From Pyrinomonadaceae bacterium (GTDB lineage Bacteria; Acidobacteriota; Blastocatellia; Pyrinomonadales; Pyrinomonadaceae), in contig DATLMV010000044.1 of assembly GCA_035537095.1 (NCBI GenBank), positions 41-64,040 on the forward strand: a stretch of 64,000 nt of DNA. Reading direction: 5' to 3'. Positions 1 through 64,000 of this stretch are shown piece by piece. The translations under genes were made by a program, and so were the position numbers. Within the stretch, counting starts at the first letter, position 1; every line of letters begins with the position of its first letter. The notes beneath the pieces were generated by a model. It was given only the letters and a program-made list of their open reading frames with translations. It was not told the origin of the DNA and searched no databases.

Positions 1-690
1 GTGCCGCTGCGTCGAGTGCGCGTCCAGATGGAGGCTGACGGCGCGGAACGTCCCCGAAGGATGTTCCACGTCCGCCACGACCGCGCGCTGGCAACCCAGA
101 CGCTTCTCCTTGCCCTTCAGTTTGTCTTTGCCATTCGGCAGGGCCAGCGAATGCGCGCGCCGCAGCGGGTAACGCGAGAGCAGCGCGTTGCCATGCAGCG
201 CCTGCCGGTTCTCGCCCGCCACCTCGCTCTCCAAGCCGCTCCCCTTATTCAACGCCAGATAACAGGGCGCAAAGACGTAGTTGAAACCGAGCGACTCCGC
301 AATCTCGCGCGCGACGAAACGGTTGAGCGAGCGCGCCATTCCGTAATCCAACTCGGTCAGCAACAGCACGTCGCTCGCGCCGACGAGCGGGTGTTCGCGT
401 AGTACGCGGATGATTCCTTCCAGACGCGTGCCCCGCTCGATGTTCCACGCCGTCGCACGAATCGCACGCGATGCCGACGACGGCGCGACGCTCACCCCGC
501 GCGGCGCGAAATCCTCCTGCACGACGCTTCCGAGCACCCCCTCAATCTCCGCACGCAACTCTGCATACAGCGCGGAGGCTCGCAAAGCCTTCGTCGAGGG
601 AAAGCGCGCGAGCGCGTCGAAGTGCGCCCCGAGATTGTGTTCGAGCGGAGAAGTCGCCGGAGTTTCCGGCAGCGTGATCGTGTTATCCAA
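1..690 (-). CDS. Endonuclease/exonuclease/phosphatase (EEP) family protein, C-terminus cut by window edge
   Basis: Minus-strand frame is open from TTG at 690-688 (in-frame TAA at 693-691 just upstream) to base 1. It is absent from the ORF track because no stop lies in the window. Own translation: ...RATAWNIERGTRLEGIIRVLREHPLVGASDVLLLTELDYGMARS...HGNALLSRYPL...FRAVSLHLDAHS, the pattern typical of EEP nucleases/phosphatases. Confidence 0.7.
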   Translation of the reverse strand, partial: MDNTITLPETPATSPLEHNLGAHFDALARFPSTKALRASALYAELRAEIEGVLGSVVQEDFAPRGVSVAPSSASRAIRATAWNIERGTRLEGIIRVLREHPLVGASDVLLLTELDYGMARSLNRFVAREIAESLGFNYVFAPCYLALNKGSGLESEVAGENRQALHGNALLSRYPLRRAHSLALPNGKDKLKGKEKRLGCQRAVVADVEHPSGTFRAVSLHLDAHSTQRH

Positions 691-708
691 TTATCTCAAC
701 CGGAAAAT

Positions 709-812
709 TTTAACAGGATGAAAAAGAGACAGGGGAAACGGGTAAAAGGTTAAAGGGTCAAAGGGATAAAGACGGTTGCCTTCCTTTTCCCGTTTACCCT
801 TTCACCCTTTTT
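709..812 (+). repeat. Intergenic composite element: TTTAACAGGATG leader + purine-rich block + pyrimidine-rich block (GGGTAAA type)
   Basis: Leader tttaacaggat at 709-719 and gaaaaagagaca at 720-731. G/A block 732-768, C/T block 781-812. Arm 752-765 (aaagggtcaaaggg) is complementary to 797-810 (ccctttcacccttt) with one mismatch. Confidence 0.75.
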
Positions 813-1303
813 TAACGCCACTTCTTCATCTTTTGGAAACGCTTTTTGACGAGGTCGCGTTTGAGCGGGGTGAGGCGGTCAATGAAGAGAAGGCCGTCGC
901 AATGGTCTGTTTCGTGGAGGAAGCAGCGCGCGGCAAGACCGGAGGCTTCCTGCTCGTAGAACTGCCCGCGCGCGTCCTGCGCACGCAGCCGGACGCGTTC
1001 GCCGCGCTTCAGAGGCATCCCGACCTTTCCCACCGAGAGACATCCTTCATCGCCCTCCTGCTCGCCCTCGACGCTCAGGATTTCCGGGTTGGCCGCGACC
1101 AGCCTGAGCCCTTCGCAATCCATGACGAAGAGACGCAGAGACAGATCCACCTGCGGCGCGGCCAGCCCGACCCCCTCCTCGGCGTACATCGTCTCGAACA
1201 TGTCCGCGACCAGACGCTCCAACTCCGCGTCGAACGTCTCGACCGGCGCGCCCACCTGCGCGAGCACCTTCGCCGGATATTCAACCACCTTCAGAATCGT
1301 CAT
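812..1303 (-). CDS. def: Peptide deformylase
   Basis: Track ORF 812..1453 trimmed to the internal ATG at 1303-1301 (MTILKVVEYPAKVL...), 163 aa. Carries the three deformylase motifs GVGLAAPQ, EGCLS and HETDH. Confidence 0.9.
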   Translation of the reverse strand: MTILKVVEYPAKVLAQVGAPVETFDAELERLVADMFETMYAEEGVGLAAPQVDLSLRLFVMDCEGLRLVAANPEILSVEGEQEGDEGCLSVGKVGMPLKRGERVRLRAQDARGQFYEQEASGLAARCFLHETDHCDGLLFIDRLTPLKRDLVKKRFQKMKKWR

Positions 1304-1497
1304 CAGCGAAACTCCCGCCCGCGCGCCTGTCGTCGCCAACTGTCCTTGACGTTGAAACGCTTCTCGCCGCGCGAGAAGCACGACCAGCAGACGTAGCGCA
1401 CGGAGTTGTCCGGCGCGTCCAACTTGATGACGTGTGTCGTCTCGCGGTCGCACTTCTCACAGCGCGGTGCTGTCACATTCTCATCCGTTGTAGGCAT
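1303..1497 (-). CDS. Small zinc-ribbon-like protein (hypothetical)
   Basis: 64-aa ORF with two CxxC pairs (CEKC ... CWSC). Its TGA (1305-1303) shares one base with the def ATG (1303-1301), suggesting translational coupling. Confidence 0.5.
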   Translation of the reverse strand: MPTTDENVTAPRCEKCDRETTHVIKLDAPDNSVRYVCWSCFSRGEKRFNVKDSWRRQARGREFR

Positions 1498-1755
1498 AGG
1501 CTCTCCTTCGCGTCTCGTTTAAACGGCGGTTTTGCTGCGGGGAATAATTCTATAGCGGCGCGGGATTGAACGCGAGTCGCCGCGCGCAAGGGCTCAGGCG
1601 ACGCCCGACGGTTCAAGCGCGCAGGCGGCGTTGAGATTTAACAGGATAGACAGAATGAAAATAGAGACGCGGGGAGGGTCGCTTTTTTTTGTTTGGAGAG
1701 GGAAACGGAAGGGGGATGTTTGATGCGGTATTTTATGAGGGAGAACGGGGCAGGC

Positions 1756-2676
1756 TTATTTGTTAACGACGCGGAAGGAATACCGCCCGGCATCTTCCGG
1801 CTCGCCGCCGGAGGCAAAGCCGCGCAGCCTGACTTGATAATCGCTGCGCTCAAACAGACTGGCAGGCACATCCAGATTGACGACCGCGCCCGCGCCCGTG
1901 CTGTCGGCTGTCAGGCGGTCGAAGCGTCGAAGCTCGCGCCCCTCGAAGTTTTCGAGACGGGCCTCGTAGGTCGCGTGCGCGCCGTCGGTTTCGAGTTGGA
2001 GGCGGACGGTCTGTGTTCCGGACGGAATTTCCAGACGCTTCGTCGCCCCCGCGTCGCGCGCCAGACCGGGCGTGAGCGTGACGGCGAAGACACCCGCGCC
2101 CGTCCCGCGACGCGACGCCGAATCGTCGCCTGAAGATTTCGTCAGTAACCACCACGAGCCGCCGAAGACGAAGACGAGCAGCGCCGCCGCCAGCGCGAAA
2201 CTCCAGGCCGGTCGCGGCCCTTGCAGGAAGGACGGAAGATATTTTTTACGTACGGGAGTCGGCAGCGGAGTCTGCCGCGCGGAATCCAAGACGCGTGCGG
2301 GCGACGAATCCGTCGCGTTTAGAGTTGACAAATCCGTCGCGTCCGCAGACGACAGAGTTGATATATCAACTGCGTCCGCTGCTTCTGCTTCGATGCTCGC
2401 CGCGACGTTCAGATACTTGTTGAAGGCGCGGGCGAATCTCAGTTTCTGTTGTCGTTCGGGTGTCGAGAGAAAGAAGTTTTCAAAACGCTCGCGCTCGACG
2501 GCGGGCAGCAGGCCGGAGAGATAACGGTCTATCAAATCGTCTTCGGAGGCCAGCAGTTCGTCGAAGAAATCGTCGTCGGTGAGAAGTTTTTCCTCGACCC
2601 TTTGGCGGCCTTCGGGGTCGAGCGAGCCCAACAGGTAGTTGCGGATATCCCCTTCATTATCAAGATGTTGTCTCAT
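1756..2676 (-). CDS. Putative anti-sigma factor, single-pass membrane protein
   Basis: 306 aa. N-terminal helical segment YLLGSLDPEGRQRVEEKLLTDDDFFDELL...RFENFFLSTPERQQKL, one TM helix (WSFALAAALLVFVFGGSWWLL), and a C-terminal extracytoplasmic domain of about 115 aa. Lies directly downstream of a sigma gene. Confidence 0.6.
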   Translation of the reverse strand: MRQHLDNEGDIRNYLLGSLDPEGRQRVEEKLLTDDDFFDELLASEDDLIDRYLSGLLPAVERERFENFFLSTPERQQKLRFARAFNKYLNVAASIEAEAADAVDISTLSSADATDLSTLNATDSSPARVLDSARQTPLPTPVRKKYLPSFLQGPRPAWSFALAAALLVFVFGGSWWLLTKSSGDDSASRRGTGAGVFAVTLTPGLARDAGATKRLEIPSGTQTVRLQLETDGAHATYEARLENFEGRELRRFDRLTADSTGAGAVVNLDVPASLFERSDYQVRLRGFASGGEPEDAGRYSFRVVNK

Positions 2677-2747
2677 CTGCCCGCTGCGCCCCCACTACCG
2701 AGCCTTCCCGCCCTTCCAACTGTTTATGCGAATTTCCCGATTCCATT

Positions 2748-3329
2748 TCACCCCGCCGCGCGCTCGGCCAGACAATCCTGCACGCATTGTTGGACGGTCA
2801 GGCGAATGCGGTGCGCGCGGATTCTGAGGGCGTTGAGCGCGATGCCGAGTTGTTCGGCGAGCCGCTTGCGGTTGTCAATCTTGGCCTGCCGCTCTTCCTG
2901 ATAATACTGCAAGAGCAGTTTGCGCTTGAGCGGCGCGAGGCGTTGCATGCAATGTTCCAGACACTCGTACTCGTCCGCTTCCGTCTCGTCCGTCTCGACC
3001 GTCGCCGCCGCGAGCGGCATCTGCGGCACAACCGTGTGTGGTCGCTTGCGTAAGTATTCGAGATGGACGCGCTGCGCGACGCCGTAAAAATAGAGCGCGG
3101 GATCGCCCGTCCAATCCGCCTCTATCTCGCTCAGTTTTTTGGTGACGCGATTGATGGTCTCATCCGACAGGACATCCGACTCGGTGCAGCCGCGACAGCT
3201 AAAAATTTTAATCAGCCGACACCGAATCTCTTCATACTTTCTTCCGGCCTCTTCGCGGCTCTCCGGATTGAGCCAGACGAGCAGCCGGTCGAAATCCTCT
3301 TGCGTTAGCACCCATTCTTTGTTCATCAA
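2748..3329 (-). CDS. ECF-type sigma-70 family RNA polymerase sigma factor
   Basis: 193 aa. Region-4-like HTH (RKRLAEQLGIALNALRIRAHRIRL) plus a region-2-like segment. The small size and the adjacent anti-sigma-like gene fit an ECF sigma factor. Confidence 0.75.
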   Translation of the reverse strand: MMNKEWVLTQEDFDRLLVWLNPESREEAGRKYEEIRCRLIKIFSCRGCTESDVLSDETINRVTKKLSEIEADWTGDPALYFYGVAQRVHLEYLRKRPHTVVPQMPLAAATVETDETEADEYECLEHCMQRLAPLKRKLLLQYYQEERQAKIDNRKRLAEQLGIALNALRIRAHRIRLTVQQCVQDCLAERAAG

Positions 3330-3420
3330 CTGATAGCCGGTCGGAATCTTGTTGCTCCGCCTTACAAAGCGTTCCAGAGAGCTTATCTTGACAACTTTGC
3401 GCGCGCATCACTCGCCGAAG

Positions 3421-6400
3421 TCAAAGCGCGGCGCGCGTCGTTCGCCTGCGCTTCTTGCGCCTGACAGTATAGATGCTGCCTCCGAGAAGTGTTAGCGTCA
3501 GAGCGACGGCGCTGCCCATCGCCGCCTGCCGTCCGGCGAAGCGCGGCGTCTCGCCGGGGATGTTGATCGCGCCTTCGTATTCGCCTTGCAGGACGAAGGC
3601 GGCCCAGTAGTAGGGCGAGCGCCAACGCTTCTGCCGCCACATGGCGATTTGCGCTTCGCGCAGTGCGGCGGCGGGCGTCATGCCTTCGCCGAGCATCCTC
3701 CGGTAGAACTGCTTCATCAACGCGGCGGTCGCTTCGTCGTCCACCTTCCACAGCGAGGCCATCACGCGCGGCGCGCCCGCATACATGAAGCCGCGCGTCA
3801 GCCCGACCAGCCCCTCGCCTCTGATCTCCTTGCCGAGTCCGGTGTTGCACGCGCTCAAGACGACGAGGTCTGCCGAGAGATTCAGACTGTAGATGTCCGG
3901 CAGGCGCAGGAACCCGTCCTGCGCCTGCCCGCGCTCGTCGAAGCGCGAGAGGACGAGGCCGGAGAGTTCGGGGTGCAGGCTGTCAATGATGCCGTGAGTG
4001 GCGAAGTGGACGATGCGATAGTCTGCGAGGCTCGGGTCGGTGGCGCGTGCGCGGCTGGCGTCGAAGCCGACGGCGCGCAGGCTCGCGCCCGCAGGCGCAA
4101 AAGACATGATCGCCTCGGCCTCGTCCTGCGAAGCGAACAGACGCGCGAGACGCAGGTCGTCTTCTCCCGCCGGAGCATCGCGCTCGCCGGAGACTGTTTG
4201 CAGTTCCGGCGTCTGCGACTCACGCTCGCGTGCGTTCTTCGTCTGCTTCGCGCGCGCCGCGACGAGACGCGCGTCTTCATACTCGAACACGGGGTCGGCC
4301 ACAACGGCGACGGCCTTCGGTGCGGGCGGACGCCGCGCGGTCTCCTGCCGCAGCGCGGCCAGCGCCGACGCCGAAGGCAGATAGACTATCTCGTGGCGCA
4401 GCATCAACGGCTCGCTCTCGACTTTGTCGCCGCGCGCCGCCGTGCCGTCGTCCTGCGCGCTCGCTTGCGGCGGCGCGTTCGTCTCTTGCTGTTGCGTGTT
4501 CGTCTCTTGCCGTGCGTTTGTCTCTTGCTGCGCGTTCGTCTCCGCGACGGTCAGAGCGTGAAAGGGAACGTACTGCAACGCGCCGTCGGCGACGATGAGA
4601 AGACGCTTGTTCTCCAAACGCGCGGCCAGAGGCCCGAGCAACATTTGACCGAGCGCGGCGGCCTGCGGCCAGTAGTCGGCGCTGGCGCGTGATTGTCGCG
4701 CCTGACGCTCCGGCAGGCTCTCGCCCGCGACGGGTTGATGCGCGAGCAGCAGTTCGTAGAGGCGACGCGCCGCCCGCTCGATCTCGGCGCGGCGGGGCAG
4801 TTCGTAGCTCTCGACGGAGTCGCGCGTGACGGCCCAGAGGTAACTGCGTTCGTCGCCGAGCGAGTATTCCAACATGAGCGTGCGTTCGTCGAGCACCTGA
4901 CGGCGAATCTCCGCGAGGCTGAGCGGGACGGGCCGCGTCAGCGCGGCGTAGCGCGGGCTGCGCTCGCGGCTCTGCGCTTCGAGCAGGTCGTACTGCGCCG
5001 TCAGGTTGCGTATCTCCTGCGCGAGCGCGGCGGCTTCCTCGTCGGTGTGCTTGCCGCTCAACAACTTCATCTGTCGTTCGGCGCGGGCGGCGAGCGCGCC
5101 GCGCAACTCGCGCTCGCGTTCCAAAAGCTTCGGGTCAATGTTGCGACGGATGCGCGCGCGGGCTTCGGAGAGGAGTTCGAGCAGGCTGCGCGCGCGTGCG
5201 CGCTCGCTCGCGTCGAGGGCGGCGACGTTCAAGCCCTCCGACGGTCGCTCGTCGTGCATCCGCATCAGCACGTCAATATAGAGTTCGTAATGCTGGTGGA
5301 CGGAGGCGAAGTAAGAGGCGCGCAAGCCTTCGCTGGAGACTCCGGCGCGCTGGCGTTCGATGAGTTCAATCGCGTCCTCGATCTGCGCGCGCGCTTCCCG
5401 CAGGTTCCCCACGTCGCGCTCGACGCGCGCGATGTTGTAGAGCGCGGACGCTTCCCCCGTGCGGTCTTCAACCTGACGGCTGAGCGCGAGCGCGGCGTCG
5501 AAACTGACGCGCGCGCGTTGTTTGTCGTCGAGAGAATCGTAGATCAAGCCGAGATTGTTGAGGGTCGAAGCCTCGCCCATCTTGTCTTCGAGCGTGCGGT
5601 AGAGCGGCAGGGCTTGGTTGTAAAAATCGCGCGCGCGCTGCTTGTCGCCGAGAGAGCTATAGACCATGCCGCTCGAATTGAGCGCGTAGGCTTTGGCGAG
5701 ACGATAGTTGAGCGCGGGGTTGAAGGAGAGCACCTGACGGTAACATTCCAGAGCCTCGCTCGCCTTCTCCAGAGATTGATACGCGCGACCGAGCAGGACG
5801 AGCGCGATGCTCTCATAATCGCGGTTGCCGACGGCGTGAAAGAGTTTGACGGCGCGGTCGTAGCAATCAACGGCGTGCTGGTGCTGCCCGAGATGATCGT
5901 AGACGTAGCCGAGGCCGTTGAGCGCGACGGCCTCGCCGCTGCGGTCGCCCATCCGGCGGAAAAGCTCGACCGAATCCTTGTGCAGGACGAGGGCGCGCTG
6001 CTTGTCGCCGAGATAAGAGTGTGCGCCGCCGAGCGCGGTCAGCGAGAGGGCTTCGCCCTGCCGGTCGCCGTTCTGCTTCCAGAGCGCGAGGGCGCGCTCG
6101 TAAAACTCCAAAGCCTTCGGCATCTCGCGCAGGTCGTAATGCGCGTAGCCGAGATTGTTCAACGCCTGCGCCTGCCCGCGCGTGTCGCCCGTCTCCTGCC
6201 AGAGGGCGAGGGCGCGCGTGAAATAGTCCAGAGCCTTCGGTATTTCGCTTGAAAAATAATAGACCTCGCCCAGATTATTGAGGGCTTGCGCCTCGACGCG
6301 GCGGTCGCCGACGCTGCGACCGAGACGCCGCGCGCGCTGGCAGAAGTCGCCCGCCTTCGGGGTTTCTCCGAGATAAATATAGACGTAGCCGATGTCGTTG

Positions 6401-6864
6401 AGGGTCTTTGCCTCGCCGCTTGTGTCCTTCGCGGCGCGCTCAAGCGCGAGGGCTTCCTTGTAAGCGTCGAGCGCGCGGGCGTACTCGCTGAGCGTGTAAT
6501 GAATGTCGCCGGTGCGCGAGAGCGCGGCGGCCTCCGCGCGCACGTCGCCCGCCGCACGCGCTTCCGCACGCGCCCGCTCGTACTCCTTGACGGCGGCGCG
6601 CGCCGCATCCTCACGCCACTCGCCGCGCAGACGTTCGCCGCGCGCAAACGCGCTCTCGAAAGTCGCGTCGTGATCTTCTCCCGTCGTCGCAGCCGCACCC
6701 GCTTGTGCGTCGTTCGGTGCGGCATGCACTACCCTGAGGCGCGACGCGGGCCTCGATGCCGCGCACACTAGAAGGAGCGCGAGCGAGAGTGGAAGGATGG
6801 AACGGCGGCGCAACTGACGGAGCCTTTCCGAAGCCGCGCGGTATCGTGTTAATTGACGAATCAT
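3421..6864 (-). CDS. TPR-repeat CHAT-domain protease with N-terminal signal/anchor and C-terminal TM anchor
   Basis: Track ORF 3421..7023 trimmed to the ATG at 6864-6862 (MIRQLTRYRAASERLRQLRRRSILPLSLALLLVCAA...), 1147 aa. About ten TPR-like repeats (ALNNLG.VY...G....A..Y...AL). CHAT dyad in VHFATHG (His codon 3996-3994) and VVLSACNTG (Cys codon 3849-3847). C-terminal hydrophobic helix followed by RRKKRRR. Confidence 0.9.
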   Translation of the reverse strand: MIRQLTRYRAASERLRQLRRRSILPLSLALLLVCAASRPASRLRVVHAAPNDAQAGAAATTGEDHDATFESAFARGERLRGEWREDAARAAVKEYERARAEARAAGDVRAEAAALSRTGDIHYTLSEYARALDAYKEALALERAAKDTSGEAKTLNDIGYVYIYLGETPKAGDFCQRARRLGRSVGDRRVEAQALNNLGEVYYFSSEIPKALDYFTRALALWQETGDTRGQAQALNNLGYAHYDLREMPKALEFYERALALWKQNGDRQGEALSLTALGGAHSYLGDKQRALVLHKDSVELFRRMGDRSGEAVALNGLGYVYDHLGQHQHAVDCYDRAVKLFHAVGNRDYESIALVLLGRAYQSLEKASEALECYRQVLSFNPALNYRLAKAYALNSSGMVYSSLGDKQRARDFYNQALPLYRTLEDKMGEASTLNNLGLIYDSLDDKQRARVSFDAALALSRQVEDRTGEASALYNIARVERDVGNLREARAQIEDAIELIERQRAGVSSEGLRASYFASVHQHYELYIDVLMRMHDERPSEGLNVAALDASERARARSLLELLSEARARIRRNIDPKLLERERELRGALAARAERQMKLLSGKHTDEEAAALAQEIRNLTAQYDLLEAQSRERSPRYAALTRPVPLSLAEIRRQVLDERTLMLEYSLGDERSYLWAVTRDSVESYELPRRAEIERAARRLYELLLAHQPVAGESLPERQARQSRASADYWPQAAALGQMLLGPLAARLENKRLLIVADGALQYVPFHALTVAETNAQQETNARQETNTQQQETNAPPQASAQDDGTAARGDKVESEPLMLRHEIVYLPSASALAALRQETARRPPAPKAVAVVADPVFEYEDARLVAARAKQTKNARERESQTPELQTVSGERDAPAGEDDLRLARLFASQDEAEAIMSFAPAGASLRAVGFDASRARATDPSLADYRIVHFATHGIIDSLHPELSGLVLSRFDERGQAQDGFLRLPDIYSLNLSADLVVLSACNTGLGKEIRGEGLVGLTRGFMYAGAPRVMASLWKVDDEATAALMKQFYRRMLGEGMTPAAALREAQIAMWRQKRWRSPYYWAAFVLQGEYEGAINIPGETPRFAGRQAAMGSAVALTLTLLGGSIYTVRRKKRRRTTRAAL
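4475..4543 (-). repeat. In-frame 18-21-nt tandem repeat inside the CHAT domain gene (ETNAQQ x4)
   Basis: Core gtt(c/t)gtctc(t/c)t recurs at 4477, 4498, 4516 and 4534 (periods 21, 18, 18). It encodes ETNAQQETNARQETNTQQQETNAPPQ. Confidence 0.85.
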
Positions 6865-7181
6865 AGACGGCCCTCCTGCGCTCAAAAGAGGCTCGAAGGT
6901 TTTGCCTGTCGGGTTTGGAATACTTTTGGAGACCTTACGAGGTAGCTGGACGAACGGAGCGGGTAAGCTTTCGTCTGGCCCGAAATGGAAGCTACTTTCT
7001 AACACGAATAAATGCGCCCGCACAAATATTTTCGCGCGCCCGAAATGAAAGAGGCCCGCCGACTTTGGCGCGCGCCCGTCTCTTGGCGGGCCGCACGGTC
7101 GGCGGGCATCTGTGAGACGCGGGGGAGGCGTCTCGTCCCGGAAAGTTTTCGCTCGCGGTTTGACGACTGCTTCCGGTTCGT

Positions 7182-7586
7182 CTATTTGCTGTCTCCACCC
7201 GGCGCTGGCGGCGTCGGCGTGACTTTGCCTTGCGGCGGCTGGCCTTCCTCTTCAATGCGCTGCAATCTGTTCTCGACGAAGTCTATCCTTTCGTCGTAAC
7301 TCTCGAAGGCCATCGCGGCCCCGCCCTCGATGCGGTCAATTCTCGTCTCAAGGCGGTCAACCCTGTTTCCTGACGCGACCTCGATGCGGTCGAGACGCGC
7401 TTCGATGCGCGAGAGCCATCCCTCCAGACGCCCGAACCATGCCGCGACCTCCTCAGGCTTGCCCGAAAAGCCGCCGCCCTTGCCCGCAAACCCGCCGGAG
7501 AACCCGCCGCCTTTGCCCCCAAAGCCGCCGCCCCCGCCGCCGGAGAATCCGCCTCCCTTACCTCCGAATCCGCCTCCCTCAGCCAT
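7182..7586 (-). CDS. Glycine-rich (GGGFSG repeats) / coiled-coil protein, hypothetical
   Basis: 134 aa. N-terminus MAEGGGFGGKGGGFSGGGGGGFGGKGGGFSGGFAGKGGGFSG, then heptad-spaced RLDRIE / RVDRLE / RIDRIE / RLQRIE repeats. AAAGGAG-type RBS upstream of the ATG at 7586. Confidence 0.6.
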   Translation of the reverse strand: MAEGGGFGGKGGGFSGGGGGGFGGKGGGFSGGFAGKGGGFSGKPEEVAAWFGRLEGWLSRIEARLDRIEVASGNRVDRLETRIDRIEGGAAMAFESYDERIDFVENRLQRIEEEGQPPQGKVTPTPPAPGGDSK

Positions 7587-7730
7587 TGCCTTTCGCTCCT
7601 TTCATTCATGTGAGTAATGCGTTCATCCAATCGCCTGCGCGACCGTTATCCGCTCCGCGCCAAATCTTCGCCCGGCATCCGGCGTCCGCCCCTCGCACGT
7701 GAGAACGCTTGCCCGCGCGCGTTGCGCGTC

Positions 7731-8426
7731 TCAACCGAATCCGGCGGAAGGAATATTGTTCGACAAGACTTCGAGGAACTGCTGCGAACTGATGAGCCGA
7801 TCGAGCGGCAACTCCGCGAACCCCGGCGGGGCTTCGATAACCAGCACTCGGCCTTGATTGGTCTTTTCGTCCGACAACCAGAAAGCCTCGATGCGATACG
7901 ACGGCACGGTCAACAGGCGGACGAGCAGTTTATCCTCGACGTGCCGGTCTATCCACTTGATTGCTCTCTCGATGCTTTCCGCCAGCGGCGAGGAGAAAAA
8001 TTCGCGCACGCTCGAACTCTTCGGTTCGCTCTCGTCAATAACCGAACGCGCGAAGGCTTTCGCCACCCCGTCGAACTTTATCTGGTGATGCCAGCGTCCG
8101 GTGTTCTTCGCCAAGTCCGCGAGCGGGTCGCCGCCGCCGTCGCCGTCCTCCGGCTGCTTGTAAGCGCGAATCCCGTCAGTCCCGAGCGTGTAGAGCGAGA
8201 AACTCTCGCCGCAGCGAATCTCATTCGGCGGCGGCGTCGTCGTAGGCTCCTCGCCGCGCGTCCCGGAGTCCGGCGGCAGACCTCTCGTGGCGGTCGCGGG
8301 GGGAGAACCTTCGGGAGCGTTGCCCGCATCAGTCGCACGCACGTCCGCGCCGCCGACGAAATATCCCAACTGGTTGCGGATGGCCTTCAAACCGCGCTTG
8401 GATATCGGGTCAGGGTAAGTCCTCAT
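7731..8426 (-). CDS. Hypothetical protein (partner of upstream cysteine peptidase)
   Basis: Track ORF 7731..8474 trimmed to the ATG at 8426-8424 (MRTYPDPISKRGLK...), 231 aa. This ATG shares one base with the upstream gene's TGA (8428-8426). I recognise no family. The N-terminal ~80 aa is Pro/Thr/Gly-rich, followed by a ~150-aa globular-looking part. Confidence 0.55.
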   Translation of the reverse strand: MRTYPDPISKRGLKAIRNQLGYFVGGADVRATDAGNAPEGSPPATATRGLPPDSGTRGEEPTTTPPPNEIRCGESFSLYTLGTDGIRAYKQPEDGDGGGDPLADLAKNTGRWHHQIKFDGVAKAFARSVIDESEPKSSSVREFFSSPLAESIERAIKWIDRHVEDKLLVRLLTVPSYRIEAFWLSDEKTNQGRVLVIEAPPGFAELPLDRLISSQQFLEVLSNNIPSAGFG

Positions 8427-9142
8427 CAGATTCCTCCGTCTTTGCGCCGCAAGCCCGTCCAAGTGTGCAGCCATTGGCCGTCGTTGTTGTATGCGACTCG
8501 CAAGCTATCGTAACTGACTCGGCTATCCACAGGCGGGCCTTCGCCGGGGCCGTAGTCCTGAAAGGGGTCGAGGATGATAAAGAAATCCTCCGCGACGCCT
8601 CCGGGCTGCGGCACGGAGACCCAACCTTCGACCAGAATCACATGCCCGCGCACGTCGTCAGCGGTCGAGCCGTCCCACTCGAAGCCAACCTGCACGGGTC
8701 GGCCCTCGTTAATCTCCTGCTTGAGCGCGTCGGGCGCGATGCGTCCCGTGCGTTGGGCGTCGAGGTTGAGAAAATTTTTGAACAGCGTGTCAATCTCCTC
8801 GACCGACTCGCAGGTCGTCTCGACGCATTCGGATATGTTGTCCACCTGCGCCACGCAACAGTCCAACCCGACGGGCTTTCCGTGCAGCGTCTCCCGCACG
8901 AAACCGACGAGATGACACATCCGTCTGGGCGTTGCGCTGTCGAGAAAGCGTCCGAGCATCGTGCCGCACGCCGCCCAACACCATTTCCTCCGGTTGCCCT
9001 GCCTGATGCGCTGCACGCCGAGAGGATTGGTGAACTGCGGCGCGGGCGTGATGTCGCGCGTGGCTGTGGCGCGCGTGGCCCGGCGCGCGGCGCGGGGCCG
9101 CTTCGGCGTGATGATCAATCCGTCGGAGATCTCCAAAGGCAT
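8426..9142 (-). CDS. Papain-fold cysteine peptidase (C39-like / C70-like)
   Basis: 238 aa, no signal peptide. QGNRRKWCWAACGTML (Gln plus nucleophile Cys), GHVILVEGW (His) and FFIILDPF (Asp) form the papain-like Q/C/H/D pattern. The CWxAC motif is reminiscent of the C39_2 and AvrRpt2-type families. Confidence 0.6.
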   Translation of the reverse strand: MPLEISDGLIITPKRPRAARRATRATATRDITPAPQFTNPLGVQRIRQGNRRKWCWAACGTMLGRFLDSATPRRMCHLVGFVRETLHGKPVGLDCCVAQVDNISECVETTCESVEEIDTLFKNFLNLDAQRTGRIAPDALKQEINEGRPVQVGFEWDGSTADDVRGHVILVEGWVSVPQPGGVAEDFFIILDPFQDYGPGEGPPVDSRVSYDSLRVAYNNDGQWLHTWTGLRRKDGGI

Positions 9143-9561
9143 TGCGTTTCACCTCGCTGGCCGAGATTACAGCGTTTGAAAGTTTTCGCGTTGCTTGCCG
9201 TGCGGAGAGTTTGCGCCGGTCGTTCGCCGCACTCTCGGACGAGCGACCGTATCAGGTGTGCATCTGCTGGCGAGCGCGAGTGGCAGTTCTGAGTATCGCG
9301 CCCGTTCTCCGGGGCAAGCCGGTCGCCGTGCTAAAACGCGGCGGCGCTACTTTAATCCAAATCTTCTTACTCTGGCATATCTAAATGACGATTTCCGGCG
9401 AAACATTTCTACTCACCCCGAAAACCCTTTCGCGCTCTCCCGCATCCGCCGACAAAATAAGCGACCGCGACGCCCGCTCAAGCGTTTGTTCTTTCGACGC
9501 GACCTACACTACTCTACTGCTCGCCCGGCCCGTTCAAAATCAGAGGTTGGTCACGGAGAGA

Positions 9562-9603
9562 CCCTTTAAACTTTTGCCTTCTAACTTTTCACTTTTGCCT
9601 TTG
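9562..9603 (+). repeat. Single pyrimidine-rich block (CTTTTGCC type) abutting the rtcA start
   Basis: ccctttaaacttttgccttctaacttttcacttttgcctttg ends 4 nt before the rtcA ATG. Closely resembles 62401-62440 and the right arm at 33871-33887. Confidence 0.7.
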
Positions 9604-9607
9604 TATC

Positions 9608-10657
9608 ATGCTCACGATTGACGGTTCACAGGGGGAGGGCGGCGGGCAGATTATTCGCACGTCGCTCGCGCTCGCGCTCGTGACGGGCACGCCGTTTCGC
9701 ATCTACAACGTGCGCGCGCGCCGCGACCGGCCCGTACTCCAACGACAACACCTGACGGCGGTCAACGCGGCGGCGGCCATCGGTCGCGCCCGCGTTGAGG
9801 GCGCGCGTGTCGGCGCGAGCGAGTTCACTTTCGTGCCCGGTGAAGTCGCGGCGGGCGAGTACGCGTTCGACATCGGCACGGCGGGCAGTACGACGCTCGT
9901 TCTCCAGACCGTGCTGCCGCCCCTGATGCTCGCCGCCGCGCCGAGCCTGCTCACGCTCGAAGGCGGCACGCACAACTCCCACGCGCCGCCCTTCGAGTTC
10001 ATCGAGCGGACTTTCCTGCCGCTCTTGGCCCGCACGGGCGCGCGCATCACGGCGCAGTTGGAGCGTTACGGTTTTTATCCGCGCGGCGGCGGGCGCATCG
10101 CCGTCATGATCGAGCCTGCCGCAAACTTTCTCCGGCTCGACATCCGCGCGCGCGGCCCGGTTCGCACGCAACGCGCCCGCGCGCTCGTCGTCAATCTACC
10201 GCCCGCCATCGCCGAGCGCGAACTTTCAATCATCCGGCGCGAGTTGGGTTGGAGCGATGAACAACTGCGCGTCGAGACATCCGACAACGCGTACAGCGCG
10301 GGCAACGTCGTCACCATCGAGATCGAGAGCGATCACGTCAACGAAATCCTGACCGCCATCGGCGAGCGCGGCGTGCGTGCCGAAATCATCGCCGAACGCG
10401 TCGCGAAAGAGGCCCGCCGCTATCTCTCGATTGACGCCCCCATCGGCGAACACCTCGCAGACCAACTGCTCCTGCCCCTCGCGCTCGCGCGCGGCGGCTC
10501 CTACACCACCGGCCCGCTCTCCCTGCACACCACCACCAACATCGAAATCATCAAAAAATTTCTCCCCCTAGAAATTCAGACCTCGCAAGTTAAAAACGAA
10601 GTGTGGAAGATAGAGATTCCGGCAGGATGGAAAGAGAGCGCAGAGGGAAAAGGTTAA
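9608..10657 (+). CDS. rtcA: RNA 3'-terminal phosphate cyclase
   Basis: 349 aa. MLTIDGSQGEGGGQIIRTSLALALVTGTPFRIYNVRARR..., QHLTAV, GTAGSTTLVLQTVLP, and the catalytic-His region IGEHLADQLLLPLAL. Full-length match to the RtcA pattern. Confidence 0.9.
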   Translation: MLTIDGSQGEGGGQIIRTSLALALVTGTPFRIYNVRARRDRPVLQRQHLTAVNAAAAIGRARVEGARVGASEFTFVPGEVAAGEYAFDIGTAGSTTLVLQTVLPPLMLAAAPSLLTLEGGTHNSHAPPFEFIERTFLPLLARTGARITAQLERYGFYPRGGGRIAVMIEPAANFLRLDIRARGPVRTQRARALVVNLPPAIAERELSIIRRELGWSDEQLRVETSDNAYSAGNVVTIEIESDHVNEILTAIGERGVRAEIIAERVAKEARRYLSIDAPIGEHLADQLLLPLALARGGSYTTGPLSLHTTTNIEIIKKFLPLEIQTSQVKNEVWKIEIPAGWKESAEGKG

Positions 10658-10726
10658 AGGGTTAAAAGGGAAAAGAGAGAGCATTCGTCTTTACCCCTTC
10701 CCCTTTTAACCCTTTAACCTTTTCCC
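10645..10726. terminator. Perfect 26-bp inverted repeat (GGGTAAA/TTAAAGGG type) between convergent rtcA and the PBP/SpoIID gene
   Basis: 10645-10670 gggaaaaggttaaagggttaaaaggg is the exact reverse complement of 10701-10726, with a 30-nt loop. The left arm contains the rtcA stop codon (10655-10657). Confidence 0.6.
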
Positions 10727-10769
10727 CTTCATCTGTTTTATAACCTGTGTTGAATCGTTCGTGAATTGA

Positions 10770-13742
10770 TTAGCCGCGCGCGATGCGTCGCCAGAGGTTG
10801 GCTTCGCCGACGCTGCGGATGAGCGCGCTGACTTCGCGGAAGGCGGCGGCGTAGAGCGTGCGCATCTCCTGCGCGGAGGCGGGCTGTTGGAGTTTTCGTT
10901 CGAGTTCGACGGGCGGGATTTTGGTTCGCGGCGCGGAGCGCGAGAGCAGCGCGCCCTCTCCGGCGACGTAGGCGGCGAGACCTTCGGTGAGCCAGCGCGG
11001 CGTGCGCCCGCGCCCGAGCGTTTCGACGACCGTATGGATGTACTCGTGCCGCAAGGTGGTCTCCAACACGCCGCGACGTGTGAGCGCGTCGAGCGGTTGA
11101 GATTCGATGCGGCGTCCGCGCGTCGCCGCCGCGACCCACGCGGGCTGTCCCGTCGCCGCGACGAAATCGGCGGTCGTCTCATGCACAACCAACTCAAGCG
11201 CCGCCGTCGCTTCGAGACGAACGGAGGCCACCGCCAAACGCCTGAGCGCGTCGGCGCGCGCCGCTTCCAGCGTGCGGAGCGCGCGCTCCACATCCCGCCG
11301 CGCCGCCTGCGCCGGATAGCTCACGCGGAAGTTCCCGCTCGACAAAGTGAGACGCGCAGGCGCAGACGCGCGGCGACGCGCTGACGAGTCCATGCGGCGG
11401 GGCGACGACGGGGCGACGGGCGGATGCTCACGCGCGAGCGGATGCGACGTGAGAGAAGGACGCGGCGCGAGAGTCGGCGTCACGCTCCGGCTTAAGAGAA
11501 CATCCGCACTCCACGTTCGCGCGTCGTCCGGTGTTTCAAACGGCGCGCTTCTCAACGTGCTCTCGTCGCTGCTTCGCCGCCCGCCCGCGTCCGTCGCTTC
11601 GTTCGTCGCGGTGTCATGACGTTTACGCGCGCCCGCGTCGTCTTTGATGTCGCGGCTGGGAATCGTGCCGTGAAAATAGTGTTCGAGAATTTGGCGATAG
11701 GATGCGCCGCGACGGGCCATGACGTGCGCGCCCAACTGGCAGAGGCCGAGGCCGTGACCGAAACCGCTGCCGCGAAAGACGAAGTTCGCGCCCGCGCGCG
11801 CGACCTCAAAACGCGTGCTCTTGATGACGTTCCAGCCGAGCGTGCGACCGACGATGATCTTGAAATCCCAACCGCGCACGAGCCTGCGTCGCTCTCCTTC
11901 GAGCGCGAGCATCTCGGCGCGCCCGCTGGCGTCGCGTTTGACGATGCGCAGGTTATCGAGGCGCGCGCCCGTATCGGTGCGCGGGTCGCTGCGGAGGGCG
12001 CGCAGGAGTTGCGCGTGGGGAATCGTGTCCGTCCAACTGCGATGCGCTTCGCCCGCGCAGAAATCGTCGCGCATCCCGCGCAGGTACGCGGGCGCGGGGC
12101 GCACGCCCCAGAGCGACTCGACGTTGGCGGTCGCGCCGCCGCAGGCCGCGCTGAAATATGCGTCGGCGACGCGGCCCTCGCGGTCGCGCAGGTGCTCGCC
12201 CGTCGTTTCATCTATGGCGCGGTGGAGCAGTTCGTAGAAGCTCGCGCGGACGCTCTCGTCGGGGACGGCGACGAAGCGTTGACAATGCGTGTTGTTGCAG
12301 AGGTCGTAGCCGTCGCGCGCGTGGCGGTTCAGGTTCTTGAGCGCGTAGGTGCGACTGATGACGGCCTGCGCCTTCAAGGCTTCAAACTCGTCTTCCGTGC
12401 TCGCTTCGGCGGCGAGCACGCCGAACACGTAATCATCCAGAGACATCACATGCGTCGCATCGTCGCGCACGATGCGGACGCGAACCCTCGAAGATGCAGC
12501 GCGGGACGATGCAGAGAGAGCGGGCGACGTTGATCTCTCGTCTTGCGCTTGACCGTCATCGCGTTGCCGCGTCGCCGCGTCGTCGCTGCGTGCATCTGCG
12601 TCCGCGTCGGCGCGTCTCTTGGCATACTCCTGAAAGATCGGGCGGGCGAGTTCGGCGCATTCCGAACCGTGCGCGCGTTTGAGAAAGACGAGGACGGCGA
12701 GGCGCACCGATGCGGGCGCGACCTTCTCCGCCGACGCGCGCGCCGTCTCGACGCCCGTGCGGTCGGAGGCGAAGCCGACGAACCAACCTTGCGTGCGGAA
12801 ATCGTCGGCGGGCGTCGAGGTTCCGGTCTTGCCGAAGACGTGTAGCGGGAGCGCGCTCAAACCGGCGCGCGCGGCTGTGCCGTAGGCGACCGCGCCGCGC
12901 ATCCCCGAGAGCAGGAGCGCGCGATGCGCGGGCGCGATGTCGAGCGTGGAGCGCGTGCGCGGCGCGAAGTCGCGTGCGGGCGCGCGCTGCGGGACGTATA
13001 GATGGCCGCCGTTGACGAGCGCGGCGTAGGCCGTGATGAGTTGGATGGGGGTAACGTGCAACTGCTGGCTCTCGCCGAGCGCGATGCTCTCGTGCCATTG
13101 GCCCGCACGCGGGAGAAGCCCTGCGGCCTCGTGTTCGTCGCCGATGCCGGTCGGCGCGCCGAAGCCGAAGGATTGAAGCGTCGGGTTAAAAGTGTTCTCG
13201 TCAAGACGTTGACCGAGTTTGGAGAAATAGTAGTTGCAGGAATAGGCGAGCGCCTGCACGGGATTGAAGGGCGGACGAAAGAGCGGGTGCGCGCAATGGA
13301 TGTCGTATGTGCCGCGACGGTATCGCTGGCGACAGAGGACGCGCGCGGAGTCGTCGAGGATTCCGGCGCGGAGAGCGGCGAGCGTCGTGAAGGGCTTGAT
13401 GGTGGAACCGGGCGGGAGCGCCTCCCCGGTAGCGAAGCGCGCATTGACGACGGCGCGCACGCGCCCGTTCTGCGGGTCGAGCAGGATAATCGTGCCCTCT
13501 CGATTGCCGAGCGCGCTCGTCGCCGCGCGTTGCAGGGCGCGGTCTGTCTCGTCCTCGACGACGTTCGCATCTCTCTGCGGCGCGCGCGTCGAATCCGCGA
13601 AGCGCGCGGGCAGCGACCAAGAGCAGAGCGCGGCGACGCAGACGCAGACGTGCAGGAGTCCGTGCGAGGCGCGCGGCAGACGGGCGCGCGCGCGGCGCGC
13701 TTCCGTCAAGATGCGCTGCGCGGATTCGCGTACTCGTCTCAT
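10770..13742 (-). CDS. Fusion protein: penicillin-binding transpeptidase domain + SpoIID/LytB domain + MA-like (HExxH) peptidase domain
   Basis: 990 aa. N-terminal anchor, then the SxxK (STIKPF), SxN (YSCN) and KTG (FGKTGTS) motifs. SpoIID-type segment (AQAVISRTYALKNL...NNTHCQRF...SAACGGATANVESLWG...GHGLGLCQLGAHVMA). C-terminal LRHEYIHTVVE...WLTEGLAAYVAGEG. Confidence 0.8.
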   Translation of the reverse strand: MRRVRESAQRILTEARRARARLPRASHGLLHVCVCVAALCSWSLPARFADSTRAPQRDANVVEDETDRALQRAATSALGNREGTIILLDPQNGRVRAVVNARFATGEALPPGSTIKPFTTLAALRAGILDDSARVLCRQRYRRGTYDIHCAHPLFRPPFNPVQALAYSCNYYFSKLGQRLDENTFNPTLQSFGFGAPTGIGDEHEAAGLLPRAGQWHESIALGESQQLHVTPIQLITAYAALVNGGHLYVPQRAPARDFAPRTRSTLDIAPAHRALLLSGMRGAVAYGTAARAGLSALPLHVFGKTGTSTPADDFRTQGWFVGFASDRTGVETARASAEKVAPASVRLAVLVFLKRAHGSECAELARPIFQEYAKRRADADADARSDDAATRQRDDGQAQDERSTSPALSASSRAASSRVRVRIVRDDATHVMSLDDYVFGVLAAEASTEDEFEALKAQAVISRTYALKNLNRHARDGYDLCNNTHCQRFVAVPDESVRASFYELLHRAIDETTGEHLRDREGRVADAYFSAACGGATANVESLWGVRPAPAYLRGMRDDFCAGEAHRSWTDTIPHAQLLRALRSDPRTDTGARLDNLRIVKRDASGRAEMLALEGERRRLVRGWDFKIIVGRTLGWNVIKSTRFEVARAGANFVFRGSGFGHGLGLCQLGAHVMARRGASYRQILEHYFHGTIPSRDIKDDAGARKRHDTATNEATDAGGRRSSDESTLRSAPFETPDDARTWSADVLLSRSVTPTLAPRPSLTSHPLAREHPPVAPSSPRRMDSSARRRASAPARLTLSSGNFRVSYPAQAARRDVERALRTLEAARADALRRLAVASVRLEATAALELVVHETTADFVAATGQPAWVAAATRGRRIESQPLDALTRRGVLETTLRHEYIHTVVETLGRGRTPRWLTEGLAAYVAGEGALLSRSAPRTKIPPVELERKLQQPASAQEMRTLYAAAFREVSALIRSVGEANLWRRIARG

Positions 13743-13775
13743 CGTTGCTTCATGAAGGAATTGCTATATGAAAGT

Positions 13776-14720
13776 TTATGCCTGCGCTCCGGCGTTCGGC
13801 GCGGGCGGCGTGTGCGCGTCGGGCGTCGCGGCGTCGTGCGTCGCGGCACGAGTGGTCGTCGCGGCGGCGGCGGCGTTTGTCGTCGCGTCATCATTTGTCG
13901 TCGTCGTCGCTGCGGAAGCGAGATGCGTTCCGGCGTCGAGGGAGATTCGGGTGAGCGCGCCGAGGGTGATCGTCCAGCCCCAGAGGGTGAAGACGAAGGC
14001 GAGCGCGAGACGGAGGCCGAAGATGGCGAGTTCGAGCCAGCCGTTCGACGTGCCGGTGCGCGTGTAGATGAGGAAGTAGGGCATGAGGGCGAAGACGACG
14101 AAGCCGACTGTGTAGATGAAGACCGAGGGCGCGGAGAAGGCGCGGGCGATTGTGCGGAAGAAGTTTCTGAACGTCGCTTTGAAGCCTTCGCGCGCCGTCG
14201 CAATCCAGAGATGGACGCCCGCGAGCGGGACAAGGATGCCGAGCAAGAGGAGTTTGAGCGCGGCGAAGATGAACGTCTGCCAGCGCAGGGGCGGCGGGGG
14301 CGGCGTCTGCGGGTAGGGCGCGTATGCGCGCGTCGCGTCGGCTGCTTCGGGCACGGGGAAGCGCACCTGTAGTTTGTTGATGAGATAGAAGACGAGGACG
14401 GCGAGCGCGACGAGCGGGAGGCTGACGAGGATCAGTTTCCAGAAGTCGCGGAGCGCGCGCCGGAGCAACGCGCCCGCGCCCGCGTCTGTCCCCGCGTAGC
14501 CGACGCACGCGGCTTGCAGGATGAAGAACAGGAGCGGCGCGGCGAGCGCGAGCAAGCCCGTCAGGACAAGCTGCGGGAGGGTCGCCTCTTTGGTCGAGAA
14601 GAAGAGATAGAGCGAGGCGAGCAAGCCCGCGTAGAGCAGATGGAAGAGGGCGAGCGCGCTCCTGTTGCCGAGCAGTTCGCGCGCCGCCGTGCCGATGGCC
14701 GTCAATGCGTTCTTAAACAT
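13776..14720 (-). CDS. Polytopic membrane protein, hypothetical
   Basis: 314 aa with about 7 hydrophobic helices and a Thr/Ala-rich C-terminal tail. Sits between the A2M gene and the PBP/SpoIID fusion on the same strand. Confidence 0.6.
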   Translation of the reverse strand: MFKNALTAIGTAARELLGNRSALALFHLLYAGLLASLYLFFSTKEATLPQLVLTGLLALAAPLLFFILQAACVGYAGTDAGAGALLRRALRDFWKLILVSLPLVALAVLVFYLINKLQVRFPVPEAADATRAYAPYPQTPPPPPLRWQTFIFAALKLLLLGILVPLAGVHLWIATAREGFKATFRNFFRTIARAFSAPSVFIYTVGFVVFALMPYFLIYTRTGTSNGWLELAIFGLRLALAFVFTLWGWTITLGALTRISLDAGTHLASAATTTTNDDATTNAAAAATTTRAATHDAATPDAHTPPAPNAGAQA

Positions 14721-14750
14721 CTTTCACTCCTTACACACTCAAACGCGGTC

Positions 14751-17700
14751 TCACTTGTTGTCTAAAATCGTCAGCGCGCCGCCCGCCGTGTTGGCCTGAA
14801 CGGTCGGCTGGTACATCTGCTCGACGCGCGCGGGCGCGATGCGAAACTCGCCGGGCACTTGCACGCGCATCGCGTATTGGAAGACGGCGTTGCCGTCGAA
14901 GTGGTTGACGAAGAAGGCGGCCTTCTGGTCGCGGAACTCGCGCGCGCTGTACCAATCGCTCCACCCGCTCGCGTCGTAGTCGAGACTGATGCCGCTCACC
15001 TCCGCGACCTGTTCGCAGCCCGCCGGAATCGGGTCTTCAATCAACAGGTAACTCGCCTGCTGGCCCTCGACTTTGAGACGCGAGACGATGGTGTCGCCCG
15101 AGCGGAGTTCGCCCGAAAGGGGTTCGGTCTTCCAGGTGGGCGTGCCCTTGTCGTCTTCGACGACGCGCAGGCGCAGGTATTCGCGCGTCACGCGCAACTG
15201 CGGCGAGCCTTGCGCGGCGACCTGTTCTTCGTTCGTGTAGTGCGTGAGCGTCGTCGAGAGATAGAGCAGCCCCGCGCCGTGTTTGACGATGCGGATTTCG
15301 CTCGCGCCGCCGACTTCCGTTCCCTTGCGCTGGATAACGATGGACGGCGCGGAGGTGGCATCGGCGGCGGTCATCTGCTTGGCGAGCACCTGTTCGCCGT
15401 TCAGGTAAACTTCGAGCGAATAATCGGGCGACAATTCGGAGCTCGCCTTGAGATAGTCGGTCAGGCCGAAGATGGCGAAGGCCGTGTCTTTGGTCGAGTA
15501 CCAGTAGTTGCCGTGCTTGCGGCTGAGGACGAGCCAGCGCGCCGCCTGCGGCATCAGCGCGCTCTGCGGAGAGATGCGCGCCAGAGCCTTGAGCGAGAGC
15601 GCGGTCGCTTCCACTTCGTTGGACTCGGTTGTGCCGTAATGCGTCTTGCGGTTTGACGGCCAATGCGCGCCGCGCGCGTCGGACGAGACGGTGCGTTCGA
15701 TTTCGGCGGCGACCACTTGTGCGCGCTTCGCGTCGCCGAGCGTGGAGAGCGCGAGCGCGAGCAGCGAGCGACCGTAGGGTTGAAGGTTGCCGCGTTTGTT
15801 GAAGAGATCGTCGGTGTAGCGCGCTTCGCCCGCGCCGCTCGTCGCCAGCGCGTAGATCATGTAGGCGCGCGTTTCCAAATCAATGTCCGCGCCCTCGTCG
15901 GTCTTGCCGGAATCAATCATCGCGCGGAGTTTTTCGCGTCCCCGTTCGAGACGCGCCTCGTCAACTTCGTAACCGGCGCGACGGGCGAGCGTCAAACCGT
16001 CCACGACGTAGGCCGACATGAAGGGGTCGGTAGCATCGTTTTTCCACCAGCCCCAACCGCCGTCCTCGTGTTGGAAACCGTAGAGACGGCGCAAGCCCCG
16101 TCGCACTTTGCGCTCGATGTTGTTCGAGTCTTTGATGGAAGCGGACTGCACCTCTTTGAGCGTCTGCGCGACGATGACGGTCGGGAGAAACTGCGACATC
16201 GTCTGCTCCGTGCAGCCGTAGGGGTAGCCGGTCAGGTAGTCGAGCGCGCCGAAGAGCGTGCCCGCGATGGAGGGCGCGACTTCGATGCGCAGGCGGCGCG
16301 AATACTGCTCGGCGTTGGCGGGCAACTTGAAGGTATAGCTCTGCTCGGCGTCGTTTTCCGAGACGGCGACCGATTCGGCGTGCACCCGCCGCAGACCGCG
16401 CGGCACGACTTCCAAACCCATCTCGACGGCGTCGGATTCCGTGTCGGTCAAGGCTTTGGCGAGAATCGTCAGTTCGCCCGTGTGCGGCGCGGCGACGCGC
16501 CAGTTGACGCGGTGTTCGCCCTGACTGGGAATCTGGACGGTCTGCGCGGGCGGGTCGAGCAGGCGCGCGCCGCCGCCGACATCAATCGTTATCTTCGTCG
16601 TCTTATCCTGTTTGAGATAGTTGTGCACGATGCCGGAGAGCGTCACGGTGTCGCCTTCGGTGAGGAAGCGCGGCATGGCGAGACGCAGGATAACGTCTTT
16701 ACGCGCGAGCACCTTTTCAACCGCGACGCCGACGCGCGTGTCGGCGGTGACGGCGCGGGCCGTCGCGCGCCACGTCGTCAGGTTGTCGGGCAGGTCAACT
16801 TTGACGCTCGCCTTGCCGTCCGCGCCCGTGACGACGTTTGACTGCCAGAAGGCCGTGTCTTTGAAAATCTTGCGTATCTTCGGATTGACGAACTCCGCAT
16901 CGTTCTTGAAGTCCGCGAGTTGGAAGGCGCGGCGGTTCGCGGCCAGTTGCATGGGCTTCTTACCGGCGTAGCCGGTGAAGGTGTAGTTGACGGAAAAACT
17001 GGTCGTCACTTCGTTGTAGCGGCGACCGTAGAAGTGGCGGCGGATGTCTGTGACGCTCTCTCCGGCGATGCTGTAGATGGACTCGTCAACGACGCCGAGG
17101 CTCACCTCCGCGCCCGCCGCCGGAGAGCCGTCCATGTTGCGCGCGAGGATGGTGTAAGAGGCGGGGTCGCGCGGTTTGTACTCCTTCTTGTCGGGGATGA
17201 TTTGCAGGTTCAGCAGCTTATCGCGCGCGGGCACGACGAGCATCTGGTCTTGCGTGTACATGTCGCTGTTGCGCACGTATGTGACGTTGAGAAAGACGTT
17301 CGGCGCATAGCGCGCCTCGATGGGCACGTCAATCACGACCGTGCGACCGACGGACTCGACTTGGCGGACGGTCAGGACGTTCATCAGTTCGGTCGTCACG
17401 AGCAGGTGCGCTTTATCCGTCGGCAGCAGGGCGAGGACGTGCGCCGTCTCGCCGACGCGGTAGGATTTCTTATCGGGCACGAGTTTGATTGTCTCCTCGC
17501 CCTGATAGGAGAGGTCAGTCCATTGATTCTCGCGGTCGGCGACCCAGATGGAGCCGCCTTCGGACGTGACCTGCTTGCCGCGCTCCTCGACGGTCGTCTT
17601 GATGTGGACGCTCCCCGGTATCTGCACGCGGTAATCGTAAGAGGCTTCGCCCTGCGCGTTGGTCTCGACCGTGGCGGCGGAGAGTTCTTTCTCCTTCATG

Positions 17701-19787
17701 TCGTAGCCCGGATACTCCTGCCCGAAGTCGTCCTTGCGCGCCACCTTCTCCCAGCGACGTTCGACGAACGTCAGCTTAACGCGCGTCTGCACGGGCCTGC
17801 CTTCGCGGTCGCCCGCGCGGACGAGAATCTTCGCCGTGTCGTTCTGGTAATAGACGAAGCGTTCAGGCTGCGCGGTTGCGACGGTGTTCGCGCGCACGCC
17901 GATGAAGCTCGCGCTGCCGTCCATCGTGCGGCGCGCGGCGTCCGTCACCTGCACGTCTATGCGATAGGTCGAATCGTACAACTCTTTGGCGTCGGGCGGC
18001 GCAACGTTGAACGGGATTTCGAGGCGGCCCTGCGCGTCGAGTTTGCCTTCGCCCTCCTGCACCAACTGGTCGCCGTAGCCGTAACCGCCCTCGCCGCCCT
18101 CGCCTTCCTCCGCCGAGGGGTCTTCGCCGAACTCGTCGGCCAACTCCTCGTCCTCGCCCTCGCCGCGCCACCAGCCGTAGTAACGCGAACGATAGACGTA
18201 ATACTTCACGCCCGCGCGCGTGACCGGCGCGCCGAAGAAATACTTGGCCGAGACGGTGAACTTCGTCGTCTCGCCCGCGTTGACGTAGCGTTGCGGGACG
18301 CCGACGCTCACCTTGTATTCGGGTTTCTTATACTCCTGCACGTCGAAATATCCGGTCGCCGTCGTCTCGCCGACTTGCGCCGTGATGTTGTATGTGCCGA
18401 GCGCGGCTTCTTCCGGCAGATCGAGTTCGCCGCCGAACGTGCCGCGCGAAGAGAGCTTCAACTCCTGCTCGAAGAGGCGTCCGCTGTTCGGGTCGTCAAC
18501 CGTCACGCTGATTGTCTTGCCCGGCAGCAGGCGGTAGCCGTTCTCCGTCAGGCGGCGCAGGATGCCTTTGAAATAGACCTTCTGTTCGGGACGATAGACG
18601 GGGCGGTCGGTGTAGATATAACTGGTCAGCGTCTCGTCGCTCCCGCCTTCGCCTTCGCCCTCCTCCGCAAACTCGCCCTCGCCTTCGCCCCCGCTGAAAT
18701 AGAACGAGTCGAGATCGGAGACGGCGAAGTTCTCGCCCTCGCTCGCCAGCACGAGATAGGAATCGTTGACCGGCTCGCTCGATTCTTCCGCTGCCTCCGC
18801 GCCCTCTTCGCCCGCGCCCGCTTCCGCGTCGCCCGCCGCCGCTTCCGCCTGCTTCGCATCGAGAGCGGCGGCCTTCTTCTTGTCCAGCGTGATTCTCAAC
18901 AAGCCCTGCTTGTCCGTGACGCCGCCCTGCAAGCTCTCCGCGCCGCGCACGATTTCGACGCGCACGCCGCCGCGCGGCTGGCCCGTTCGTCTCTCGACCG
19001 CATAGACGAGCATCTGCCCGTCGCGCGAGGTCTTCTGAATCGTCGTCAGGTCGGTGACGATGGTGACGCCGTAGGCGCGCAGGTCGCCGTTGACCGCTTC
19101 GACCAGATAGACGCCCGCCTCGCGTTTGCCGAGCGAGATCATCCGGCGGTCGTACACGTCTTCGAGCGGCGGCAACTTCTCGCGCCAACTGCTCACCATC
19201 TGATCGGGATTCAACAAAGGCACGCGCGCATAGTCGGCGACGTTCAACGGCGTGCGGTTGCTCTCCGCGACGGCGTCTTCGTCGGGGCGGCGAAACTTCT
19301 GGTTAAAACCCTTGCGCGATTGATTCTGAAGTTGCGAGCGGACGTAGGTTTTAATCGCGCCGTAGACGGAATTTTTGAAGGCGCGGAGTTTCTCCAAAAA
19401 CGTCGGCTGGCGTTTGATCATCTTGGCGACTTCCGCCGCCTCTTCGTCTTCGCCGACCTGATGCGGGTTGTCGAGTTGCTTGAAAAACTTCAACGGGTCT
19501 TTGACCTTATAGACGCGGAAGTCGAGTTGTTCGACGCCGCGATAATTCACCCAGACGCGCGCGCGGTCGGTCGTCCCGTACGTGCGATTGGTGACGAGCG
19601 AGAAGAAGGGCTTGGCGTTCTCGGCGGGCGGGTGGCGTTCGGCCTGCGGGTACTCGGAGAGCGTGTCGGGCGCGCTCTGCAAGGCGAAGCGGTTCTGCGT
19701 CCGCACGCGCAACACGGAGAAACCGAGCGCCAGAAGAATCACGCCCGCATAACAGGCGACGGTCAGGAGAACGTTTCGACGATTCAT
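14751..19787 (-). CDS. Alpha-2-macroglobulin family protein with thioester (membrane-anchored)
   Basis: 1678 aa. N-terminal TM (LLTVACYAGVILLALGF), MG-domain-like repeats, and the thioester motif GYPYGCTEQTMSQFLP (CTEQ codons 16214-16203). Confidence 0.9.
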   Translation of the reverse strand: MNRRNVLLTVACYAGVILLALGFSVLRVRTQNRFALQSAPDTLSEYPQAERHPPAENAKPFFSLVTNRTYGTTDRARVWVNYRGVEQLDFRVYKVKDPLKFFKQLDNPHQVGEDEEAAEVAKMIKRQPTFLEKLRAFKNSVYGAIKTYVRSQLQNQSRKGFNQKFRRPDEDAVAESNRTPLNVADYARVPLLNPDQMVSSWREKLPPLEDVYDRRMISLGKREAGVYLVEAVNGDLRAYGVTIVTDLTTIQKTSRDGQMLVYAVERRTGQPRGGVRVEIVRGAESLQGGVTDKQGLLRITLDKKKAAALDAKQAEAAAGDAEAGAGEEGAEAAEESSEPVNDSYLVLASEGENFAVSDLDSFYFSGGEGEGEFAEEGEGEGGSDETLTSYIYTDRPVYRPEQKVYFKGILRRLTENGYRLLPGKTISVTVDDPNSGRLFEQELKLSSRGTFGGELDLPEEAALGTYNITAQVGETTATGYFDVQEYKKPEYKVSVGVPQRYVNAGETTKFTVSAKYFFGAPVTRAGVKYYVYRSRYYGWWRGEGEDEELADEFGEDPSAEEGEGGEGGYGYGDQLVQEGEGKLDAQGRLEIPFNVAPPDAKELYDSTYRIDVQVTDAARRTMDGSASFIGVRANTVATAQPERFVYYQNDTAKILVRAGDREGRPVQTRVKLTFVERRWEKVARKDDFGQEYPGYDMKEKELSAATVETNAQGEASYDYRVQIPGSVHIKTTVEERGKQVTSEGGSIWVADRENQWTDLSYQGEETIKLVPDKKSYRVGETAHVLALLPTDKAHLLVTTELMNVLTVRQVESVGRTVVIDVPIEARYAPNVFLNVTYVRNSDMYTQDQMLVVPARDKLLNLQIIPDKKEYKPRDPASYTILARNMDGSPAAGAEVSLGVVDESIYSIAGESVTDIRRHFYGRRYNEVTTSFSVNYTFTGYAGKKPMQLAANRRAFQLADFKNDAEFVNPKIRKIFKDTAFWQSNVVTGADGKASVKVDLPDNLTTWRATARAVTADTRVGVAVEKVLARKDVILRLAMPRFLTEGDTVTLSGIVHNYLKQDKTTKITIDVGGGARLLDPPAQTVQIPSQGEHRVNWRVAAPHTGELTILAKALTDTESDAVEMGLEVVPRGLRRVHAESVAVSENDAEQSYTFKLPANAEQYSRRLRIEVAPSIAGTLFGALDYLTGYPYGCTEQTMSQFLPTVIVAQTLKEVQSASIKDSNNIERKVRRGLRRLYGFQHEDGGWGWWKNDATDPFMSAYVVDGLTLARRAGYEVDEARLERGREKLRAMIDSGKTDEGADIDLETRAYMIYALATSGAGEARYTDDLFNKRGNLQPYGRSLLALALSTLGDAKRAQVVAAEIERTVSSDARGAHWPSNRKTHYGTTESNEVEATALSLKALARISPQSALMPQAARWLVLSRKHGNYWYSTKDTAFAIFGLTDYLKASSELSPDYSLEVYLNGEQVLAKQMTAADATSAPSIVIQRKGTEVGGASEIRIVKHGAGLLYLSTTLTHYTNEEQVAAQGSPQLRVTREYLRLRVVEDDKGTPTWKTEPLSGELRSGDTIVSRLKVEGQQASYLLIEDPIPAGCEQVAEVSGISLDYDASGWSDWYSAREFRDQKAAFFVNHFDGNAVFQYAMRVQVPGEFRIAPARVEQMYQPTVQANTAGGALTILDNK

Positions 19788-19802
19788 AACGAAGCCTCAA
19801 AG

Positions 19803-19903
19803 CAGATGTTAGATGTTAGATGTTGGAAGAAGCAGGAAGATGGAAGACTCTCCTTCCGCTTTTCGCCTCTTTCTAACATCTGACATCTAACATCCGACAT
19901 CTG
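19803..19903. repeat. Imperfect long hairpin, GATGTTA-type arms
   Basis: 19803-19823 cagatgttagatgttagatgt versus the reverse complement of 19883-19903 (cagatgtcggatgttagatgt): 19/21 match. Tandem agatgtt x3. Lies between the A2M-1 start and the DUF1175 stop. Confidence 0.8.
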
Positions 19904-19907
19904 TTGT

Positions 19908-20747
19908 TCATTCGAGCATCTTGAGCCGGTAGAATCCGAGAAAGTTGCGGTTGCGCTCAAGGGGACGCCAGCGACGGTCGGGATGTTGGTCGAGCACGGC
20001 GAGGCGAACTTTTTTGATCGTGCCTGCGCCATCGGCCACCGTGCCCGTGTGATAGACCACCCAATCGTCGGCCCCTTCGTTTTGTGCGCGCGCCGCGCCG
20101 AGATAAATCATGACGTGGAAGGGATACTTCTGCGCCCACGGTTGATAGAAAAAGAGCAGGTCGCCCGCCTCGGCCTGCCTGCGGTCGCGGCTGACGAAGG
20201 TCGAGTTGAACTCCTTGAGCGTGCGCGCGTCGGCGAAGTCGGAGAAGGTGGCATCGCGCAGGTCTGTCTCACGAAACGCGCCGGAGCGCGTGCGGAAGAG
20301 TTTTTCGCCGACGGGGCTGCGTTCGAGATTGTATGCGCGCACGTCGGGCGCGAACTGCTCGTAGCCCGCGCCCATCTTCTGAAACCAGCGGCGGTCGTGC
20401 GGGCGCAGAGCCTCGCGCCAAGCGAAGCGCACGAGTCCCGCACAGTCTCGCTGCTCCGCGTTCCATGATTCGCTCTGCTGGTAGAACTGCATCTCGGCGA
20501 TGCTCACGAACCAGCGACGGAAACTTTCGCGGTCGCCGTGCGTGTGCAACTCGATGCGGTCGGGGAGCCCGTCGGCGTCCGCGTCGTTCCAGACGTGCGC
20601 GTCGCGTGTCGTTGTAGTGGATGGCGGCTGAGAGGGCGCGCGTCCGGCGTGCGCTTCGAGCGGCGCGGGGCGCAGGCAAGCCCCGGCAAGCGTGCAGGCG
20701 AGCACGAGGAGCAGCAGACGGATTGTGAGACGGACACGGGGGAACAT
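19908..20747 (-). CDS. DUF1175 (YfaT-like) family lipoprotein
   Basis: Track ORF trimmed to the ATG at 20747-20745 (MFPRVRLTIRLLLLVLACTLAGAC, lipobox-like), 279 aa. FRRWFVSIAEMQFY...RDCAGLVRFAWREAL matches my recollection of DUF1175 proteins, which accompany bacterial A2M genes. Confidence 0.65.
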   Translation of the reverse strand: MFPRVRLTIRLLLLVLACTLAGACLRPAPLEAHAGRAPSQPPSTTTTRDAHVWNDADADGLPDRIELHTHGDRESFRRWFVSIAEMQFYQQSESWNAEQRDCAGLVRFAWREALRPHDRRWFQKMGAGYEQFAPDVRAYNLERSPVGEKLFRTRSGAFRETDLRDATFSDFADARTLKEFNSTFVSRDRRQAEAGDLLFFYQPWAQKYPFHVMIYLGAARAQNEGADDWVVYHTGTVADGAGTIKKVRLAVLDQHPDRRWRPLERNRNFLGFYRLKMLE

Positions 20748-20982
20748 CTGTGTAGACGAACTACCGGAACCTCCTGCTATCGCTCGCAAGCGCGACCCGA
20801 CGAGCCTTCGATCTCCCTTTGATGCGCGGCGAGAAAACTTTGGCCGCGAGACGTGCGCGATGCGCCTTTGCGGGCGCTCCGGTGCAGCGGTTTGTGTGCG
20901 TGCTAAAACTAACACGAGCGTCAAGAGTTGTCTCCAAAATTTTTATGCGCCCGAACGTGACGCAGCAGCAATCAACAAAAGT

Positions 20983-21025
20983 CTGCCCTTTATCTTTTGC
21001 CTTTTGCCTTTGCCTTTTCTCTTTC
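20983..21025 (+). repeat. Single pyrimidine-rich block (CTTTTGCC tandem)
   Basis: ctgccctttatcttttgccttttgcctttgccttttctctttc. No complementary arm within about 100 nt. Confidence 0.7.
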
Positions 21026-21528
21026 GCGGCGGGCAACGGTGCGGCACACGCGGGAGATTATCGCCCGCTTTCGACGCGCGCGCGAGACTGAGGCTGACAT
21101 AGCGAGTAGCATGCCGCAACGCGCCGCGCCTGTGGCTATCCACATTGACGGCGCGGCGCGTTATCGAGCACGGACTCCTGCGGGTGTGTGCCGCGCATCC
21201 GCGTTCTCAAAACAGGCTCTGTCCTGAGGATTACGCTCGCGCCGTTTTTGTGACGGCGAAGTTCGGGCTGCAAGCTTTCGTCTCTCCGGCGTTCTTCAAG
21301 CGTGTGTGATTTAATGCGCCCGCACGCGCGTGCGCTTTGTCTAAAGGAAATATCCGTCACGCACGCGCACGGGGCGGCGTTAAGTTAAGTTTAGGCAGCG
21401 CGGTCAACCTTCCGGCGGCGCGGCGTCATCAGAGTCGAAACGGTTGCGTGCGGCGGGCGTCCGCTCCGGCGGTCGTCGCCGTCTTCCGTGAAGCCTTCCG
21501 AGATCGAAAGAGACTGTTCCTCAATTCT

Positions 21529-24500
21529 ATGAAACCACTTAAAGCGTCCATCCTGCCGCTCATTCTTCTGCTGCTCGCGCCCCTCGCGCTCGCAGCCGCG
21601 CAACAGGGCGAGTACGAAAAACTCAAGACCGAAGCCGAGCGTTTCTACGCCGAATCCTCGTATGCGCGCGCGCGCGAGTTGTACGAGCGCGCCGACGCTC
21701 TGGAAATTCCGGCGGACGATGCGCGATGGGTTGATTTTCGTCTCGCCGATACGCTCTGGCGCGCGCAGGCCGCGACCGAAACCGCCGACACGACCAAGCA
21801 CGAACGCGCGCGTGCGGAACTCGAAGAGTTGATTCGCGAGAGCGAGCGCGCGGGCAAGCGCGACCGGGTGTGGGCCGAGGCGCACGAGTCGCTCGGTGAT
21901 TTCTGGTGGACGCGGCGCGAAGTGCGCGCGTGGGGCACGGCTTGGCCGCACTACAAGGAGGCGTTGGAGTGGTGGGCCGGGGCGCGCGACATCGAAGCGG
22001 CGCGCACGCGTTATCTCAAGATCGTCTGGACGGTCGCCCGCCCGCCCCGCGTCGAGGATTATTACTACTACGGCTACCACGGCAACACCCTGCCGATGGA
22101 TGTCCTTGAGAACGCGCTCAAGATCACGCGCAGCCGCGAAGACCAAGCGCACGCGCATTATCTGCTGGCGATGACCTTGCGGCAGCAGGGCGACGGCGAG
22201 ATGCGCGCGCGCGCCGAGGAGGAGTTTGAGGCCGCGCTCAAGACGGGCAAGGCGAGCGAGTGGTACGACGATGCGCTCCACTTCTACGCCGAGTGGTTGT
22301 CGAACTACGGTCGCGCGCGCGCGTCGGAGGATGGTCAATGGACGTTCGAGCCGGACTTCGTGAAGGCGGTCGCGTTGTATCGTCGCCTGCTCGCGGAGCA
22401 CCGCAAGGGCGAGACGCGCTACTACGATACGGCGCAGCAGCAGGTAGAAAATCTGACGAAGCCGACGCTCAACGTCGGCGTCTCGAACGTCTTTCTGCCC
22501 GACTCCGAGATACAGTTTCATGTCAACTGGCGCAACGTCCGGCGCATCAACTTCGCGCTCTATCCGCTCAACCTTCCGCGCGACGTGCGTTTCGAGAGCA
22601 AGGACGCAGACCAATCTTGGATACAGGCCATCAGGCCGCCCGCCGGACAGCGCGTGCGCGCTTGGACGAAGGAGACGGGAGACAAAGGCGACCACACTCC
22701 GGCGCAGGAGTTGGCGCGCATCGAGGGCAAACTGCCCGTCGGCGCGTACCTTCTGGAAGCGACGACCGAGAGCGGCGTGCGCGCGCGTGAAGTGATTCTC
22801 GTGACGGATGCCGCGCTCGTCCTGAAGTCGTCGGGCAAGCGTGCGCTCGTCTATTTCTGCAACGCGCAGACGGGCGCGCCCATCGCGGAGGCGAGCGTCA
22901 AGGTCTGGCAGAGGATGTACCAGAACAGCGTGTGGGTCTGGTGGGAGAAGTCCGGCGTGACGAACGCGGACGGCATCGCCGTCTTCGATTTACCGGAGAA
23001 AGAGCACGGTTCGGAGATGTTCGCCAGCGCGGAGCAGCAGGGCCGACAGGCGTTCAGCAACGGCTACACTTCGTATCATCACACGGACGCTCAGGCGTGG
23101 CGCATCTACGCCTTCACGGATCGTCCCGCCTATCGCCCGCGCGAGACGATGCAATGGAAGTTCATCGCGCGCCGCTACGAGGCGGGCACGTATTCGACTC
23201 CGGCGCAGCAGACTGTCGAGTTTGAAATCGCCGACCCGCGCGGCACGAAGGTGCATGAAGGCAAGGCTGTCTTGAACACGTTCGGCAGCGCGTGGGGGAC
23301 GCTCGAACTGACGGAGGCGATGCCGCTCGGCGAGTATCGCGTCACGTTCTGGAACGCCGGACGCCAGCAGCACATCGGCGGCGCGACGCTCTTTCGTCTC
23401 GAAGAGTACAAGCTGCCGGAGTTCAAAGTTAAAATCAGCACGCCCGAAGTTGACGGCAAGCGCAAAGCGTTCCGGCTCGGCGAGCGCGTCGAAGTCAAAC
23501 TCGAAGCCGCTTATTACTACGGCGGGCCGGTCGGCGGCGGCACGGTCGAAGTCCTCGTCTATCAGAACCCCTTCTATCATTGGTGGCAACCGGAGCGCGA
23601 CTACTCTTGGTACTACGACGACTCGGAGCGGATGCGCCGCTACTACGGCGGCGGCGGGCAGATTATCAAACGCGAGACGCTGAAGCTCGACGCCGAGGGC
23701 CGTGCGTCTCTGAACTTCGAGACGCCGCGCAGCGCGGGTCAGGATTTCGAGTATCGCATCGAGGCGCGCGTCACCGATGCGTCGCGGCGCGAGATCACCG
23801 CCAACGAGACGGTGCGCGTCACGCGCCAGCGTTACTACGTCTATCCGCGCGCCGAGCACAATCTCTATCGCCCGCAGGATACGGTCAAACTCGACATCAA
23901 GGCGCTCGACGCCAACAATCAGCCGGTCGTCGCCGAAGGGCAGTTGAAGGTGACGCGCGACTACTGGTACGAAATCTGGATTGACCCGCAGGGGCGCGAG
24001 GTCAAGGGCGAAGAACTGCGCCTCCTGCGCGCACGGCACGGCATGTTTCCGCCCGCGCCGAAGGCGGGCGCGCGCACGGGCTGGCGTCTCAAGTTTCGCG
24101 GCTACGAGTACGACGACATCCTGACGCAGACCGTCAAGACAGACGACGCGGGCGCAGCCGAGTTTCGTTTCAAGCCGGAGCGCGAGGGCTTCTACCGCCT
24201 CTCTTGGACGAGCCCCGACAAGGGCGCGCAAGCTATCCGCGCGGAGACGACCGTGTGGGTTGCCACCAACGCGACGACCGAGACGGGCTACCGTCAGGGC
24301 GGCGTCGAGATCATCGTAGACCGCGATACTTTCCGCGCGGGCGAGACGGCGCGCTTAATGTTGAGCGTCCCGACGAACGACCGCTACGTGCTGTTCAGCG
24401 TCGAGGGCGAAGACCTCTACAGCTATCGTCTCGTGCATCTGACGGGCACGGCGAAACTCATCGAGTTGCCCGTCGAAGAACGACACGTCCCGAACATCTT

Positions 24501-27500
24501 CCTGCACGCCGCGCTCGTCAACGACAGCCAGATCTCCGTTGACACGAAGCAGGTCATCGTCCCTCCCGTCAGACAGTTTTTGAACGTCGAACTGAAGGCC
24601 GACCGCGAGCAGTACCAGCCGCGCGAAGAGGGCACGCTGACCGTCACGACGCGCGACGTTGACGGCAAGGCCATCGCGGCGGAGGTCGCGCTCGGTTTGA
24701 TTGACGAGTCGGTCTTCTACATCCAGCGCGGCTACGCCGCCGACCCGCGCCAGTTCTACTACGGCAACAAGCGCGCGCAGCACGTCCAGACGCAGAGCAC
24801 GTTTCAGCAGCGAGCTTACGCGCGTTTCGTCGAGGGCGCGGAGAAGCAGTTGATTGACGAGCGCGTGCTGCGCGCCGCCGAAGATCAGGCGCGCGAGCAG
24901 GACACGCCCTTCTCGCGCCTGCAAATCCTTGCCGGACTGCAAAGCCCTTCAGCCAAGCCGAATATGGCGGGAGCGAAAGAGGAGATGCGCGCATACAAGT
25001 CGGCGCGCGAAGACGACGTTGTACGCGTTGACGAGATTACGAGTCTGCCCGTGAACGGGCGCGACTCCGCCAACTTTTCCATCCTCGCGCGCGCGGCGGA
25101 TGCGCCGCCTCCGGCGAGTGCGTCGGTCGCGCCAGAGCCAGCCGTGCAGGTGCGGAGCGATTTCCGCTCGACCGTCTTCTGGCAGCCCGACGTGACGACC
25201 GACGCCGAGGGCCGTGCGACCGTCAAGATCAAATATCCCGACTCGCTGACGGGCTGGCAGGCGACCGCGCGCGTCGCTTCGAGCGGGAACCAGTTCGGCG
25301 TCGCCAACACCTCGACGCGCACCAAGCAGCCGCTCATCGTGCGCCTCCAAGCCCCGCGCTTCTTCGTCGTCGGCGACAAAGTGACGGTCTCGGCGGTCGT
25401 CAACAACAACACGGACGCGGAGATGCGCGTCGCGCCAAAGCTCGCGGCGGAGGGCTTGACGGTCGCCGGAATGCTCTTTGACGGCAAGGTGCGCGACGGC
25501 GCATCGCCGTCGCTCGCGGTCGCGCCGGGCGGCGAGACGCGCGTTGACTGGCTCGTCTCGGTGGAGCAAGCGGGCGAGGCGAAGTTGCGCGTCGAGGCGC
25601 GCGGCGCGAGCCACGCCGACGCGATGGAGCGCAGCTACAGCGTCTTCGAGCACGGGATGGAGAAGTTCGTCTCACAGTCCGGCAAGATGCGCGGCGCGGA
25701 GGTCGCCGTCAAACTGGACATCCCGCGCGAGCGTCGCGCCGAGACGACGACGCTCGCCGTGCAGGTCGCGCCCTCGATGGCCGTCACCATGCTCGACGCC
25801 CTGCCCTACCTGATTGACTTCCCCTACGGCTGCACCGAGCAGACGATGAGCCGTTTTCTCCCCGCCGTCATCACCGCCAAGACGCTCAAGGAGTTGGGAC
25901 TCCCGCCCGAAGCCGTGGCGGGCAAAATCTTCGGCGGCATCGAACAGGAGCACGCCGCCGCGACCCATCCGGACGGCAAGCGAGACCTCCGTCGCCTCGA
26001 CGAGATGACGAAACAGGGCCTCAGCCGTCTCTACGATTTTCAACACGCGGACGGCGGTTGGGGTTGGTGGAAGGAGGGCGAGAGCGACCACTTCATGTCG
26101 GCTTACGTCGTCTGGGGCATGACGCTCGCGCGCGATGCGGGCGTTGAAATCAGGCCCGAAGTTCTGGAACGCGCCGTCAGCTATCTCGATAAGGAGATTG
26201 TCGAAGCCGAGACGAGTCCCGACTTGCAGGCATGGATGCTGCACGCGCTCGCCGTTCATCACGCTTCGTCGCGGCGCGCAGAGGTCGGAGAGTTTCAGCA
26301 GAAGGCTCTCGATAATCTCTGGACGAACCGCGACCGCTTGAACGCCTACACGCGCGCCCTCGTCGCCCTGAGCGCGCACTATTACGGTGCGCGCGAACGC
26401 GCGCTGGCGCTCGTCCGCAATCTCGAAAACGGCGTCAAGATTGACAACGCGCCCGACACTTCCGTCGTGCGAGAGGGCGCGCGGGACGCGAACGCCGCCG
26501 TCATCTCGACGGCGCATTGGGGCGAAGACGGCATCTACTATCGCTGGTCGGACGGCGGCGTCGAGGCGACATCCTTCGCCCTGCGCGCGCTCCTCGCCAT
26601 TGACCCGCAGAACAAACTGATCGAGCCCGTCACCAACTGGCTCATCAAGAATCGTCGCGGCGCGCAATGGAGCAACACGCGCGACACGGCCATCGCCGTC
26701 CTCACGCTCAACGAATATCTCCGCACGAGCGGCGAACTGCGTCCCGATCTGTCGTATGAAGTGCTCGTCAACGGCCAGACCGTCACGACGCAAAAGCTGA
26801 CGGCGGCGGATGCGCTCAACGCTCCGAGTCGTTTTCAAGTTGACCGCGCTCTCGTCCGCGACGGCGCAAACGACATCCGCATCCGGCGCACGGGCGGCAT
26901 GAGTCCCGTCTATTTCTCTGCCGAGGCGCAGTTCTTCAGTCTTGAAGAACCGATCAAGCAGGAGGGCAACGAAATCTTCGTCCGCCGTCAATATTACAAA
27001 CTCGTTAGCCGCCCGACGCTGCTCAAAGGCACGGTCTATGACCGCGTGCCATTGGGCGACGGCGAGACGGTCGAGAGCGGCCAGCGCGTCGAGGCCGTGA
27101 TCACGATTGAGGTCAAGAACAACTACGAGTATCTCGTCTTTGAAGACCTCAAGCCCGCCGGTCTCGAAGCCGTCCAGATTCGCAGCGGCGAACCACTCTA
27201 CGCGCGCGAGCTAAAGTCGGGCGCGGTCGAGCGCAAGTTCACAGGCGCGAACGCCACGACGACGACAGCCAATACGACAGCCAACACCGAGACGCGCGCC
27301 GCTCCCGTGCGCGGCGGGAAACGCATCGCGCCGACCAACGCCGCCGACGACAACTACACGAGCCGCACGCGCTGGATTTATCAAGAACTGCGCGACCGCA
27401 AAGTCGCGCTCTTTCTCGACCGCCTGCCCGAAGGCGTCTGGGAGATTCGCTACGACTTCCGCGCCGAAGCGCCCGGTCAATTCCACGCCCTGCCCATGCT

Positions 27501-27576
27501 CGGCTACGCCATGTACGTCCCCGAAATCCGCTGCAACGGCACGGAGATAAAACTCAACGTCGAGGACGGAAAGTGA
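21529..27576 (+). CDS. Alpha-2-macroglobulin family protein with thioester and N-terminal helical (TPR-like) extension
   Basis: Track ORF 21337.. trimmed to the ATG at 21529 (MKPLKASILPLILLLLAPLALAAAQ signal peptide), 2015 aa. Thioester motif DFPYGCTEQTMSRFLP (CTEQ codons 25831-25842). MG-like repeats throughout. Confidence 0.9.
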   Translation: MKPLKASILPLILLLLAPLALAAAQQGEYEKLKTEAERFYAESSYARARELYERADALEIPADDARWVDFRLADTLWRAQAATETADTTKHERARAELEELIRESERAGKRDRVWAEAHESLGDFWWTRREVRAWGTAWPHYKEALEWWAGARDIEAARTRYLKIVWTVARPPRVEDYYYYGYHGNTLPMDVLENALKITRSREDQAHAHYLLAMTLRQQGDGEMRARAEEEFEAALKTGKASEWYDDALHFYAEWLSNYGRARASEDGQWTFEPDFVKAVALYRRLLAEHRKGETRYYDTAQQQVENLTKPTLNVGVSNVFLPDSEIQFHVNWRNVRRINFALYPLNLPRDVRFESKDADQSWIQAIRPPAGQRVRAWTKETGDKGDHTPAQELARIEGKLPVGAYLLEATTESGVRAREVILVTDAALVLKSSGKRALVYFCNAQTGAPIAEASVKVWQRMYQNSVWVWWEKSGVTNADGIAVFDLPEKEHGSEMFASAEQQGRQAFSNGYTSYHHTDAQAWRIYAFTDRPAYRPRETMQWKFIARRYEAGTYSTPAQQTVEFEIADPRGTKVHEGKAVLNTFGSAWGTLELTEAMPLGEYRVTFWNAGRQQHIGGATLFRLEEYKLPEFKVKISTPEVDGKRKAFRLGERVEVKLEAAYYYGGPVGGGTVEVLVYQNPFYHWWQPERDYSWYYDDSERMRRYYGGGGQIIKRETLKLDAEGRASLNFETPRSAGQDFEYRIEARVTDASRREITANETVRVTRQRYYVYPRAEHNLYRPQDTVKLDIKALDANNQPVVAEGQLKVTRDYWYEIWIDPQGREVKGEELRLLRARHGMFPPAPKAGARTGWRLKFRGYEYDDILTQTVKTDDAGAAEFRFKPEREGFYRLSWTSPDKGAQAIRAETTVWVATNATTETGYRQGGVEIIVDRDTFRAGETARLMLSVPTNDRYVLFSVEGEDLYSYRLVHLTGTAKLIELPVEERHVPNIFLHAALVNDSQISVDTKQVIVPPVRQFLNVELKADREQYQPREEGTLTVTTRDVDGKAIAAEVALGLIDESVFYIQRGYAADPRQFYYGNKRAQHVQTQSTFQQRAYARFVEGAEKQLIDERVLRAAEDQAREQDTPFSRLQILAGLQSPSAKPNMAGAKEEMRAYKSAREDDVVRVDEITSLPVNGRDSANFSILARAADAPPPASASVAPEPAVQVRSDFRSTVFWQPDVTTDAEGRATVKIKYPDSLTGWQATARVASSGNQFGVANTSTRTKQPLIVRLQAPRFFVVGDKVTVSAVVNNNTDAEMRVAPKLAAEGLTVAGMLFDGKVRDGASPSLAVAPGGETRVDWLVSVEQAGEAKLRVEARGASHADAMERSYSVFEHGMEKFVSQSGKMRGAEVAVKLDIPRERRAETTTLAVQVAPSMAVTMLDALPYLIDFPYGCTEQTMSRFLPAVITAKTLKELGLPPEAVAGKIFGGIEQEHAAATHPDGKRDLRRLDEMTKQGLSRLYDFQHADGGWGWWKEGESDHFMSAYVVWGMTLARDAGVEIRPEVLERAVSYLDKEIVEAETSPDLQAWMLHALAVHHASSRRAEVGEFQQKALDNLWTNRDRLNAYTRALVALSAHYYGARERALALVRNLENGVKIDNAPDTSVVREGARDANAAVISTAHWGEDGIYYRWSDGGVEATSFALRALLAIDPQNKLIEPVTNWLIKNRRGAQWSNTRDTAIAVLTLNEYLRTSGELRPDLSYEVLVNGQTVTTQKLTAADALNAPSRFQVDRALVRDGANDIRIRRTGGMSPVYFSAEAQFFSLEEPIKQEGNEIFVRRQYYKLVSRPTLLKGTVYDRVPLGDGETVESGQRVEAVITIEVKNNYEYLVFEDLKPAGLEAVQIRSGEPLYARELKSGAVERKFTGANATTTTANTTANTETRAAPVRGGKRIAPTNAADDNYTSRTRWIYQELRDRKVALFLDRLPEGVWEIRYDFRAEAPGQFHALPMLGYAMYVPEIRCNGTEIKLNVEDGK

Positions 27577-27582
27577 AAAGAG

Positions 27583-27670
27583 AGAGGTTGGATGTCGGAT
27601 GTTAGATGTTGGATAAAGACAAGTCAGGCTTCAGTTTTTCCTAACATCCAACATCCGGCATCTAACCTCT
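27583..27670. terminator. Imperfect 30-bp hairpin, GATGTTA-type arms, between convergent A2M-2 and pcs
   Basis: 27583-27612 versus the reverse complement of 27641-27670: 26/30 match, 28-nt loop. Shares the identical 15-mer gatgttagatgttgg (27598-27612) with 19812-19826. Confidence 0.6.
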
Positions 27671-27673
27671 TTT

Positions 27674-28372
27674 CTAACCTCTCCTTCTTATCGTCAACGC
27701 CCAAGACATGAGCAGGTAGTAGATGGGAAAGACGAGGGAGACGAGCGTGAGCAGTCTTTCGTTTTCGTTGCGGCGAAGGATGAGCAGGAGGACTAGCACG
27801 CCCCAGAGGGAGGCGAGCACGATGGTGAGACGATTGAAGGGCGCGCGTTGCGAGGGGTAGAGGTAGCGCGCGGGGATGAAGGTCAGGACGGAGAGCGAGA
27901 TGATGAGCGCGAGCGAAACCGGCACGGGCGGTTGCAGGTAGTAGAGATAGAAAGCGACGACGTTCCAGTAGGAAGGAAAGCCGAGAAAGAAACCGTCGTC
28001 GGTCTTGGCCTTCGTCTGCGAGAAGCCGTAGCCGCTGGCGAGCAGGGGCAGGAGCAGCCACCACGCGTACGCGCCGGGCAGTAGGCCCGCGCGCCAGACG
28101 AGCAGCAGCGGCAGAGACGTGTAGGTCTGAAAATCTATCAGGTTGTCGAGCGTGCTGCCGTCGAAACTCGGCACGACCTGCTTGACGCGCGCGCGTCGCG
28201 CCAGCCATCCGTCCGTCGAATCAATAAACGTCGCGACGAGCATCAACAGGAACGCCGTGCGAAACGCTTCGTCGCCGCCCCGCACGATCAACACCGCCAT
28301 CAACGCCGCGATTATCAACCCCGTCGCCGTGTAGAAGTGCACGCACCATGCCAGAAAGGTAGCTCGCTTCAT
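27674..28372 (-). CDS. pcs: CDP-alcohol phosphatidyltransferase family protein, phosphatidylcholine synthase-like
   Basis: 232 aa, polytopic. DSTDGWLARRARVKQVVPSFDGSTLDNLIDF fits the D-x2-DG-x2-AR...D-x3-D signature and closely resembles the Pcs block (VKEVLPRFDGATLDN) as I recall it. Confidence 0.65.
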   Translation of the reverse strand: MKRATFLAWCVHFYTATGLIIAALMAVLIVRGGDEAFRTAFLLMLVATFIDSTDGWLARRARVKQVVPSFDGSTLDNLIDFQTYTSLPLLLVWRAGLLPGAYAWWLLLPLLASGYGFSQTKAKTDDGFFLGFPSYWNVVAFYLYYLQPPVPVSLALIISLSVLTFIPARYLYPSQRAPFNRLTIVLASLWGVLVLLLILRRNENERLLTLVSLVFPIYYLLMSWALTIRRRG

Positions 28373-28387
28373 CTTCGATTATCCCGA

Positions 28388-29254
28388 CTATGCAACGTCC
28401 TGCGCCGTCAGTTTGAGTTCCCGCAGGAGCGCGGCGGAGGCTTCGGCTTTCGTCGTCCATGCTTGTGAAATTTGACTGAGCGCGGCGTGTTGCGAGCGAT
28501 GACGCCCGGCCCAGCGCGTCGCCTCTTGCGCCAGCCATTCGAGCAACTGCGCGGCATCCTGACCGAACAGAGCCTTGATGATATAGAGGCGTTCGCCGAT
28601 GCGCGTGCCGAGATTGAGCGTGCGCGCGGCGCGCGTCAAATCCGCGCGCGTGAGAATCATGCCGCTGCGCGCGGGACTCAGAAGCGTTTGCAGAAAAGGT
28701 TCGAGCCCATTGGCGCGCGGGTCGGAGAGTCCGGCGGATTCGCGCAGGTGGAGCGAAAGCGTGTCCTGTCCGCCCGTCGCTGCGGCCTCTCGCAGCAGCG
28801 CGCGCCGGAGAAGTTCGCCCCACTTTTGATAGAAGGGCGGCGCAAGCTCCGAGAGCTTTTCCAGATAGACGGGCAGCCAACTCAAAAGATGCTCCCAGAG
28901 AAAAGCGCGCCGCGCATGTCGCCAACCGGCACGCATCGTTTCGTCCTGCGCTGTGTCTTCGAGTTCGCAGAGGTGCGCGTAGAGCGCGAGCATGACGGGC
29001 AGGTAGTCGGGTTCGGCGGGAGGCGTCTGCTTGAGCGCGCGCCAGAAGCCCGCGATCAGGTCGCGCGCCGCGCCGCCGAGCATCCCCTCCGCGCCGAGAT
29101 AGACGGATGCATACGGGTAGAGTTGAAAGGCGAAGAGTTCCGTGTATGCGCTCGCCGGAGGGAGCGCGCCGAGTTCGAGCGCGGCGGCGACCGGCGCGGC
29201 CTCTCCGACCGGAGGCTCGGCGATGACGGCGAGCGCGCGAAAGAGTTCCATCAC
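28388..29254 (-). CDS. TorD/DmsD/NarJ-family molybdoenzyme chaperone
   Basis: 288 aa. ...YTELFAFQLYPYASVYLGAEGMLGG...DYLPVMLALYAHL... is typical of redox-enzyme maturation proteins. GTG start at 29254 overlaps the stop of the upstream molybdoenzyme gene (29251-29253). Confidence 0.7.
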   Translation of the reverse strand: MMELFRALAVIAEPPVGEAAPVAAALELGALPPASAYTELFAFQLYPYASVYLGAEGMLGGAARDLIAGFWRALKQTPPAEPDYLPVMLALYAHLCELEDTAQDETMRAGWRHARRAFLWEHLLSWLPVYLEKLSELAPPFYQKWGELLRRALLREAAATGGQDTLSLHLRESAGLSDPRANGLEPFLQTLLSPARSGMILTRADLTRAARTLNLGTRIGERLYIIKALFGQDAAQLLEWLAQEATRWAGRHRSQHAALSQISQAWTTKAEASAALLRELKLTAQDVA

Positions 29255-32172
29255 TCGACGCTCAAGAGTTCCCGCTCGTCCGGCAGACGATAAAACTCGC
29301 GCGCCGGTTTGAGCGGGCGCAGCAACCAGTAGGGGCGGCGCGTCGAGTCGGGCGAGAAAGCGTCAGCCGGACGCGTGCGGCTCAACCACTTTTGGTAAAC
29401 CTCGTGCGCCTTCTGCGTATCAACCGAGATGTCGCCGTACTTATCGGCGGCGTCAGCGGCGCGCACGCGCACGGCCTGATGCCAGCAATGCATGCCTGAA
29501 ACGGGGTCGGGATGAACCGGAAAAGTCAGGTTCTGATGGACACCCACGTCAGTCCACCAGATGCGCAGCGTATCCGCATCGCTCGACGCGTAGGGCGCGA
29601 CGCCGCGCTCGCGCTGCAAGCCCCACTCGTCGCCCTCGTGCGAGAGGTTGACGGTCGCCATCAACTGCCGCTGCCCCGCCGCGTCCTTCAACTTCCAACG
29701 CCCCATGTGATGACTGCACGCGACGATACCGGGACGGATGCCCTCCGTCACCCAAGCCTTGACGACGAAATAACCGATCTCCGTCTCGACGCGCACGAGG
29801 TCGCCCGTCTGCAAGCCGAGTCGCGCGGCGTGGCGCGTGTGTATCCAGAGCGGGTTGGTGTGCGCGATTTCGTCGAGCCACTTGGCGTTCGCGCTCCGCG
29901 TGTGAATCTGCACCGGGAGGCGAAAGGTCGAGATGAGGACGGTCTGCCCTTCGTCGAGATTGTCGGGATGAACGTGGCTCTTGATGTAGGTCGGGAGGCT
30001 GTGTTCGTGCCAGCCCCAATCGGCGAGGGTGCGCGAATAAAATTCGAGACGACCGCTCGGCGTGGGAAAGCCGCGACGCACCTGTGCGCCGTCCTGCACG
30101 CCGACGAAACGACGCCCGTCCGCGTCGGGGTCAATGGTCGGGATGGGCACGATGTTCGTCGTCGGGGGCTTCGCCGTCCGCGTATAGACACGTCCGAAGC
30201 GGTCGGCGCGCGTGTCTTCCAGTTCTTCCTCCGGCACGACCTCCTCATAAATCGCGCCGACCTTTTTTCGCACCTCGAACGCGCCGTAGCGACGCATGAA
30301 CTCAAGCGGCGTCAGGTTCTCGCGCGCCGCCCGTTCGGGCAGACCCGGCACGGAATGCTCAAAGATGTAGCCGTAATACTCGTCAACGCCGAGACGCTCG
30401 CCCGGTCGCTCGCGCGACTCGACGTACTGGCGAATGCCTAAAGTGCCGTCCGCGTCTATCCGCCACGATAGCTCCAACCAGAACTCGTTCTCCTCCCAGA
30501 CCTCGCCCGGATTGACGGCGCGCGTGTCGTCGAGTTTCTCGCCCAGACGCTCGCGCGCCGCACGCAGGACGGGCTGCCGGAAGCCGAGCCATTGTGCGTC
30601 GTGCGTCTCGTAGGAATGAATGTCGTGCCGCTCCGAGCCGTGACCCATCGGCAGGATGTAATCGGCGAAGTAGGCCGTCTCGTTCCACGTCGGCGTCAGC
30701 GCGACGTAGCAGCCGAACAGCTTCTCGTCCGTCAAAGCCTCGACCCAAGAGAAGCCGTCGGGGTTCGTCCACACGGGGTTATAGACGCGCGTGAAATAGA
30801 CATCCACACGGCCCCGCCCCTCCTTCAAAAAGTGCGGCAGCAGAAACGACAACTCGTTCATCGCCAGTGGGTACTCGCGCGGCCACGTCAACTCGTTCCA
30901 CGTCTGCGGGTGCGGCGGCGTGTGAATCGGCTTCGGCACAAACTTGTTCCAAGCGTTCGGGAACACTCCGCCCTCGGTCGCAATCGCGCCGAGCAGCGCG
31001 TTCAACATAAAGAGCGTCCGCGTCACCTGCCAGCCGCCGCTGTTACCGGCGGACGCCGAACGCCAGTTGTGACTCGAAAACTTCGTCCCCGCCTGCGAGA
31101 CGACCCGCGCAATCTCCTCGATGACGCGCGCCTCGACGCCCGATTCCTGCGCCGCGTACTCGAACGTGTAGCCGCCGTAAAGCTCCTTGAGCGCGCGCTC
31201 GAAGTTCTCAAACGTCGTCTCCGTTTCGGGCCGCTCCACCGCCATGTACTCTTCCCAGTTCCACCAACGCCTGACGAACTCACGATTGTAGAGCTTGTTC
31301 TCGATGAGATAATTCGCTATCGAGAGCACAATCGCGGGCTCCGAGCCGGGATAGGGCGCGATCCAGAAATCGGCGTGCGTCGCGGTGTTTGAAAGGCGCG
31401 TGTCGAAGACGATGAGCTTTGCGCCGCGCGCTTTGGCCTCCATCACGCGCTGCGCGTGCGGGTTGAAATAGTGTCCGGCCTCCAAATGCGAACTGATGAG
31501 AAAGACGACATCGGCGTTCGCGTGGTCGGGGCTCGGGCGGTCTAAGCCCATCCAGTATTGATAGCCCGCGCGACTGCTCGACGAGCAGACGTTCGTGTGC
31601 GAGTTGTGCCCGTCCACGCCCCACGCCGCCAGAATCCGCTCGGTGAAACCGTCCTCGCCCGGCCTGCCGACGTGATACATGATCTCGTTATGCCGCCGCT
31701 CGACAATCGCCTTGCGGATGCGTGCCGCGATGTCGTCCAGAGCCTCGTCCCAACTGACGCGCACCCACTCGCCCGCGCCGCGCTTGCCCGCTCGCTTCAG
31801 CGGATAGAGGATGCGGTCGGGGTCTGTGATCTGATTGAGCGTCGCGGGCCCCTTCGCGCAGTTGCGCCCGCGCGAGCCGGGATGCTCCGGATTGCCTTCA
31901 AACTTCTGTACCTGCAAACTCTCACGGTCAACGTAAGCCAGCAGGCCGCACGCCGATTCGCAGTTGAAGCAGGTCGTCGGCACGAGCATGTAGCGACGCT
32001 CCACCCGCTTCGGCCACGCGCGCGAATCCAACTCCACCCAATCGTCCCAACGCTCCTTCGGCGGAAACGCCGCGAGGTGAATCCGGCTCGGCCCCGGATA
32101 AAAAGTCTCGCCCCGCGCCTCCGTCTCCCTGCGCGCCACGCTGACACGTTTGTTCAGTTCGTCCAGTCTCAT
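29251..32172 (-). CDS. Molybdopterin oxidoreductase catalytic subunit (DMSO reductase family, Psr/Soe-like), no Tat signal
   Basis: 973 aa. N-terminal FeS cluster motif CFNCESACGLLAYVD...NCAKG and molybdopterin-binding segments along the whole length. N-terminus MRLDELNKRVSVARRE lacks an RRxFLK motif. Confidence 0.9.
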   Translation of the reverse strand: MRLDELNKRVSVARRETEARGETFYPGPSRIHLAAFPPKERWDDWVELDSRAWPKRVERRYMLVPTTCFNCESACGLLAYVDRESLQVQKFEGNPEHPGSRGRNCAKGPATLNQITDPDRILYPLKRAGKRGAGEWVRVSWDEALDDIAARIRKAIVERRHNEIMYHVGRPGEDGFTERILAAWGVDGHNSHTNVCSSSSRAGYQYWMGLDRPSPDHANADVVFLISSHLEAGHYFNPHAQRVMEAKARGAKLIVFDTRLSNTATHADFWIAPYPGSEPAIVLSIANYLIENKLYNREFVRRWWNWEEYMAVERPETETTFENFERALKELYGGYTFEYAAQESGVEARVIEEIARVVSQAGTKFSSHNWRSASAGNSGGWQVTRTLFMLNALLGAIATEGGVFPNAWNKFVPKPIHTPPHPQTWNELTWPREYPLAMNELSFLLPHFLKEGRGRVDVYFTRVYNPVWTNPDGFSWVEALTDEKLFGCYVALTPTWNETAYFADYILPMGHGSERHDIHSYETHDAQWLGFRQPVLRAARERLGEKLDDTRAVNPGEVWEENEFWLELSWRIDADGTLGIRQYVESRERPGERLGVDEYYGYIFEHSVPGLPERAARENLTPLEFMRRYGAFEVRKKVGAIYEEVVPEEELEDTRADRFGRVYTRTAKPPTTNIVPIPTIDPDADGRRFVGVQDGAQVRRGFPTPSGRLEFYSRTLADWGWHEHSLPTYIKSHVHPDNLDEGQTVLISTFRLPVQIHTRSANAKWLDEIAHTNPLWIHTRHAARLGLQTGDLVRVETEIGYFVVKAWVTEGIRPGIVACSHHMGRWKLKDAAGQRQLMATVNLSHEGDEWGLQRERGVAPYASSDADTLRIWWTDVGVHQNLTFPVHPDPVSGMHCWHQAVRVRAADAADKYGDISVDTQKAHEVYQKWLSRTRPADAFSPDSTRRPYWLLRPLKPAREFYRLPDERELLSVE

Positions 32173-32182
32173 ATTTCGTCTC

Positions 32183-33724
32183 TCATGCCAGCGGCACGGA
32201 CTGCCCCGCCTGCACGTATGCGTGCTCGTAGAGCAGCAAGCCAGTCAAAGCTAATGGAACAGCCGCGAGGCCGAGCAAGGGGGCGAAGGCTCCGAGTAGA
32301 GTCAGACCCAGACCGGCCCAGAAGTATGCGACGTATCTGCCGCGCGTCATCTCGCGGACGGCGAGACGCGCGTGCGCGGTCGGGTGCGCGAGCGTCACTT
32401 CGCCCCACACCAAGAGCAGGTGCAGGAGACTCGTCGCGCCGAGTATCCACAGGAGCGGCGCGAGCGACACAGGCTCAAGCGCGAAGGCCACGGGCGCGAG
32501 CGCGGCTGCGCCGACGAGCAAGGCTTGCACGAGCAGGTGCGGCGGCAGCAGCGGATTCTGCCAGAGGTCGCGCGCTTTGGCCTGCGCGAAAAGATATGCG
32601 GTGTAGATGGCGGTCAGGGCGGCGAGCGGCGCGCCCGCGAACATCAGCGCGCGGTGCAGCGTCAGGTTGCCGAGCGCGCTCGCCAGCAAATGGAGCGCGA
32701 GCACGAGCGCGTAAGCCGTGATGATGACCGCGCCCTTGACGAGCCAACTCTTCCATTGCGGGCGCGTGAAAATCATGTAGAAGCGTTCGGGATGTTCCAA
32801 GTCCCAGATGAGCAGGCCGCCGGTCGCGGCGAGGAAAGCTCCCGACACGACGGGCGCGACCCAGAGCCAGAGCGCGCCGTCAATCTTGAGCAGTCCAGAA
32901 ACGACGAGCAGCAAGGGCACGAGATACGCGCCCGCCGCGATGCCCTTCGTCCATGTGTAGAGGCTGACGCGCCAGTCCCAAGGAATCGCGTGCGGCACGT
33001 CGTAGGAGAGCAGCGCGGCGGCGGACGTGTTGCCGTATTCGGGATGACCGGAGACGACCGCCTCCGCGCCCGTCTTCTGTTCGCTCCACATGAAGAGTCC
33101 GCCCTGCGGGCGACGCGCGGCGAGCGGGTCGAGCGTCGCCTGATGCGCGCCCTTGTAGAAGAGTTTGGGTTGGGTGTCCTTCTCGGGTCGGCGCACGTTG
33201 ACGGGTTCGCGGTTGACGATCTGCGTGACCTTTGCGTCGGGGTCGGCGAGGTCGCCGACGAGAATCGCCTCGACCGGACAGACGACGACGCACGCCGGTT
33301 CGAGTCCCATGTCAATCCGGTGCGCGCAGAAGTTGCACTTCTCCGCCGAGTGGTCTTCGGGGTTGATGAAAATCGCGTCGTAGGGACACGCCGCCATGCA
33401 AGCCTTGCAGCCGATGCAGACCGACTTGGCGAAGTCCACGATGCCGTCGCGCCGCTTGTACATCGCCGCCGTCGGGCAGGCCGTGACGCACGGCGCATCC
33501 GCGCATTGATTGCAGCGCGTCACCTGATGCGCGCGCCGCGCCTGCGGAAACTCGCCGACATCAACGTGCTTCACGTAAGTCCGCGTCACCGAGAGCGGGA
33601 CGAGATTCTCCGACTTGCAGGCGGTCGTGCAGGCGTGACAACCGATGCACAGCGTCTGGTCAATCACCTTCGCCCAACGGGGCGTCTGCGCCCCGTGCTG
33701 GTCTGATTCTGTCTCCGGCATCAA
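32183..33724 (-). CDS. Fused 4Fe-4S ferredoxin (DmsB/PsrB-like) and NrfD/PsrC-like membrane subunit
   Basis: 513 aa. The N-terminal half has four Cys clusters (CIGCHACTTAC, CNQCADAPC, CIGCKACMAAC, CNFCAHR...C). The C-terminal half has about 8 TM helices. The track start at 33724 is TTG; an ATG follows at 33721. Confidence 0.85.
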   Translation of the reverse strand: MMPETESDQHGAQTPRWAKVIDQTLCIGCHACTTACKSENLVPLSVTRTYVKHVDVGEFPQARRAHQVTRCNQCADAPCVTACPTAAMYKRRDGIVDFAKSVCIGCKACMAACPYDAIFINPEDHSAEKCNFCAHRIDMGLEPACVVVCPVEAILVGDLADPDAKVTQIVNREPVNVRRPEKDTQPKLFYKGAHQATLDPLAARRPQGGLFMWSEQKTGAEAVVSGHPEYGNTSAAALLSYDVPHAIPWDWRVSLYTWTKGIAAGAYLVPLLLVVSGLLKIDGALWLWVAPVVSGAFLAATGGLLIWDLEHPERFYMIFTRPQWKSWLVKGAVIITAYALVLALHLLASALGNLTLHRALMFAGAPLAALTAIYTAYLFAQAKARDLWQNPLLPPHLLVQALLVGAAALAPVAFALEPVSLAPLLWILGATSLLHLLLVWGEVTLAHPTAHARLAVREMTRGRYVAYFWAGLGLTLLGAFAPLLGLAAVPLALTGLLLYEHAYVQAGQSVPLA

Positions 33725-33747
33725 TCCCCCTCGAACGCCAACGATTC

Positions 33748-33887
33748 ACAGGATGAACAGGATAAACCTTACGGAAGGCAAAAGGAAAAAGGCAAAGGGA
33801 AAAATAAGGCAGAAGGCAAAAGGAAAAAGTGAAGAAGGTACAAGTGAAGCGGTCTTCCGGCTTTCCGTTACTTTTGCCTATTGCCTT
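33748..33887 (+). repeat. Composite element: ACAGGATGAACAGGATA leader + GGCAAAAGG-type purine block + complementary block
   Basis: Leader at 33748-33764. Purine block 33773-33849. Arm 33806-33822 (aaggcagaaggcaaaag) pairs with 33871-33887 (cttttgcctattgcctt), 15/17. The right arm ends 1 nt before the Gfo/Idh/MocA stop codon. Confidence 0.75.
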
Positions 33888-33888
33888 T

Positions 33889-34860
33889 TTACTTAAAAAT
33901 GATGCGCTCGCCCGTTTTGACGGAGCGATAACAGGCGTCAACGAGTTCGACCGACTTGTAGCCGTCGTGCGCCGTCACGGGCGGGGGCTTGTGCTCGATA
34001 ATCGAATCAACGAAGGCACGGTCTTCCTGCGCGTAGCCCCACTTCTCTTCCTTCGGGAGTTGGTGCATGGAATGCGTCGTGTGTCGCCCGTCCAAACCGC
34101 CGCTCGTGACGAGGCTTTCCATCTCGCGCGTCAGAATAGTTTGATGCCTTGAGAAGACCTCGACGCGCTCGAAGGGAAAGAGCCAACTCGCTTCGGCAGA
34201 CGAGGCGAGCGTCGCGTGCATGCCGCTCTCGAAGCGGAGCAGCACGGAGAAGTTGTCCACTTCCGGGTATTCGTGCTGTGAGCCGTGGGCCGTGAGTTCG
34301 GCGACTTCGCCGAAGAGATAACGCAGCATGTCGAACATGTGAATGGTCGTCTCGTAGAGAAAGCCGCCCGTGACGCGCGCGTCGCCGACCCATGCGGGAT
34401 TCAACAACTCGCCGCGATTCATCTTGACGTGCGCCGAATGCGGCGCGCTCTCCGCGAGCAACGCCTTGAGCATCGCATAGACGGGCGCGAAACGGCGATT
34501 GTGCCCGACCTGAAAGACCATCTGACCGGCACGCGCGGCGTCGAGCACCGCGCGCGCGTCGGCGACGCTCGTCGCCATCGGTTTCTCGCAAAAGACGTGC
34601 TTGCCCGCGCGCACAGCTTTGATGGCGAGCGCGGTGTGCTGCGTGTTCGGCGTCGTCAGGTAGACCGCCGCGACGCTCTCCAACAACTCCTCGACGCTGC
34701 GCGCCACGCCCGCGCCCGACGAGCGCGCGAGCGCGTCGGCCCGCGCTTCGTCCACGTCATAGACCGAAGCCACGCGCACGCGCTCGTCGCGCCCGAGCAC
34801 TCCGGCGTGCACGCCGCCGATATAACCCGCGCCGATGATTCCCACGCTGATTTTGTCCAT
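33889..34860 (-). CDS. Gfo/Idh/MocA family oxidoreductase
   Basis: 323 aa. N-terminal Rossmann motif ISVGIIGAGYIGGVH and the EKP motif (VFCEKPMA). Confidence 0.85.
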   Translation of the reverse strand: MDKISVGIIGAGYIGGVHAGVLGRDERVRVASVYDVDEARADALARSSGAGVARSVEELLESVAAVYLTTPNTQHTALAIKAVRAGKHVFCEKPMATSVADARAVLDAARAGQMVFQVGHNRRFAPVYAMLKALLAESAPHSAHVKMNRGELLNPAWVGDARVTGGFLYETTIHMFDMLRYLFGEVAELTAHGSQHEYPEVDNFSVLLRFESGMHATLASSAEASWLFPFERVEVFSRHQTILTREMESLVTSGGLDGRHTTHSMHQLPKEEKWGYAQEDRAFVDSIIEHKPPPVTAHDGYKSVELVDACYRSVKTGERIIFK

Positions 34861-34875
34861 CGAGTTTCCCGTTCT

Positions 34876-35643
34876 CTAACGGCAATAGTCCGCCGTCTTT
34901 TTTATCTCCCGCACCTTCACACGCGCGCCCGTCGGGATGACGAACTCGCTCATGCCCACATGATTCGACGGATTCCCCCAGTCGTATGTGTAGCCGAGCC
35001 GCGTCCACGGAAGCCCGTCGGGCAGGTAGGACTTGTCGCGCATATCGGTGTACCAGTAGATGTAGTCCAGACTGATTGACAGGTATCTCGAACGCGAGAA
35101 GTCCGTCTCACACTCATGGTCGCTGATTTCCGGGTCGGGACACGGGCGAAAGATGTCGCGCGGGTCAACCCACATCTCGACGAACTGGCTTTTCTCGCGG
35201 AAGGGATGCAAGCCGAGCAGTTGTTTGAGCCTCGCCGTCAAATCATCGCCGGAGAGTCCCAACGCTTTGCAACGGTTGCGCAACTCGGGCACGACCGTCA
35301 CCCATGTGTACGCGTCGAGATTGATAAACTGATTCTCTTTGCCCTTGTAAAACTCTTCGTAACTACTGTTCGATGTCCAATAGACGACCAGCACGCGCCC
35401 TCTCTCCCATTGCAGACACACGTCCGGCTTCGGACACTCTCGCTCCTCTCGAATCGGCGTCAGGTTCCGCGAAATCTCGGAAGTGAGAGCCTGTTCCGCG
35501 TCCTTCATCGCGGCGACGAACTCGGGCGGGAGCGGAGTCTGTGCCGGGGCGGGACTTTGGGCCGGAGTATTCGCCGGGAAGCCGAGCAACAAGAGCAGCA
35601 GGGAGATTGCGCAAACGTGTCCGGCGCAGATGCCTTGTCTCAT
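34876..35643 (-). CDS. Secreted hypothetical protein
   Basis: Track ORF trimmed to the ATG at 35643 (MRQGICAGHVCAISLLLLLLGFPANTPAQ signal peptide), 255 aa. No family recognised. Confidence 0.5.
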   Translation of the reverse strand: MRQGICAGHVCAISLLLLLLGFPANTPAQSPAPAQTPLPPEFVAAMKDAEQALTSEISRNLTPIREERECPKPDVCLQWERGRVLVVYWTSNSSYEEFYKGKENQFINLDAYTWVTVVPELRNRCKALGLSGDDLTARLKQLLGLHPFREKSQFVEMWVDPRDIFRPCPDPEISDHECETDFSRSRYLSISLDYIYWYTDMRDKSYLPDGLPWTRLGYTYDWGNPSNHVGMSEFVIPTGARVKVREIKKTADYCR

Positions 35644-35793
35644 TTCAACACCTCCTGATAAGAAGCCGTCTCTCAAATATATGCGGAAATCTTCGGAACT
35701 GTTTCGAGACAAGCAGCAGCCTCAACGAGCGACCACCGGAGCATCCCTGCTGACGGCAAACACACGCGCGGTCATCCATCAAACAGCTTCGGG

Positions 35794-36612
35794 TCAGCCG
35801 TTGACGACGCCGGACACAGCCGCGTGTGCCTCGCGCGCGAGTTCGACGGGGTCGCGCTCCCAGTATTCGGGACGGAAAATCTCGACGCTGGCGACGCGGT
35901 CGTAACCCGTGCGGCGGAGCGCGCCGACGATCTCTTTGAGCGGCAGGATGCCGAGACCGGGCAGCAAGCGATGGCGGTCTGCGAGTTCGGCGCGCGGGAG
36001 GTCTTCGGCGTCGTTGATGTGAAAGATAAAGAGCCGTCCGGCATCGAGTGCTTCGATTGACGCGATGGTCGAGCCGCCCGCGTAGAAGTGAAAACTATCT
36101 ATCACGAGCCCGACGTTTGCGCGCCCGACCCGTCCGACGATCTCCGAGGCCAACTCCAAAGTCTGCACGCTGCAATCCGTCTGACCCAAAAACTCGAACG
36201 CCAGCCCGACGCCATGCTCGCCCGCAAGCTCCCCGAGTTCTCCGAGCACGCGCGCCGATTCCGCCACGACGCCCGCGCGGCTCTCGCCCTCCGGCAGCGG
36301 CCCCGGCACGACGACGACATACGGGCAACCGATCTCCGACGCGACGCGGCACAACTCCGCGCACTCTTGCCGCAGCGCGTCGCGCGCGTTCTCGTCCCGG
36401 TAGGTGATGCGCTCGATGGAATTGATGCTGTAGGGCTCAAGGCCGCTCGCGTCGAGCAGTTCTTTGAGTTCGGCGGTCGTGTTCGACGCGAGAAACCTTC
36501 GGAGTTTCGCCGCCCAGATTTCCAGACAGTCGAAGCCCGCCGCGCTCGCCGCCCTGATGTCGGTCTGCAAGTCGGCCTTCATCGTGGTCGCGCCGTTGAG
36601 TGCCAGTTTCAT
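35794..36612 (-). CDS. Sugar phosphate isomerase/epimerase (xylose isomerase-like TIM barrel)
   Basis: 272 aa. MKLALNGATT...AAGFDCLEIW...PYVVVVPG...IFHINDA pattern of the AP endonuclease 2/xylose isomerase-like fold. Confidence 0.8.
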   Translation of the reverse strand: MKLALNGATTMKADLQTDIRAASAAGFDCLEIWAAKLRRFLASNTTAELKELLDASGLEPYSINSIERITYRDENARDALRQECAELCRVASEIGCPYVVVVPGPLPEGESRAGVVAESARVLGELGELAGEHGVGLAFEFLGQTDCSVQTLELASEIVGRVGRANVGLVIDSFHFYAGGSTIASIEALDAGRLFIFHINDAEDLPRAELADRHRLLPGLGILPLKEIVGALRRTGYDRVASVEIFRPEYWERDPVELAREAHAAVSGVVNG

Positions 36613-36664
36613 CGGAGTCCCCTAAGTTTGAGTTGATCAGAGCAGTTGAAGAAATGATGAAGGT

Positions 36665-36760
36665 AGAATGCAGAGTGATGAATAACAAGAGTTTGTCCTT
36701 CATTCCGCATTCTGCACTCCGCATTCTGCATTTAGCCTTATCGTGTCCATCCCTGTTAAA
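36665..36760 (-). repeat. Composite element in reverse orientation: TTTAACAGGGAT leader + GAATGCNGAGT-type arms
   Basis: atccctgttaaa at 36749-36760 is the reverse complement of tttaacagggat. Tandem 14-mer ccgcattctgcac(t) x2 at 36705-36732. Arm 36665-36683 pairs with 36709-36727 (16/19). Confidence 0.75.
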
Positions 36761-36788
36761 TGCTGCTTTGGTTGTCGCGGCGATTCGG

Positions 36789-37862
36789 TTATCTGAGAGC
36801 CGCGCCGGATTCGGCGTCGAAGAAGTCGGCCCTGTCCATTTCCAGACGGGCGTGGACGCGTGTTTCGGGTTCGGCGCGAAAGTCTGCGGGCGCGCGCGCG
36901 ATAATCTTTTCGTCGCCGAGACGCAAGAAGACGAGCGTCTCGTTGCCCATCAACTCCGCGACATAGACGCTCGCCGCGAAGCTTCCGGCGCGCTCCCCGG
37001 TCTCGACGTGAACGTGTTCGGGACGGATGCCGAGCGTGGCGCGCTCGCGGCCCGCGAGCCTTGAGAGTTGCGACTCTAGCAGAGGCAACGCCAGCCCGCC
37101 ACTCCGAAAACTGCGCCCCGCCGCGTCAATTCTCCCCTCGATGAAATTCATCGGCGGGCTGCCGACAAACTCCGCGACGAAACGGTTCGCCGGACGATTG
37201 TAGATATTCAAAGGCGTGTCGAACTGTTGCAGACGCCCGCCGCGCATCACCGCGACGCGATGCGCCAGCGTCATCGCCTCCGACTGGTCGTGCGTCACGT
37301 AGACGGTCGTCGTCCCCAACTCGTGCTGCAAGCGTTTCAACTCGCCGCGCATCTGGACGCGCAGCTTGGCGTCCAAGTTCGACAGCGGTTCGTCCATCAG
37401 ATAGACGCGCGGCTCGCGCACAACGGCCCGCGCGAGCGCGACGCGCTGGCGTTCGCCGCCCGACAAATCGCGCGGCTTGCGCTCAAGCAACGCTCTGATT
37501 TCCAGCATCGCCGAGACGCGTTCGACGCGCCGCGCAATCTCGTCGCGTTTCGTCCGCCGCACGCGCAGCGGATAAGCGATGTTTTCCGCGACGCTCATGT
37601 GCGGATAAAGAGCGTAGCTTTGAAAGACCATCGCGATGTCGCGCCGCTGCGTCGGGATGTCGTTGACGCGCTCCGCGCCGATGAAGATGTCGCCCGCCGA
37701 AACCTCTTCGAGTCCCGCCAGCATCCGCAACGTCGTCGTCTTCCCGCACCCCGACGGCCCGAGCAGCACGACAAACTCGCCGTCCTCCGTCTGAAGCGTC
37801 AAATCATCAACGACGACCGACTGGCCGAAACGCTTACACACATTTGCAAAACGAACGTTCAT
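36789..37862 (-). CDS. Sugar ABC transporter ATP-binding protein (MalK/UgpC-like)
   Basis: 357 aa. Walker A GPSGCGKTT, signature LSGGERQRVALARA, Walker B VYLMDEPLSNLD, and a C-terminal regulatory domain. Confidence 0.9.
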   Translation of the reverse strand: MNVRFANVCKRFGQSVVVDDLTLQTEDGEFVVLLGPSGCGKTTTLRMLAGLEEVSAGDIFIGAERVNDIPTQRRDIAMVFQSYALYPHMSVAENIAYPLRVRRTKRDEIARRVERVSAMLEIRALLERKPRDLSGGERQRVALARAVVREPRVYLMDEPLSNLDAKLRVQMRGELKRLQHELGTTTVYVTHDQSEAMTLAHRVAVMRGGRLQQFDTPLNIYNRPANRFVAEFVGSPPMNFIEGRIDAAGRSFRSGGLALPLLESQLSRLAGRERATLGIRPEHVHVETGERAGSFAASVYVAELMGNETLVFLRLGDEKIIARAPADFRAEPETRVHARLEMDRADFFDAESGAALR

Positions 37863-37872
37863 AAAACAGCAA

Positions 37873-37960
37873 GGGTAAAAGGTTAAATGGGGAAACGGGG
37901 AAGGGGTTTAAGATGATTGCTTTCTTTCCTTCACCCGTTTCCCCATTTAACCCTTTACCC
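37873..37960. repeat. 27-bp near-perfect inverted repeat (GGGTAAA type) inside the ABC operon
   Basis: 37873-37899 pairs with 37934-37960 with one mismatch. Lies between the permease stop (37979) and the ATPase start (37862). Confidence 0.85.
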
Positions 37961-37978
37961 GTTTCCCCATCGAATTTT

Positions 37979-38851
37979 TCAGCCTTTGACCGCTCCGAGC
38001 GACAGCCCGCGCACGAGGTAGCGTTGGACGGCGAGGGCGAAGACGAGGATGGGCAGCATGGCGACGACCCCGGCGGCGCTCATCACGCCCCACTTGATTT
38101 CGTATTGCGTGACGCGTCCGGCGATGCCGACGGGCAGCGTCATTGCCGCGTCGGTCTGCGTCAGGACGAGCGCGAACAGAAACTCGTTCCAAGAGATGAT
38201 GAGACAGAAGACGGCGGTCGCTGCGAGGCCCGGTGCGACGAGCGGCAGGATGACGCGCCGGAGTGCGCCGAGTCGCGAGTCGCCGTCAACGAGCGCGGCT
38301 TCTTCGAGGTCGCGCGGTATCTCTTGAAAGAAGCCGCGCATCATCCAGACGACGAAGGGCAGATTAAAAGCTGTATAGACGATGACGAGCGCGGCGCGCG
38401 TGTTGAGCAGTCGCACGTCGCGCATCAGCAGAAAGAGCGGGACGGCGGTGACGATGGGCGGAAACATCCGCGTCGAGAGTATCCAGAGCGCGAGCCGCGT
38501 GTCGAGTTTGCGCGGCAGGCGAAAACGCGCGAGCGCGTAGGCCGCGAGCGTGCCCGGAAGCATCGCGCAAACGGTCGAGACGACGGCGACGAACGCGCTC
38601 GTCAGGAGATACTGACCGAAGGAGCGCGCGACGAAGGCGTCGCGGTAGTGCGTGAGCACCGGCGCGAACGAGAACCAGCGCGGCGGCACGGCGAACTGTT
38701 CCACCTCCGTCTTGAGCGAGATGGTCAGCATCCAGTAGACCGGCGCGAGCGCGGCCAGAAGCGCGACGGCAAGCAGCGCGTACTTTATCAAGCGCGCAAA
38801 CAGACTCCTGTCAACTGTCGCCCATCGCCCGGTCGCCCGTTGCCGTCTCAT
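37979..38851 (-). CDS. Carbohydrate ABC transporter permease (MalG-like)
   Basis: Track ORF trimmed to the ATG at 38851 (MRRQRATGRWATVDRSLFARLIKYALL...), 290 aa. This ATG overlaps the upstream permease's TGA (ATGA at 38851-38848). EAA-loop segment EEAALVDGDSRLGALRRVILP. Confidence 0.85.
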   Translation of the reverse strand: MRRQRATGRWATVDRSLFARLIKYALLAVALLAALAPVYWMLTISLKTEVEQFAVPPRWFSFAPVLTHYRDAFVARSFGQYLLTSAFVAVVSTVCAMLPGTLAAYALARFRLPRKLDTRLALWILSTRMFPPIVTAVPLFLLMRDVRLLNTRAALVIVYTAFNLPFVVWMMRGFFQEIPRDLEEAALVDGDSRLGALRRVILPLVAPGLAATAVFCLIISWNEFLFALVLTQTDAAMTLPVGIAGRVTQYEIKWGVMSAAGVVAMLPILVFALAVQRYLVRGLSLGAVKG

Positions 38852-39693
38852 GCGTTCTCCTGTCGGTTGAGCAGGCGGATGTAGAAGAGGCTGATGATGT
38901 TCGTCAGCAGGAGCAGCACGAAGGACATCGCGGCGGCGTAGCCGAAGTCGGAGAAGCGAAAGGCGGCGCGGTAGATGTAGAGGCTGATGGTTTCGGTGGC
39001 GAAGCCGGGGCCGCCCTCGGTGAGGATGAAAATCTGGTCGAAGACGCGCAGCAAGTCCATCGTGCGGAGCAGGAGCGCGATGAGAATGGCGGGACGCAGG
39101 AGCGGCAGCGTGACGTGCAGAAAAGTTTGCCACGCGCTTGAGCCGTCAATCAGCGCGGCCTCGTAAGGCTCCTGCGGGATGGCTTGGAGGCCCGCGAGCA
39201 GGACGAGGAAAACGAAGGGCGTCCATTGCCAGATGTCAACGGCGATGACGGAGGCGAGCGCGAGCGTCGGCGAAGCCGTCCAAGTCAACGTCTCAGTGTC
39301 GAAGCCGAAGCTCTTAAGCGTGCCGTTGATCGCGCCGAAGTTCGGGTTGAGCATCAGACGCCAGACGACGCCGACGACGACCGGCGGCAGCATCATCGGC
39401 ACGAGCAACGCCGCGCGAAACAGGCCGCGCCCGCGCATCCGTTCGTTGAGCAACAGGGCGAGCGAGAGTCCGAGCAGAAACTCGAAGGTCAGCGCGACCG
39501 CCGCATAGACGAGCGTGTGCGCGAGCGCGTCCTGAAAGAAGCGGTCGGAGGCGAGCCGTGTGAAGTTACTGAGCGTCCAGACGGCGCGCGCCCCCGTGCC
39601 CGTCTGTAGGCTCACGCGCACAGAATAGATGAGCGGATAGACCGACAGCGCGACGAGCACCGCGACCGTCGGCGCGACGAGCAGGTAAGGCAA
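38848..39693 (-). CDS. Carbohydrate ABC transporter permease (MalF-like)
   Basis: EAA loop YEAALIDGSSAWQTFLHVTLP. The start is ambiguous: TTG at 39693 gives MPYLLVAPTVAVLV..., while ATG at 39774 would add 27 aa encoded entirely by the intergenic repeat element. I prefer 39693. Confidence 0.8.
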   Translation of the reverse strand: MPYLLVAPTVAVLVALSVYPLIYSVRVSLQTGTGARAVWTLSNFTRLASDRFFQDALAHTLVYAAVALTFEFLLGLSLALLLNERMRGRGLFRAALLVPMMLPPVVVGVVWRLMLNPNFGAINGTLKSFGFDTETLTWTASPTLALASVIAVDIWQWTPFVFLVLLAGLQAIPQEPYEAALIDGSSAWQTFLHVTLPLLRPAILIALLLRTMDLLRVFDQIFILTEGGPGFATETISLYIYRAAFRFSDFGYAAAMSFVLLLLTNIISLFYIRLLNRQENA

Positions 39694-39796
39694 AGGGGAA
39701 ATGGGTAAACGGGTAAACGGGTAAACGGGGGGGAAAACCGCCGTCCACTTTTTCGCCTTTAACCCTTTCCCCATTTCACCTTTGCCCCTTTGCCCC
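39689..39796. repeat. Composite element with GGGTAAAC x3 tandem and G-tract blocks on both strands
   Basis: GGGTAAAC at 39703-39710, 39711-39718 and 39719-39726. G-tracts at 39695-98, 39703-05, 39711-13, 39719-21 and 39727-33. Outer arms 39689-39705 and 39770-39786 are complementary (16/17). The right block 39756-39796 is G-rich on the minus strand. Confidence 0.85.
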
Positions 39797-39832
39797 TCAT
39801 CTTTCGGGTCGCTCACGTGCCGCGCGCGTCTC

Positions 39833-41161
39833 TCATTTGCTGCGCTCAAGGATTTTCAGTATCTCGTCGTTGGCCTGATTCATGGCCTCTTCGGGTGTCA
39901 GTTCGCCGCTGTTGGCCTTCGAGAGAAAGATGCCGAAGGTGTTCTCGATTTCGTTCCAGAGCGGTGTGCGCGGGCGCGGCTTGGAGGTTTCGAGCGAGCG
40001 CAGTTGCGCGGGGTAGGAGGGAAACTTGGCGAGCAGTTCGGCGTCAAGGAAGACGGAGCGGCGCGTCGGCGGATTGCCGCGCAGGGCCGAGCGTTTCAAC
40101 TGCTCCGCGCTCGTCGCCCAGAGCAGAAAATCGAAGGCGGCCTCGACGTTCTTCGAGTCGCGCGGGATGGCGATCAGCCAGTTGCCGATTTCGGCGCGTC
40201 CCGCCTGCCCGCCCGCACCGGGCAGCGTCGTGAACTCCATCCGTCCCGTCACCTTCGAGCGCGCGGGGTCGGAGAACGCACTAATCCACGCGGGCCAGTT
40301 GATTGACATCGCGGCTGTGCCTTGCAGGAGATGCGCGGAGACTTCGTCGGCGTTGAAACTGGCGTAACCGCGCGGGGCATACTTGCCGAGTTCCAACATA
40401 AACTTGAGCGCGCGGACGGCTTCGGGACTGTTGACCGAGGGGCGGCCCGAGGCGTCGAACATCTCCGCGCCGAAGGCCCAGAAGATCGGCATGAAGTCGG
40501 CGACGACGGCGTTCCCTTGCGCCGCGCGCATCACGTAGCCGTAGACGCGCCCGCCGTCGGGCGAGCCCGCGCCTTCGCGCTCCTGAATGATGCGCGCCGC
40601 CGCGAGCACGTCGTCCCATGATTCGAGCGGTCGCAGCGCGTGTTTCTCGAAGAGGTCTTTGCGATAGAAGAACAACTGCGAGTTGCCAACATAGGGAAGC
40701 GCGTAGAGCGTGCCCGTCTCGTACGGGTGACGGCAGAGCGCGATTGAGGCGGCGAGGAAATCGTTGTCCGGCCCCTTGAGGTTGCGACGCTGGTAGAGCG
40801 GCGCGAGGTCTGTCAAAACATCCTGCGTGGCGAAGCGCGGGAACCACGGGTCGTCGAGCATGATGAGGTCATACGCGCCCGTGCGCGCGTTCAGGTCAAC
40901 GAGTTCCTTCTCGAAGAGGTTGCTGTAGGGAAACTCCGCGATTTGAACGCGGACGCCGGTCTGCGCCTCGTAATCGCGCGCCGCCTGTTTGAGCGCGTCG
41001 CCCTCGACGCCGGAGTTGACGGCGAGCGTCAACTGCCGCGCGCCGTCGCCGCCGCCGCCATTGCTTTGCGACTGGCAACTGTTCAAAAGCAGCAACGCCA
41101 GCAGGACGACGGCGACGAGCGGGCGGAGGTTTGTTTTCCGTTTCAATTTTTCAGTTTGCAT
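39833..41161 (-). CDS. ABC transporter extracellular sugar-binding lipoprotein
   Basis: 442 aa. Lipobox LLLLNSC. Family-1 solute-binding protein pattern. First gene of the ABC operon. Confidence 0.85.
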   Translation of the reverse strand: MQTEKLKRKTNLRPLVAVVLLALLLLNSCQSQSNGGGGDGARQLTLAVNSGVEGDALKQAARDYEAQTGVRVQIAEFPYSNLFEKELVDLNARTGAYDLIMLDDPWFPRFATQDVLTDLAPLYQRRNLKGPDNDFLAASIALCRHPYETGTLYALPYVGNSQLFFYRKDLFEKHALRPLESWDDVLAAARIIQEREGAGSPDGGRVYGYVMRAAQGNAVVADFMPIFWAFGAEMFDASGRPSVNSPEAVRALKFMLELGKYAPRGYASFNADEVSAHLLQGTAAMSINWPAWISAFSDPARSKVTGRMEFTTLPGAGGQAGRAEIGNWLIAIPRDSKNVEAAFDFLLWATSAEQLKRSALRGNPPTRRSVFLDAELLAKFPSYPAQLRSLETSKPRPRTPLWNEIENTFGIFLSKANSGELTPEEAMNQANDEILKILERSK

Positions 41162-41404
41162 GCGGGACTCGCGCGGGTGATTTGCAGAGCGCGCCTATCA
41201 TAAACCTTCGGACACGAATTTTCTCAACATTCTCGAACCGGGCGAGCGCACTTCCGACCAGCTTCCGGACGTTTTGCGCGGGTCGCGGGCTTCGCGATTT
41301 TATCAACTATCATCTCTTCGAGGTAAAACCGCGCGGGCGTCGGCGTCCGTATTTAAGATAGAATGCGTGTGAATGATAAACGGATTGTAAGGAGTCGAGT
41401 TAAA

Positions 41405-41962
41405 ATGTTAAATCGTCAGATGATTATTTTGGCCGCCCTCGTCATCGGCGCGGCGGGACTCTGTTTCGCCGTCTTCGGCGGGGCGCAGGTCAAGCGGAAG
41501 AAGACGGTCGCGCCGTCCGCGAAGATTGTGGCGAAGGCGGACGCGGGCGAGCGGAAAGAGATAAAGGCGGAGGGTAAAGTTGTGAAGACCGAAGAGGAAT
41601 GGCGTCAACTGCTGACGCCCGAACAGTTCTACGTGACGCGGCAGAAGGGCACGGAGCGCGCCTACACGGGCGCTTACTGGGATCATCACGAAGCGGGGAC
41701 GTATCATTGCGTCGCGTGCGACAACGCGCTCTTTAGCTCGAAGACGAAGTTCGAGTCCGGCACGGGCTGGCCCAGTTTTTACCAGCCGCTTGCCAGAGAG
41801 AACGTCAAAGAGGAGACCGACACGACGCTCGGCGTGGAGCGCACGGAGGTCGTCTGCAACCGTTGCGGCGCGCATCTCGGCCACGTCTTCGACGACGGCC
41901 CGAAACCCACGGGCCTCCGCTACTGCATCAACTCGGCGGCGCTCAAGTTTAAGAAGCAATAA
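41405..41962 (+). CDS. msrB: Peptide-methionine (R)-S-oxide reductase with N-terminal membrane anchor
   Basis: Track ORF trimmed to the ATG at 41405 ([21 protein letters not shown]...), 185 aa. SelR domain with [32 protein letters not shown] and RYCINS. Confidence 0.9.
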
Positions 41963-41980
41963 CCGGGCCGACCGGAAGAA

Positions 41981-42102
41981 CGAAAAATCGTCGCCGGACG
42001 GCGCACGTCCCGAGCGGATTCGAGTTTGAAAGCCGACAGCCTGCTCGCTTTCAACAGTTGCTCTATCCGCTCCGGCACGCGCCCGCCCGGCGACGATTTT
42101 CG
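41981..42102 (+). other. Extended imperfect rod-like hairpin 3' of msrB (terminator or small RNA candidate)
   Basis: Outer pairing cgaaaaatcgtcgccgg (41981-41997) with ccggcgacgattttcg (42087-42102). Inner pairs gagcggat/atccgctc (42012-19 / 42065-72) and ttgaaagc/gctttcaa (42026-33 / 42047-54). Confidence 0.4.
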
Positions 42103-42466
42103 TCGGCGTATTGACAAGCGCGCGCGTTGAGTTTGCTCTGCGTGCTTCATCTGAAATTTGGAATTGAAATCGCTCTTGCCGCCCCTCTCTCACCTGCACA
42201 GACCGATTGACGCCGCCGTCCGTCTCCTCCCACGCTCGCGCGCCTCCGCTCGCTCGAATCAGCGGCGCGCGCCCCGTAGAATTACTTCTTGACTTTTAAA
42301 CGGGCTGTAATAGAGTTGCTCCATCGCAGCAATGATAACGAGCAGCGTTCAGACGCCGGATGTCGGCCCGAGACATCTCCGGCCTCCGGCATCTGAAAGC
42401 TGTCTTTCCGGTTCATCAATCAACTTTCCGGTGTCGTCTCAAACTGCACAGCGAGGCTTGGGGATT

Positions 42467-44038
42467 ATGTCATCCACTCGGCGCGATTTTCTGAAAACTG
42501 CGGGGCTGGCGGCGGGCGCGGTGGCGTTGCCCGCATGGGTTTTCGAGGCGGAGGCCGAGGGCGCGGCGGCGGTGGACAAGAACCGTCTGGCCGACATCGC
42601 GCTCTCGACGGCGAAGCGGCTCGGCGCAAACTACGCCGACATCCGCATCAACCGTTATCGCTTCGAGTCGGTGGCGACGCGCGAGCGGCAGGTGCAGAAC
42701 GTGTCGCGCAGCCAGAACTTCGGTTTCGGCGTGCGCGTGCTCTACAAGGGCGCGTGGGGCTTCGCCGCGAGCAGCGTCGTCACGCCCGCGGAGGTCGGGC
42801 GCATCACGGGGCAGGCCGTCGAGATTGCGCGCGCCAACTCCGCGTTCCAGCGCAAGCACGTCCAACTCGTCGGCGCGCCGAAGGTCACGGCCAACTGGAA
42901 AAGCGCCTTCGAGCGCGACCCCTTCGACGTGCCGATTGACGACAAGATTCAGTTCTTGCTCCGACTCAACGAGGCGGCCTTGAAGACCGAGGGCGTCAGC
43001 TTCGTCAATTCGTCGGTCGTCTTCGTCAACGAGCAGAAGTTTCTCGCCACCTCCGACGGCTCGCGCATCGAGCAATACCTGATTCGTTGTTCGCCGAACC
43101 TCAACGTCACCGCCGTCAATCGCGCGAACGGCGATTTTCAGACGCGCGCCGCGCTCGCGGGGCCGCAAGGCATGGGCTACGAGTATCTGGAAAAATACCC
43201 TTGGCTCGTCGAGGCGCAGCAGGCGGGCGAAGAGGCGGTCGCCAAACTCAAGGCGAAGCCGGTCGAAGCGGGCAAGTACGATTTAGTCCTGCACCCTTCG
43301 CATCTCTGGCTGACGATTCACGAATCCGTCGGGCATCCGACCGAACTCGACCGCGCGCTCTGGTGGGAGGCCAACTACGCGGGCACGAGTTTCCTGACGC
43401 CCGACAAGACCGGCAAGCTACAGTTCGGCTCGAAGATAATCAACTTCGTCGCCGACCGGACACAGGCGGCGGGCCTCGCCACCGTCGGCTTCGACGACGA
43501 GGGCGTCCCCGCGCAACGCTGGCATCTCGTCCGCGACGGCGTCTTCGTTGACTGGCAGACGACGCGCGACCTCGCGCCGCTCATCGGTCACAAGAAATCC
43601 TACGGCTGCCTGCACGCCGAGAGTTGGAGCGAGATTCCCTTCCCGCGCATGCCGAACGTCTCGCTCGAACCGGCGAAGGAGAACGTCTCTTTGGACAACA
43701 TCATCGGCGGCGTCGAGAACGGGATTCTGATTTACGGTCGCGGCAGTTATTCGATTGACCAGCAGCGTTACAACTTCCAGTTCGGCGGGCAGACTTTCTG
43801 GGAAGTGAAGAAGGGAAAGATCACGGGGATGCTGCGCGACGTGGCCTATCAATCGCGGACGACCGATTTCTGGGGCGCGTGCGATGCGCTCGGCGGTCAG
43901 GCCACCTATCAACTCGGCGGCAGCTTCAACGACGGCAAGGGCGAACCCGGCCAGTCCAACGCCGTCTCGCACGGTTGCCCCATCGGGCGCTTCCGTGGCA
44001 TCAACGTCCTCAACACCGCCGCGCCGGAGCGTTCATAG
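42467..44038 (+). CDS. TldD-like metallopeptidase with Tat signal
   Basis: Track ORF trimmed to the ATG at 42467 (MSSTRRDFLKTAGLAAGAVALPAWVFEAEA twin-arginine signal), 523 aa. HExxxH-type motif IHESVGHPTELDR. TldD/PmbA fold pattern. Confidence 0.85.
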   Translation: MSSTRRDFLKTAGLAAGAVALPAWVFEAEAEGAAAVDKNRLADIALSTAKRLGANYADIRINRYRFESVATRERQVQNVSRSQNFGFGVRVLYKGAWGFAASSVVTPAEVGRITGQAVEIARANSAFQRKHVQLVGAPKVTANWKSAFERDPFDVPIDDKIQFLLRLNEAALKTEGVSFVNSSVVFVNEQKFLATSDGSRIEQYLIRCSPNLNVTAVNRANGDFQTRAALAGPQGMGYEYLEKYPWLVEAQQAGEEAVAKLKAKPVEAGKYDLVLHPSHLWLTIHESVGHPTELDRALWWEANYAGTSFLTPDKTGKLQFGSKIINFVADRTQAAGLATVGFDDEGVPAQRWHLVRDGVFVDWQTTRDLAPLIGHKKSYGCLHAESWSEIPFPRMPNVSLEPAKENVSLDNIIGGVENGILIYGRGSYSIDQQRYNFQFGGQTFWEVKKGKITGMLRDVAYQSRTTDFWGACDALGGQATYQLGGSFNDGKGEPGQSNAVSHGCPIGRFRGINVLNTAAPERS

Positions 44039-44046
44039 GAGGCAGC

Positions 44047-45396
44047 ATGCTACTCAACGAAAAAGAGGCCCGCGCCATCAGCGAGCGGATGCTCGGCTAC
44101 GTCCGCGCCGACGACGCGACCGTCGCCGTCTCCAGCCTCAACTATTCGCACCTGCGTTTCGCGGCCAACTCTTTCACGACGAGCGGGCGGCAGGAGAACG
44201 CGAGCGCCAGCGTCGTCGTCTGGATTGACAAGAAGCGCGGCGCGGCCTCGACCAACGAGATGGACGAAGCCTCGCTCAAGGCCGCCGTCGAACAGGCCGA
44301 ACAACTCGCGCGCATCTCCCCCGTTGACCGCGAATACCTGCCGACGCTCGCGCGCCAGACCTACAAACCGACCAACGGCTTCGCGGAAGCCACCGCCAAC
44401 ATCTCCGTCGCCGACCGCGCGCGCAGCATCAACGAAGCCATCGCCGCTTGCGAGCGTGCGAAGGTGGTCGGCGCAGGGTTTCATCAGGCGCGCGGGACGG
44501 CGAATGCGACCGCCACCAAGAACGGCAACTTCAACTACGAACGCACGAGCCTCGTCAGTCTCGGCATGACGGCGCGCACCGCCGACGGCGCAAGCTCCGG
44601 CTATTTTCTCCGCAACCATTTCGACGTTGCACAACTCGACACGGCACGCGTCGCGCGCGAAGCGATTCGCAAGGCCGTCGAGTCGCGCGCGGCGCGCACG
44701 CTCGACGCGGGCGTCTACCCGGTCGTCCTCGAACCGCAGGCCGTCGCCGACCTGCTCTCCGGCCTGTCCTTCAGCTTCGACGCGCGCAACGCCGACGAAG
44801 GCCGCTCGCCGCTCTCGCTCGCGGGCGGCAAGACGCGTCTCGGCGAGCGCATCTTCGACGAACGGCTCAATCTCTACAGCGACCCCTGGAACGCGCAACT
44901 GCCCGGCTCACAGGCGGCGCAGGCCGGACTCCCCGCGCAGAAAATCTATCTCGTCCGGGGCGGCGGCGTGGAGAATCTCATCTACTCGCGTTTCTGGGCG
45001 CAGCAGAAGGGCAAGGAGCCGACGGCTGGCCCCGTCAACACCATCCTCGAATCTTCCGCGCCCGCCGCGACGCTCGACGAGATGATTCAAAACACGCCGC
45101 GCGGTCTGCTCGTCAGCCGCTTCTGGTACATTCGCGGAACGGACGCGCGCACCGCCTCTCTCACAGGATTAACGCGCGACGGCGTCTGGTACATCGAGAA
45201 CGGCAAGATTCAATATCCTGTCAAAAACTTCCGCTTCAACCAGAGCATCATGCAGATGCTCGCACCCGGCAACGTCGAGATGATCGGCACGCCCGAACGC
45301 GTCGGCAACTCCGAAGGACAGGGCGACAACGCCTCGCTCCTTCCCGCCCTCAAACTCAAAGCCTTCAACTTCACTTCACAGTCTGAAGCGGTCTGA
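44047..45396 (+). CDS. PmbA/TldE-like protein (partner of TldD-like peptidase)
   Basis: Track ORF trimmed to the ATG at 44047 (MLLNEKEARAISERMLGYV...), 449 aa. TldD/PmbA family pattern without a metal motif. Begins 8 nt after the upstream stop. Confidence 0.85.
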   Translation: MLLNEKEARAISERMLGYVRADDATVAVSSLNYSHLRFAANSFTTSGRQENASASVVVWIDKKRGAASTNEMDEASLKAAVEQAEQLARISPVDREYLPTLARQTYKPTNGFAEATANISVADRARSINEAIAACERAKVVGAGFHQARGTANATATKNGNFNYERTSLVSLGMTARTADGASSGYFLRNHFDVAQLDTARVAREAIRKAVESRAARTLDAGVYPVVLEPQAVADLLSGLSFSFDARNADEGRSPLSLAGGKTRLGERIFDERLNLYSDPWNAQLPGSQAAQAGLPAQKIYLVRGGGVENLIYSRFWAQQKGKEPTAGPVNTILESSAPAATLDEMIQNTPRGLLVSRFWYIRGTDARTASLTGLTRDGVWYIENGKIQYPVKNFRFNQSIMQMLAPGNVEMIGTPERVGNSEGQGDNASLLPALKLKAFNFTSQSEAV

Positions 45397-45578
45397 GAAG
45401 GCGGTACGCGCGCGTCGGCGCGTGTCGTTGAGAGTGCAGAAGTCCGGATCATCTCAAAATCAACCGAAATAGATTAACGGCCCGCAGCATTACATGTTGA
45501 AGCCCTGCCGGAGAGGCTGCGGGTAAAGCGAACCGGCGGGCGAAGCTCGGTAGCCAAACTTAGACGTGGAGATTATTC

Positions 45579-48500
45579 ATGTCATTTGATGAGAGAAGAT
45601 TTATCGCGCGCGTCGAGGCGGCGAACGCAGAAGAGTTGGCACGCCTGCTGGCCCGCCCCAGCGCGGACGAGGAGCGGGCTTGGCGCGTCCATCTCGGTGA
45701 CGAACGCTTCGAGCGGATGCGTGAGATGGCCTCGCCGGAGACGGTTGCCACGCGCGGCCAGACGCAGCCGAAGGGAAACGTCGTCGTCATTCACGGCATC
45801 ATGGGGGCGGAGTTGAGCAACTTCTCTTCCCCGACTTCGCAGGAACTCATCTGGGTCAGCTACTGGCGAATTCTTCGCGGTTGGGCGGAGCGTCTCAAGC
45901 TCAACTCCGACGGCGAAACTTCCAAATACGACGTGCGCCCGACCGGAGTGATGAAGGATTACTACGGCGAGATGCTGCTCCAACTACGCCTCCGGGGTTG
46001 GAACGTGCAGCCCTTTGCGTTCGACTGGCGGAAGGACATCAACGGCGCGGCGGATAACCTCTCGCAGAAGATTAACGAGTGGTTCGGCGAAGAGAGCGCG
46101 GTGCACATCGTCGCGCATTCGATGGGCGGCCTCGTGGCGCGCTCCTTCATCAAAAAATATCCCGACCGTTGGGCCTCGATGTGGGACGCGTCGGGCGACG
46201 GGCGCGCGGGCGGTCGTCTCGTCATGCTCGGCACGCCGACCTACGGCTCGTTCATCATCCCGCAGGTGATAACGGGCATCGAGCCGATGGTGATTAAGCT
46301 GGCATGGCTCGACGCGCGCCGACTCTTCGGCGTGTCGGATATTTTGGAGACGACCAACACCTTCCCCGGCTCGTTACAGATGCTCCCTTCCCCGCGCGTG
46401 ATGAGCAAGATGGAGCCGCTCTATCATGCGCAGACCTACGGCAAGTTCGTCGTCTCGCAGCAGCATCTCGACAACGCCCGCCGCTTTCACGAACAGATGC
46501 ACGACGTAGTTGACGAGAAGCGTATGATTTACGTCGCGGGCTTCAACCGTAAGACCTTCAGCAACATTGTGGACTTTAAAAAAATCGGCGCGGCAGAAGG
46601 CTATGAGGTCACGTTGCGCGGCGACGGGCGCGTCCCGCACCTGCTCGGCATCCCGCGCCGCAGCGACAACAAACCCATCGAACGCGTCTATTACATAGAG
46701 GAAGACCACGGCGAGTTGCCAAGGAATAGAACCATCCTCTCTATCATGGACGAAATGTTGTCGAAAGGCTCGACCAGCGCGCTTGCGACGAGCATTCCGG
46801 CGACCATGCGCGGGGTCGGGGCGGAAGAAAGCGCGCAGACCAAACTGGCGGCGCGCAATCAACTCGTCGCGGAACAGAAGGCGGAGGTCGAGCGTTTCCG
46901 CCAACTCGCCGACAGTCTGAAGGCGACGCGCGGCGCGGCGGCGGAGGTGGAGGCGCAGGTCTCGCCGGAGGAGCGAAAGATACGCGCCAGTCTCTTAGAA
47001 GGCGCGCCGAGTGCGGAGCAGCGCGACATGGTGGGGCCGCCCATGCCCTTCGAGATTGCTCTGCTGTGGTCGAAGATAAACGAGGTGGGAGAAGAAGCGG
47101 GGAGCGCGGGCGGCGGCAGGAAGCGCGGAAGCAAAGGGCCTCCTCGGGTTGATGCCATCTCCGTCGGACACTATGCGGGCGTCGGGCGTCCGGAGAGGGC
47201 CGAGCAAGCGATTGACCTCGCCATCAGCCGTGCCCTCTTCGAGAAGCAACTAAAGCACGACGAACTGAAAGCACTCCTCGACGCCAGAGGCGAAGTGCCC
47301 GAAATCCATCGCCTCCTGACGCTCTATTCCGACCGGGGCATCATCAGCGGCGACTTGGCTCAACCCTTCTTCCTCGACGACCCGCGCATGGCGGGCGAGC
47401 GCGTGATTGTGCTGGCCGGAATGGGATTGCCCGGACGCTTCGGCGCGCCCGAACTGACCGTGCTCGCGCGTGAACTCTGCTGGTCGCTCGGACGCATGGG
47501 TAAGAAACATCTGGCGACCGTCCTCATCGGCGCGGGCAAAGGTAATATCCCGATTGAGGATGCGCTGATAGCGTGGATGCGCGGCATCCGTCGCGCCGTG
47601 ACCAGTTCCACGCACGACGAAGTCTGGCGTCTCCGGCGCATCACCTTCGTCGAGAACAATCCCGACCGGATTGAAAATATTCAGAAGGCCATCATCAACG
47701 CCCAGCAGCGAGAGTTACAGGATTCGACGCACGAACAGACCCTCAACATCATCTACGAACCGCTCGACCTCAAGACGTTGACCAACAAGGACGGGCACAC
47801 GCTCAAGCAGGCCAGCGCGGCGCAAGCGAGAGAGGACGCGCGCTGGCGGGCGCGGCAACAGCAACAGACTCGTGGTGCTTCCGGCAAGCAGGCAGAGTCG
47901 CGCACGCCCTCGCGCATCACCGTGACTCTCGAAGGCAACAAGTACCGCTTCGGCGCGGTGACCAACGACGCCTCCGTGCCGGAGCGCGAAATCCCGCTCG
48001 ACCCGTCGCTCGTCATCGAAGCCAACGATGAACTCGCCAACACAATCGAACACCGGATGCAACTCGACTGGGGCAGGCACATGGAGAACCTGCTCGTCCC
48101 GGACGACCTGCGCCCCGCCTTCAAAACCGACGCCCCGCTCCTGCTCACCCTCGACCGCACGACGGCGCGCATCCATTGGGAGATGATCGCCCAACCCGAC
48201 CCTCTGCGGATGGGCGACGCCGACGGCGACGCCCCGACCGCGAAGGCCGACGGCTTCGACTCCTTCCTCAGCACCAGTCGCGGCCTCACGCGCCAACTCC
48301 GCACCAACTTCGCGCCACCGCCCGAACCGCCCCCGCCGCCCCGCCGCACGTTGCGTGTCCTAATCGTTGCCGATCCTGCGACGGACAGAAGCTTGCAGGG
48401 AGCGAAAGAGGAAGGAATGCTCGTCGCCGACATGTTCGAGGCTTTCAACACGGTCTATCCGAAGTCGGAGAACCGCGTCAAAGTCACGCGACTCTTCGGC

Positions 48501-49244
48501 GGCGTGGCGACGCGCAACAACGTCCTCTTTCATCTGACGCAGCGCGGCCCCTTCGACATCCTTCACTTCGCGGGCCATTGCACCTACGACGAAAACGACC
48601 CGTCTTCTTCGGGTTGGATTTTCACCGGCGGCAAGCGTCTGTCGGCCAACGAACTGAGCCGCATTGATAACGTCCCGAAGTTCGTCTTCTCGAACGCCTG
48701 CGAGTCGGGCAAGACGCCGGAGACGCGCACCGACCGGCTCGCGCCGAGTTTCGCCGAATCGTTCTTCGCGCGTGGCGTCGCCAACTTCGTTTGCACGGCT
48801 TGGCCCGTCAACGATGTCGCCTCAACCGAGTTCGCGCTCAAACTCTATGCGGGACTGCTCGGTCTCGTCGAAGCGGATAACCCAGACTATATCCCTTCCG
48901 CCGATGATGAGATGCCCATAAAGACCTACGCCGCTGCGCCCACTCCGCTCAGGATGCACCAAGCCATGCGCGACGCGCGTCTCGCCATCGCACGTTCGCC
49001 TCACGGTGCGAAGACTTGGGGGGCTTACCAGCACTACGGCAACCCCTACCTTCAGTTCTTCGACCCGCAAGCCCTTCAAGGCCCGCCGCCGCTCGACGAG
49101 GAGCGGCGCGCCAACTCACGCGCCCCGCAATCCGTAACCAAGACGGCGCAGAAATCGTCGCGCACCGTTACTACGACAGCCAAGAAGCCTGCGACGAAGA
49201 AGGCACGACGAGGCGCAAAGAAGTCGCGCAAGTCCGACGCCTAA
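45579..49244 (+). CDS. Multidomain protein: lipase-type alpha/beta hydrolase + unassigned central module + CHAT protease + Lys-rich tail
   Basis: 1221 aa, GGAG RBS before the ATG. Hydrolase motifs: VVVIHGIMG, AHSMGG (Ser codon 46119-46121), RGDGRVP, EEDHGELP. CHAT dyad: ILHFAGHC (His codon 48576-48578) and FSNACESG (Cys codon 48699-48701). Tail KKPATKKARRGAKKSRKSDA. No signal peptide or TM helix. Confidence 0.85.
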   Translation: MSFDERRFIARVEAANAEELARLLARPSADEERAWRVHLGDERFERMREMASPETVATRGQTQPKGNVVVIHGIMGAELSNFSSPTSQELIWVSYWRILRGWAERLKLNSDGETSKYDVRPTGVMKDYYGEMLLQLRLRGWNVQPFAFDWRKDINGAADNLSQKINEWFGEESAVHIVAHSMGGLVARSFIKKYPDRWASMWDASGDGRAGGRLVMLGTPTYGSFIIPQVITGIEPMVIKLAWLDARRLFGVSDILETTNTFPGSLQMLPSPRVMSKMEPLYHAQTYGKFVVSQQHLDNARRFHEQMHDVVDEKRMIYVAGFNRKTFSNIVDFKKIGAAEGYEVTLRGDGRVPHLLGIPRRSDNKPIERVYYIEEDHGELPRNRTILSIMDEMLSKGSTSALATSIPATMRGVGAEESAQTKLAARNQLVAEQKAEVERFRQLADSLKATRGAAAEVEAQVSPEERKIRASLLEGAPSAEQRDMVGPPMPFEIALLWSKINEVGEEAGSAGGGRKRGSKGPPRVDAISVGHYAGVGRPERAEQAIDLAISRALFEKQLKHDELKALLDARGEVPEIHRLLTLYSDRGIISGDLAQPFFLDDPRMAGERVIVLAGMGLPGRFGAPELTVLARELCWSLGRMGKKHLATVLIGAGKGNIPIEDALIAWMRGIRRAVTSSTHDEVWRLRRITFVENNPDRIENIQKAIINAQQRELQDSTHEQTLNIIYEPLDLKTLTNKDGHTLKQASAAQAREDARWRARQQQQTRGASGKQAESRTPSRITVTLEGNKYRFGAVTNDASVPEREIPLDPSLVIEANDELANTIEHRMQLDWGRHMENLLVPDDLRPAFKTDAPLLLTLDRTTARIHWEMIAQPDPLRMGDADGDAPTAKADGFDSFLSTSRGLTRQLRTNFAPPPEPPPPPRRTLRVLIVADPATDRSLQGAKEEGMLVADMFEAFNTVYPKSENRVKVTRLFGGVATRNNVLFHLTQRGPFDILHFAGHCTYDENDPSSSGWIFTGGKRLSANELSRIDNVPKFVFSNACESGKTPETRTDRLAPSFAESFFARGVANFVCTAWPVNDVASTEFALKLYAGLLGLVEADNPDYIPSADDEMPIKTYAAAPTPLRMHQAMRDARLAIARSPHGAKTWGAYQHYGNPYLQFFDPQALQGPPPLDEERRANSRAPQSVTKTAQKSSRTVTTTAKKPATKKARRGAKKSRKSDA

Positions 49245-49253
49245 AGCGAAACC

Positions 49254-49321
49254 ACGAACGCACGCGCAACAACACGAGGAGGCGGCTTTACATCTCTTCG
49301 TGTTGTTGCGCGTGCGTTCGT
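49254..49321. terminator. 24-bp perfect hairpin between the convergent lipase-CHAT gene and the beta-propeller gene
   Basis: 49254-49277 acgaacgcacgcgcaacaacacga is the exact reverse complement of 49298-49321. The stem extends about 5 bp further with G-U pairs. It begins 10 nt after the stop codon. Confidence 0.6.
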
Positions 49322-49366
49322 ATTTAAGTTGCTGCTCTTTACCTTGACGGCGATCCGGCCTGCGCT

Positions 49367-50608
49367 TTACTGCACGGCGTAGAGATTGCCGTCCCAACTG
49401 CCGAAGTAGATGAGTCCGGCGGAGACGGTGGGCGGGGCGGAGACGGTGCGTGCGGTTTTGAACTCCCAGACGGGTTGGCCGTCGGCGGCGTCGAGGGCGC
49501 GGATGCCGCCGACGCTGCCGAAGTGCAGGAGGCCGCCCGCGACGAGCGGCGCGGAACTGATGCCTTCGGGCGATTGATGCCGCCAAAGCTCGCGGCCCGT
49601 CGCGGCGTCGAGCGCATAGACGGTTCCGTCGAGGCTGCCGAAGAAGACGCTTCCCGCGCCCGCGGCGGGCGAGAACGGAATGCCGGTCGCCGCTTTAGCG
49701 TGCCACTTCTCCTCGCCCGTCGCGGCGTCTATGCAGTAGAAACTTCCGTCGAGACTTCCGAAGTAGAGCCTGCCTTCGTGGTACGCCGGAGCGGAGACGA
49801 CCATGCTCTCCGTCTGAAATCTCCAACGCTTCTGCCCCGTCTGCCGGTCAAGCGCATAGATGCCCTTCGTGTTTCCGAAATAGATGCTCTCGCCCCCGGC
49901 GACGGGCGACGACGGCACGCCCGTCGCCGGATTGAAACGCCACTTCTCAAGACCCGACGCAGCCGAGAGCGCGTAGAGCACGCCGTCCGTGCCCGCGAAA
50001 TAGACGAACCCGTCGGCGACGACCTGCGTCGAGTTGATGGCGTATTCGGTCTTGAACTTCCAACGCTCTCTGCCCGTCGCGGCGTCAACCGCGTAGAACT
50101 TATTATCCTGACTGCCGAAGAAGATCATGCCCGCCCCGGTCGCGGGCTGCGAGAGCACGCGCCCGCCCGTCTTGAACGCCCAGCGCACGCTGCCCGTCGC
50201 CGCGTCAACCGCGTAGAGTTTGCTGTCGTAGCTTCCGAAATAGACCGTGCCGCCGTCGAGCGCGGGCGAAGCGTAGATGCTGCCGCCGGTCTTGAAAGTC
50301 CACTTCGGCGCGAGCGTGCGCACGGGTGTCGCGTTGGTCGCGGGTGTCGCGCTTGCCGCCCTTGTCGCGTTGCGCGCGGGCATCACGGGAGCATCGTCGT
50401 CGTTCGTCGTCGCCGTTGTTGTTTGAGCGGCGTTGTTGACGGAAGTCGTCTGCTTCGCGGCATTGAGCGTCTGCGCGTCGGCGTTGAGCGTCTGCGCGAC
50501 GTTGTTGACAGACGCGCAGGCGCAGAGCAGAAGCGACGCGGCGAGCATCCGTGCGGGGGTGTTGGTTTTGCTTTTGACTTTCAAGGCGTCCTCACTTGAG
50601 CGTTGCAT
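49367..50608 (-). CDS. PQQ-like (BamB-like) beta-propeller repeat protein, secreted
   Basis: 413 aa. Seven or eight repeats of the form (F/L)YA(V/L)DAATG...W.FKT. Signal peptide or lipobox-like LLLCAC. Thr/Asn/Ala-rich linker. Confidence 0.8.
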   Translation of the reverse strand: MQRSSEDALKVKSKTNTPARMLAASLLLCACASVNNVAQTLNADAQTLNAAKQTTSVNNAAQTTTATTNDDDAPVMPARNATRAASATPATNATPVRTLAPKWTFKTGGSIYASPALDGGTVYFGSYDSKLYAVDAATGSVRWAFKTGGRVLSQPATGAGMIFFGSQDNKFYAVDAATGRERWKFKTEYAINSTQVVADGFVYFAGTDGVLYALSAASGLEKWRFNPATGVPSSPVAGGESIYFGNTKGIYALDRQTGQKRWRFQTESMVVSAPAYHEGRLYFGSLDGSFYCIDAATGEEKWHAKAATGIPFSPAAGAGSVFFGSLDGTVYALDAATGRELWRHQSPEGISSAPLVAGGLLHFGSVGGIRALDAADGQPVWEFKTARTVSAPPTVSAGLIYFGSWDGNLYAVQ

Positions 50609-50724
50609 TGCAGGGGCTTGGGCGCGGCGCGCATCGCTCGCGTGCCAGCGCGCGTTACCGGACGAAGGCGAACGCGCGCTCGCGTCGCTGGCGACGCACT
50701 CCGCGCCGAAGCCCCCGCAATCTT

Positions 50725-52149
50725 TTACGGGCGCGCGGTCTGCGCCGTCTCGTTCTCTTTCGGCATGTAGAAGCCGCGACGCGAAGTGACCGTCAGCTTG
50801 CGCTCCTTGCCCTTCGCATCGCGCGCCTTGACGCGCACTTCGAGCGGGTGCATCTGCCCGTCGTCCTGCTCGCCTTCGGCGAGCGTGAAGCCGAGGCTGT
50901 AGCGGCCCGTCAGGTTGCCGATGATTTTGTTGAGGCCGTTGGCGTAGTCAGCCGGACGATTGACGCGCACGGCTTCGCCGCCCGTCTCTTTGGCGAGATA
51001 CTGCGCGCTCCCGTAGATGCTCAAGCCCACCCAGTTGCCGAGCGGCTTCAAGACCGGCTTAAACAATTTGAAGCCGAGTTTCATGTCGGCGACGAGCGCG
51101 CTGAAGATGACGTTGGCGCGCGTCAGTTCGGCGACCGCGACATCGCGTTCGGCGTAGAAAATGGGCGCGATGCCGTCCGACACCCAGACCAGCGCGGGCT
51201 GCGAGTGCGGGCGTTCCTTCGCCGCCAGCGTCGCCGCTTCGTGTACTGCGCCCGCCATGTCCATCTCGTCGTTGATGTCAATCTCGACCGACCCGCTCTT
51301 GGAGACGCGACGGGTTCTCACTTCGCCGTTCTTATAGACGGTGCGCGTCACGGTGTCGCCGTTTTTGCCGACGGCGGTCGTCTGCGATTCGATGCCGCTG
51401 TCGTTGACCGGAGTGGCGGGCGATTCGACCGCCTGCTGCTCTCTGTCCTTCTGCTCGTCCGCAGCGTTCACGGGCTTATCCTTCTCTTTATCCTTCTTCG
51501 AGCCGCCGCCGATGGTGATGGAGATGGTGTTGCCTTCGTGCTTGCGGTCTTGCGGTTCGTCCGTGTCGGTGTTGACGGGCGTCATGTCGTTTTCGCCGCC
51601 CTGCGAGCCGCGCGCGACGAGCGTCGGCACGACCGAGAGCGCGGCGGCAATCTCGGCGCGGTTGCGCGTGAAGCGTGCCAGCCATTCGCGCTTGCCGTCT
51701 TCGCCGCCCGCTTCGAGCACCATCACGGCCACCTCGTCCTGCGGCGGCATCTTCGCAACCTCGGCGGCCATCGCTTCGAGAATCTCTGTGCGACGCAGGA
51801 AGCGTCCCGCGCCGATGCGACGCAGGTCGAGCACGATGACGAGGGCGAGCGGCTTGCGCGTCGCATCGCCTTCGCGCGTGAAGTAGGAGACGGCGCGCGG
51901 CTTGCCGTCGGCCAACACTTCAAAGTTTTCCGCCTTCAAATCCGACGCCAGATTGCTCGTCCGCTTGTCGCGCACGAGCGCGTCGAGGAAGACCACGCGA
52001 TGCTGCACACGCACCGTCTCGTCCCCGTCCTGCGCGCCGGACGCTTGCACGACGGCTGCTGGCGTGCCGGACGTTTGCGCGCCGACCTGCCATGCGCCGC
52101 CGCCGGATAAAGCCAGAATCAATATCAAAAGAGAGAGCTTGCTTCTCAT
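50725..52149 (-). CDS. VWA domain protein (acidobacterial VWFA-related type)
   Basis: 474 aa. Signal peptide, then VRVQHRVVFLDALVRDKRTSNLASDLKAENFEVLADGKPRAVSYF, the hallmark N-terminal block of TIGR03436-type proteins as I recall it. Confidence 0.75.
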   Translation of the reverse strand: MRSKLSLLILILALSGGGAWQVGAQTSGTPAAVVQASGAQDGDETVRVQHRVVFLDALVRDKRTSNLASDLKAENFEVLADGKPRAVSYFTREGDATRKPLALVIVLDLRRIGAGRFLRRTEILEAMAAEVAKMPPQDEVAVMVLEAGGEDGKREWLARFTRNRAEIAAALSVVPTLVARGSQGGENDMTPVNTDTDEPQDRKHEGNTISITIGGGSKKDKEKDKPVNAADEQKDREQQAVESPATPVNDSGIESQTTAVGKNGDTVTRTVYKNGEVRTRRVSKSGSVEIDINDEMDMAGAVHEAATLAAKERPHSQPALVWVSDGIAPIFYAERDVAVAELTRANVIFSALVADMKLGFKLFKPVLKPLGNWVGLSIYGSAQYLAKETGGEAVRVNRPADYANGLNKIIGNLTGRYSLGFTLAEGEQDDGQMHPLEVRVKARDAKGKERKLTVTSRRGFYMPKENETAQTARP

Positions 52150-52260
52150 CTCGAATCTCCTTCACTTGCCAATCAACGCTTGATGAATCTTTAAGAAAAA
52201 ACTGCGCGCGGGAAGAGTTCTATTGACGAACGACAACGGCATCACCTGTTCATCACCCGT

Positions 52261-52288
52261 CCATCGTCCATCGTCTATCGTCCATCGT
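52261..52288. repeat. Tandem heptamer CCATCGT/CTATCGT x4
   Basis: ccatcgt ccatcgt ctatcgt ccatcgt at 52261-52288. It is preceded by atcacctgttcatc (52241-52254), the reverse complement of gatgaacaggtgat, which is a leader-like motif. Confidence 0.8.
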
Positions 52289-52297
52289 CTGCTTTGC

Positions 52298-52843
52298 TTA
52301 CTGTTCCGTGTCGCCCGCCGCGTCGTCGGTCAGCGTCTTGCCCATGGCGTCGGGGTCGCGCATGAGGAGCATCAGTTTTTGCGGGGCGATGTCGAGTTGG
52401 ACTGCCGTTGCGTCGCGGCGTCCGATGCTGACGACGACGATCTTGAAGAACTTGCCCGCCTCTTTCGTGTAGATGTATGTCTGCTCGGCGTTGCGGTCTG
52501 TCCGCACCTGCACGAGCGGCTGCCATTCGGGTTCGAGACGCGTCCGCATCGCGGCATGGAAATCGAGTCCTCCGGCGGGCGCGGTGAAGTCCTGATCTTC
52601 AAAGAACGCCACCTTGACGCTGCCGTATTCGGCGTAGCGCGTGAGCCGCCGGGCGACCATCTGCGAGGCTTTCAAGCCCATGTTCGCCAGCGCCGGGATG
52701 CCCTTGTGTTTGACGCCGTAGTGGCGTTCGATGAGTTTGACGACATCGCCGAACTCGATTGACTTGTAGGCGGCGTGCGCGTTCGCCAGATGGGAGAGCA
52801 GCAGGAGCGCGACGACGAATCGGGTTAAGAGTTCTTTTCGCAT
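52298..52843 (-). CDS. Secreted hypothetical protein (possibly DUF4252-like)
   Basis: 181 aa. Signal peptide MRKELLTRFVVALLLLSHLANAHA. Similar size and position to the neighbouring DUF4252-like gene in an ECF cluster. Confidence 0.5.
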   Translation of the reverse strand: MRKELLTRFVVALLLLSHLANAHAAYKSIEFGDVVKLIERHYGVKHKGIPALANMGLKASQMVARRLTRYAEYGSVKVAFFEDQDFTAPAGGLDFHAAMRTRLEPEWQPLVQVRTDRNAEQTYIYTKEAGKFFKIVVVSIGRRDATAVQLDIAPQKLMLLMRDPDAMGKTLTDDAAGDTEQ

Positions 52844-52853
52844 CCGTCACCTC

Positions 52854-53462
52854 TCAATGCTTTTTGGGCTGCGCCTTCGTCTCGGTCTCCAACTCAAGGT
52901 CGGGGATGCCGAACTGTCCTTCGAGCCTGCTCAGGCGTTCGAGGTCAACCGAGCCGACGATGTTGACGACCGTCAGTTCCTTCGGCTCAAGGCTCAAGAC
53001 CACGAGACCCTCCACGCGCCCGCCGTTCGTCAGCAGATAAACTTCGACGTTCTTACCCTCGCGGCGGCTCTTGACCTCGACGATGCGCGTCCAACCCGGC
53101 GCGCTCAACTGCGAGCGCACCTGCGCGACATCCGTCTCGGCGTATTCATTTTCGGCGTCGAACTGGAAGTGACGCACGTAGACGCCCTTCAAATCCGCGA
53201 CCAGCTTCTTGACGTTCGCCTCCTCGGGGTCGGCCTTCGAGAGAATCGGCGGCACGATGCGGAGCAGGCGTTCGTCCATGTTGACGTTGACGGTCTCCGC
53301 CGCGCGGTTGCCCAGACGGTCGAGCGAGTCGAACTGTAGCTTGCCGCTCGTCAAAGTCGTCTGAGCTTGCGCCGCCGCTGCTGCCGCCGTGCAGAGCAGG
53401 AGCGCGACCGAAGCGCATCTGAAGAATGTTGTGACCAATGATTTCATACTGACTCCAATCAT
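52854..53462 (-). CDS. DUF4252-like secreted protein
   Basis: 202 aa. ATG at 53462 overlaps the upstream TGA (ATGA). Signal peptide. The ...LKGVYVRHFQFD...VEVYL...EGLVVLSLEPKELTVVNIVG pattern and the ECF sigma context fit DUF4252. Confidence 0.6.
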   Translation of the reverse strand: MIGVSMKSLVTTFFRCASVALLLCTAAAAAAQAQTTLTSGKLQFDSLDRLGNRAAETVNVNMDERLLRIVPPILSKADPEEANVKKLVADLKGVYVRHFQFDAENEYAETDVAQVRSQLSAPGWTRIVEVKSRREGKNVEVYLLTNGGRVEGLVVLSLEPKELTVVNIVGSVDLERLSRLEGQFGIPDLELETETKAQPKKH

Positions 53463-54223
53463 CTATCCAATTTATTTTGCTCGTCGGGAGCGGGTTTGCT
53501 GCCGCCCGGCGTCGTCGCCGTCTGCGTCTTGCGCTGGACGAGACTCAGTTTCGCGCTCGTCAAACGAAGGGCCAGCATCAACTGCTCTTTCGCCGCCTGC
53601 TGTTCCGCTGCGGTGACGTTCGCGGCCTGAAAGTCACGTTGCGCTTCGCCCGGTATAAACTTTCGTGTCGGCGTCCGCTGGCGCGCGACCGCCTGCGCTT
53701 CTCTTGCACGCCGCATCTCTCTATTCACTTCGAGACGCTCGCGCCGCTTCGACGACTGCGACGCCGCCGCGCGCTCGTTCACGAAGGGCCGAAACTTTTT
53801 CACCGTCGTGACGGCTGCGACTGTCTCATCATGTCGGGTTGTGACGGTCGCCTCTCCAGTCTCGCGCTCAGGTGTCGCCGCTTCGCTCGCCGCTTGATTC
53901 GTCGCCGCTTCGTTCGTCGTCTGTTGAGCCTGTTCCGGCTTTGCCGTCGTCGCCGTCGTGCTGCGCGCGGTCAGGGGAGCATTCGCGTTTTTGTTCCGCG
54001 TGCGGAGGACGCCGAGCCAGAGGCCCGCGAGCGCGACGAAGGCGAGGGCCGCCGCCGCCGCGAGCGCAGGCCAGAAAGGGCGACGACGGCGCGGCGCGTG
54101 CGAGAGGATTTCGGGCGGCAAGGCCAGAGGCTTTTTTTGATGGCGGAGGTTGCCGAGTAAATCTTCGAGCCGCTCGATGTCTTTGTCGGCCTCGCCCGAT
54201 TTGTCCCACAGGTAGTCGCTCAT
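53459..54223 (-). CDS. Putative anti-sigma factor (single-pass membrane protein)
   Basis: 254 aa. N-terminus MSDYLWDKSGEADKDIERLEDLL, TM helix FWPALAAAAALAFVALAGLWLGVL. ATG at 54223 overlaps the sigma gene's TGA (ATGA). Confidence 0.55.
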   Translation of the reverse strand: MSDYLWDKSGEADKDIERLEDLLGNLRHQKKPLALPPEILSHAPRRRRPFWPALAAAAALAFVALAGLWLGVLRTRNKNANAPLTARSTTATTAKPEQAQQTTNEAATNQAASEAATPERETGEATVTTRHDETVAAVTTVKKFRPFVNERAAASQSSKRRERLEVNREMRRAREAQAVARQRTPTRKFIPGEAQRDFQAANVTAAEQQAAKEQLMLALRLTSAKLSLVQRKTQTATTPGGSKPAPDEQNKLDR

Positions 54224-54831
54224 ACTTGACCCCCAATCCCAAGCTTCTCACGCAAAATCTTCATCCCTCGATGCAGGTTGACCCGCACGGAGTCGGGCTG
54301 CAAACCCGTCCGCGCCGCAATCTCCGGCCCCGTCATGCCTTCCACCAGACGCAGCACCAGCGTCTCCCTGTATGCGTCCGGCAGCGTGCGGATGACATCT
54401 AAAACTTCCGCCGCCTCCGCGACGGGCGCACTCGGTCGCGCCATTTCTTCGGAGAGTTCTTCGGTCTCGCGCGTGCGCCGGTGAAAGTCCATCGCACGGT
54501 TGCGCGCGATCATCGCCAGCCAAGGGCCGAACGCTCCGGCGTCGCGCAGGGTGGAGAGCTTCTTGAAGGCGACGAGGAAAACGTCCTGCACTAAATCTCC
54601 GACTTCGCCGTAAGGGACACGGGCCAGAAGGATGCCATGCACCATCGCGGAGTAGCGGTCGTAGAGTTGACCGAAGGCATCGCGGTCGCCGCCCCTGACG
54701 GCCTCCACCCACGTCGCCTCGACCGTGACTGTTGCAGCCGCAGGTTCTGTTACTGCGGATTGGTTCTGTCCGACCATAAGCAGTAAGGCGTTGGTTGTTT
54801 CAACCTCTAGCATTGACGAACCTCGGGGCAT
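54220..54831 (-). CDS. ECF sigma factor (RpoE-like)
   Basis: 203 aa. Region 2 (DLVQDVFLVAFKKL...FGPWLAMIARNRAMDFHR) and region 4 (LPDAYRETLVLRLVEGMTGPEIAARTGLQPDSVRVNLHRGMKIL). The start could instead be the ATG at 54813. Confidence 0.85.
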   Translation of the reverse strand: MPRGSSMLEVETTNALLLMVGQNQSAVTEPAAATVTVEATWVEAVRGGDRDAFGQLYDRYSAMVHGILLARVPYGEVGDLVQDVFLVAFKKLSTLRDAGAFGPWLAMIARNRAMDFHRRTRETEELSEEMARPSAPVAEAAEVLDVIRTLPDAYRETLVLRLVEGMTGPEIAARTGLQPDSVRVNLHRGMKILREKLGIGGQV

Positions 54832-55168
54832 TGTTGATCACAGCGACGCGAAGGGCGCGGGCGGAGCATCGAGCGGACGAGAGAATTTCAAACGTCCCGT
54901 CCTCTTTCAAATGCGCTCTCTTCTGCGCCCTTTCACATACAAAGACGCCCTTCGGGAGAGACCTGTTAACACGAGAAATTTCCGGCGCGAAATGTTTTTT
55001 CGTGAGCGAGCGCGGGCGAAGGGCGGAGAGTTTGCGGAGCCGCTGGCCGTCGAATGCGCCGGATAACTGTCGGGACGGGGAAGAAGCCCCGGCCCGCTGT
55101 GCGCGGCGGCTTGCACGATGCTGAACAGGGCGGGCGATAGACGGGTCGCCCGTCCTGACGAGTTTGCT

Positions 55169-55327
55169 TCAGAAAATCGTGTAGATGAAGGGAGCGAGCG
55201 CGGAACTCTGCGCGAAGACGAGCAGCGCGCCGAGCAGCAGGAGCACGATGATGATAGGCAACAGCCAGAGTTTTTTGTTCTGCCGCAAAAACATCCAGAC
55301 CTCTCCGGCCAGCGCGAATTTACCCAT
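55169..55327 (-). CDS. DUF5989-like small membrane protein
   Basis: Not in the ORF track (52 aa). Own translation: MGKFALAGEVWMFLRQNKKLWLLPIIIVLLLLGALLVFAQSSALAPFIYTIF. This small protein typically accompanies SxtJ-like and carbamoyltransferase genes. GAGGAG RBS upstream. Confidence 0.6.
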   Translation of the reverse strand: MGKFALAGEVWMFLRQNKKLWLLPIIIVLLLLGALLVFAQSSALAPFIYTIF

Positions 55328-55450
55328 AAAGAAATCTCCTCAAAAATTTGTTACCTGTTAATTTTAGTCTCTTAAAGTTGATTCCCAAGCGTCGCTCAAA
55401 ATCAACTGTCATGCGTCTCTCAAAAGCTGTTGGGAAATACGGGTCATGCT

Positions 55451-55634
55451 GTCCCGTAGGGACAACCGAGAATAGCCCAGCGATTCATCGCTGGGGACAG
55501 GAGTCGTGCATCTTTTCCAGTCCCGCAGGGACGGCTGAATGCCGCAATCAGTCGTCCCTACGGGACTCCAACAATATTCTCTGAATATACCCAGCGATGA
55601 ATCGCTGGGCTATTATCAAAAGTCCCTAACGGGG
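55451..55634. repeat. Nested-palindrome element (MITE/REP-like)
   Basis: A 25-nt perfect inverted repeat aatagcccagcgattcatcgctggg (55471-55495 versus 55590-55614). Each copy is itself a hairpin (cccagcga-nnnn-tcgctggg). Four further small hairpins GTCCC-n3/4-GGGAC at 55451-63, 55520-32, 55554-66 and 55622-34. Confidence 0.85.
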
Positions 55635-55650
55635 CTTTAAAAACAGCTTC

Positions 55651-56094
55651 TCAGAACAGACGCTCGAAACGTTCCTTCGCCTGTCGCGTGTGCGGGCGCG
55701 GAGTCCAGTAACTCTCGCGCGCGGCGGCGCGGCGGTTCAGGGGGTCGCGCCCGAAGAGACGCGAGAGCAGCCCGTAGGGCGCGAAGACGCCGTAGAACAT
55801 CAGCGACAGGAGGATGCGGCTGTTGACGTAGCCGAGCGCGAGCGCAAGCTGCATCCAGAGCGTGTGGAAGCGGCGCGCAAGCGAAGGCACGAGCAATCCG
55901 GCGACGACGAGCAGCGCACCCGCGCCGCCGAGGATGAGGACGACCGTCGTCCGCCCTCGATAAAAGTTCCAAGCGGCGAGCGCGACGAGCACCGACGCCA
56001 CGACGAGCGCCGTCTTGCGCGCCTGCGCGTCCGAGACTTGCGGCGCGTGCGAAACTTGCGGTGCGTGGGAAGCTTGCGGCGCGTGCTCAGTCAA
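55651..56094 (-). CDS. SxtJ-family membrane protein
   Basis: Track ORF 55651..56160. I prefer the TTG at 56094 (GGAG RBS; overlaps the carbamoyltransferase stop), giving 147 aa. Two TM helices and a C-terminal RDPLNRR...YWTPR...ERLF block as in SxtJ-like proteins. N-terminal HAPQ(A/V)S x3 repeat. Confidence 0.6.
   Translation of the reverse strand: MTEHAPQASHAPQVSHAPQVSDAQARKTALVVASVLVALAAWNFYRGRTTVVLILGGAGALLVVAGLLVPSLARRFHTLWMQLALALGYVNSRILLSLMFYGVFAPYGLLSRLFGRDPLNRRAAARESYWTPRPHTRQAKERFERLF
56033..56086 (-). repeat. 18-nt tandem repeat x3 at the 5' end of the SxtJ-like gene
   Basis: gagacttgcggcgcgtgc / gaaacttgcggtgcgtgg / gaagcttgcggcgcgtgc. Encodes HAPQAS HAPQVS HAPQVS. Confidence 0.85.
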
Positions 56095-57925
56095 GCTGAA
56101 ACTCCTCCTGCCATTGTGCGTCGTCGGTGAACGTGCTCTCGTCCTGCTCGCGCTTCTCAAGGATGAAATCTTCCATCACGAGGCAGTCCATCTCGGTGCG
56201 CATGAAGCACGTGTAAGCCTGTTCGGGCGTGCACACTATCGGCTCGCCGCGCACGTTGAAGGACGTGTTGACGACGACGGGGCAGCCCGTCAGCCGACCG
56301 AAGGCCGCGATCAAATCATAATAGAGCGCGTTGTCTTCGCGGCGGACGGTCTGCACGCGCGCCGAATAGTCAACGTGCGTCACGGCGGGAATCGTCGAGC
56401 GCGGGACGTTCAATTTATCAATGCCGAAGAGTTTGTCCTCGTCGCTCGTCGTCTCGATGCGAAGCTCCGCGCGCACGGGAGCGACCAAAAGCATGTAGGG
56501 CGAATCGCAGTCCAACTCGAAGAAGTCGGCGACGCGCTCGCGCAACACCGACGGCGCGAACGGGCGGAAGGATTCGCGAAACTTGATCTTGAGATTCATC
56601 TGCGACTGCATCTGCGCCGAGCGCGGGTCGCCGAGAATACTGCGCGCCCCCAGAGCGCGCGGCCCGAACTCCATCCGCCCCTGAAACCACCCGACGACCT
56701 TCCCTTCAGCCAACATGCGCGCCACTTCCTCCGCCAACTCCGCGCGCTCCGCGAGACGATATTTCGCCCCCGTCGTCTCAAGAAAATCGAGGACTTCTTC
56801 ATTCGTGAAAGACGGCCCCAAGTAAGACCCGCGCATCGCGTCGGCGTGGCCGCGCCGCACCGCAGCGGACGCATCGCGCGCGTTGCCGAGATACTGATGC
56901 CAGACCGAGAGCGCCGCGCCCAGACTTCCGCCCGCGTCGCCCGCCGCCGGTTGAATCCAGACCCGCTCGAACGGCCCCTCGCGCAGGATGCGACCGTTGC
57001 CCACGCAGTTCAAAGCGACGCCGCCCGCCAGACACAGATTCCGCTCGCCCGTCTCACGGTGTACATGACGCGCCATCCGCAGCATCGCCTCTTCGGTCAC
57101 GTCCTGCACGGAGCGCGCCAAGTCCATCTCGCGCTGCGTGAGCGTCGTCTCGGCCTCGCGGGGCGGGCCGCCGAAGAGTTCGGCGAAGGCGGCGTTGGTC
57201 ATCGTGAGGCCGTGCGCGAAGTTGAAATACTTCATGTTGAGACGCAGGGAGCCGTCCGCGCGCAGGTCAATCAACTCGTCGAGAATCTGCCGCACGTAAC
57301 GCGGCTCGCCGTAGGGCGCAAGTCCCATCACCTTGTATTCGCCGGAGTTGACCTTGAAGCCCGTGTAGTATGTGAAGGCGGAATAGAGCAGCCCGAGCGA
57401 GTGCGGAAAGTGCAACTCGGCGAGCAGGTGCAGTTCGTTCCCTCTGCCGTGACCGTAGGATGACGTGGCCCACTCGCCGACGCCGTCCATCGTCAAGACC
57501 GCCGCCGACTCGAAAGGCGATGGGAAGAAGGCCGACGCCGCGTGCGATTCGTGATGCTCGGTGAAGAGCACCTTGCCCTTGTATCCGGCGCTGCGCGCCA
57601 CCTGTTCGCGTATCCAAATCTTCTCGCGCAGCCACAGCGGCATCGCCATCAGAAACGAGCGCAGCCCGCGCGGCGCGTAGTCAATATAGGTTTCCAGCAG
57701 TCGCTCAAACTTCAACAGCGGCTTGTCATAAAACGCGACGTAGTCAACCTCTGCGCCACGGATTCCCGCTTCGCGCAGACAGAACTCGACCGCACGCGCC
57801 GGAAAATCGTGGTCGTGCTTCCGGCGCGTGAAGCGTTCCTCCTGCGCCGCCGCGACGATCTCGCCGTCGCGCACGAGACACGCCGCCGAGTCGTGGTAAT
57901 AAGCTGAGATTCCCAGAATGTGCAT
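56087..57925 (-). CDS. Carbamoyltransferase (NodU/CmcH family)
   Basis: 612 aa. MHILGISAYYHDSAACLVRDGEIVAAAQEERFTRRKHD..., GGVALNCVGNG and VNTSFNVRGEPIVCTPEQA are hallmark blocks. Confidence 0.9.
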   Translation of the reverse strand: MHILGISAYYHDSAACLVRDGEIVAAAQEERFTRRKHDHDFPARAVEFCLREAGIRGAEVDYVAFYDKPLLKFERLLETYIDYAPRGLRSFLMAMPLWLREKIWIREQVARSAGYKGKVLFTEHHESHAASAFFPSPFESAAVLTMDGVGEWATSSYGHGRGNELHLLAELHFPHSLGLLYSAFTYYTGFKVNSGEYKVMGLAPYGEPRYVRQILDELIDLRADGSLRLNMKYFNFAHGLTMTNAAFAELFGGPPREAETTLTQREMDLARSVQDVTEEAMLRMARHVHRETGERNLCLAGGVALNCVGNGRILREGPFERVWIQPAAGDAGGSLGAALSVWHQYLGNARDASAAVRRGHADAMRGSYLGPSFTNEEVLDFLETTGAKYRLAERAELAEEVARMLAEGKVVGWFQGRMEFGPRALGARSILGDPRSAQMQSQMNLKIKFRESFRPFAPSVLRERVADFFELDCDSPYMLLVAPVRAELRIETTSDEDKLFGIDKLNVPRSTIPAVTHVDYSARVQTVRREDNALYYDLIAAFGRLTGCPVVVNTSFNVRGEPIVCTPEQAYTCFMRTEMDCLVMEDFILEKREQDESTFTDDAQWQEEFQLD

Positions 57926-58118
57926 CGAAGCTCTCTTAAAACTTCCGTCCCGCCCGTCAATCTTCTCTTAAAACTTCCGCCCCTCCCGCCGCCCGTAGAA
58001 GAAGGGCGTGCAAAGCGTCATACATTATCATCGCGGGCGGCGCGAGCGGAAGGTGCGCGCACGACGGAGAGGCCCGCCGGAACTCTGTTCGCGCCGTCTC
58101 TCCGGCTTTGACAAAATC

Positions 58119-58143
58119 TTAATTTAGACTTATTCTAATTTAA
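58119..58143 (+). promoter_or_regulatory. Candidate Fur/PerR box upstream of the fur-like gene
   Basis: AT-rich imperfect inverted repeat ttaatttaga-cttat-tctaatttaa ending 4 nt before the ATG at 58148. It is the only strongly AT-rich palindrome in this intergenic region. Confidence 0.4.
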
Positions 58144-58147
58144 AGTT

Positions 58148-58597
58148 ATGGACACCAAGATACGTCAAAAGGTTGAGTCGCACCTGCGCGAAGCGGAGTT
58201 GAAGTTGACGCCGCAGCGTTTCGCCATCCTCGATTTCTTGGTCGGCAGCGACGTGCACCCGACGGCGGAACAGATCAGCGAAGGCGTCAACCGCCGCTTC
58301 CCGCGCGCCTCGCGTGCCACTATCTACAACACGCTCAAGGCTTTGCGCGATGCCGGTGTGGTGCAGGAGGTTTATCTCGGCGAGGGCGCGGCGCGCTACG
58401 AGGCCAACCTTGCGCCGCATCATCATTTCGTCTGCCGCGCGTGCGGCAAGCTCGAAGATGTCTCTTCGGAGGCGGTCGGCGCGCTGCCCCCGTGCGAGTT
58501 GGGCGCGGGTTACGCGGTCGAGACGTTTGAAGTTGTCCTGCGCGGTGTGTGCGCGGCGTGCGCCGCGAAGCGAGAGCGGCGGAAGCGTCGGAGATAA
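58148..58597 (+). CDS. Fur family transcriptional regulator (PerR-like)
   Basis: 149 aa. [14 protein letters not shown] winged-helix region, [10 protein letters not shown] and a C-terminal CAAC pair. Immediately upstream of dps. Confidence 0.85.
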
Positions 58598-58635
58598 ACA
58601 GTTTTGATTTGAACGAAGAAGGAGAGAGGAAACTT

Positions 58636-59190
58636 ATGCCAAGCAATACGGGGAATGAAACGATTATGCCAATGCCCATCAACATCGGCATCGAGGAGCA
58701 AGACCGGCGCGAGATCGCCGAAGGACTTTCCAGACTGCTCGCCGACACCTACACGCTCTACTTGAAGACGCACAATTTTCATTGGAACGTGACCGGCCCG
58801 ATGTTTCAAACGCTGCACCTGATGTTTGAGACGCAGTACAACGAGCTTGCGCTGGCGGTTGATCTGGTGGCCGAACGCATCCGCGCGCTTGGCTTCCCCG
58901 CGCCCGCCACCTACAGAGAGTTTACGCGCCTGAGTTCCATCAAAGAGGACGAGGGCGTGCTTCCCGCGCAGGAGATGATTCGCTCGCTCGTGCAGGGACA
59001 GGAAGCGGTCGTGCGGACGGCGCGCTCTATTTTCCCCGTCGTCGAGCGGGCGAGCGACGAGCCAACCGCCGACCTCCTGACGCAGCGCATGCAGGTTCAC
59101 GAGAAGACCGCTTGGATGCTCCGCAGCCTGCTGGCCGAAGAGTCGTCCGCAGCCGCCAATGCGCAGGGCGCGTCGAGCAAGGGCGCGTAA
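58636..59190 (+). CDS. dps: Dps family DNA-protecting ferritin-like protein
   Basis: Track ORF trimmed to the ATG at 58636 (GGAGAGAGG RBS), 184 aa. [35 protein letters not shown] and [11 protein letters not shown] are ferroxidase-site blocks. Confidence 0.9.
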
Positions 59191-59232
59191 AACATCCGTC
59201 ATTTCCGGCAGATGCGTGTGAGGAAAAAAGTT

Positions 59233-59264
59233 GAAGGGGCAGAGGATAAATTCTCTGCCCCTTC
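59233..59264. terminator. Intrinsic terminator hairpin between convergent dps and the TonB-type barrel gene
   Basis: Perfect 12-bp stem gaaggggcagag / ctctgccccttc with an 8-nt loop. On the minus strand it is followed by ACTTTTTTCC. Confidence 0.65.
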
Positions 59265-59290
59265 GTCTGTCTGTTTAATCGAATTTTGCT

Positions 59291-62230
59291 CTAGAAGCTG
59301 AACCGCACCTGCAACTCGACGCGGCGATTTCCGGCGGCCTGACCGCCGCCGCCACCGCCGCCCCTGCCGAAGCCTCCGGCGCTGCTGATCGAGCGACCGA
59401 AAAGCGGCGAACTGAGGTTGCCGACGGGCACGCCCTCGTTCGTGTTGTTGAAAAGATTCTGGACGCTGACCGAGAGGTTCAGGTTATAACGACTCCGCTC
59501 GGAGCCGCCGTCCTCGCCCCCCGCACCGCCACCGCCGCCACGCCGTCCGCCGCCGCCGCCACCACCGCGACGACCGCCGCCACCGCCGCCGCTGCGACCA
59601 CCGCCTGCGCCGCCCGCACCGCCCGCGCTCTGCGTCACTTCGCCGAAGCCGAAGGATTTAGCGGCGCGCAGGTTGACGACGAAGAAGGAGGGGCCGGTTG
59701 CGAAGTTGCGCGGAATAAGCTCCTGACCGGGCGAGGGCGTGATGTCGAACGTCCCGTAGGGCGTGACGCGGACGCCGGGGTCGGACAAATCCGTGGCGAA
59801 GGCCGGACGGTCGTTGAAGATCGTGTCGCCGTTCAAATCGCGTCCGGTGGTGATGTTGAAGGGACGCCCCGAGTTGGCGATGAGAATCGGGCTCAGGCGG
59901 ATGTCCCAAGGCAGCCCGCTGATCGTCCCGAAGAGCGAAAAGCGGTGGCGGATGTCCTGCGACGAGCGACCGTACTCGCCGGAAAAATCGTACTGGTTGG
60001 CGGGAAACGTGTTCGCGCCGTCGGTGTCGCTGCGGGCGCGGTTGAGGACGTAGTTGGCCGTGAGCGAGAGACGCTGGCTGAGACGGTTGTTGACGTTGAC
60101 GATGAGTTGCTGCTGGTTGAAACGCCCGCTCGACTCATACTGAAAAATGTTGCCCTCGCCCGCAATCGGACGGAGGCCGGTTTCGGGAAGCGGCGCATTG
60201 ATGTTGCGCGAGCGCAGGACGTGGAGCGTGCGCGCGTTGATGAAGTTGACCGACAGAGTAGTGCGGCGCGGAAGCTGCCGCTCGATGCTGAAGGCGGTCT
60301 GCAAGGTGTAGGGCGTCCGGATGTCTCCGGCGAGACGGCGGACGGTCTGCGGCACGCGGAAGGCGAGCAACTGCTCGACCGTCGGCGGCGCGGGAAACTG
60401 TTCGAGGAGCAGTCGCGCGTTGTTCGCCAAGTCCGACGTGTCGTCGGGGTCGGGCGCGGTGACGAGAAACTGTTGCTGGTTGAGTCCGTTGAAGCGGACG
60501 GATTGGAGCAGCAGGTTTTCGTTGAAGCGGTCGTAGAAGACGCCGAAGCCGCCGCGAATGACGGTGCGCTGTTGTTGCTGCTGTCCCTGCCCCGCGCCGG
60601 GCGACCATGCGAAGGCGATGCGCGGCGCGAAGTTCAAGCCCGATTCGACGTTGGTCTGCCAGTCGTAGCGCAGGCCAGCGGAGAGCGTCAGGTTCGGGCG
60701 GATGCGCCAGTCGTCCTGTATGAAGGGGCTGAAGTCGGTGCGCGTGATGCGCGCCTCGGGGTTTCCGGCGGAGATGGAAAACTGCGAGGGACGCGCGCCC
60801 GCCACATTGAGCAGCGTGTTTCGATACGCTTCGAGCGACTCAAAGGTGAACGTGCCCGCGAAGTTCTGCTCGGAGACATCGGTCAAACGCATGTGACGCA
60901 GGCGCGCGCCCGCCTTGAGCGAGTGGTTGCCCGCCGTCCATGATGTGAAGTTCTGCAACTCGAAGCGGTCTGTGTCGTTGGTTGCGAGACCCACCTGCGC
61001 GCCGCCGCTCGTGAAGGCGTCCTGCACGCGCAGGGTCGGCGCAAAGAGTCCGCCCTCGCGCCTGCTCCGGTCGCGCTCGAACTGGAAGCGCGTCTCGTTG
61101 ATAATCCTCTGGTTGATGATGGCGGTTTCGGTCAACTGGATAGTGTGCTGCGTCGCCCCGGAATCGAAGGCGCGCTCGGGCAGGTTGAAATCGCCGACGC
61201 CCTGATTCAAGCGGCCCACCGTCTCGTAGGTGTAACGCGCGACGAGCGTGTTGGTCGGGTTGAGTTGCCAGTCCACGCGCGGGCTAAAAGTTGTCCGGCG
61301 GACGGGCGTCAGAAGCGTCTGGTTGAACGCGACGGGGTTGAGCGCGGCATCGAGGATGACGGCGTTGATCACGTCGTTCTCGTCGGTTTCGTTGCGCTGG
61401 AAATCGAAGAAGAAGGACATCTTCTTCGGGATAATCGGGCCGCTCAGGTTGCCGCCGTAGCGGCGCGATTGATAGGGCGCGCGTGCGGACGCGAAGGGGT
61501 TGCGCGCGTTCAGGCTCTCGTCGCTGAAGTTGAAGAAGGCTTGACCGCGAAAGGTGTCCGTGCCGGGTTTGGTGAAAATCTCCGTGCGACCGTAGCCGAG
61601 ACGGTCGTACTCGGCGGAGAACGGATTGCGGTTGATGCGTATCTCGCGGATTGATTCCTTCGGCGGCAGACGCCCGCCCGAGAAGCCGTCAATGTAGACT
61701 TCCGATTCTCCCTCCGGCCCGGCGGACGGGCCTGCGAGTGCTTGGAGAGCGTCGGCGAGGTCTTCGGGGTCGTCGGGCAGCGCGTCCAAGTCTGCGCCGC
61801 GAATGACGAACGCGCCCGCGTTGTTCTCCGGTTCGGTGCTGACGGGCGACTCCGCCGTGACCGTCACTTCCTCCGCTTCGATGGCGACGTTCAAGACGAC
61901 GTTCAGAGGCTCGCTGCTCCCGGCGACGACCTCCACGCCCTCGTTCTCGAAAGCCTCGAAGCCCGCCGATTCGACGCGCACGCTGTAACGCCCCGGCGCG
62001 AGCGCGGCGAAGGCATAGCGTCCTTCGTCGTCGGTCGTCGCCGTCAGCGCAACGCCAGCCGCGTCAGTCGCCGTCACCGTTGCGCCGACGACCACGCCGC
62101 CGAGCACGTCCTGCACCTGCCCGCGCAGCGTCCCCGCCGCGCGCTGCCCGTAGGCCAGATTCACGCCCAACAGCAGCGCGACAAACAACAGCGCAACCCT
62201 GCGCACATTCCCTCCGGTTAACATTCGCAT
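59291..62230 (-). CDS. TonB-dependent-receptor-like outer membrane barrel with CarboxypepD_reg domain
   Basis: Track ORF trimmed to the ATG at 62230 (MRMLTGGNVRRVALLFVALLLGVNLAYGQ), 979 aa. GTLRGQVQD...DDEGRYAFAALAPGRYSV carboxypeptidase-regulatory fold. Plug-like segment. C-terminal VELQVRFSF. Confidence 0.8.
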   Translation of the reverse strand: MRMLTGGNVRRVALLFVALLLGVNLAYGQRAAGTLRGQVQDVLGGVVVGATVTATDAAGVALTATTDDEGRYAFAALAPGRYSVRVESAGFEAFENEGVEVVAGSSEPLNVVLNVAIEAEEVTVTAESPVSTEPENNAGAFVIRGADLDALPDDPEDLADALQALAGPSAGPEGESEVYIDGFSGGRLPPKESIREIRINRNPFSAEYDRLGYGRTEIFTKPGTDTFRGQAFFNFSDESLNARNPFASARAPYQSRRYGGNLSGPIIPKKMSFFFDFQRNETDENDVINAVILDAALNPVAFNQTLLTPVRRTTFSPRVDWQLNPTNTLVARYTYETVGRLNQGVGDFNLPERAFDSGATQHTIQLTETAIINQRIINETRFQFERDRSRREGGLFAPTLRVQDAFTSGGAQVGLATNDTDRFELQNFTSWTAGNHSLKAGARLRHMRLTDVSEQNFAGTFTFESLEAYRNTLLNVAGARPSQFSISAGNPEARITRTDFSPFIQDDWRIRPNLTLSAGLRYDWQTNVESGLNFAPRIAFAWSPGAGQGQQQQQRTVIRGGFGVFYDRFNENLLLQSVRFNGLNQQQFLVTAPDPDDTSDLANNARLLLEQFPAPPTVEQLLAFRVPQTVRRLAGDIRTPYTLQTAFSIERQLPRRTTLSVNFINARTLHVLRSRNINAPLPETGLRPIAGEGNIFQYESSGRFNQQQLIVNVNNRLSQRLSLTANYVLNRARSDTDGANTFPANQYDFSGEYGRSSQDIRHRFSLFGTISGLPWDIRLSPILIANSGRPFNITTGRDLNGDTIFNDRPAFATDLSDPGVRVTPYGTFDITPSPGQELIPRNFATGPSFFVVNLRAAKSFGFGEVTQSAGGAGGAGGGRSGGGGGGRRGGGGGGGRRGGGGGAGGEDGGSERSRYNLNLSVSVQNLFNNTNEGVPVGNLSSPLFGRSISSAGGFGRGGGGGGGQAAGNRRVELQVRFSF

Positions 62231-62400
62231 CACTTCCCCTCGTCCTATTTTTATATGTCGAGCACGCGCGGCGACTCCGGGGGAGGACGGAAGCCGCGCC
62301 GCGACATCAAGACTGAATTTCAAAGCTGATAACTGCATTGCAAAACAAACAACCGACTTCATTGAGATGACAGGCGCGCAGAGAGTGCAAGCAACTGATA

Positions 62401-62440
62401 AAACTTCTGCCTTTTACCTTTCTACTTTTGCCCTCTTTTG
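62401..62440 (+). repeat. Single pyrimidine-rich block (CTTTTGCC type)
   Basis: aaacttctgccttttacctttctacttttgccctcttttg, similar to 9567-9603. Lies between the barrel gene start and the upstream gene's stop. Confidence 0.7.
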
Positions 62441-62469
62441 TCTGCCCGATGTTTGCAACTGTAAACCGC

Positions 62470-63738
62470 TTACGGCCTGTCGGGCGGTTCGCCCGTGCCG
62501 CCGCCCATGACGCCGCCCGGCAGCCCCGGACTCATGCCCTCCTGACGGCCCGCGCCGCGTTGGAAGCGTTGGAGGCGTTGGAGAATTTCGGCATCGCCCG
62601 TCATCAGAGTCGCCGCCGTCACGCGCGAAGCGTCGGCTCCCGCCGTGCCCGTGACCATCACGGAGTCGCCTTTTTTCAGTTCGCCGACCGTGATTTTCGG
62701 CAGGTTCTCGAACATCTGTTGGCCGCCTCTACCGCCGCCGCCCTGACGCGCCCCGCGCTCACCGCCGCCGCTGCGGTTGCCTTCGCCCTCCTGTTGTCTC
62801 TGCGCGCGCCTGCGCTCGCGTCGCTGCTCGCGCGTCTCGCCTTCGACGGCAGCACCGCCGCGCTCGCCCGCGCCCTCGCGTCGCCGCTCGCCGCGTTGCC
62901 GGAGCGTTTCCGCAAACTCGGCGGGGATGCGTCGCAGCGTCGTGTTTGAGACGAGCGCGACGTTGACGACCTGACCCGTCCGGCTGTCCTTCACGCTCAA
63001 CTCACCGCGCGCAGCATCCACCGCTTCGACCGTGCCCGTCAGCCGCGCGACCGTGCCGGAGATGATCTCCTCCGCCGTGACGCGCGCGCCTTCACGAGCG
63101 CCGAGCACGCGCACCTGATCGCCGACGCGGATGTCCGCGAAAGAACCCGCGACCGCATCGGCGGGACGCAGAGACCCCGCAGCGTAGCGGCGGAATCTGA
63201 CGTTGCCCGCAGCGGCGGCGACCGTAATCGTCTCCGCACCCTCGCGCCCGCGCGTCTCGACGGTCAACTCTTTCTTCGACGCATCAACGCTCGCGACGCG
63301 ACCGTTCACACCGCGCGCGCGCCAATCCTCTCGCTCCTGCTCGCGCCGCGCCGTGATCGCCTCGCGCGCCATCACGATGACCTGTCGCGCCGCGCTCGCG
63401 CCGCCCGTCGCGCCGTTCGGCACGAGCACGCGGTCGCCGACGCGCACGTCGGCGCGCGTGATCGTCTCGGCTTTGTCCAAGCTCGTCTCGCCGGGAGGCA
63501 GGCGACGATAGCGCGTCCGCTCGTCGGTCGAGACAGAGACGGACGCGCCCGCGTCGGTCTTGACCGTCAGATGTCCGGTCGCGGCTTCGACCGCCGTCAC
63601 TTCGCCAATCAAGTGCGCTTGCGCGGCGCGCGTCGCGCCGACCGTGGCGGCGGGCGCGGGCGTCTGCGCGTGCGACGGCGAGACTGCTCCGCACAATGCG
63701 AGGGCCAAGAGGGCCAGCGTCGGCAAAATCTTTTTCAT
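62470..63738 (-). CDS. Secreted repeat protein with Arg/Gly/Glu-rich segment, hypothetical
   Basis: 422 aa. Signal peptide MKKILPTLALLALALCGAVSPSHAQ. Four or five internal repeats (G.V..VDA..G.L.V......V.V......RR...G). Charged stretch RQRGERRREGAGERGG...GGGGRGGQQ. Confidence 0.55.
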   Translation of the reverse strand: MKKILPTLALLALALCGAVSPSHAQTPAPAATVGATRAAQAHLIGEVTAVEAATGHLTVKTDAGASVSVSTDERTRYRRLPPGETSLDKAETITRADVRVGDRVLVPNGATGGASAARQVIVMAREAITARREQEREDWRARGVNGRVASVDASKKELTVETRGREGAETITVAAAAGNVRFRRYAAGSLRPADAVAGSFADIRVGDQVRVLGAREGARVTAEEIISGTVARLTGTVEAVDAARGELSVKDSRTGQVVNVALVSNTTLRRIPAEFAETLRQRGERRREGAGERGGAAVEGETREQRRERRRAQRQQEGEGNRSGGGERGARQGGGGRGGQQMFENLPKITVGELKKGDSVMVTGTAGADASRVTAATLMTGDAEILQRLQRFQRGAGRQEGMSPGLPGGVMGGGTGEPPDRP

Positions 63739-64000
63739 ACTCTTCTCCGCAATCCTTCTCTGCGAAAGTGGACTCGTCCTCGTCGTTGGATAACATTTCG
63801 GGAGATGTTTTGTTGAGTCAGCGCACGCCGGGCGCGTTGTTCAGATGCGCGATGCTAACGTGAGGCGAACCTGTTTGTGTCGCCGCGATGTCGCAAATCC
63901 ATCACACTCCGGCGGGAGAGCGCAACTCATACACTTAGGACGCCCGGCAGAAGCATCGGGTTACAACTAATCTCGACGCGCGAGACGATTTTCGTCCCGC

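Follow-up and report, generated by a model that had tools for sequence, protein, structure and literature searches.

A TPR-CHAT protease gene beside an ECF-like sigma/anti-sigma pair in Pyrinomonadaceae, a probable two-protein version of the DdvA signalling switch

Three adjacent genes near the left end of the window (the whole 64-kb stretch of DNA analysed here, from a soil-dwelling Pyrinomonadaceae bacterium) probably constitute a two-protein version of the DdvA signalling switch, with a TPR-CHAT protease predicted to lie at the periplasmic face of the inner membrane and a single-pass anti-sigma encoded by separate genes on either side of a divergent ECF-like sigma gene. Comparison of gene order and sequence indicates that the three genes are inherited together, and that relatives exist in which they are fused into one protein; the linkage of CHAT to the sigma and anti-sigma genes is not due to chance. 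The explanation towards which we lean, by a small measure, is that they represent a split DdvA-type envelope module of a very large Blastocatellia/Pyrinomonadaceae family, with CHAT cutting the anti-sigma in trans.

Gene organization and predicted proteins

The features of the locus, from left to right, are as follows.

1756-2676, minus strand: single-pass anti-sigma gene, 306 aa
1765-2091, minus strand: anti-sigma C-terminal Ig-like beta-sandwich, aa 196-304, predicted periplasmic (AlphaFold2, pLDDT >90)
2056-2076, minus strand: near-membrane motif LTPGLAR (L201-x-P203-G204-x-x-R207), from alignment
2131-2211, minus strand: anti-sigma membrane helix, aa 156-182 in the model (aa 153-180 by hydropathy)
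2368-2676, minus strand: anti-sigma N-terminal helical domain, aa 1-103, predicted cytoplasmic (NF052375 match and model)
2748-3329, minus strand: divergent ECF-like sigma, 193 aa, six conserved Cys (NCBIfam below cut-off, alignment of homologues)
3421-6864, minus strand: TPR-CHAT protease gene, 1147 aa, product predicted exported and C-terminally anchored
3442-3525, minus strand: C-terminal membrane helix (aa 1114-1134) and basic run RRKKRRR (aa 1135-1141), Kyte-Doolittle hydropathy
3580-4887, minus strand: CHAT (caspase-fold) domain, aa ~660-1095 (Pfam aa 735-1095 and model)
3847-3849, minus strand: catalytic Cys1006, motif VVLSAC (codon reading; invariant in 67/67)
3994-3996, minus strand: catalytic His957, motif HFATHG (codon reading; invariant in 67/67)
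5347-6696, minus strand: TPR superhelix, aa 57-506, ~11 repeats (Pfam and model helix pairs)
6742-6801, minus strand: hydrophobic segment near the N-terminus, aa 22-41, preceded by an Arg-rich stretch (Kyte-Doolittle hydropathy)
7182-7586, minus strand: Gly-rich/coiled-coil ORF of 134 aa, located between CHAT and the gene for the 247-aa protein, putative member
7731-8474, minus strand: gene for a 247-aa protein, accompanying the C70-like gene
8426-9142, minus strand: papain-like cysteine protease (Peptidase_C70/AvrRpt2-like), 238 aa (Pfam 5e-5, 23.6 bits, cut-off 19)

The longest reading of the TPR-CHAT frame spans 3421-7023 on the minus strand, and the ATG at 6864, with AGGAGG 7 nt upstream, gives the 1147-aa product. 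The sigma gene sits between CHAT and the anti-sigma gene, 91 nt from the former and 71 nt upstream of the latter, an arrangement of three consecutive minus-strand genes (1147, 193 and 306 aa) that the sequence-only reading had described correctly. In Pfam searches CHAT covers aa 735-1095 (E 4e-68), and matches to numerous TPR families (TPR_12, TPR_1 and related) fall at about aa 90-500. In the AlphaFold2 model (pLDDT 81, pTM 0.74) the TPR superhelix consists of regular helix pairs with pLDDT >90, and the beta-sheet core of CHAT begins at aa 662. The proposed His/Cys dyad (codons 3996-3994 and 3849-3847) is confirmed as His957 and Cys1006, and is invariant in all 67 sigma-linked CHAT domains, 54 split and 13 fused. 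A Foldseek search with the model returned human separase (1.4e-14), DdvA (8rw5 and 8rot, 1.7e-14) and Csx29 (2e-12); separase is the best overall structural match, with a TM-score of 0.46 normalised to the query, and DdvA has the highest sequence identity among the CHAT matches (15-16%). As modelled, the protein has a separase/craspase/DdvA-like fold with an intact dyad. A search of solved structures by sequence gave TPR proteins only, and a fused relative, used in the same way, matched DdvA at E 4e-4 in the TPR region only.

The topology of this protein can be predicted from its two ends. Hydropathy bears out both hydrophobic segments recognised earlier, one following the Arg-rich N-terminus and one preceding RRKKRRR. 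The segment at aa 22-41 is predicted to be a Sec-type signal peptide or signal anchor, with a possible cleavage site, VHA|A, at about aa 48, and signal-like segments are found at the N-termini of 45 of 49 sigma-linked homologues (internal control windows, 0-3 of 49). Near the other end, where the model has a helix spanning aa 1109-1146, a membrane helix with a basic (RRRR-type) tail recurs in about 50 of 55 split sigma-linked homologues, and is predicted to be a stop-transfer anchor with the tail in the cytoplasm. Because a Sec-type signal is combined with such an anchor, the whole TPR-CHAT body should, by hydropathy and the positive-inside rule, be periplasmic, with the catalytic domain tethered some 15-20 residues from the membrane; the earlier proposal that it faces the periplasm is strengthened by the recurrence of both segments, and the predicted topology of the fused relatives also puts CHAT on the non-cytoplasmic side. 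Export by the Tat pathway was considered and rejected: the RRRSIL of the window protein resembles a twin-arginine motif, yet it is not conserved among homologues, so Sec export is likelier. A PEP-CTERM, LPXTG, exosortase or sortase-type sorting signal was likewise rejected, since the residues before the C-terminal helix are unconserved among about 50 homologues, and NCBIfam sorting-signal models gave no match at E up to 0.01. The C-terminus looks like a simple membrane anchor.

The sigma and anti-sigma assignments are drawn from below-cut-off family matches together with gene context, and are putative to that extent. The anti-sigma matches the NF052375 'antisigma' model at 1.7e-9, below its cut-off, and zf-HC2 of Pfam at 17.3 bits against a cut-off of 22.2. 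It is predicted to cross the membrane once, its helical, sigma-binding domain facing the cytoplasm and its Ig-like domain the periplasm. The inner domain (aa 1-103) is modelled as five helices with pLDDT >90, contains no Cys, lacks Cys or His zinc ligands and a CHCC site, and is homologous to the N-terminal domain of the fused proteins. Beyond the membrane lie about 124 aa, of which about 109 are folded in the AlphaFold2 model, such that the periplasmic C-terminal domain described in the sequence-only reading is retained as a prediction with its size of ~115 aa amended. Foldseek matched this domain to generic Ig-like folds only (CopC, PD-1 and phage Ig domains), with no functional lead, and a sequence search of solved structures returned nothing meaningful. 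Within the motif near the membrane L201, G204 and R207 are invariant and P203 is present in at least 90% of aligned sequences; it is followed by a low-confidence loop (pLDDT <50 at aa 206-210). This LxPGxxR loop, about 20 residues from the membrane, might be the site of cleavage. The anti-sigma profile matched 16,076 cluster representatives.

The sigma factor, whose true start is probably the ATG at 3326, has no Pfam match, and its NCBIfam matches fall below cut-off: TIGR02989 at 2e-9, and TIGR02937 at 1.6e-6 (27.8 bits, cut-off 42.9) over model positions 31-164 of 165. Among 29 homologues, 23 match Sigma70_r4_2 and only one matches Sigma70_r2. The sigma-family profile gave nothing meaningful, and no solved sigma structure, when searched by sequence against solved structures, and in a profile comparison related only weakly (E 0.007, probability 5.6%) to E. 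coli RpoE, a result given no weight here. The family comprises 3715 proteins, and a genome scan found at least 561 relatives of the sigma. We found no ECF-type promoter shared upstream of the sigma, CHAT and C11 genes by which to delimit a regulon. A single motif recurred, AAGACG..TCTTTAGGTACAAT (about 20 loci); it overlaps the Arg codons and stop of the CHAT tail, and it is absent from the window.

The cassette probably extends further than the three genes proposed in the sequence-only reading, since a gene for a cytoplasmic cysteine protease is a conserved upstream partner. In the window this position is taken by the C70-like gene, a probable accessory member whose product has no signal peptide; it is also upstream of CHAT, sigma and anti-sigma genes in loci L028 and L032, and a Peptidase_C11 gene fills the same position in most other loci. 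The accompanying 247-aa protein has no family match in Pfam or NCBIfam, and has homologues upstream of CHAT in L022, L025, L028 and L032. None of the 80 related loci contains a homologue of the 134-aa ORF. Genes for a thymidine kinase, an HMGL-like protein and an M20 peptidase are recurrent neighbours, and were rejected as parts of the system because they look like a conserved chromosomal position. The large ORFs elsewhere in the window are alpha-2-macroglobulins.

Linkage of CHAT with the sigma and anti-sigma genes

The same gene order recurs across dozens of species-level genomes. When loci were sampled through the sigma, the sigma and anti-sigma pair was kept in 78 of 80, and a CHAT gene was within the locus in 72: directly upstream as in the window in 43, convergent just after the anti-sigma in 16, and fused in 13. 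Of the eight loci without CHAT, five are on contigs too short to tell. Sampling through CHAT instead, the sigma and anti-sigma genes are adjacent in all 12 loci where the C-terminal anchor is present, compared to 21 of 44 where it is absent (Fisher p = 7e-4), and in 3/3 anchored homologues obtained by protein look-up. The neighbourhood survey that had been suggested as a check thus finds the linkage conserved from both directions. About half of the unanchored family members have no nearby sigma, and CHAT proteins of this family therefore have other roles as well.

In the fused proteins, of about 1200 aa, the anti-sigma N-domain is followed by a single membrane helix (at about aa 110-145), the TPRs and, at the C-terminus, CHAT, and the sigmas encoded before them are 54-62% identical to that of the window. 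With this architecture CHAT and the sigma-binding domain lie on opposite sides of the membrane, and CHAT is part of the anti-sigma's input; together with the conserved synteny, the 13 fused loci support the functional connection between CHAT and the two regulators that was originally proposed. In a crude neighbour-joining tree of the sigmas, without support values, fused and split loci are interleaved. The length of the anti-sigma outside the membrane also varies with the mode of CHAT anchoring, being 115-131 aa with anchored and 166-211 aa with unanchored CHAT (Mann-Whitney p = 2e-9), but clade is a confounder of this co-variation, since anchored and unanchored CHATs are paired with different sub-clades of the sigma.

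A model for signalling and its alternatives

We infer that CHAT may cleave the anti-sigma. In the sequence of events that we envisage, the TPR array would sense a periplasmic, probably proteinaceous, cue, and the activated CHAT, as a site-1 protease acting in trans, would then cut the anti-sigma on its periplasmic side, perhaps at the LxPGxxR loop. Further cuts, by a site-2 protease and by proteolysis in the cytoplasm, would free the sigma factor, which would switch on its regulon; the cytoplasmic cysteine protease encoded upstream, which is of the C11 type in most loci and C70-like in the window, may be an output of the system or act further downstream in it.

Synteny, fusions and co-variation reveal coupling, not who cuts whom, and would also fit an association in the periplasm in which the anti-sigma is left uncut. 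The Ig-like domain would then be a docking site, an adaptor or a securin-like pseudo-substrate inhibitor, signalling would proceed by partner switching or CHAT self-processing, and the true substrates would be other envelope or foreign proteins. We consider this unlikely. The Ig-like domain is of a generic binding fold, TPR arrays are protein-binding modules, and separase, which gave the top structural match, is regulated through a pseudo-substrate that binds to it. However, the dyad is invariant even in the fused forms, in which no chain would be closer at hand than the linker of the anti-sigma itself, the anchored CHAT is predicted to lie near the membrane and close to the conserved loop of the anti-sigma, and the DdvA data fit regulated intramembrane proteolysis. 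An even less probable arrangement makes CHAT an output, namely a stress-induced envelope protease that is co-transcribed with the sigma or in its regulon, with the anti-sigma sensing alone through its Ig-like domain. The variable gene order, with CHAT upstream or convergent downstream, and the frequency of unanchored homologues without a sigma are in keeping with this, as is the common clustering and co-transcription of ECF sigma genes with their targets discussed for ECF groups (PMC7826278). An output role nevertheless leaves unexplained why CHAT is covalently part of the anti-sigma in 13 loci, and sits poorly with the 12/12 sigma linkage of anchored CHAT and with the co-variation of anti-sigma length and anchoring mode.

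A further alternative is that the genes are a relic or CRISPR-independent offshoot of a cytoplasmic Csx29-Csx30-RpoE circuit, to which the three-part logic of a TPR-CHAT protease, a sigma-binding protein and an ECF-like sigma, the presence of Csx29 among the structural matches, and a barely visible similarity of the sigma to NF041236, the model for RpoE of type III-E loci (E 0.0045), might all point. That similarity, however, scores 16.9 bits against a cut-off of 100, the protease has a predicted export signal and membrane anchor, and the anti-sigma is predicted to cross the membrane once and to carry a domain outside. The 64-kb window has no CRISPR array and no Cas7-11 gene, in agreement with the sequence-only reading, and no other Cas genes, and the PADLOC defence models gave TPR matches only. 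We regard such an origin as extremely improbable.

Our preferred reading, trans-cleavage of the anti-sigma by CHAT, is directly testable, because in the split form the protease is encoded apart from the protein that it is presumed to cut, and so is the more general claim for a caspase-fold site-1 protease. If true, sigma-factor signalling would gain a new class of site-1 protease, and a portion of the bacterial TPR-CHAT proteins, a very large group that is for the most part uncharacterised, would be assigned a function. A broader and more tentative speculation, which we view as possible though doubtful, is that Blastocatellia contain thousands of trans-acting periplasmic caspase-like site-1 systems, in which a tethered TPR-CHAT would sense an envelope or foreign-protein cue, cut the anti-sigma at the conserved Arg-containing loop, free a Cys-rich (metal- or redox-gated) sigma and turn on a cytoplasmic C11/C70 protease. 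Such a two-compartment relay would resemble innate-immune caspase cascades, and would include the first caspase-fold site-1 protease.

Comparison with known systems

The window CHAT protein shares its layout of helical repeats and a caspase fold with separase of the separase-securin pair, although separase is eukaryotic, is cytoplasmic or nuclear, and cleaves cohesin, with no membrane or sigma context. In the RseA-DegS-RseP and RsiW-PrsW-RasP systems there is, as here, a single-pass anti-sigma with a sigma-binding domain inside and a domain outside, the latter being removed by a site-1 protease before site-2 cleavage. Those site-1 proteases are serine or metalloproteases (DegS, PrsW and Prc/CtpB types) usually encoded outside the sigma operon, whereas the window cassette encodes a caspase-fold cysteine protease with a TPR sensor.

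Neighbourhoods of the actinobacterial group ECF54 contain a conserved CHAT-domain gene near the ECF sigma gene, for which proteolytic control has been proposed, and have no anti-sigma factor (PMC8999054, PMC7826278). The proximity of CHAT and sigma genes is shared, but the window is from Acidobacteriota and encodes a cognate anti-sigma, and membership of its sigma in ECF54 is unlikely on these grounds.

Type III-E Craspase combines Cas7-11/gRAMP with the TPR-CHAT protein Csx29, Csx30 and RpoE (PMC10028731). A TPR-CHAT protease, a sigma-holding protein and an ECF-like sigma are common to both, and the layout drawn from type III-E loci in the sequence-only reading stands, with Csx29 as a clear structural relative; it stands as an analogy only, given that the sigma falls far short of the type III-E RpoE cut-off, that the protease is predicted to be exported, and that the window has neither a Cas7-11 gene nor a CRISPR array. 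Craspase is cytoplasmic and is activated by target RNA through Cas7-11, whereas the window protease is predicted to be exported and anchored, and the sigma-binding protein of the window is an anti-sigma that sits in the membrane and, in the comparisons made, is not related to Csx30.

Among known systems, DdvA-DdvS of Myxococcus xanthus (Sci Adv 2024) comes closest. In it a transmembrane anti-sigma carries a periplasmic TPR-CHAT; removal of the TPR-CHAT allows RseP-dependent degradation, and the authors propose CHAT as the site-1 protease, although they could not test self-cleavage because its trigger is unknown (PMC11506125). The view that no mechanism of this kind had been demonstrated holds for the cleavage itself, DdvA included, but the concept of CHAT as a site-1 protease was already in print (PMC11506125). 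[quoted passage not shown] The fused architecture is shared with DdvA by 13 relatives of the window system, and site-1 cleavage by CHAT followed by RseP is proposed there and is what we infer here. There are several differences: the TPR-CHAT and anti-sigma of the window are separate proteins, and the CHAT protein has a predicted signal peptide of its own as well as an anchor at its C-terminus; the N-domain of the anti-sigma is without the CHCC zinc site found in DdvA, and the anti-sigma has its own Ig-like outside domain; the sigma has six conserved Cys; no CBASS or CRISPR-Cas defence island, such as DdvA-DdvS controls, is near the genes; and sequence similarity is marginal (a fused relative at E 4e-4, in the TPR region only). 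DdvA-like proteins were reported by the DdvA authors only in Myxococcota and one Comamonas (PMC11506125), and our literature search found no publication on this acidobacterial family. As judged from the sequences assembled here, the DdvA-like design is far more widespread than was reported for DdvA, and exists in both fused and split forms.

The three genes and their predicted products

The cassette consists of three minus-strand genes with intergenic gaps of 91 and 71 nt, and on rechecking, its ORFs, strand, gaps, His-Cys dyad and terminal hydrophobic segments are all as the sequence-only reading had described them:

3421-7023, minus strand: TPR-CHAT protease ORF in its longest reading; the start at ATG 6864, with AGGAGG 7 nt upstream, gives a product of 1147 aa
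2748-3329, minus strand: ECF-like sigma factor ORF, 193 aa
1756-2676, minus strand: anti-sigma factor ORF, 306 aa

A Pfam search of the 1147-aa protein identifies a long TPR array together with a CHAT domain spanning aa 735-1095 (E 4e-68), and the dyad residues His957 (codon 3994-3996, HFATHG) and Cys1006 (codon 3847-3849, VVLSAC) lie in their usual sequence contexts. Two hydrophobic segments are evident from hydropathy, one at aa 22-41 behind an Arg-rich stretch, and one at aa 1114-1134 that is followed by RRKKRRR. The CHAT domain also carries a low-complexity insertion of QETNA-type repeats (aa 777-814; 4423-4536, minus strand, with tandem repeats at 4464-4542) that is disordered in the structural model, and there is a second disordered insertion at aa 878-904. 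The sigma factor (193 aa) is ECF-like but divergent; it has no match in a Pfam search and falls below the cut-offs of the NCBIfam ECF models (TIGR02989, 2e-9; TIGR02937, 1.6e-6 over nearly the whole model), and 23 of 29 homologues match Sigma70_r4_2. The 306-aa protein has one membrane helix by hydropathy and a below cut-off match to an NCBIfam anti-sigma model (1.7e-9), and an identical copy is annotated by JGI as 'anti-sigma factor RsiW'.

Export of the protease is indicated by comparison of its homologues. A signal-like hydrophobic N-terminal segment is present in 45 of 49 sigma-linked full-length split CHAT proteins (those encoded separately from the anti-sigma factor), compared with 3, 0 and 0 of 49 for internal control windows scored by the same measure. 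The twin arginines of this segment are not conserved among homologues, and Sec is therefore the likelier export route. In about 50 of 55 sigma-linked split homologues the C-terminus is formed by a membrane helix and, after it, an RRRR or KRRRK cluster; no conserved motif precedes this helix among the roughly 50 homologues, which makes a stop-transfer anchor the more natural reading than a C-terminal sorting signal. In the AlphaFold2 model (pLDDT 81, pTM 0.74) a TPR superhelix (aa 57-506) is followed by a helical linker, a caspase fold extending to aa 1094, a disordered stretch of about 15 residues, and the long C-terminal helix. On this model, the active CHAT domain is predicted to sit close to the membrane, on its outer side.

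In the model of the anti-sigma factor (pLDDT 80), five helices make up the N-domain, which a disordered linker joins to the membrane helix (aa 156-182). Beyond this helix and a short disordered stretch comes an Ig-like beta-sandwich (aa 196-304) whose structural matches are generic Ig-like folds only. This outside domain begins with a conserved L-x-P-G-x-x-R motif; L201, G204 and R207 do not vary among the aligned sequences, and at least 90% of them have P203. A low-confidence loop follows, and the motif and loop are a candidate cleavage site. The sequence-only reading had argued that the CHAT protein and the anti-sigma C-terminal domain would both lie outside; the arguments for this predicted topology, drawn from hydropathy and homologue comparison, are consistent with one another.

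Linkage and fusion among related loci

Relatives of the CHAT half number more than 7,900, almost all of them from Blastocatellia and Pyrinomonadaceae; most span only 92% of the query and thus end before the C-terminal helix and tail. All three tailed relatives that were looked up are followed by homologues of the sigma factor (46-60% identity) and anti-sigma factor (33-39%), and a sigma/anti-sigma pair accompanies one of two tail-less relatives. The sigma factor has 3,715 relatives; a scan with the sigma alignment, taking one genome per species, gave at least 561, and of the best 80 loci among these, 72 contain a CHAT gene. In 43 it sits immediately upstream with the same orientation, as in the window; in 16 it comes just after the anti-sigma gene and is convergent; and in 13 it is fused. 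Five of the eight other contigs are too short to judge its presence. Among metagenome contigs sampled through CHAT, restricted to loci with 1.2 kb or more of downstream sequence, a sigma/anti-sigma pair adjoins 12 of 12 CHAT genes with a membrane tail versus 21 of 44 without one (Fisher p = 7e-4). The two samplings, by sigma and by CHAT, thus clearly show conserved linkage, the point on which the sequence-only reading had called for a neighbourhood survey. The trio is a real feature, with linkage far beyond chance.

In the 13 fused loci a protein of ~1200 aa is encoded directly after a sigma factor with 54-62% identity to that of the window. An N-terminal domain shared with the window anti-sigma factor (aa 1 to ~95) leads into a single membrane helix (about aa 110-145) and then a TPR region, with CHAT at the C-terminus; this is the architecture of DdvA, the transmembrane anti-sigma factor of Myxococcus xanthus. 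The layout puts CHAT and the sigma-binding domain on opposite sides of the membrane, with CHAT on the input side of the anti-sigma factor in this family.

The family is very large: an anti-sigma profile matches 16,076 cluster representatives at E <=1e-3 and 4,530 at E <=1e-30, in two length classes. The part outside the membrane is 115-131 residues with an anchored CHAT partner versus 166-211 with an unanchored one (p = 2e-9), a difference that fits a geometric match of the partners but is confounded by clade. Many tail-less CHAT homologues (P0105, P0115, P0031, P0090, P0057) have an extra N-terminal beta-rich domain, placed after the signal peptide and ahead of the TPRs (signature …GQFxHIVVDQRGIDVV…YRLEV…GRYEVKIEEL), and a similar domain may be present as a separate small exported protein at 7504-8019 of locus L007.

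Neighbouring genes and other features of the window

Nearly all anchored-type loci with room upstream have a cysteine-protease gene, encoding no signal peptide, just upstream of CHAT. It is usually Peptidase_C11 (43 of 80 loci, e.g. L002 4168-5613 and L006 6486-7997; most of L008-L087 carry the upstream gene), with a C70/AvrRpt2-like protease and a 247-aa partner in its place in the window (7731-9142, minus strand), L028 and L032. Candidate roles for this protease are an output or the second protease of a possible relay. Another ORF lies between it and the CHAT gene:

7182-7586, minus strand: 134-aa ORF with an N-terminal Gly-rich repeat, GGGF/GKGGGFSG (tandem DNA repeats 7458-7578), and a C-terminal RIE/RLD heptad-like repeat

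No homologue of this ORF was found in the 80 related loci, and it is perhaps not a genuine gene. In L008, L009, L018, L026, L038 and about 15 other loci, AAGACG..TCTTTAGGTACAAT is conserved at the stop codon of CHAT, covering the tail Arg codons and the stop and ending in a -10-like TACAAT box; it may serve the sigma gene as an internal promoter, and is absent from the window. A gene for an exported protein with an ARPP-1 domain (PF20208, E 6e-62) lies near the cassette in 28 of 80 loci (L052 10209-11258; L002 2629-3657) and a thymidine kinase gene also recurs, which may reflect conserved chromosomal position, not function.

The very large ORFs of the window encode alpha-2-macroglobulins, which in bacteria are periplasmic protease traps, and they lie within 8-15 kb of the gene of the predicted exported CHAT protease:

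14751-19787, minus strand: alpha-2-macroglobulin, 1678 aa, with MG2, A2M, bait region, TED and bMG10 domains
21337-27576, plus strand: alpha-2-macroglobulin, 2079 aa, with the same domains

A second, unrelated CHAT protein of 1221 aa (45579-49244, plus strand) combines a C-terminal CHAT domain (Pfam 1e-21) with an alpha/beta-hydrolase or lipase-like domain (AHSMGG) at its N-terminus; it lacks a signal peptide, and there is no sigma gene close by. Five diverged 120-nt coding-repeat copies at 49582-50288, within overlapping ORFs (49367-50608), look like a repeat-domain protein, and an Rfam match to the Acido-Lenti-1 small RNA (55450-55495, minus strand; 47 bits, gathering score 37) is consistent with an acidobacterial origin.

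Proposed coupling and comparison with DdvA-DdvS

The CHAT protein is very probably periplasmic and coupled functionally to the sigma/anti-sigma pair. As to how, the likeliest reading, which we favor somewhat, is that the TPR array would sense a periplasmic cue, the tethered CHAT would then cut the anti-sigma factor outside the membrane, and a site-2 (RseP-type) protease and cytoplasmic proteases would complete its degradation, freeing the sigma factor, with information presumably passing inwards to a putative regulon. All 54 split and all 13 fused sequences retain the His-Cys dyad. What the sequences and comparisons show is the architecture, the export signals, this invariant dyad, the synteny and the fusions; the cut, its position, the direction of signalling and the regulon are inferred. 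Coupling by binding with no cleavage, in a securin-like or adaptor role, seems unlikely. That CHAT is merely an output of the sigma factor is rather doubtful, and the fused anti-sigma-CHAT proteins argue against it.

The sequence-only reading had also drawn a parallel with type III-E CRISPR loci, where the TPR-CHAT protease is Csx29. It is an analogy only: the sigma factor scores 16.9 bits on the type III-E RpoE model (cut-off 100), the protease is predicted to be exported, and there is no CRISPR context, the window having neither a CRISPR array nor a Cas7-11 gene, as that reading had noted. Descent as a cytoplasmic Craspase offshoot is highly improbable. Structurally, the CHAT model is matched best by human separase (1.4e-14), DdvA (8rw5, 8rot; 1.7e-14) and Csx29 of the type III-E Craspase (2e-12), and DdvA has the highest sequence identity among the CHAT matches (15-16%).

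The structure of DdvA with its sigma factor DdvS has been solved (Bernal-Bernal et al., Sci Adv 2024; PMC11506125). Removal of its TPR-CHAT domain permits RseP-dependent degradation, and its authors propose that the site-1 step is a signal-induced self-cleavage by CHAT; they describe DdvA as the sole characterised anti-sigma factor of its kind, and report proteins resembling it from Myxococcota and a single Comamonas only (PMC11506125). Within the library searched, we found no other paper joining TPR-CHAT with the periplasm. The idea of CHAT as a site-1-like protease, presented in the sequence-only reading as not demonstrated experimentally, has thus been proposed in print for the fused form (PMC11506125), and the split form makes this 'caspase-fold site-1 protease' hypothesis directly testable.

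In contrast to DdvA, the window encodes protease and anti-sigma factor as two proteins, the former with an anchor of its own. The anti-sigma N-domain contains no cysteine and is therefore not the CHCC zinc domain of DdvA, and peripheral members of the family do still match zf-HC2. The sigma family also differs from DdvS in having cysteines at six positions that are invariant or nearly so in the family alignment (A1), forming three pairs, C44xxC47 in the sigma-2 part, and C122xxxC126 and C181xxxC185 in the sigma-4 part; together with the lost zinc ligands of the anti-sigma factor, these suggest a putative metal or redox site on the sigma factor itself. The design is unexpectedly abundant in Acidobacteriota, where fused and split forms coexist, and the trio is better regarded as a new variant of the DdvA-type design, in split form, than as a system of a new category.

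Follow-up and report, generated by a model that had tools for sequence, protein, structure and literature searches.

A single-chain lipase, macro-fold and CHAT protease protein of a widespread soil-bacterial family as a candidate regulated dual effector

Within a window of 64,000 nucleotides from a Pyrinomonadaceae bacterium, a predicted open reading frame at 45579–49244 (+ strand, as are all protein features below) proved genuine and complete, encoding 1221 aa from ATG to stop and joining a lipase, a macro-like module and a CHAT protease in one chain. Proteins of this type, here called LCHAT, form a large uncharacterised family spread through many soil-bacterial phyla. The explanation we favour, with somewhat better than even confidence, is that LCHAT is a cytoplasmic regulated dual effector, both protease and lipase, of the bacterial conflict or programmed-cell-death type, in which the macro-like module acts as regulator or sensor. 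Because relatives often adjoin known immune genes, a role as a cell-suicide or defence effector is probable.

The protein (P0001 in our homologue set) is named 'CHAT domain-containing protein [Pyrinomonadaceae bacterium]' by NCBI, and direct reading of the sequence places a Shine-Dalgarno-like GGAG (45568–45571, + strand) 7 nt 5' of its ATG. As originally proposed, the gene stands alone between genes unrelated to it: a TldD/PmbA pair with a TAT signal upstream and a convergent PQQ-type beta-propeller gene downstream. No immune neighbour of LCHAT was found within the 64 kb, and no compositional anomaly at the gene, whose composition is native. Between the convergent genes, folding revealed a hairpin of very high stability (49254–49321, assigned to neither strand; dG -60 kcal/mol, z -10.3), one of a kind within the window and a probable bidirectional terminator for both; the perfect 24-bp stem described earlier lies within longer 28-nt arms at 49254–49281 and 49294–49321. 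Sequence analysis bore out the absence of a signal peptide and of a TM helix, the top Kyte-Doolittle 19-residue mean being 1.37.

The term 'orphan', used in the original prediction, suits the locus, which is without partner genes, but not the protein, which has at least 1356 homologues. A species-genome search gave 276 matches among 185,579 genomes, patchily spread over more than 10 phyla; identity across phyla is 39–57%, and two paralogues share one contig. No homologue was found in sequenced phages. Conservation figures were drawn from 80 full-length relatives in more than 10 phyla. The three globular modules are conserved about alike (0.48–0.62 identity), with linkers at 0.17–0.25. In the AF2 model of the whole protein the relative placement of domains is unreliable (pTM 0.49).

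The chain begins with an N-terminal helical domain of 4–5 helices in the AF2 model (aa 1–57; 45579–45749), with pLDDT 73–91 for the helices at aa 5–57. It is conserved among the 80 full-length relatives (mean pairwise identity 0.47) and is shared with none of the neighbouring proteins of related loci in which it was sought. An alpha/beta-hydrolase lipase domain of LCAT/PGAP1 type follows (aa 65–400; 45771–46778): Pfam LCAT scores 23.8 bits, slightly over the gathering cut-off (GA) of 21, and Foldseek matched the lipases 4hs9 and 1ku0, LCAT 4xwg and PlaB 6zth at E 5e-6 to 6e-4. Its motifs are VVVIHGIMG, AHSMGG (Ser181, 46119–46121), RGDGRVP (Asp349) and EEDHGELP (His377), and the triad is kept in the full-length relatives (Ser 75/80, Asp 80/80, His 79/80). 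Two weakly conserved segments connect the modules: a charged helical linker (aa 401–486; 46779–47036; mean pairwise identity 0.25), with a long helix at 419–449 and low pLDDT at 451–459 and 475–486 in the AF2 model, and a connecting long helix (aa 729–777; 47763–47909; model helix 742–766; identity 0.17).

The CHAT caspase-like protease domain (aa 778–1160; 47910–49058) was identified by Pfam CHAT, which spans aa 852–1155 with E=1.1e-21, and by Foldseek, whose matches include Csx29 (8eex_B), SAVED-CHAT (8tl0) and separase (5fby). Its dyad, His1000 in ILHFAGHC (48576–48578) and Cys1041 in FVFSNACESG (48699–48701), is intact, each residue being kept in 80/80 full-length relatives. Every catalytic motif of the original prediction was found at the residue given and is conserved among relatives, and the two intact hydrolytic centres it described are both strongly conserved across the 80 proteins. 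Inside CHAT lies an Arg-rich, poly-Pro loop (aa 873–923, ...SRGLTRQLRTNFAPPPEPPPPPRR; 48195–48347), predicted to be disordered (pLDDT <50 across 873–921) and yet conserved at a mean pairwise identity of 0.52; R905 and R908 are kept in 80/80 and P918 in 79/80, making it a candidate regulatory, pseudosubstrate or cleavage loop. The disordered C-terminal tail (aa 1166–1221; 49074–49241) is polybasic, Lys/Thr/Arg-rich as had been noted, and keeps this property family-wide: the tails have a median length of 31.5 aa and a median net charge of +8.5, with +3 or more in 76%.

These same features could describe a protease-gated lipase zymogen, the model of the original prediction, in which CHAT would cut its own chain at a linker or at the Arg-rich loop and free or unmask the lipase as sole executioner, the protease having no targets in trans. 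Both intact centres do lie in one chain; the linkers at aa 401–486 and 729–777 are long, of low model confidence and weakly conserved; the conserved disordered loop could serve as a cleavage site, related caspase-like proteases (type IV Thoeris, PCaspase) being described as arginine-specific; and the polybasic tail could carry a freed fragment to the membrane. We nevertheless regard this mechanism as unlikely. The lipase Ser is missing in 5/80 members and the CHAT dyad in 0/80, and C14 caspases adjoining LCHAT in 7–11 loci suggest a substrate in trans. Moreover, some complete macro-like-CHAT proteins have no lipase at all, and the CHAT protease therefore has a role apart from the fused lipase.

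The middle of the protein, at aa ~490–780, had been called unassigned; the AF2 model and Foldseek now assign it a macro fold at aa 487–728 (47037–47762). Modelled separately, the module reached pLDDT 89 and pTM 0.86, and Foldseek returned 254 PDB matches at E<=1e-3, each a macro domain or an M17 aminopeptidase N-domain; its profile matches 3jru_B (E=9e-4). On the model it is a macro-fold domain, and in sequence comparison it resembles the N-domain of M17 aminopeptidases more than it does the macro domains that bind ADP-ribose: Pfam PF02789 (Peptidase_M17_N) was detected in 19/44 family members and hhalign against the PepA N-domain gave E=6e-4, whereas Pfam Macro gave no sequence-level match and hhalign against YmdB a probability of 1.5%. 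Nine residues (G530, Y532, R586, D601, G614, E632, W635, G651 and W666) are invariant in 80/80 relatives. The Gly-rich loop LATVLIGAGKGNIP (GxGxGN), also invariant in LCHAT and missing from PepA, equals in spacing the diphosphate-binding loop VAFPAISTGVYGYP of the YmdB macro domain in a by-eye alignment. Because the nearest Pfam family by sequence is Peptidase_M17_N, ADP-ribose binding by the module is putative; we know of no nucleotide ligand, and of no ADP-ribose binding, for M17 N-domains. The sensor role first suggested for this module draws support from its fold, which in other proteins senses ligands, as the type II Thoeris Macro domain does with His-ADPR, and we infer a candidate regulatory or sensor module.

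Many relatives are linked to conflict or immune genes, namely SIR2-nSTAND1, C14 caspase, TIR and patatin genes and nSTAND1 and PLD fusions, which supports the effector reading. The conserved defence neighbourhood considered in the original prediction exists in part: immune partners occur at ~30% of related loci, but the window copy has none and belongs with the ~70% that are solo among housekeeping-looking genes. In two clades that are only distantly related, the Acidobacteria and the Chthoniobacterales (Verrucomicrobia), LCHAT, SIR2_2 and nSTAND1-WD40/TPR genes follow one another in fixed order and strand with gaps of 25–110 nt. A Rhizobium plasmid encodes a homologue that is 25% identical and shares all three domains, and its gene has a SIR2-pYEATS gene next downstream. 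SIR2 lies <=10 kb from LCHAT in 14/~84 loci. A C14 caspase gene is immediately 5' in 7–9 loci and <=10 kb away in 11; small C14 caspases in the immediate 5' position occur in Actinobacteria and Chloroflexi. Among 140 immediate neighbours scanned, Pfam found SIR2_2 (12), Peptidase_C14 (7) and TIR_2 (2), and PADLOC found ThsA-type SIR2 (10) and caspase (6). nSTAND1 is joined to LCHAT in P0131 and LCHAT to PLD in P0193; the gene of P0167, a macro-like-CHAT protein without lipase, is separated by 9 nt from one for a patatin phospholipase. In Pyrinomonadaceae one genomic slot carries LCHAT either with or without SIR2-nSTAND1, and these partners are therefore dispensable and maybe merely co-located.

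A specific sub-case of the dual-effector explanation would have the macro-like domain bind ADP-ribose, or a derivative that the adjacent SIR2 (or a TIR) produces after invader sensing by nSTAND1, the bound ligand turning on the CHAT and lipase modules. Such a scheme would be similar to Thoeris II, with its Macro sensor, or to SAVED-CHAT, except that SIR2 would drive it. The macro fold and the YmdB-like loop spacing fit such activation by an NAD-derived signal, as do the known sensor macro domains of type II Thoeris; SIR2 is the commonest neighbour and keeps its order and orientation across three lineages, the 25%-identical homologue included, and TIR neighbours were found twice. Legionella PlaB, a structural match of the lipase domain, is a lipase under NAD(H) control. 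The failed Pfam Macro and YmdB comparisons weigh against it, as does the kinship with M17 N-domains; most loci, the window among them, are without SIR2 or TIR nearby, locus L001 also holds SIR2-nSTAND1 pairs without LCHAT, and such pairs are known as NAD-depleting effectors, not signal makers. We consider this route improbable, although not negligibly so.

A housekeeping function, as an acyltransferase and protease of envelope biogenesis that processes lipids or lipoproteins, would make the immune link coincidental. LCAT-family enzymes can have acyltransferase activity, the window copy has ordinary neighbours and native composition, and one Pyrinomonadaceae clade shows conserved synteny with the lipid-A genes LpxA/LpxD/LpxB and a radical-SAM gene. 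That synteny is, however, confined to one family, and an insertion of SIR2-nSTAND1 separates LCHAT from the Lpx genes, which therefore do not form one operon with it. The patchy spread over more than 10 phyla, the nSTAND1 and PLD fusions and the presence of paralogues in a single genome also argue against this function, and an envelope role would be expected to need the signal peptide or TM segment that LCHAT lacks; we rate it as quite improbable. Far less credible still is that LCHAT is exported through a secretion system to act on other bacteria as a Tle-like lipase toxin, with CHAT as maturation protease. Lipases are common among anti-bacterial effectors, and LCHAT is large, has several domains and ends in a basic, disordered tail; but it has no signal peptide or TM segment, the 140 immediate neighbours show no T6SS, T7SS or CDI markers nor an immunity-gene pattern, and its partners SIR2, STAND and C14 are intracellular. 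Against the dual-effector explanation itself stand the solo window copy with its native composition, the ~70% of solo loci, the dispensable SIR2-nSTAND1 partners in Pyrinomonadaceae, the absence of homologues from sequenced phages, the kinship of the macro-like domain with M17 N-domains, the unreliable domain placement in the model and the lack of a match between the window protein and any PADLOC model, Thoeris included.

Alpha/beta-hydrolase and CHAT are each NLR-associated effector domains. Lipase-type immune effectors include the patatin CapV of CBASS, the Lamassu lipase-type LmuA and the fungal SesB-like alpha/beta-hydrolase of NLRs; in these and in PlaB a lipolytic domain serves as membrane-directed executioner, as it may in LCHAT, but none is known to carry CHAT and macro-like modules in the same chain. 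SAVED-CHAT of type III-B CRISPR (PDB 8tl0), a structural match at E=7e-5 and 16–17% identity, likewise carries an intact His/Cys CHAT dyad behind a non-catalytic regulatory domain, and at some loci LCHAT with its adjoining small C14 caspase resembles the published cascade from SAVED-CHAT to PCaspase. The regulatory domain directly N-terminal to CHAT is macro-fold/M17_N-like in LCHAT, SAVED in SAVED-CHAT and TPR in Csx29; unlike SAVED-CHAT, LCHAT has no CRISPR-Cas or cOA synthase nearby and possesses an additional N-terminal lipase and polybasic tail. LCHAT has its CHAT fold and dyad in common with Csx29 (TPR-CHAT, Craspase) and with eukaryotic separase (8eex_B, 7zoq_A, 8d9f_A, 5fby_A, 7nj0_A), but differs in domain context and is without TPR, Cas7-11/gRAMP or a Csx30-like substrate gene. 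For the middle module, the N-domain of M17 leucyl aminopeptidases (PepA/LAP; PF02789) ranks first among relatives by sequence as well as by structure, and in both proteins a long helix joins the macro-fold domain to a C-terminal peptidase, which is an M17 metallopeptidase in PepA/LAP and a caspase-fold Cys protease in LCHAT.

In NADase-signalling immunity, sensors of macro fold and caspase-like executioners are established through Thoeris II and IV, type IV running from TIR through N7-cADPR to a caspase-like protease. LCHAT relatives adjoin genes of NADase families, SIR2 and sometimes TIR, but their partner is SIR2-nSTAND1 where Thoeris has the ThsB TIR, their macro-like domain belongs to the M17_N type, and the window copy has no partner. 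The pairing of lipase and caspase-like protease had been noted before as neighbouring genes: alpha/beta-hydrolase and caspase are paired in the MoxR-vWA (VMAP) ternary conflict systems (Kaur, Burroughs, Iyer & Aravind, eLife 2020, PMC7159879). In those systems, too, a caspase-superfamily peptidase is functionally coupled with an alpha/beta-hydrolase, and the two are predicted to work jointly in soil or 'multicellular' bacteria of similar phyla (PMC7159879); they use separate genes attached to VMAP, MoxR and vWA, whereas LCHAT is a single chain with a macro-like insert. No MoxR or vWA gene was found next to LCHAT in the window or among the 140 immediate neighbours.

For the regulated dual effector, we propose that the macro-like module would keep the enzyme inactive until an upstream cue activates it, probably through oligomerisation; the cue could be a partner protein, for example a STAND NTPase, or else a small ligand that is phosphorylated or derived from NAD. 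The activated CHAT protease would then cut its targets, a likely one being the C14 'PCaspase-like' partner where this is encoded next door, and the lipase would attack phospholipids and kill or arrest the cell, the polybasic tail possibly helping it to reach the membrane. The window LCHAT is a stand-alone version of this machinery, and would therefore sense on its own or answer a signal that another locus of the genome produces.

The LCHAT gene, which encodes the window's member of a lipase / macro-like / CHAT protein family, is a single long open reading frame on the forward strand (45579-49244) with an ATG start and 1221 codons for amino acids; a GGAG was read from the sequence 7 nt 5' of the start codon. 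All motifs named in the original prediction were located at the residues given: VVVIHGIMG, AHSMGG with Ser181 (codon 46119-46121), RGDGRVP with Asp349 and EEDHGELP with His377 in the lipase segment, and ILHFAGHC with His1000 and FVFSNACESG with Cys1041 in the CHAT domain. The reported lack of a transmembrane helix also holds, the highest Kyte-Doolittle mean over 19-residue windows being 1.37. The 24-bp perfect hairpin described after the gene is real: it spans 49254-49321, with 28-nt arms that include the perfect stem, and has a predicted dG of -60 kcal/mol (z = -10.3). It occurs as a single copy in the window, on which ground a repeated element was rejected; because it separates LCHAT from a PQQ-type beta-propeller gene that converges on it, the simplest reading is a bidirectional terminator. 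On the other side, 5' of LCHAT, is a TldD/PmbA-type metallopeptidase pair (42332-45396, forward strand), whose first member carries a twin-arginine (TAT) signal, so that the pair is probably exported; as proposed earlier, these flanking genes are unrelated to LCHAT.

GC content is 0.60-0.64 in the LCHAT gene against 0.60-0.67 in the flanks, and recent horizontal transfer of the window gene was rejected, as composition carries no signal of it. When HMMs of the neighbour families found in relatives were run against the six-frame translation of the 64 kb, no SIR2, C14, nSTAND1 or radical-SAM partner gene was detected; TIR occurs nowhere in the window, and neither does a gasdermin gene. The window copy itself has no informative gene context. 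Elsewhere in the window, an Acido-Lenti-1 sRNA (RF01687) at 55450-55495 on the reverse strand is the sole Rfam match, with 47 bits against a gathering score of 37, and tRNA genes are absent from the 64 kb. A reverse-strand cluster at 52298-54831 comprises an ECF sigma factor (54220-54831), a 253-aa ORF, a DUF4252 protein (52854-53462) and a 180-aa ORF, a typical ECF sigma / putative anti-sigma / DUF4252 arrangement.

By family assignment, the window LCHAT is a true member of both the CHAT proteases and the LCAT/PGAP1-type alpha/beta-hydrolases, both activities being predicted. The CHAT domain (Pfam PF12770; caspase-like clan CD) was matched at aa 852-1155 with 78 bits (GA 24, E=1.1e-21). The LCAT model reached 23.8 bits, marginally above its cut-off (GA 21), with sub-threshold matches to PGAP1, DUF676 and DUF7379 falling on LCAT's nucleophile-elbow region; many LCHAT homologues carry a precomputed PF02450 match. 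A sequence search of the PDB returned weak alpha/beta-hydrolase matches only, and an NCBIfam search returned nothing meaningful. An AF2 model of aa 1-1165 (59-sequence alignment, mean pLDDT 78.7, pTM 0.49) was then compared with the PDB by Foldseek, which retrieved lipases and LCAT, CHAT proteins, and macro domains together with M17 leucyl aminopeptidase N-domains. In this model the caspase-like fold matched Csx29, SAVED-CHAT and separase at E values of 3e-5 to 4e-4, and the lipase-like fold matched 4hs9, 1ku0, 4xwg (LCAT), 2hih and 6zth.

The two catalytic centres had been called intact, and across 80 full-length LCHAT members they are: H1000, C1041 and D349 are conserved in 80/80, H377 in 79/80 and S181 of the nucleophile elbow AHSMGG in 75/80, with Gly or Ala in the other five. 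Loss of catalytic residues in most homologues is not seen in this set. Mean pairwise identity among the same 80 members is 0.51 for the lipase segment, 0.48 for the middle module (aa 487-728) and 0.62 for the CHAT core, indicating that all three globular modules are under comparable constraint; the linkers at aa 401-486 and 729-777 stand at 0.25 and 0.17. Inside the CHAT domain, an Arg-rich and poly-proline stretch at aa 873-923 (window 48195-48347; ...SRGLTRQLRTNFAPPPEPPPPPRR) is modelled by AF2 as disordered (pLDDT <50), yet with an identity of 0.52 it is conserved like the folded domains, R905 and R908 being present in 80/80 members and P918 in 79/80. It is a reasonable guess that this stretch is a candidate regulatory, autoinhibitory, pseudosubstrate or cleavage loop. 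For its PPPPP run to be translated, EF-P would be required. In the basic C-terminal tail the sequence differs between members while the property is conserved, with a median length of 31.5 aa and a median net charge of +8.5.

The middle module had been described as an unassigned beta-alpha stretch; the stretch is present, but it can be assigned, to the macro fold. A separate AF2 model of aa 486-782 (pLDDT 89, pTM 0.86) gave 254 Foldseek matches at E<=1e-3, all of them M17 N-domains or macro domains, the latter including designed proteins on a macro scaffold. The M17 N-domain matches include 1gyt_A (1.1e-7), and the macro domains matched include macroH2A, MACROD1/2, YmdB, DarG, TTHA0132 and Trypanosoma macro domains, with target-normalised TM values of up to 0.74. 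At the sequence level, membership of the true macro domains was rejected: 0/44 family members matched Pfam Macro (PF01661) at E<=1, and hhalign of the module against E. coli YmdB gave no match (probability 1.5%). Peptidase_M17_N (PF02789; MACRO clan) was matched by 19/44 family members with a best E of 2.4e-5, and by the Rhizobium homologue with 29.8 bits (GA 23.4); the window protein's own segment did not match it at E<=1. A 44-sequence module profile had a Xanthomonas LAP N-domain (3jru_B, E=9e-4) as its sole match in the PDB, and hhalign against the E. coli PepA N-domain gave E=6e-4 with a probability of 28% over 70 columns. Sequence affinity appears to side with the M17 branch rather than with true macro domains, and the class we give the module is a MACRO-clan (M17_N-like) domain. 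The window LCHAT has no Peptidase_M17 match and hence no M17 metallopeptidase catalytic domain, the C-terminal partner being CHAT.

A Gly-rich loop, LATVLIGAGKGNIP, is invariant in the middle module and has no counterpart in PepA. Aligned by eye, its spacing is that of the YmdB diphosphate-binding loop VAFPAISTGVYGYP (macro loop 2). This match is the sole support for possible binding of ADP-ribose or a derivative and, because the alignment was made by eye, is only a lead. A phmmer search of the module against 1.84 billion representatives returned 382 matches, nearly all to LCHAT-type or macro-like-CHAT proteins. Effector swapping on the macro-like module was rejected on this result, and the module appears to be family-specific, not visibly common to other effector types.

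The protein had been regarded as an orphan, which does not stand: a search of 5.8 billion proteins yielded at least 1356 homologues at E<=1e-3. The best 120 of these are mostly from Pyrinomonadaceae and Blastocatellia, and one of them, from a Pyrinomonadaceae MAG, is the window protein. They align over 90-100% of the query (>=95% with a single exception) at 47-58% identity, and the only names given to them, if any, are 'CHAT domain-containing protein', 'pimeloyl-ACP methyl ester carboxylesterase' and 'hypothetical protein'. When each GTDB species was represented by one genome, 276 relatives were retrieved; the best 80 of them share 39-57% identity and are nearly all full-length (aa ~1-1165), L035 and L085 being truncated where their contigs end. 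These 80 are distributed over Acidobacteriota, Actinobacteriota (Rubrobacteraceae, Solirubrobacterales), Chloroflexota, Gemmatimonadota, Gammaproteobacteria, Myxococcota, Verrucomicrobiota, Planctomycetota, Nitrospinota, Binatia and Rhodothermales, and cultured carriers include Hyalangium versicolor (Myxococcota) and Tautonia sociabilis (Planctomycetota). LCHAT thus reaches more than 10 phyla and at least 276 species-level genomes, and the family numbers at least 1356 proteins. In a neighbour-joining tree the phyla are interleaved, with Rubrobacteraceae and Thermomicrobiales, for example, nested among Acidobacteria, and one Planctomycetaceae contig carries two paralogues (L055, L065). Together these features are the pattern of an accessory, horizontally mobile gene. 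Sequenced phage genomes contain no LCHAT homologue.

We called ORFs in 86 LCHAT loci and clustered the neighbours. In about 11 loci, belonging to two distant clades (Acidobacteria and Chthoniobacterales), LCHAT is followed directly 3' on the same strand by a SIR2_2 gene and then an overlapping nSTAND1-WD40/TPR NTPase gene. In 7-9 loci, from Rubrobacteraceae, Thermomicrobiales, Chloroflexia, Sphaerobacteraceae and Solibacteraceae, a ~275-aa Peptidase_C14 caspase lies directly 5' of LCHAT on the same strand. Within 10 kb of LCHAT, SIR2 occurs in 14 and C14 in 11 of about 84 loci. The Pfam families found most often among 140 immediate neighbours were SIR2_2 (12), Radical_SAM with Zn_ribbon_HMPTM (8) and Peptidase_C14 (7), with TIR_2 (2) and subtilase (2) less frequent, and PADLOC recognised 10 of the 140 as ThsA-type SIR2/PDC-S25 and 6 as caspases. 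The possible association with defence islands, raised in the original prediction, is partly supported by these recurrent SIR2-nSTAND1 or C14 neighbours, but in about 70% of loci, the window among them, LCHAT stands alone between unrelated genes. LCHAT is unlikely to be an exported toxin, as it has no export signal and secretion systems are not represented among the 140 immediate neighbours.

Several neighbourhoods were recorded in their own right. A plasmid of Rhizobium leguminosarum GLR17 (p1, NZ_CP071627.1, locus L088, 6815-12277) encodes a homologue of 25% identity, WP_168302769.1, with LCAT, Peptidase_M17_N and CHAT, followed by a SIR2_2-pYEATS gene and a DNA/RNA non-specific endonuclease; the LCHAT-SIR2 pairing is thereby available in a strain that is cultured and tractable. 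At L001 (13763-23738), within an Acidobacteria contig of 6.27 Mb, LCHAT-SIR2-nSTAND1 is continued by two additional SIR2_2 genes and another nSTAND1-WD40 gene (1442 aa), with a TIR-domain gene 5 kb upstream, and the locus looks like a dense immune island. In Pyrinomonadaceae, the LCHAT slot, with a divergent radical-SAM gene on one side and LpxA/D...LpxB following on the other, occurs with or without the SIR2-nSTAND1 insert, which, like the many solo loci, counts against the immune link. At L004, L005, L012-L016, L020 and L030, loci of about 10 kb each from one Pyrinomonadaceae/Blastocatellia clade, the gene upstream of LCHAT is always divergent from it and encodes a radical-SAM protein of ~660 aa that has Zn_ribbon_HMPTM at its N-terminus and is weakly viperin-like by PADLOC (pVip, E ~1e-14); it could reflect plain vertical synteny or be a further partner. 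An HMM of the N-terminal 75 aa of LCHAT, run against all neighbouring ORFs of the 86 loci, matched only a mis-clustered LCHAT. The 'EAD principle', in which effector and NTPase carry a common EAD/Death-like adaptor, was rejected, no shared adaptor domain being detectable in these loci.

Fusions and reduced forms were also found. In a metagenomic protein of 1633 aa (P0131), an nSTAND1 NTPase is fused N-terminally to a complete LCHAT that has Glu for the lipase Ser and Val for the CHAT Cys. The usual place of the sensor repeats in STAND proteins is the position that this dead LCHAT occupies, and it may therefore be a decoy or sensor. Two further proteins extend LCHAT C-terminally, one with a PLD-like (HKD) domain (P0193, 1776 aa) and the other with a ~480-aa region that has no Pfam assignment (P0174, 1666 aa). 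At L086 (6001-8984, on a 44-kb contig), a 688-aa protein (P0167) is a complete macro-like-CHAT without lipase; its gene is followed after 9 nt by a convergent patatin-like phospholipase gene and preceded by one for a Ser/Thr kinase, and the fused lipase seems to have given way at this locus to a phospholipase encoded separately. Five other macro-like-CHAT sequences of ~600-730 aa (P0121, P0129, P0138, P0148 and P0175) are possibly incomplete. Lipase-less variants, together with lipase-dead members, show that the CHAT protease has a role of its own. The more specific idea of the original prediction, that CHAT autocleavage frees the lipase, is neither supported nor excluded. A housekeeping enzyme is an unlikely identity for LCHAT, because its distribution is patchy, fusions exist and synteny is lacking.

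More distant lipase-protease combinations occur on plasmids. A Qingshengfaniella alkalisoli plasmid (L089, 5959-8481) encodes an 840-aa protein in which an LCAT/PGAP1-like lipase, of the type found in LCHAT, is joined to a trypsin-like peptidase, a lipase-plus-protease fusion analogous to LCHAT with another protease fold. Alpha/beta-hydrolase-CHAT proteins of ~1790 aa are encoded on Paracoccus, Azotobacter and Burkholderia plasmids (L090, L094, L095 and L096); the one scanned for domains, from Paracoccus yeei (L090), has two DUF7379 alpha/beta-hydrolase domains, an LCAT-type domain and CHAT. Each of the Paracoccus proteins is preceded by a ~1090-aa hypothetical protein, and the Azotobacter gene, carried by a mobilizable plasmid, has a DNA methyltransferase, a recombinase and IS elements as neighbours. 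We do not count the ~1790-aa proteins as LCHAT, their architecture being different and more distant.

Where CHAT proteases have been characterised, regulation is the task of the domain that immediately precedes CHAT, be it SAVED, which binds cA3, or TPR, which binds Cas7-11 and Csx30. In LCHAT this place is taken by the macro-like module, by analogy a candidate regulator. LCHAT has no SAVED or TPR match, and the unrelated neighbours of the window copy further separate it from type III CRISPR SAVED-CHAT and Craspase; Cas families, like MoxR, vWA/VMAP and gasdermin, are absent from the 25 commonest Pfam families of the 140 immediate neighbours. The last of these absences distinguishes it from gasdermin-activating systems, and from VMAP / MoxR-vWA ternary systems it differs in that neither MoxR AAA+ nor vWA/VMAP is among the neighbours of the window LCHAT. 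Thoeris II/IV differs in that LCHAT has no PADLOC Thoeris match and TIR_2 occurs in only 2/140 neighbours and not in the window. The window LCHAT matches no PADLOC model, the only hit being BovA (0.021, over the CHAT core), and it was filed accordingly as a CHAT protease plus LCAT/PGAP1-type hydrolase plus M17_N-like domain. LCHAT is not a member of the SAVED-CHAT, Craspase, Thoeris, VMAP or gasdermin systems; its kind, a sensor-coupled CHAT protease effector, is itself already known, and the C14 gene that recurs beside LCHAT has its parallel in the SAVED-CHAT -> PCaspase cascade of the literature.

Related elements have been described separately. Caspase-superfamily peptidases of VMAP systems always adjoin an alpha/beta-hydrolase gene, and joint action was proposed (Kaur et al. 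2020, PMC7159879). nSTAND1 was defined with a list of effectors that includes alpha/beta-hydrolase, caspase and SIR2 (Kaur et al. 2021, PMC8195603); compared with these nSTAND1/SIR2 STAND systems, the window copy lacks nSTAND1, SIR2 and C14 in its 64 kb, and the operon is a feature of about 11 related loci and one direct nSTAND1 fusion. Alpha/beta-hydrolase and CHAT are NLR-associated effectors (Dyrka et al. 2020), and Macro sensors in type II and caspase-like effectors in type IV Thoeris are known (Rousset et al.). Neither a lipase / macro-like / CHAT fusion nor a CHAT-SIR2-nSTAND1 operon was found described in the literature searched, which was incomplete, so that this absence is no proof.

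Taken together, the evidence fits a regulated dual (protease + lipase) effector of conflict or cell-death systems, with both activities predicted, and we lean slightly towards regarding LCHAT as a regulated conflict-system effector. Apart from the word orphan, the original observation stands, and its interpretation does so only in part. The recurrent SIR2 neighbour and the macro fold suggest an NAD-derived cue, which we nevertheless consider doubtful because the module has an affinity to M17_N and so many loci are solo. A new NAD-derived signalling route with LCHAT as both receiver and executioner is, in our estimate, improbable. In such a route, an nSTAND1-WD40 STAND sensor would activate the SIR2 enzyme, whose product would be read by the M17_N-type macro-fold domain; this domain would switch on the CHAT protease and the lipase, and the protease could in turn fire the C14 caspase. 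Stand-alone copies such as the window's would be receivers shared by NADase systems whose genes lie elsewhere.

An executioner role in bacterial immunity is emerging for CHAT and caspase-like proteases, with Craspase, the SAVED-CHAT -> PCaspase cascade, type IV Thoeris and the activation of gasdermins as examples. The components and logic of LCHAT are familiar from recent work in that field; what the family adds is a widespread, uncharacterised architecture that places a CHAT protease, a lipase and a macro-fold domain in one chain, and that recurs beside SIR2-STAND and C14 caspase genes, with Hyalangium, Tautonia and Rhizobium as cultured carriers. If the NAD-derived route were true, three things would be seen for the first time: a SIR2 enzyme that generates a signal instead of depleting NAD, ligand sensing by the M17_N branch of macro folds, and a protease-plus-lipase death cascade in bacteria. 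If LCHAT were instead a housekeeping protein, a large class of annotations, 'CHAT domain-containing protein', would nonetheless gain a defined function. This large, uncharacterised family crosses phyla and comes with clear testable hypotheses; it offers a system for testing how protease and membrane-lytic death effectors are co-regulated, whether SIR2 enzymes can feed signals to downstream effectors, and what the M17 N-domain fold can do outside aminopeptidases.
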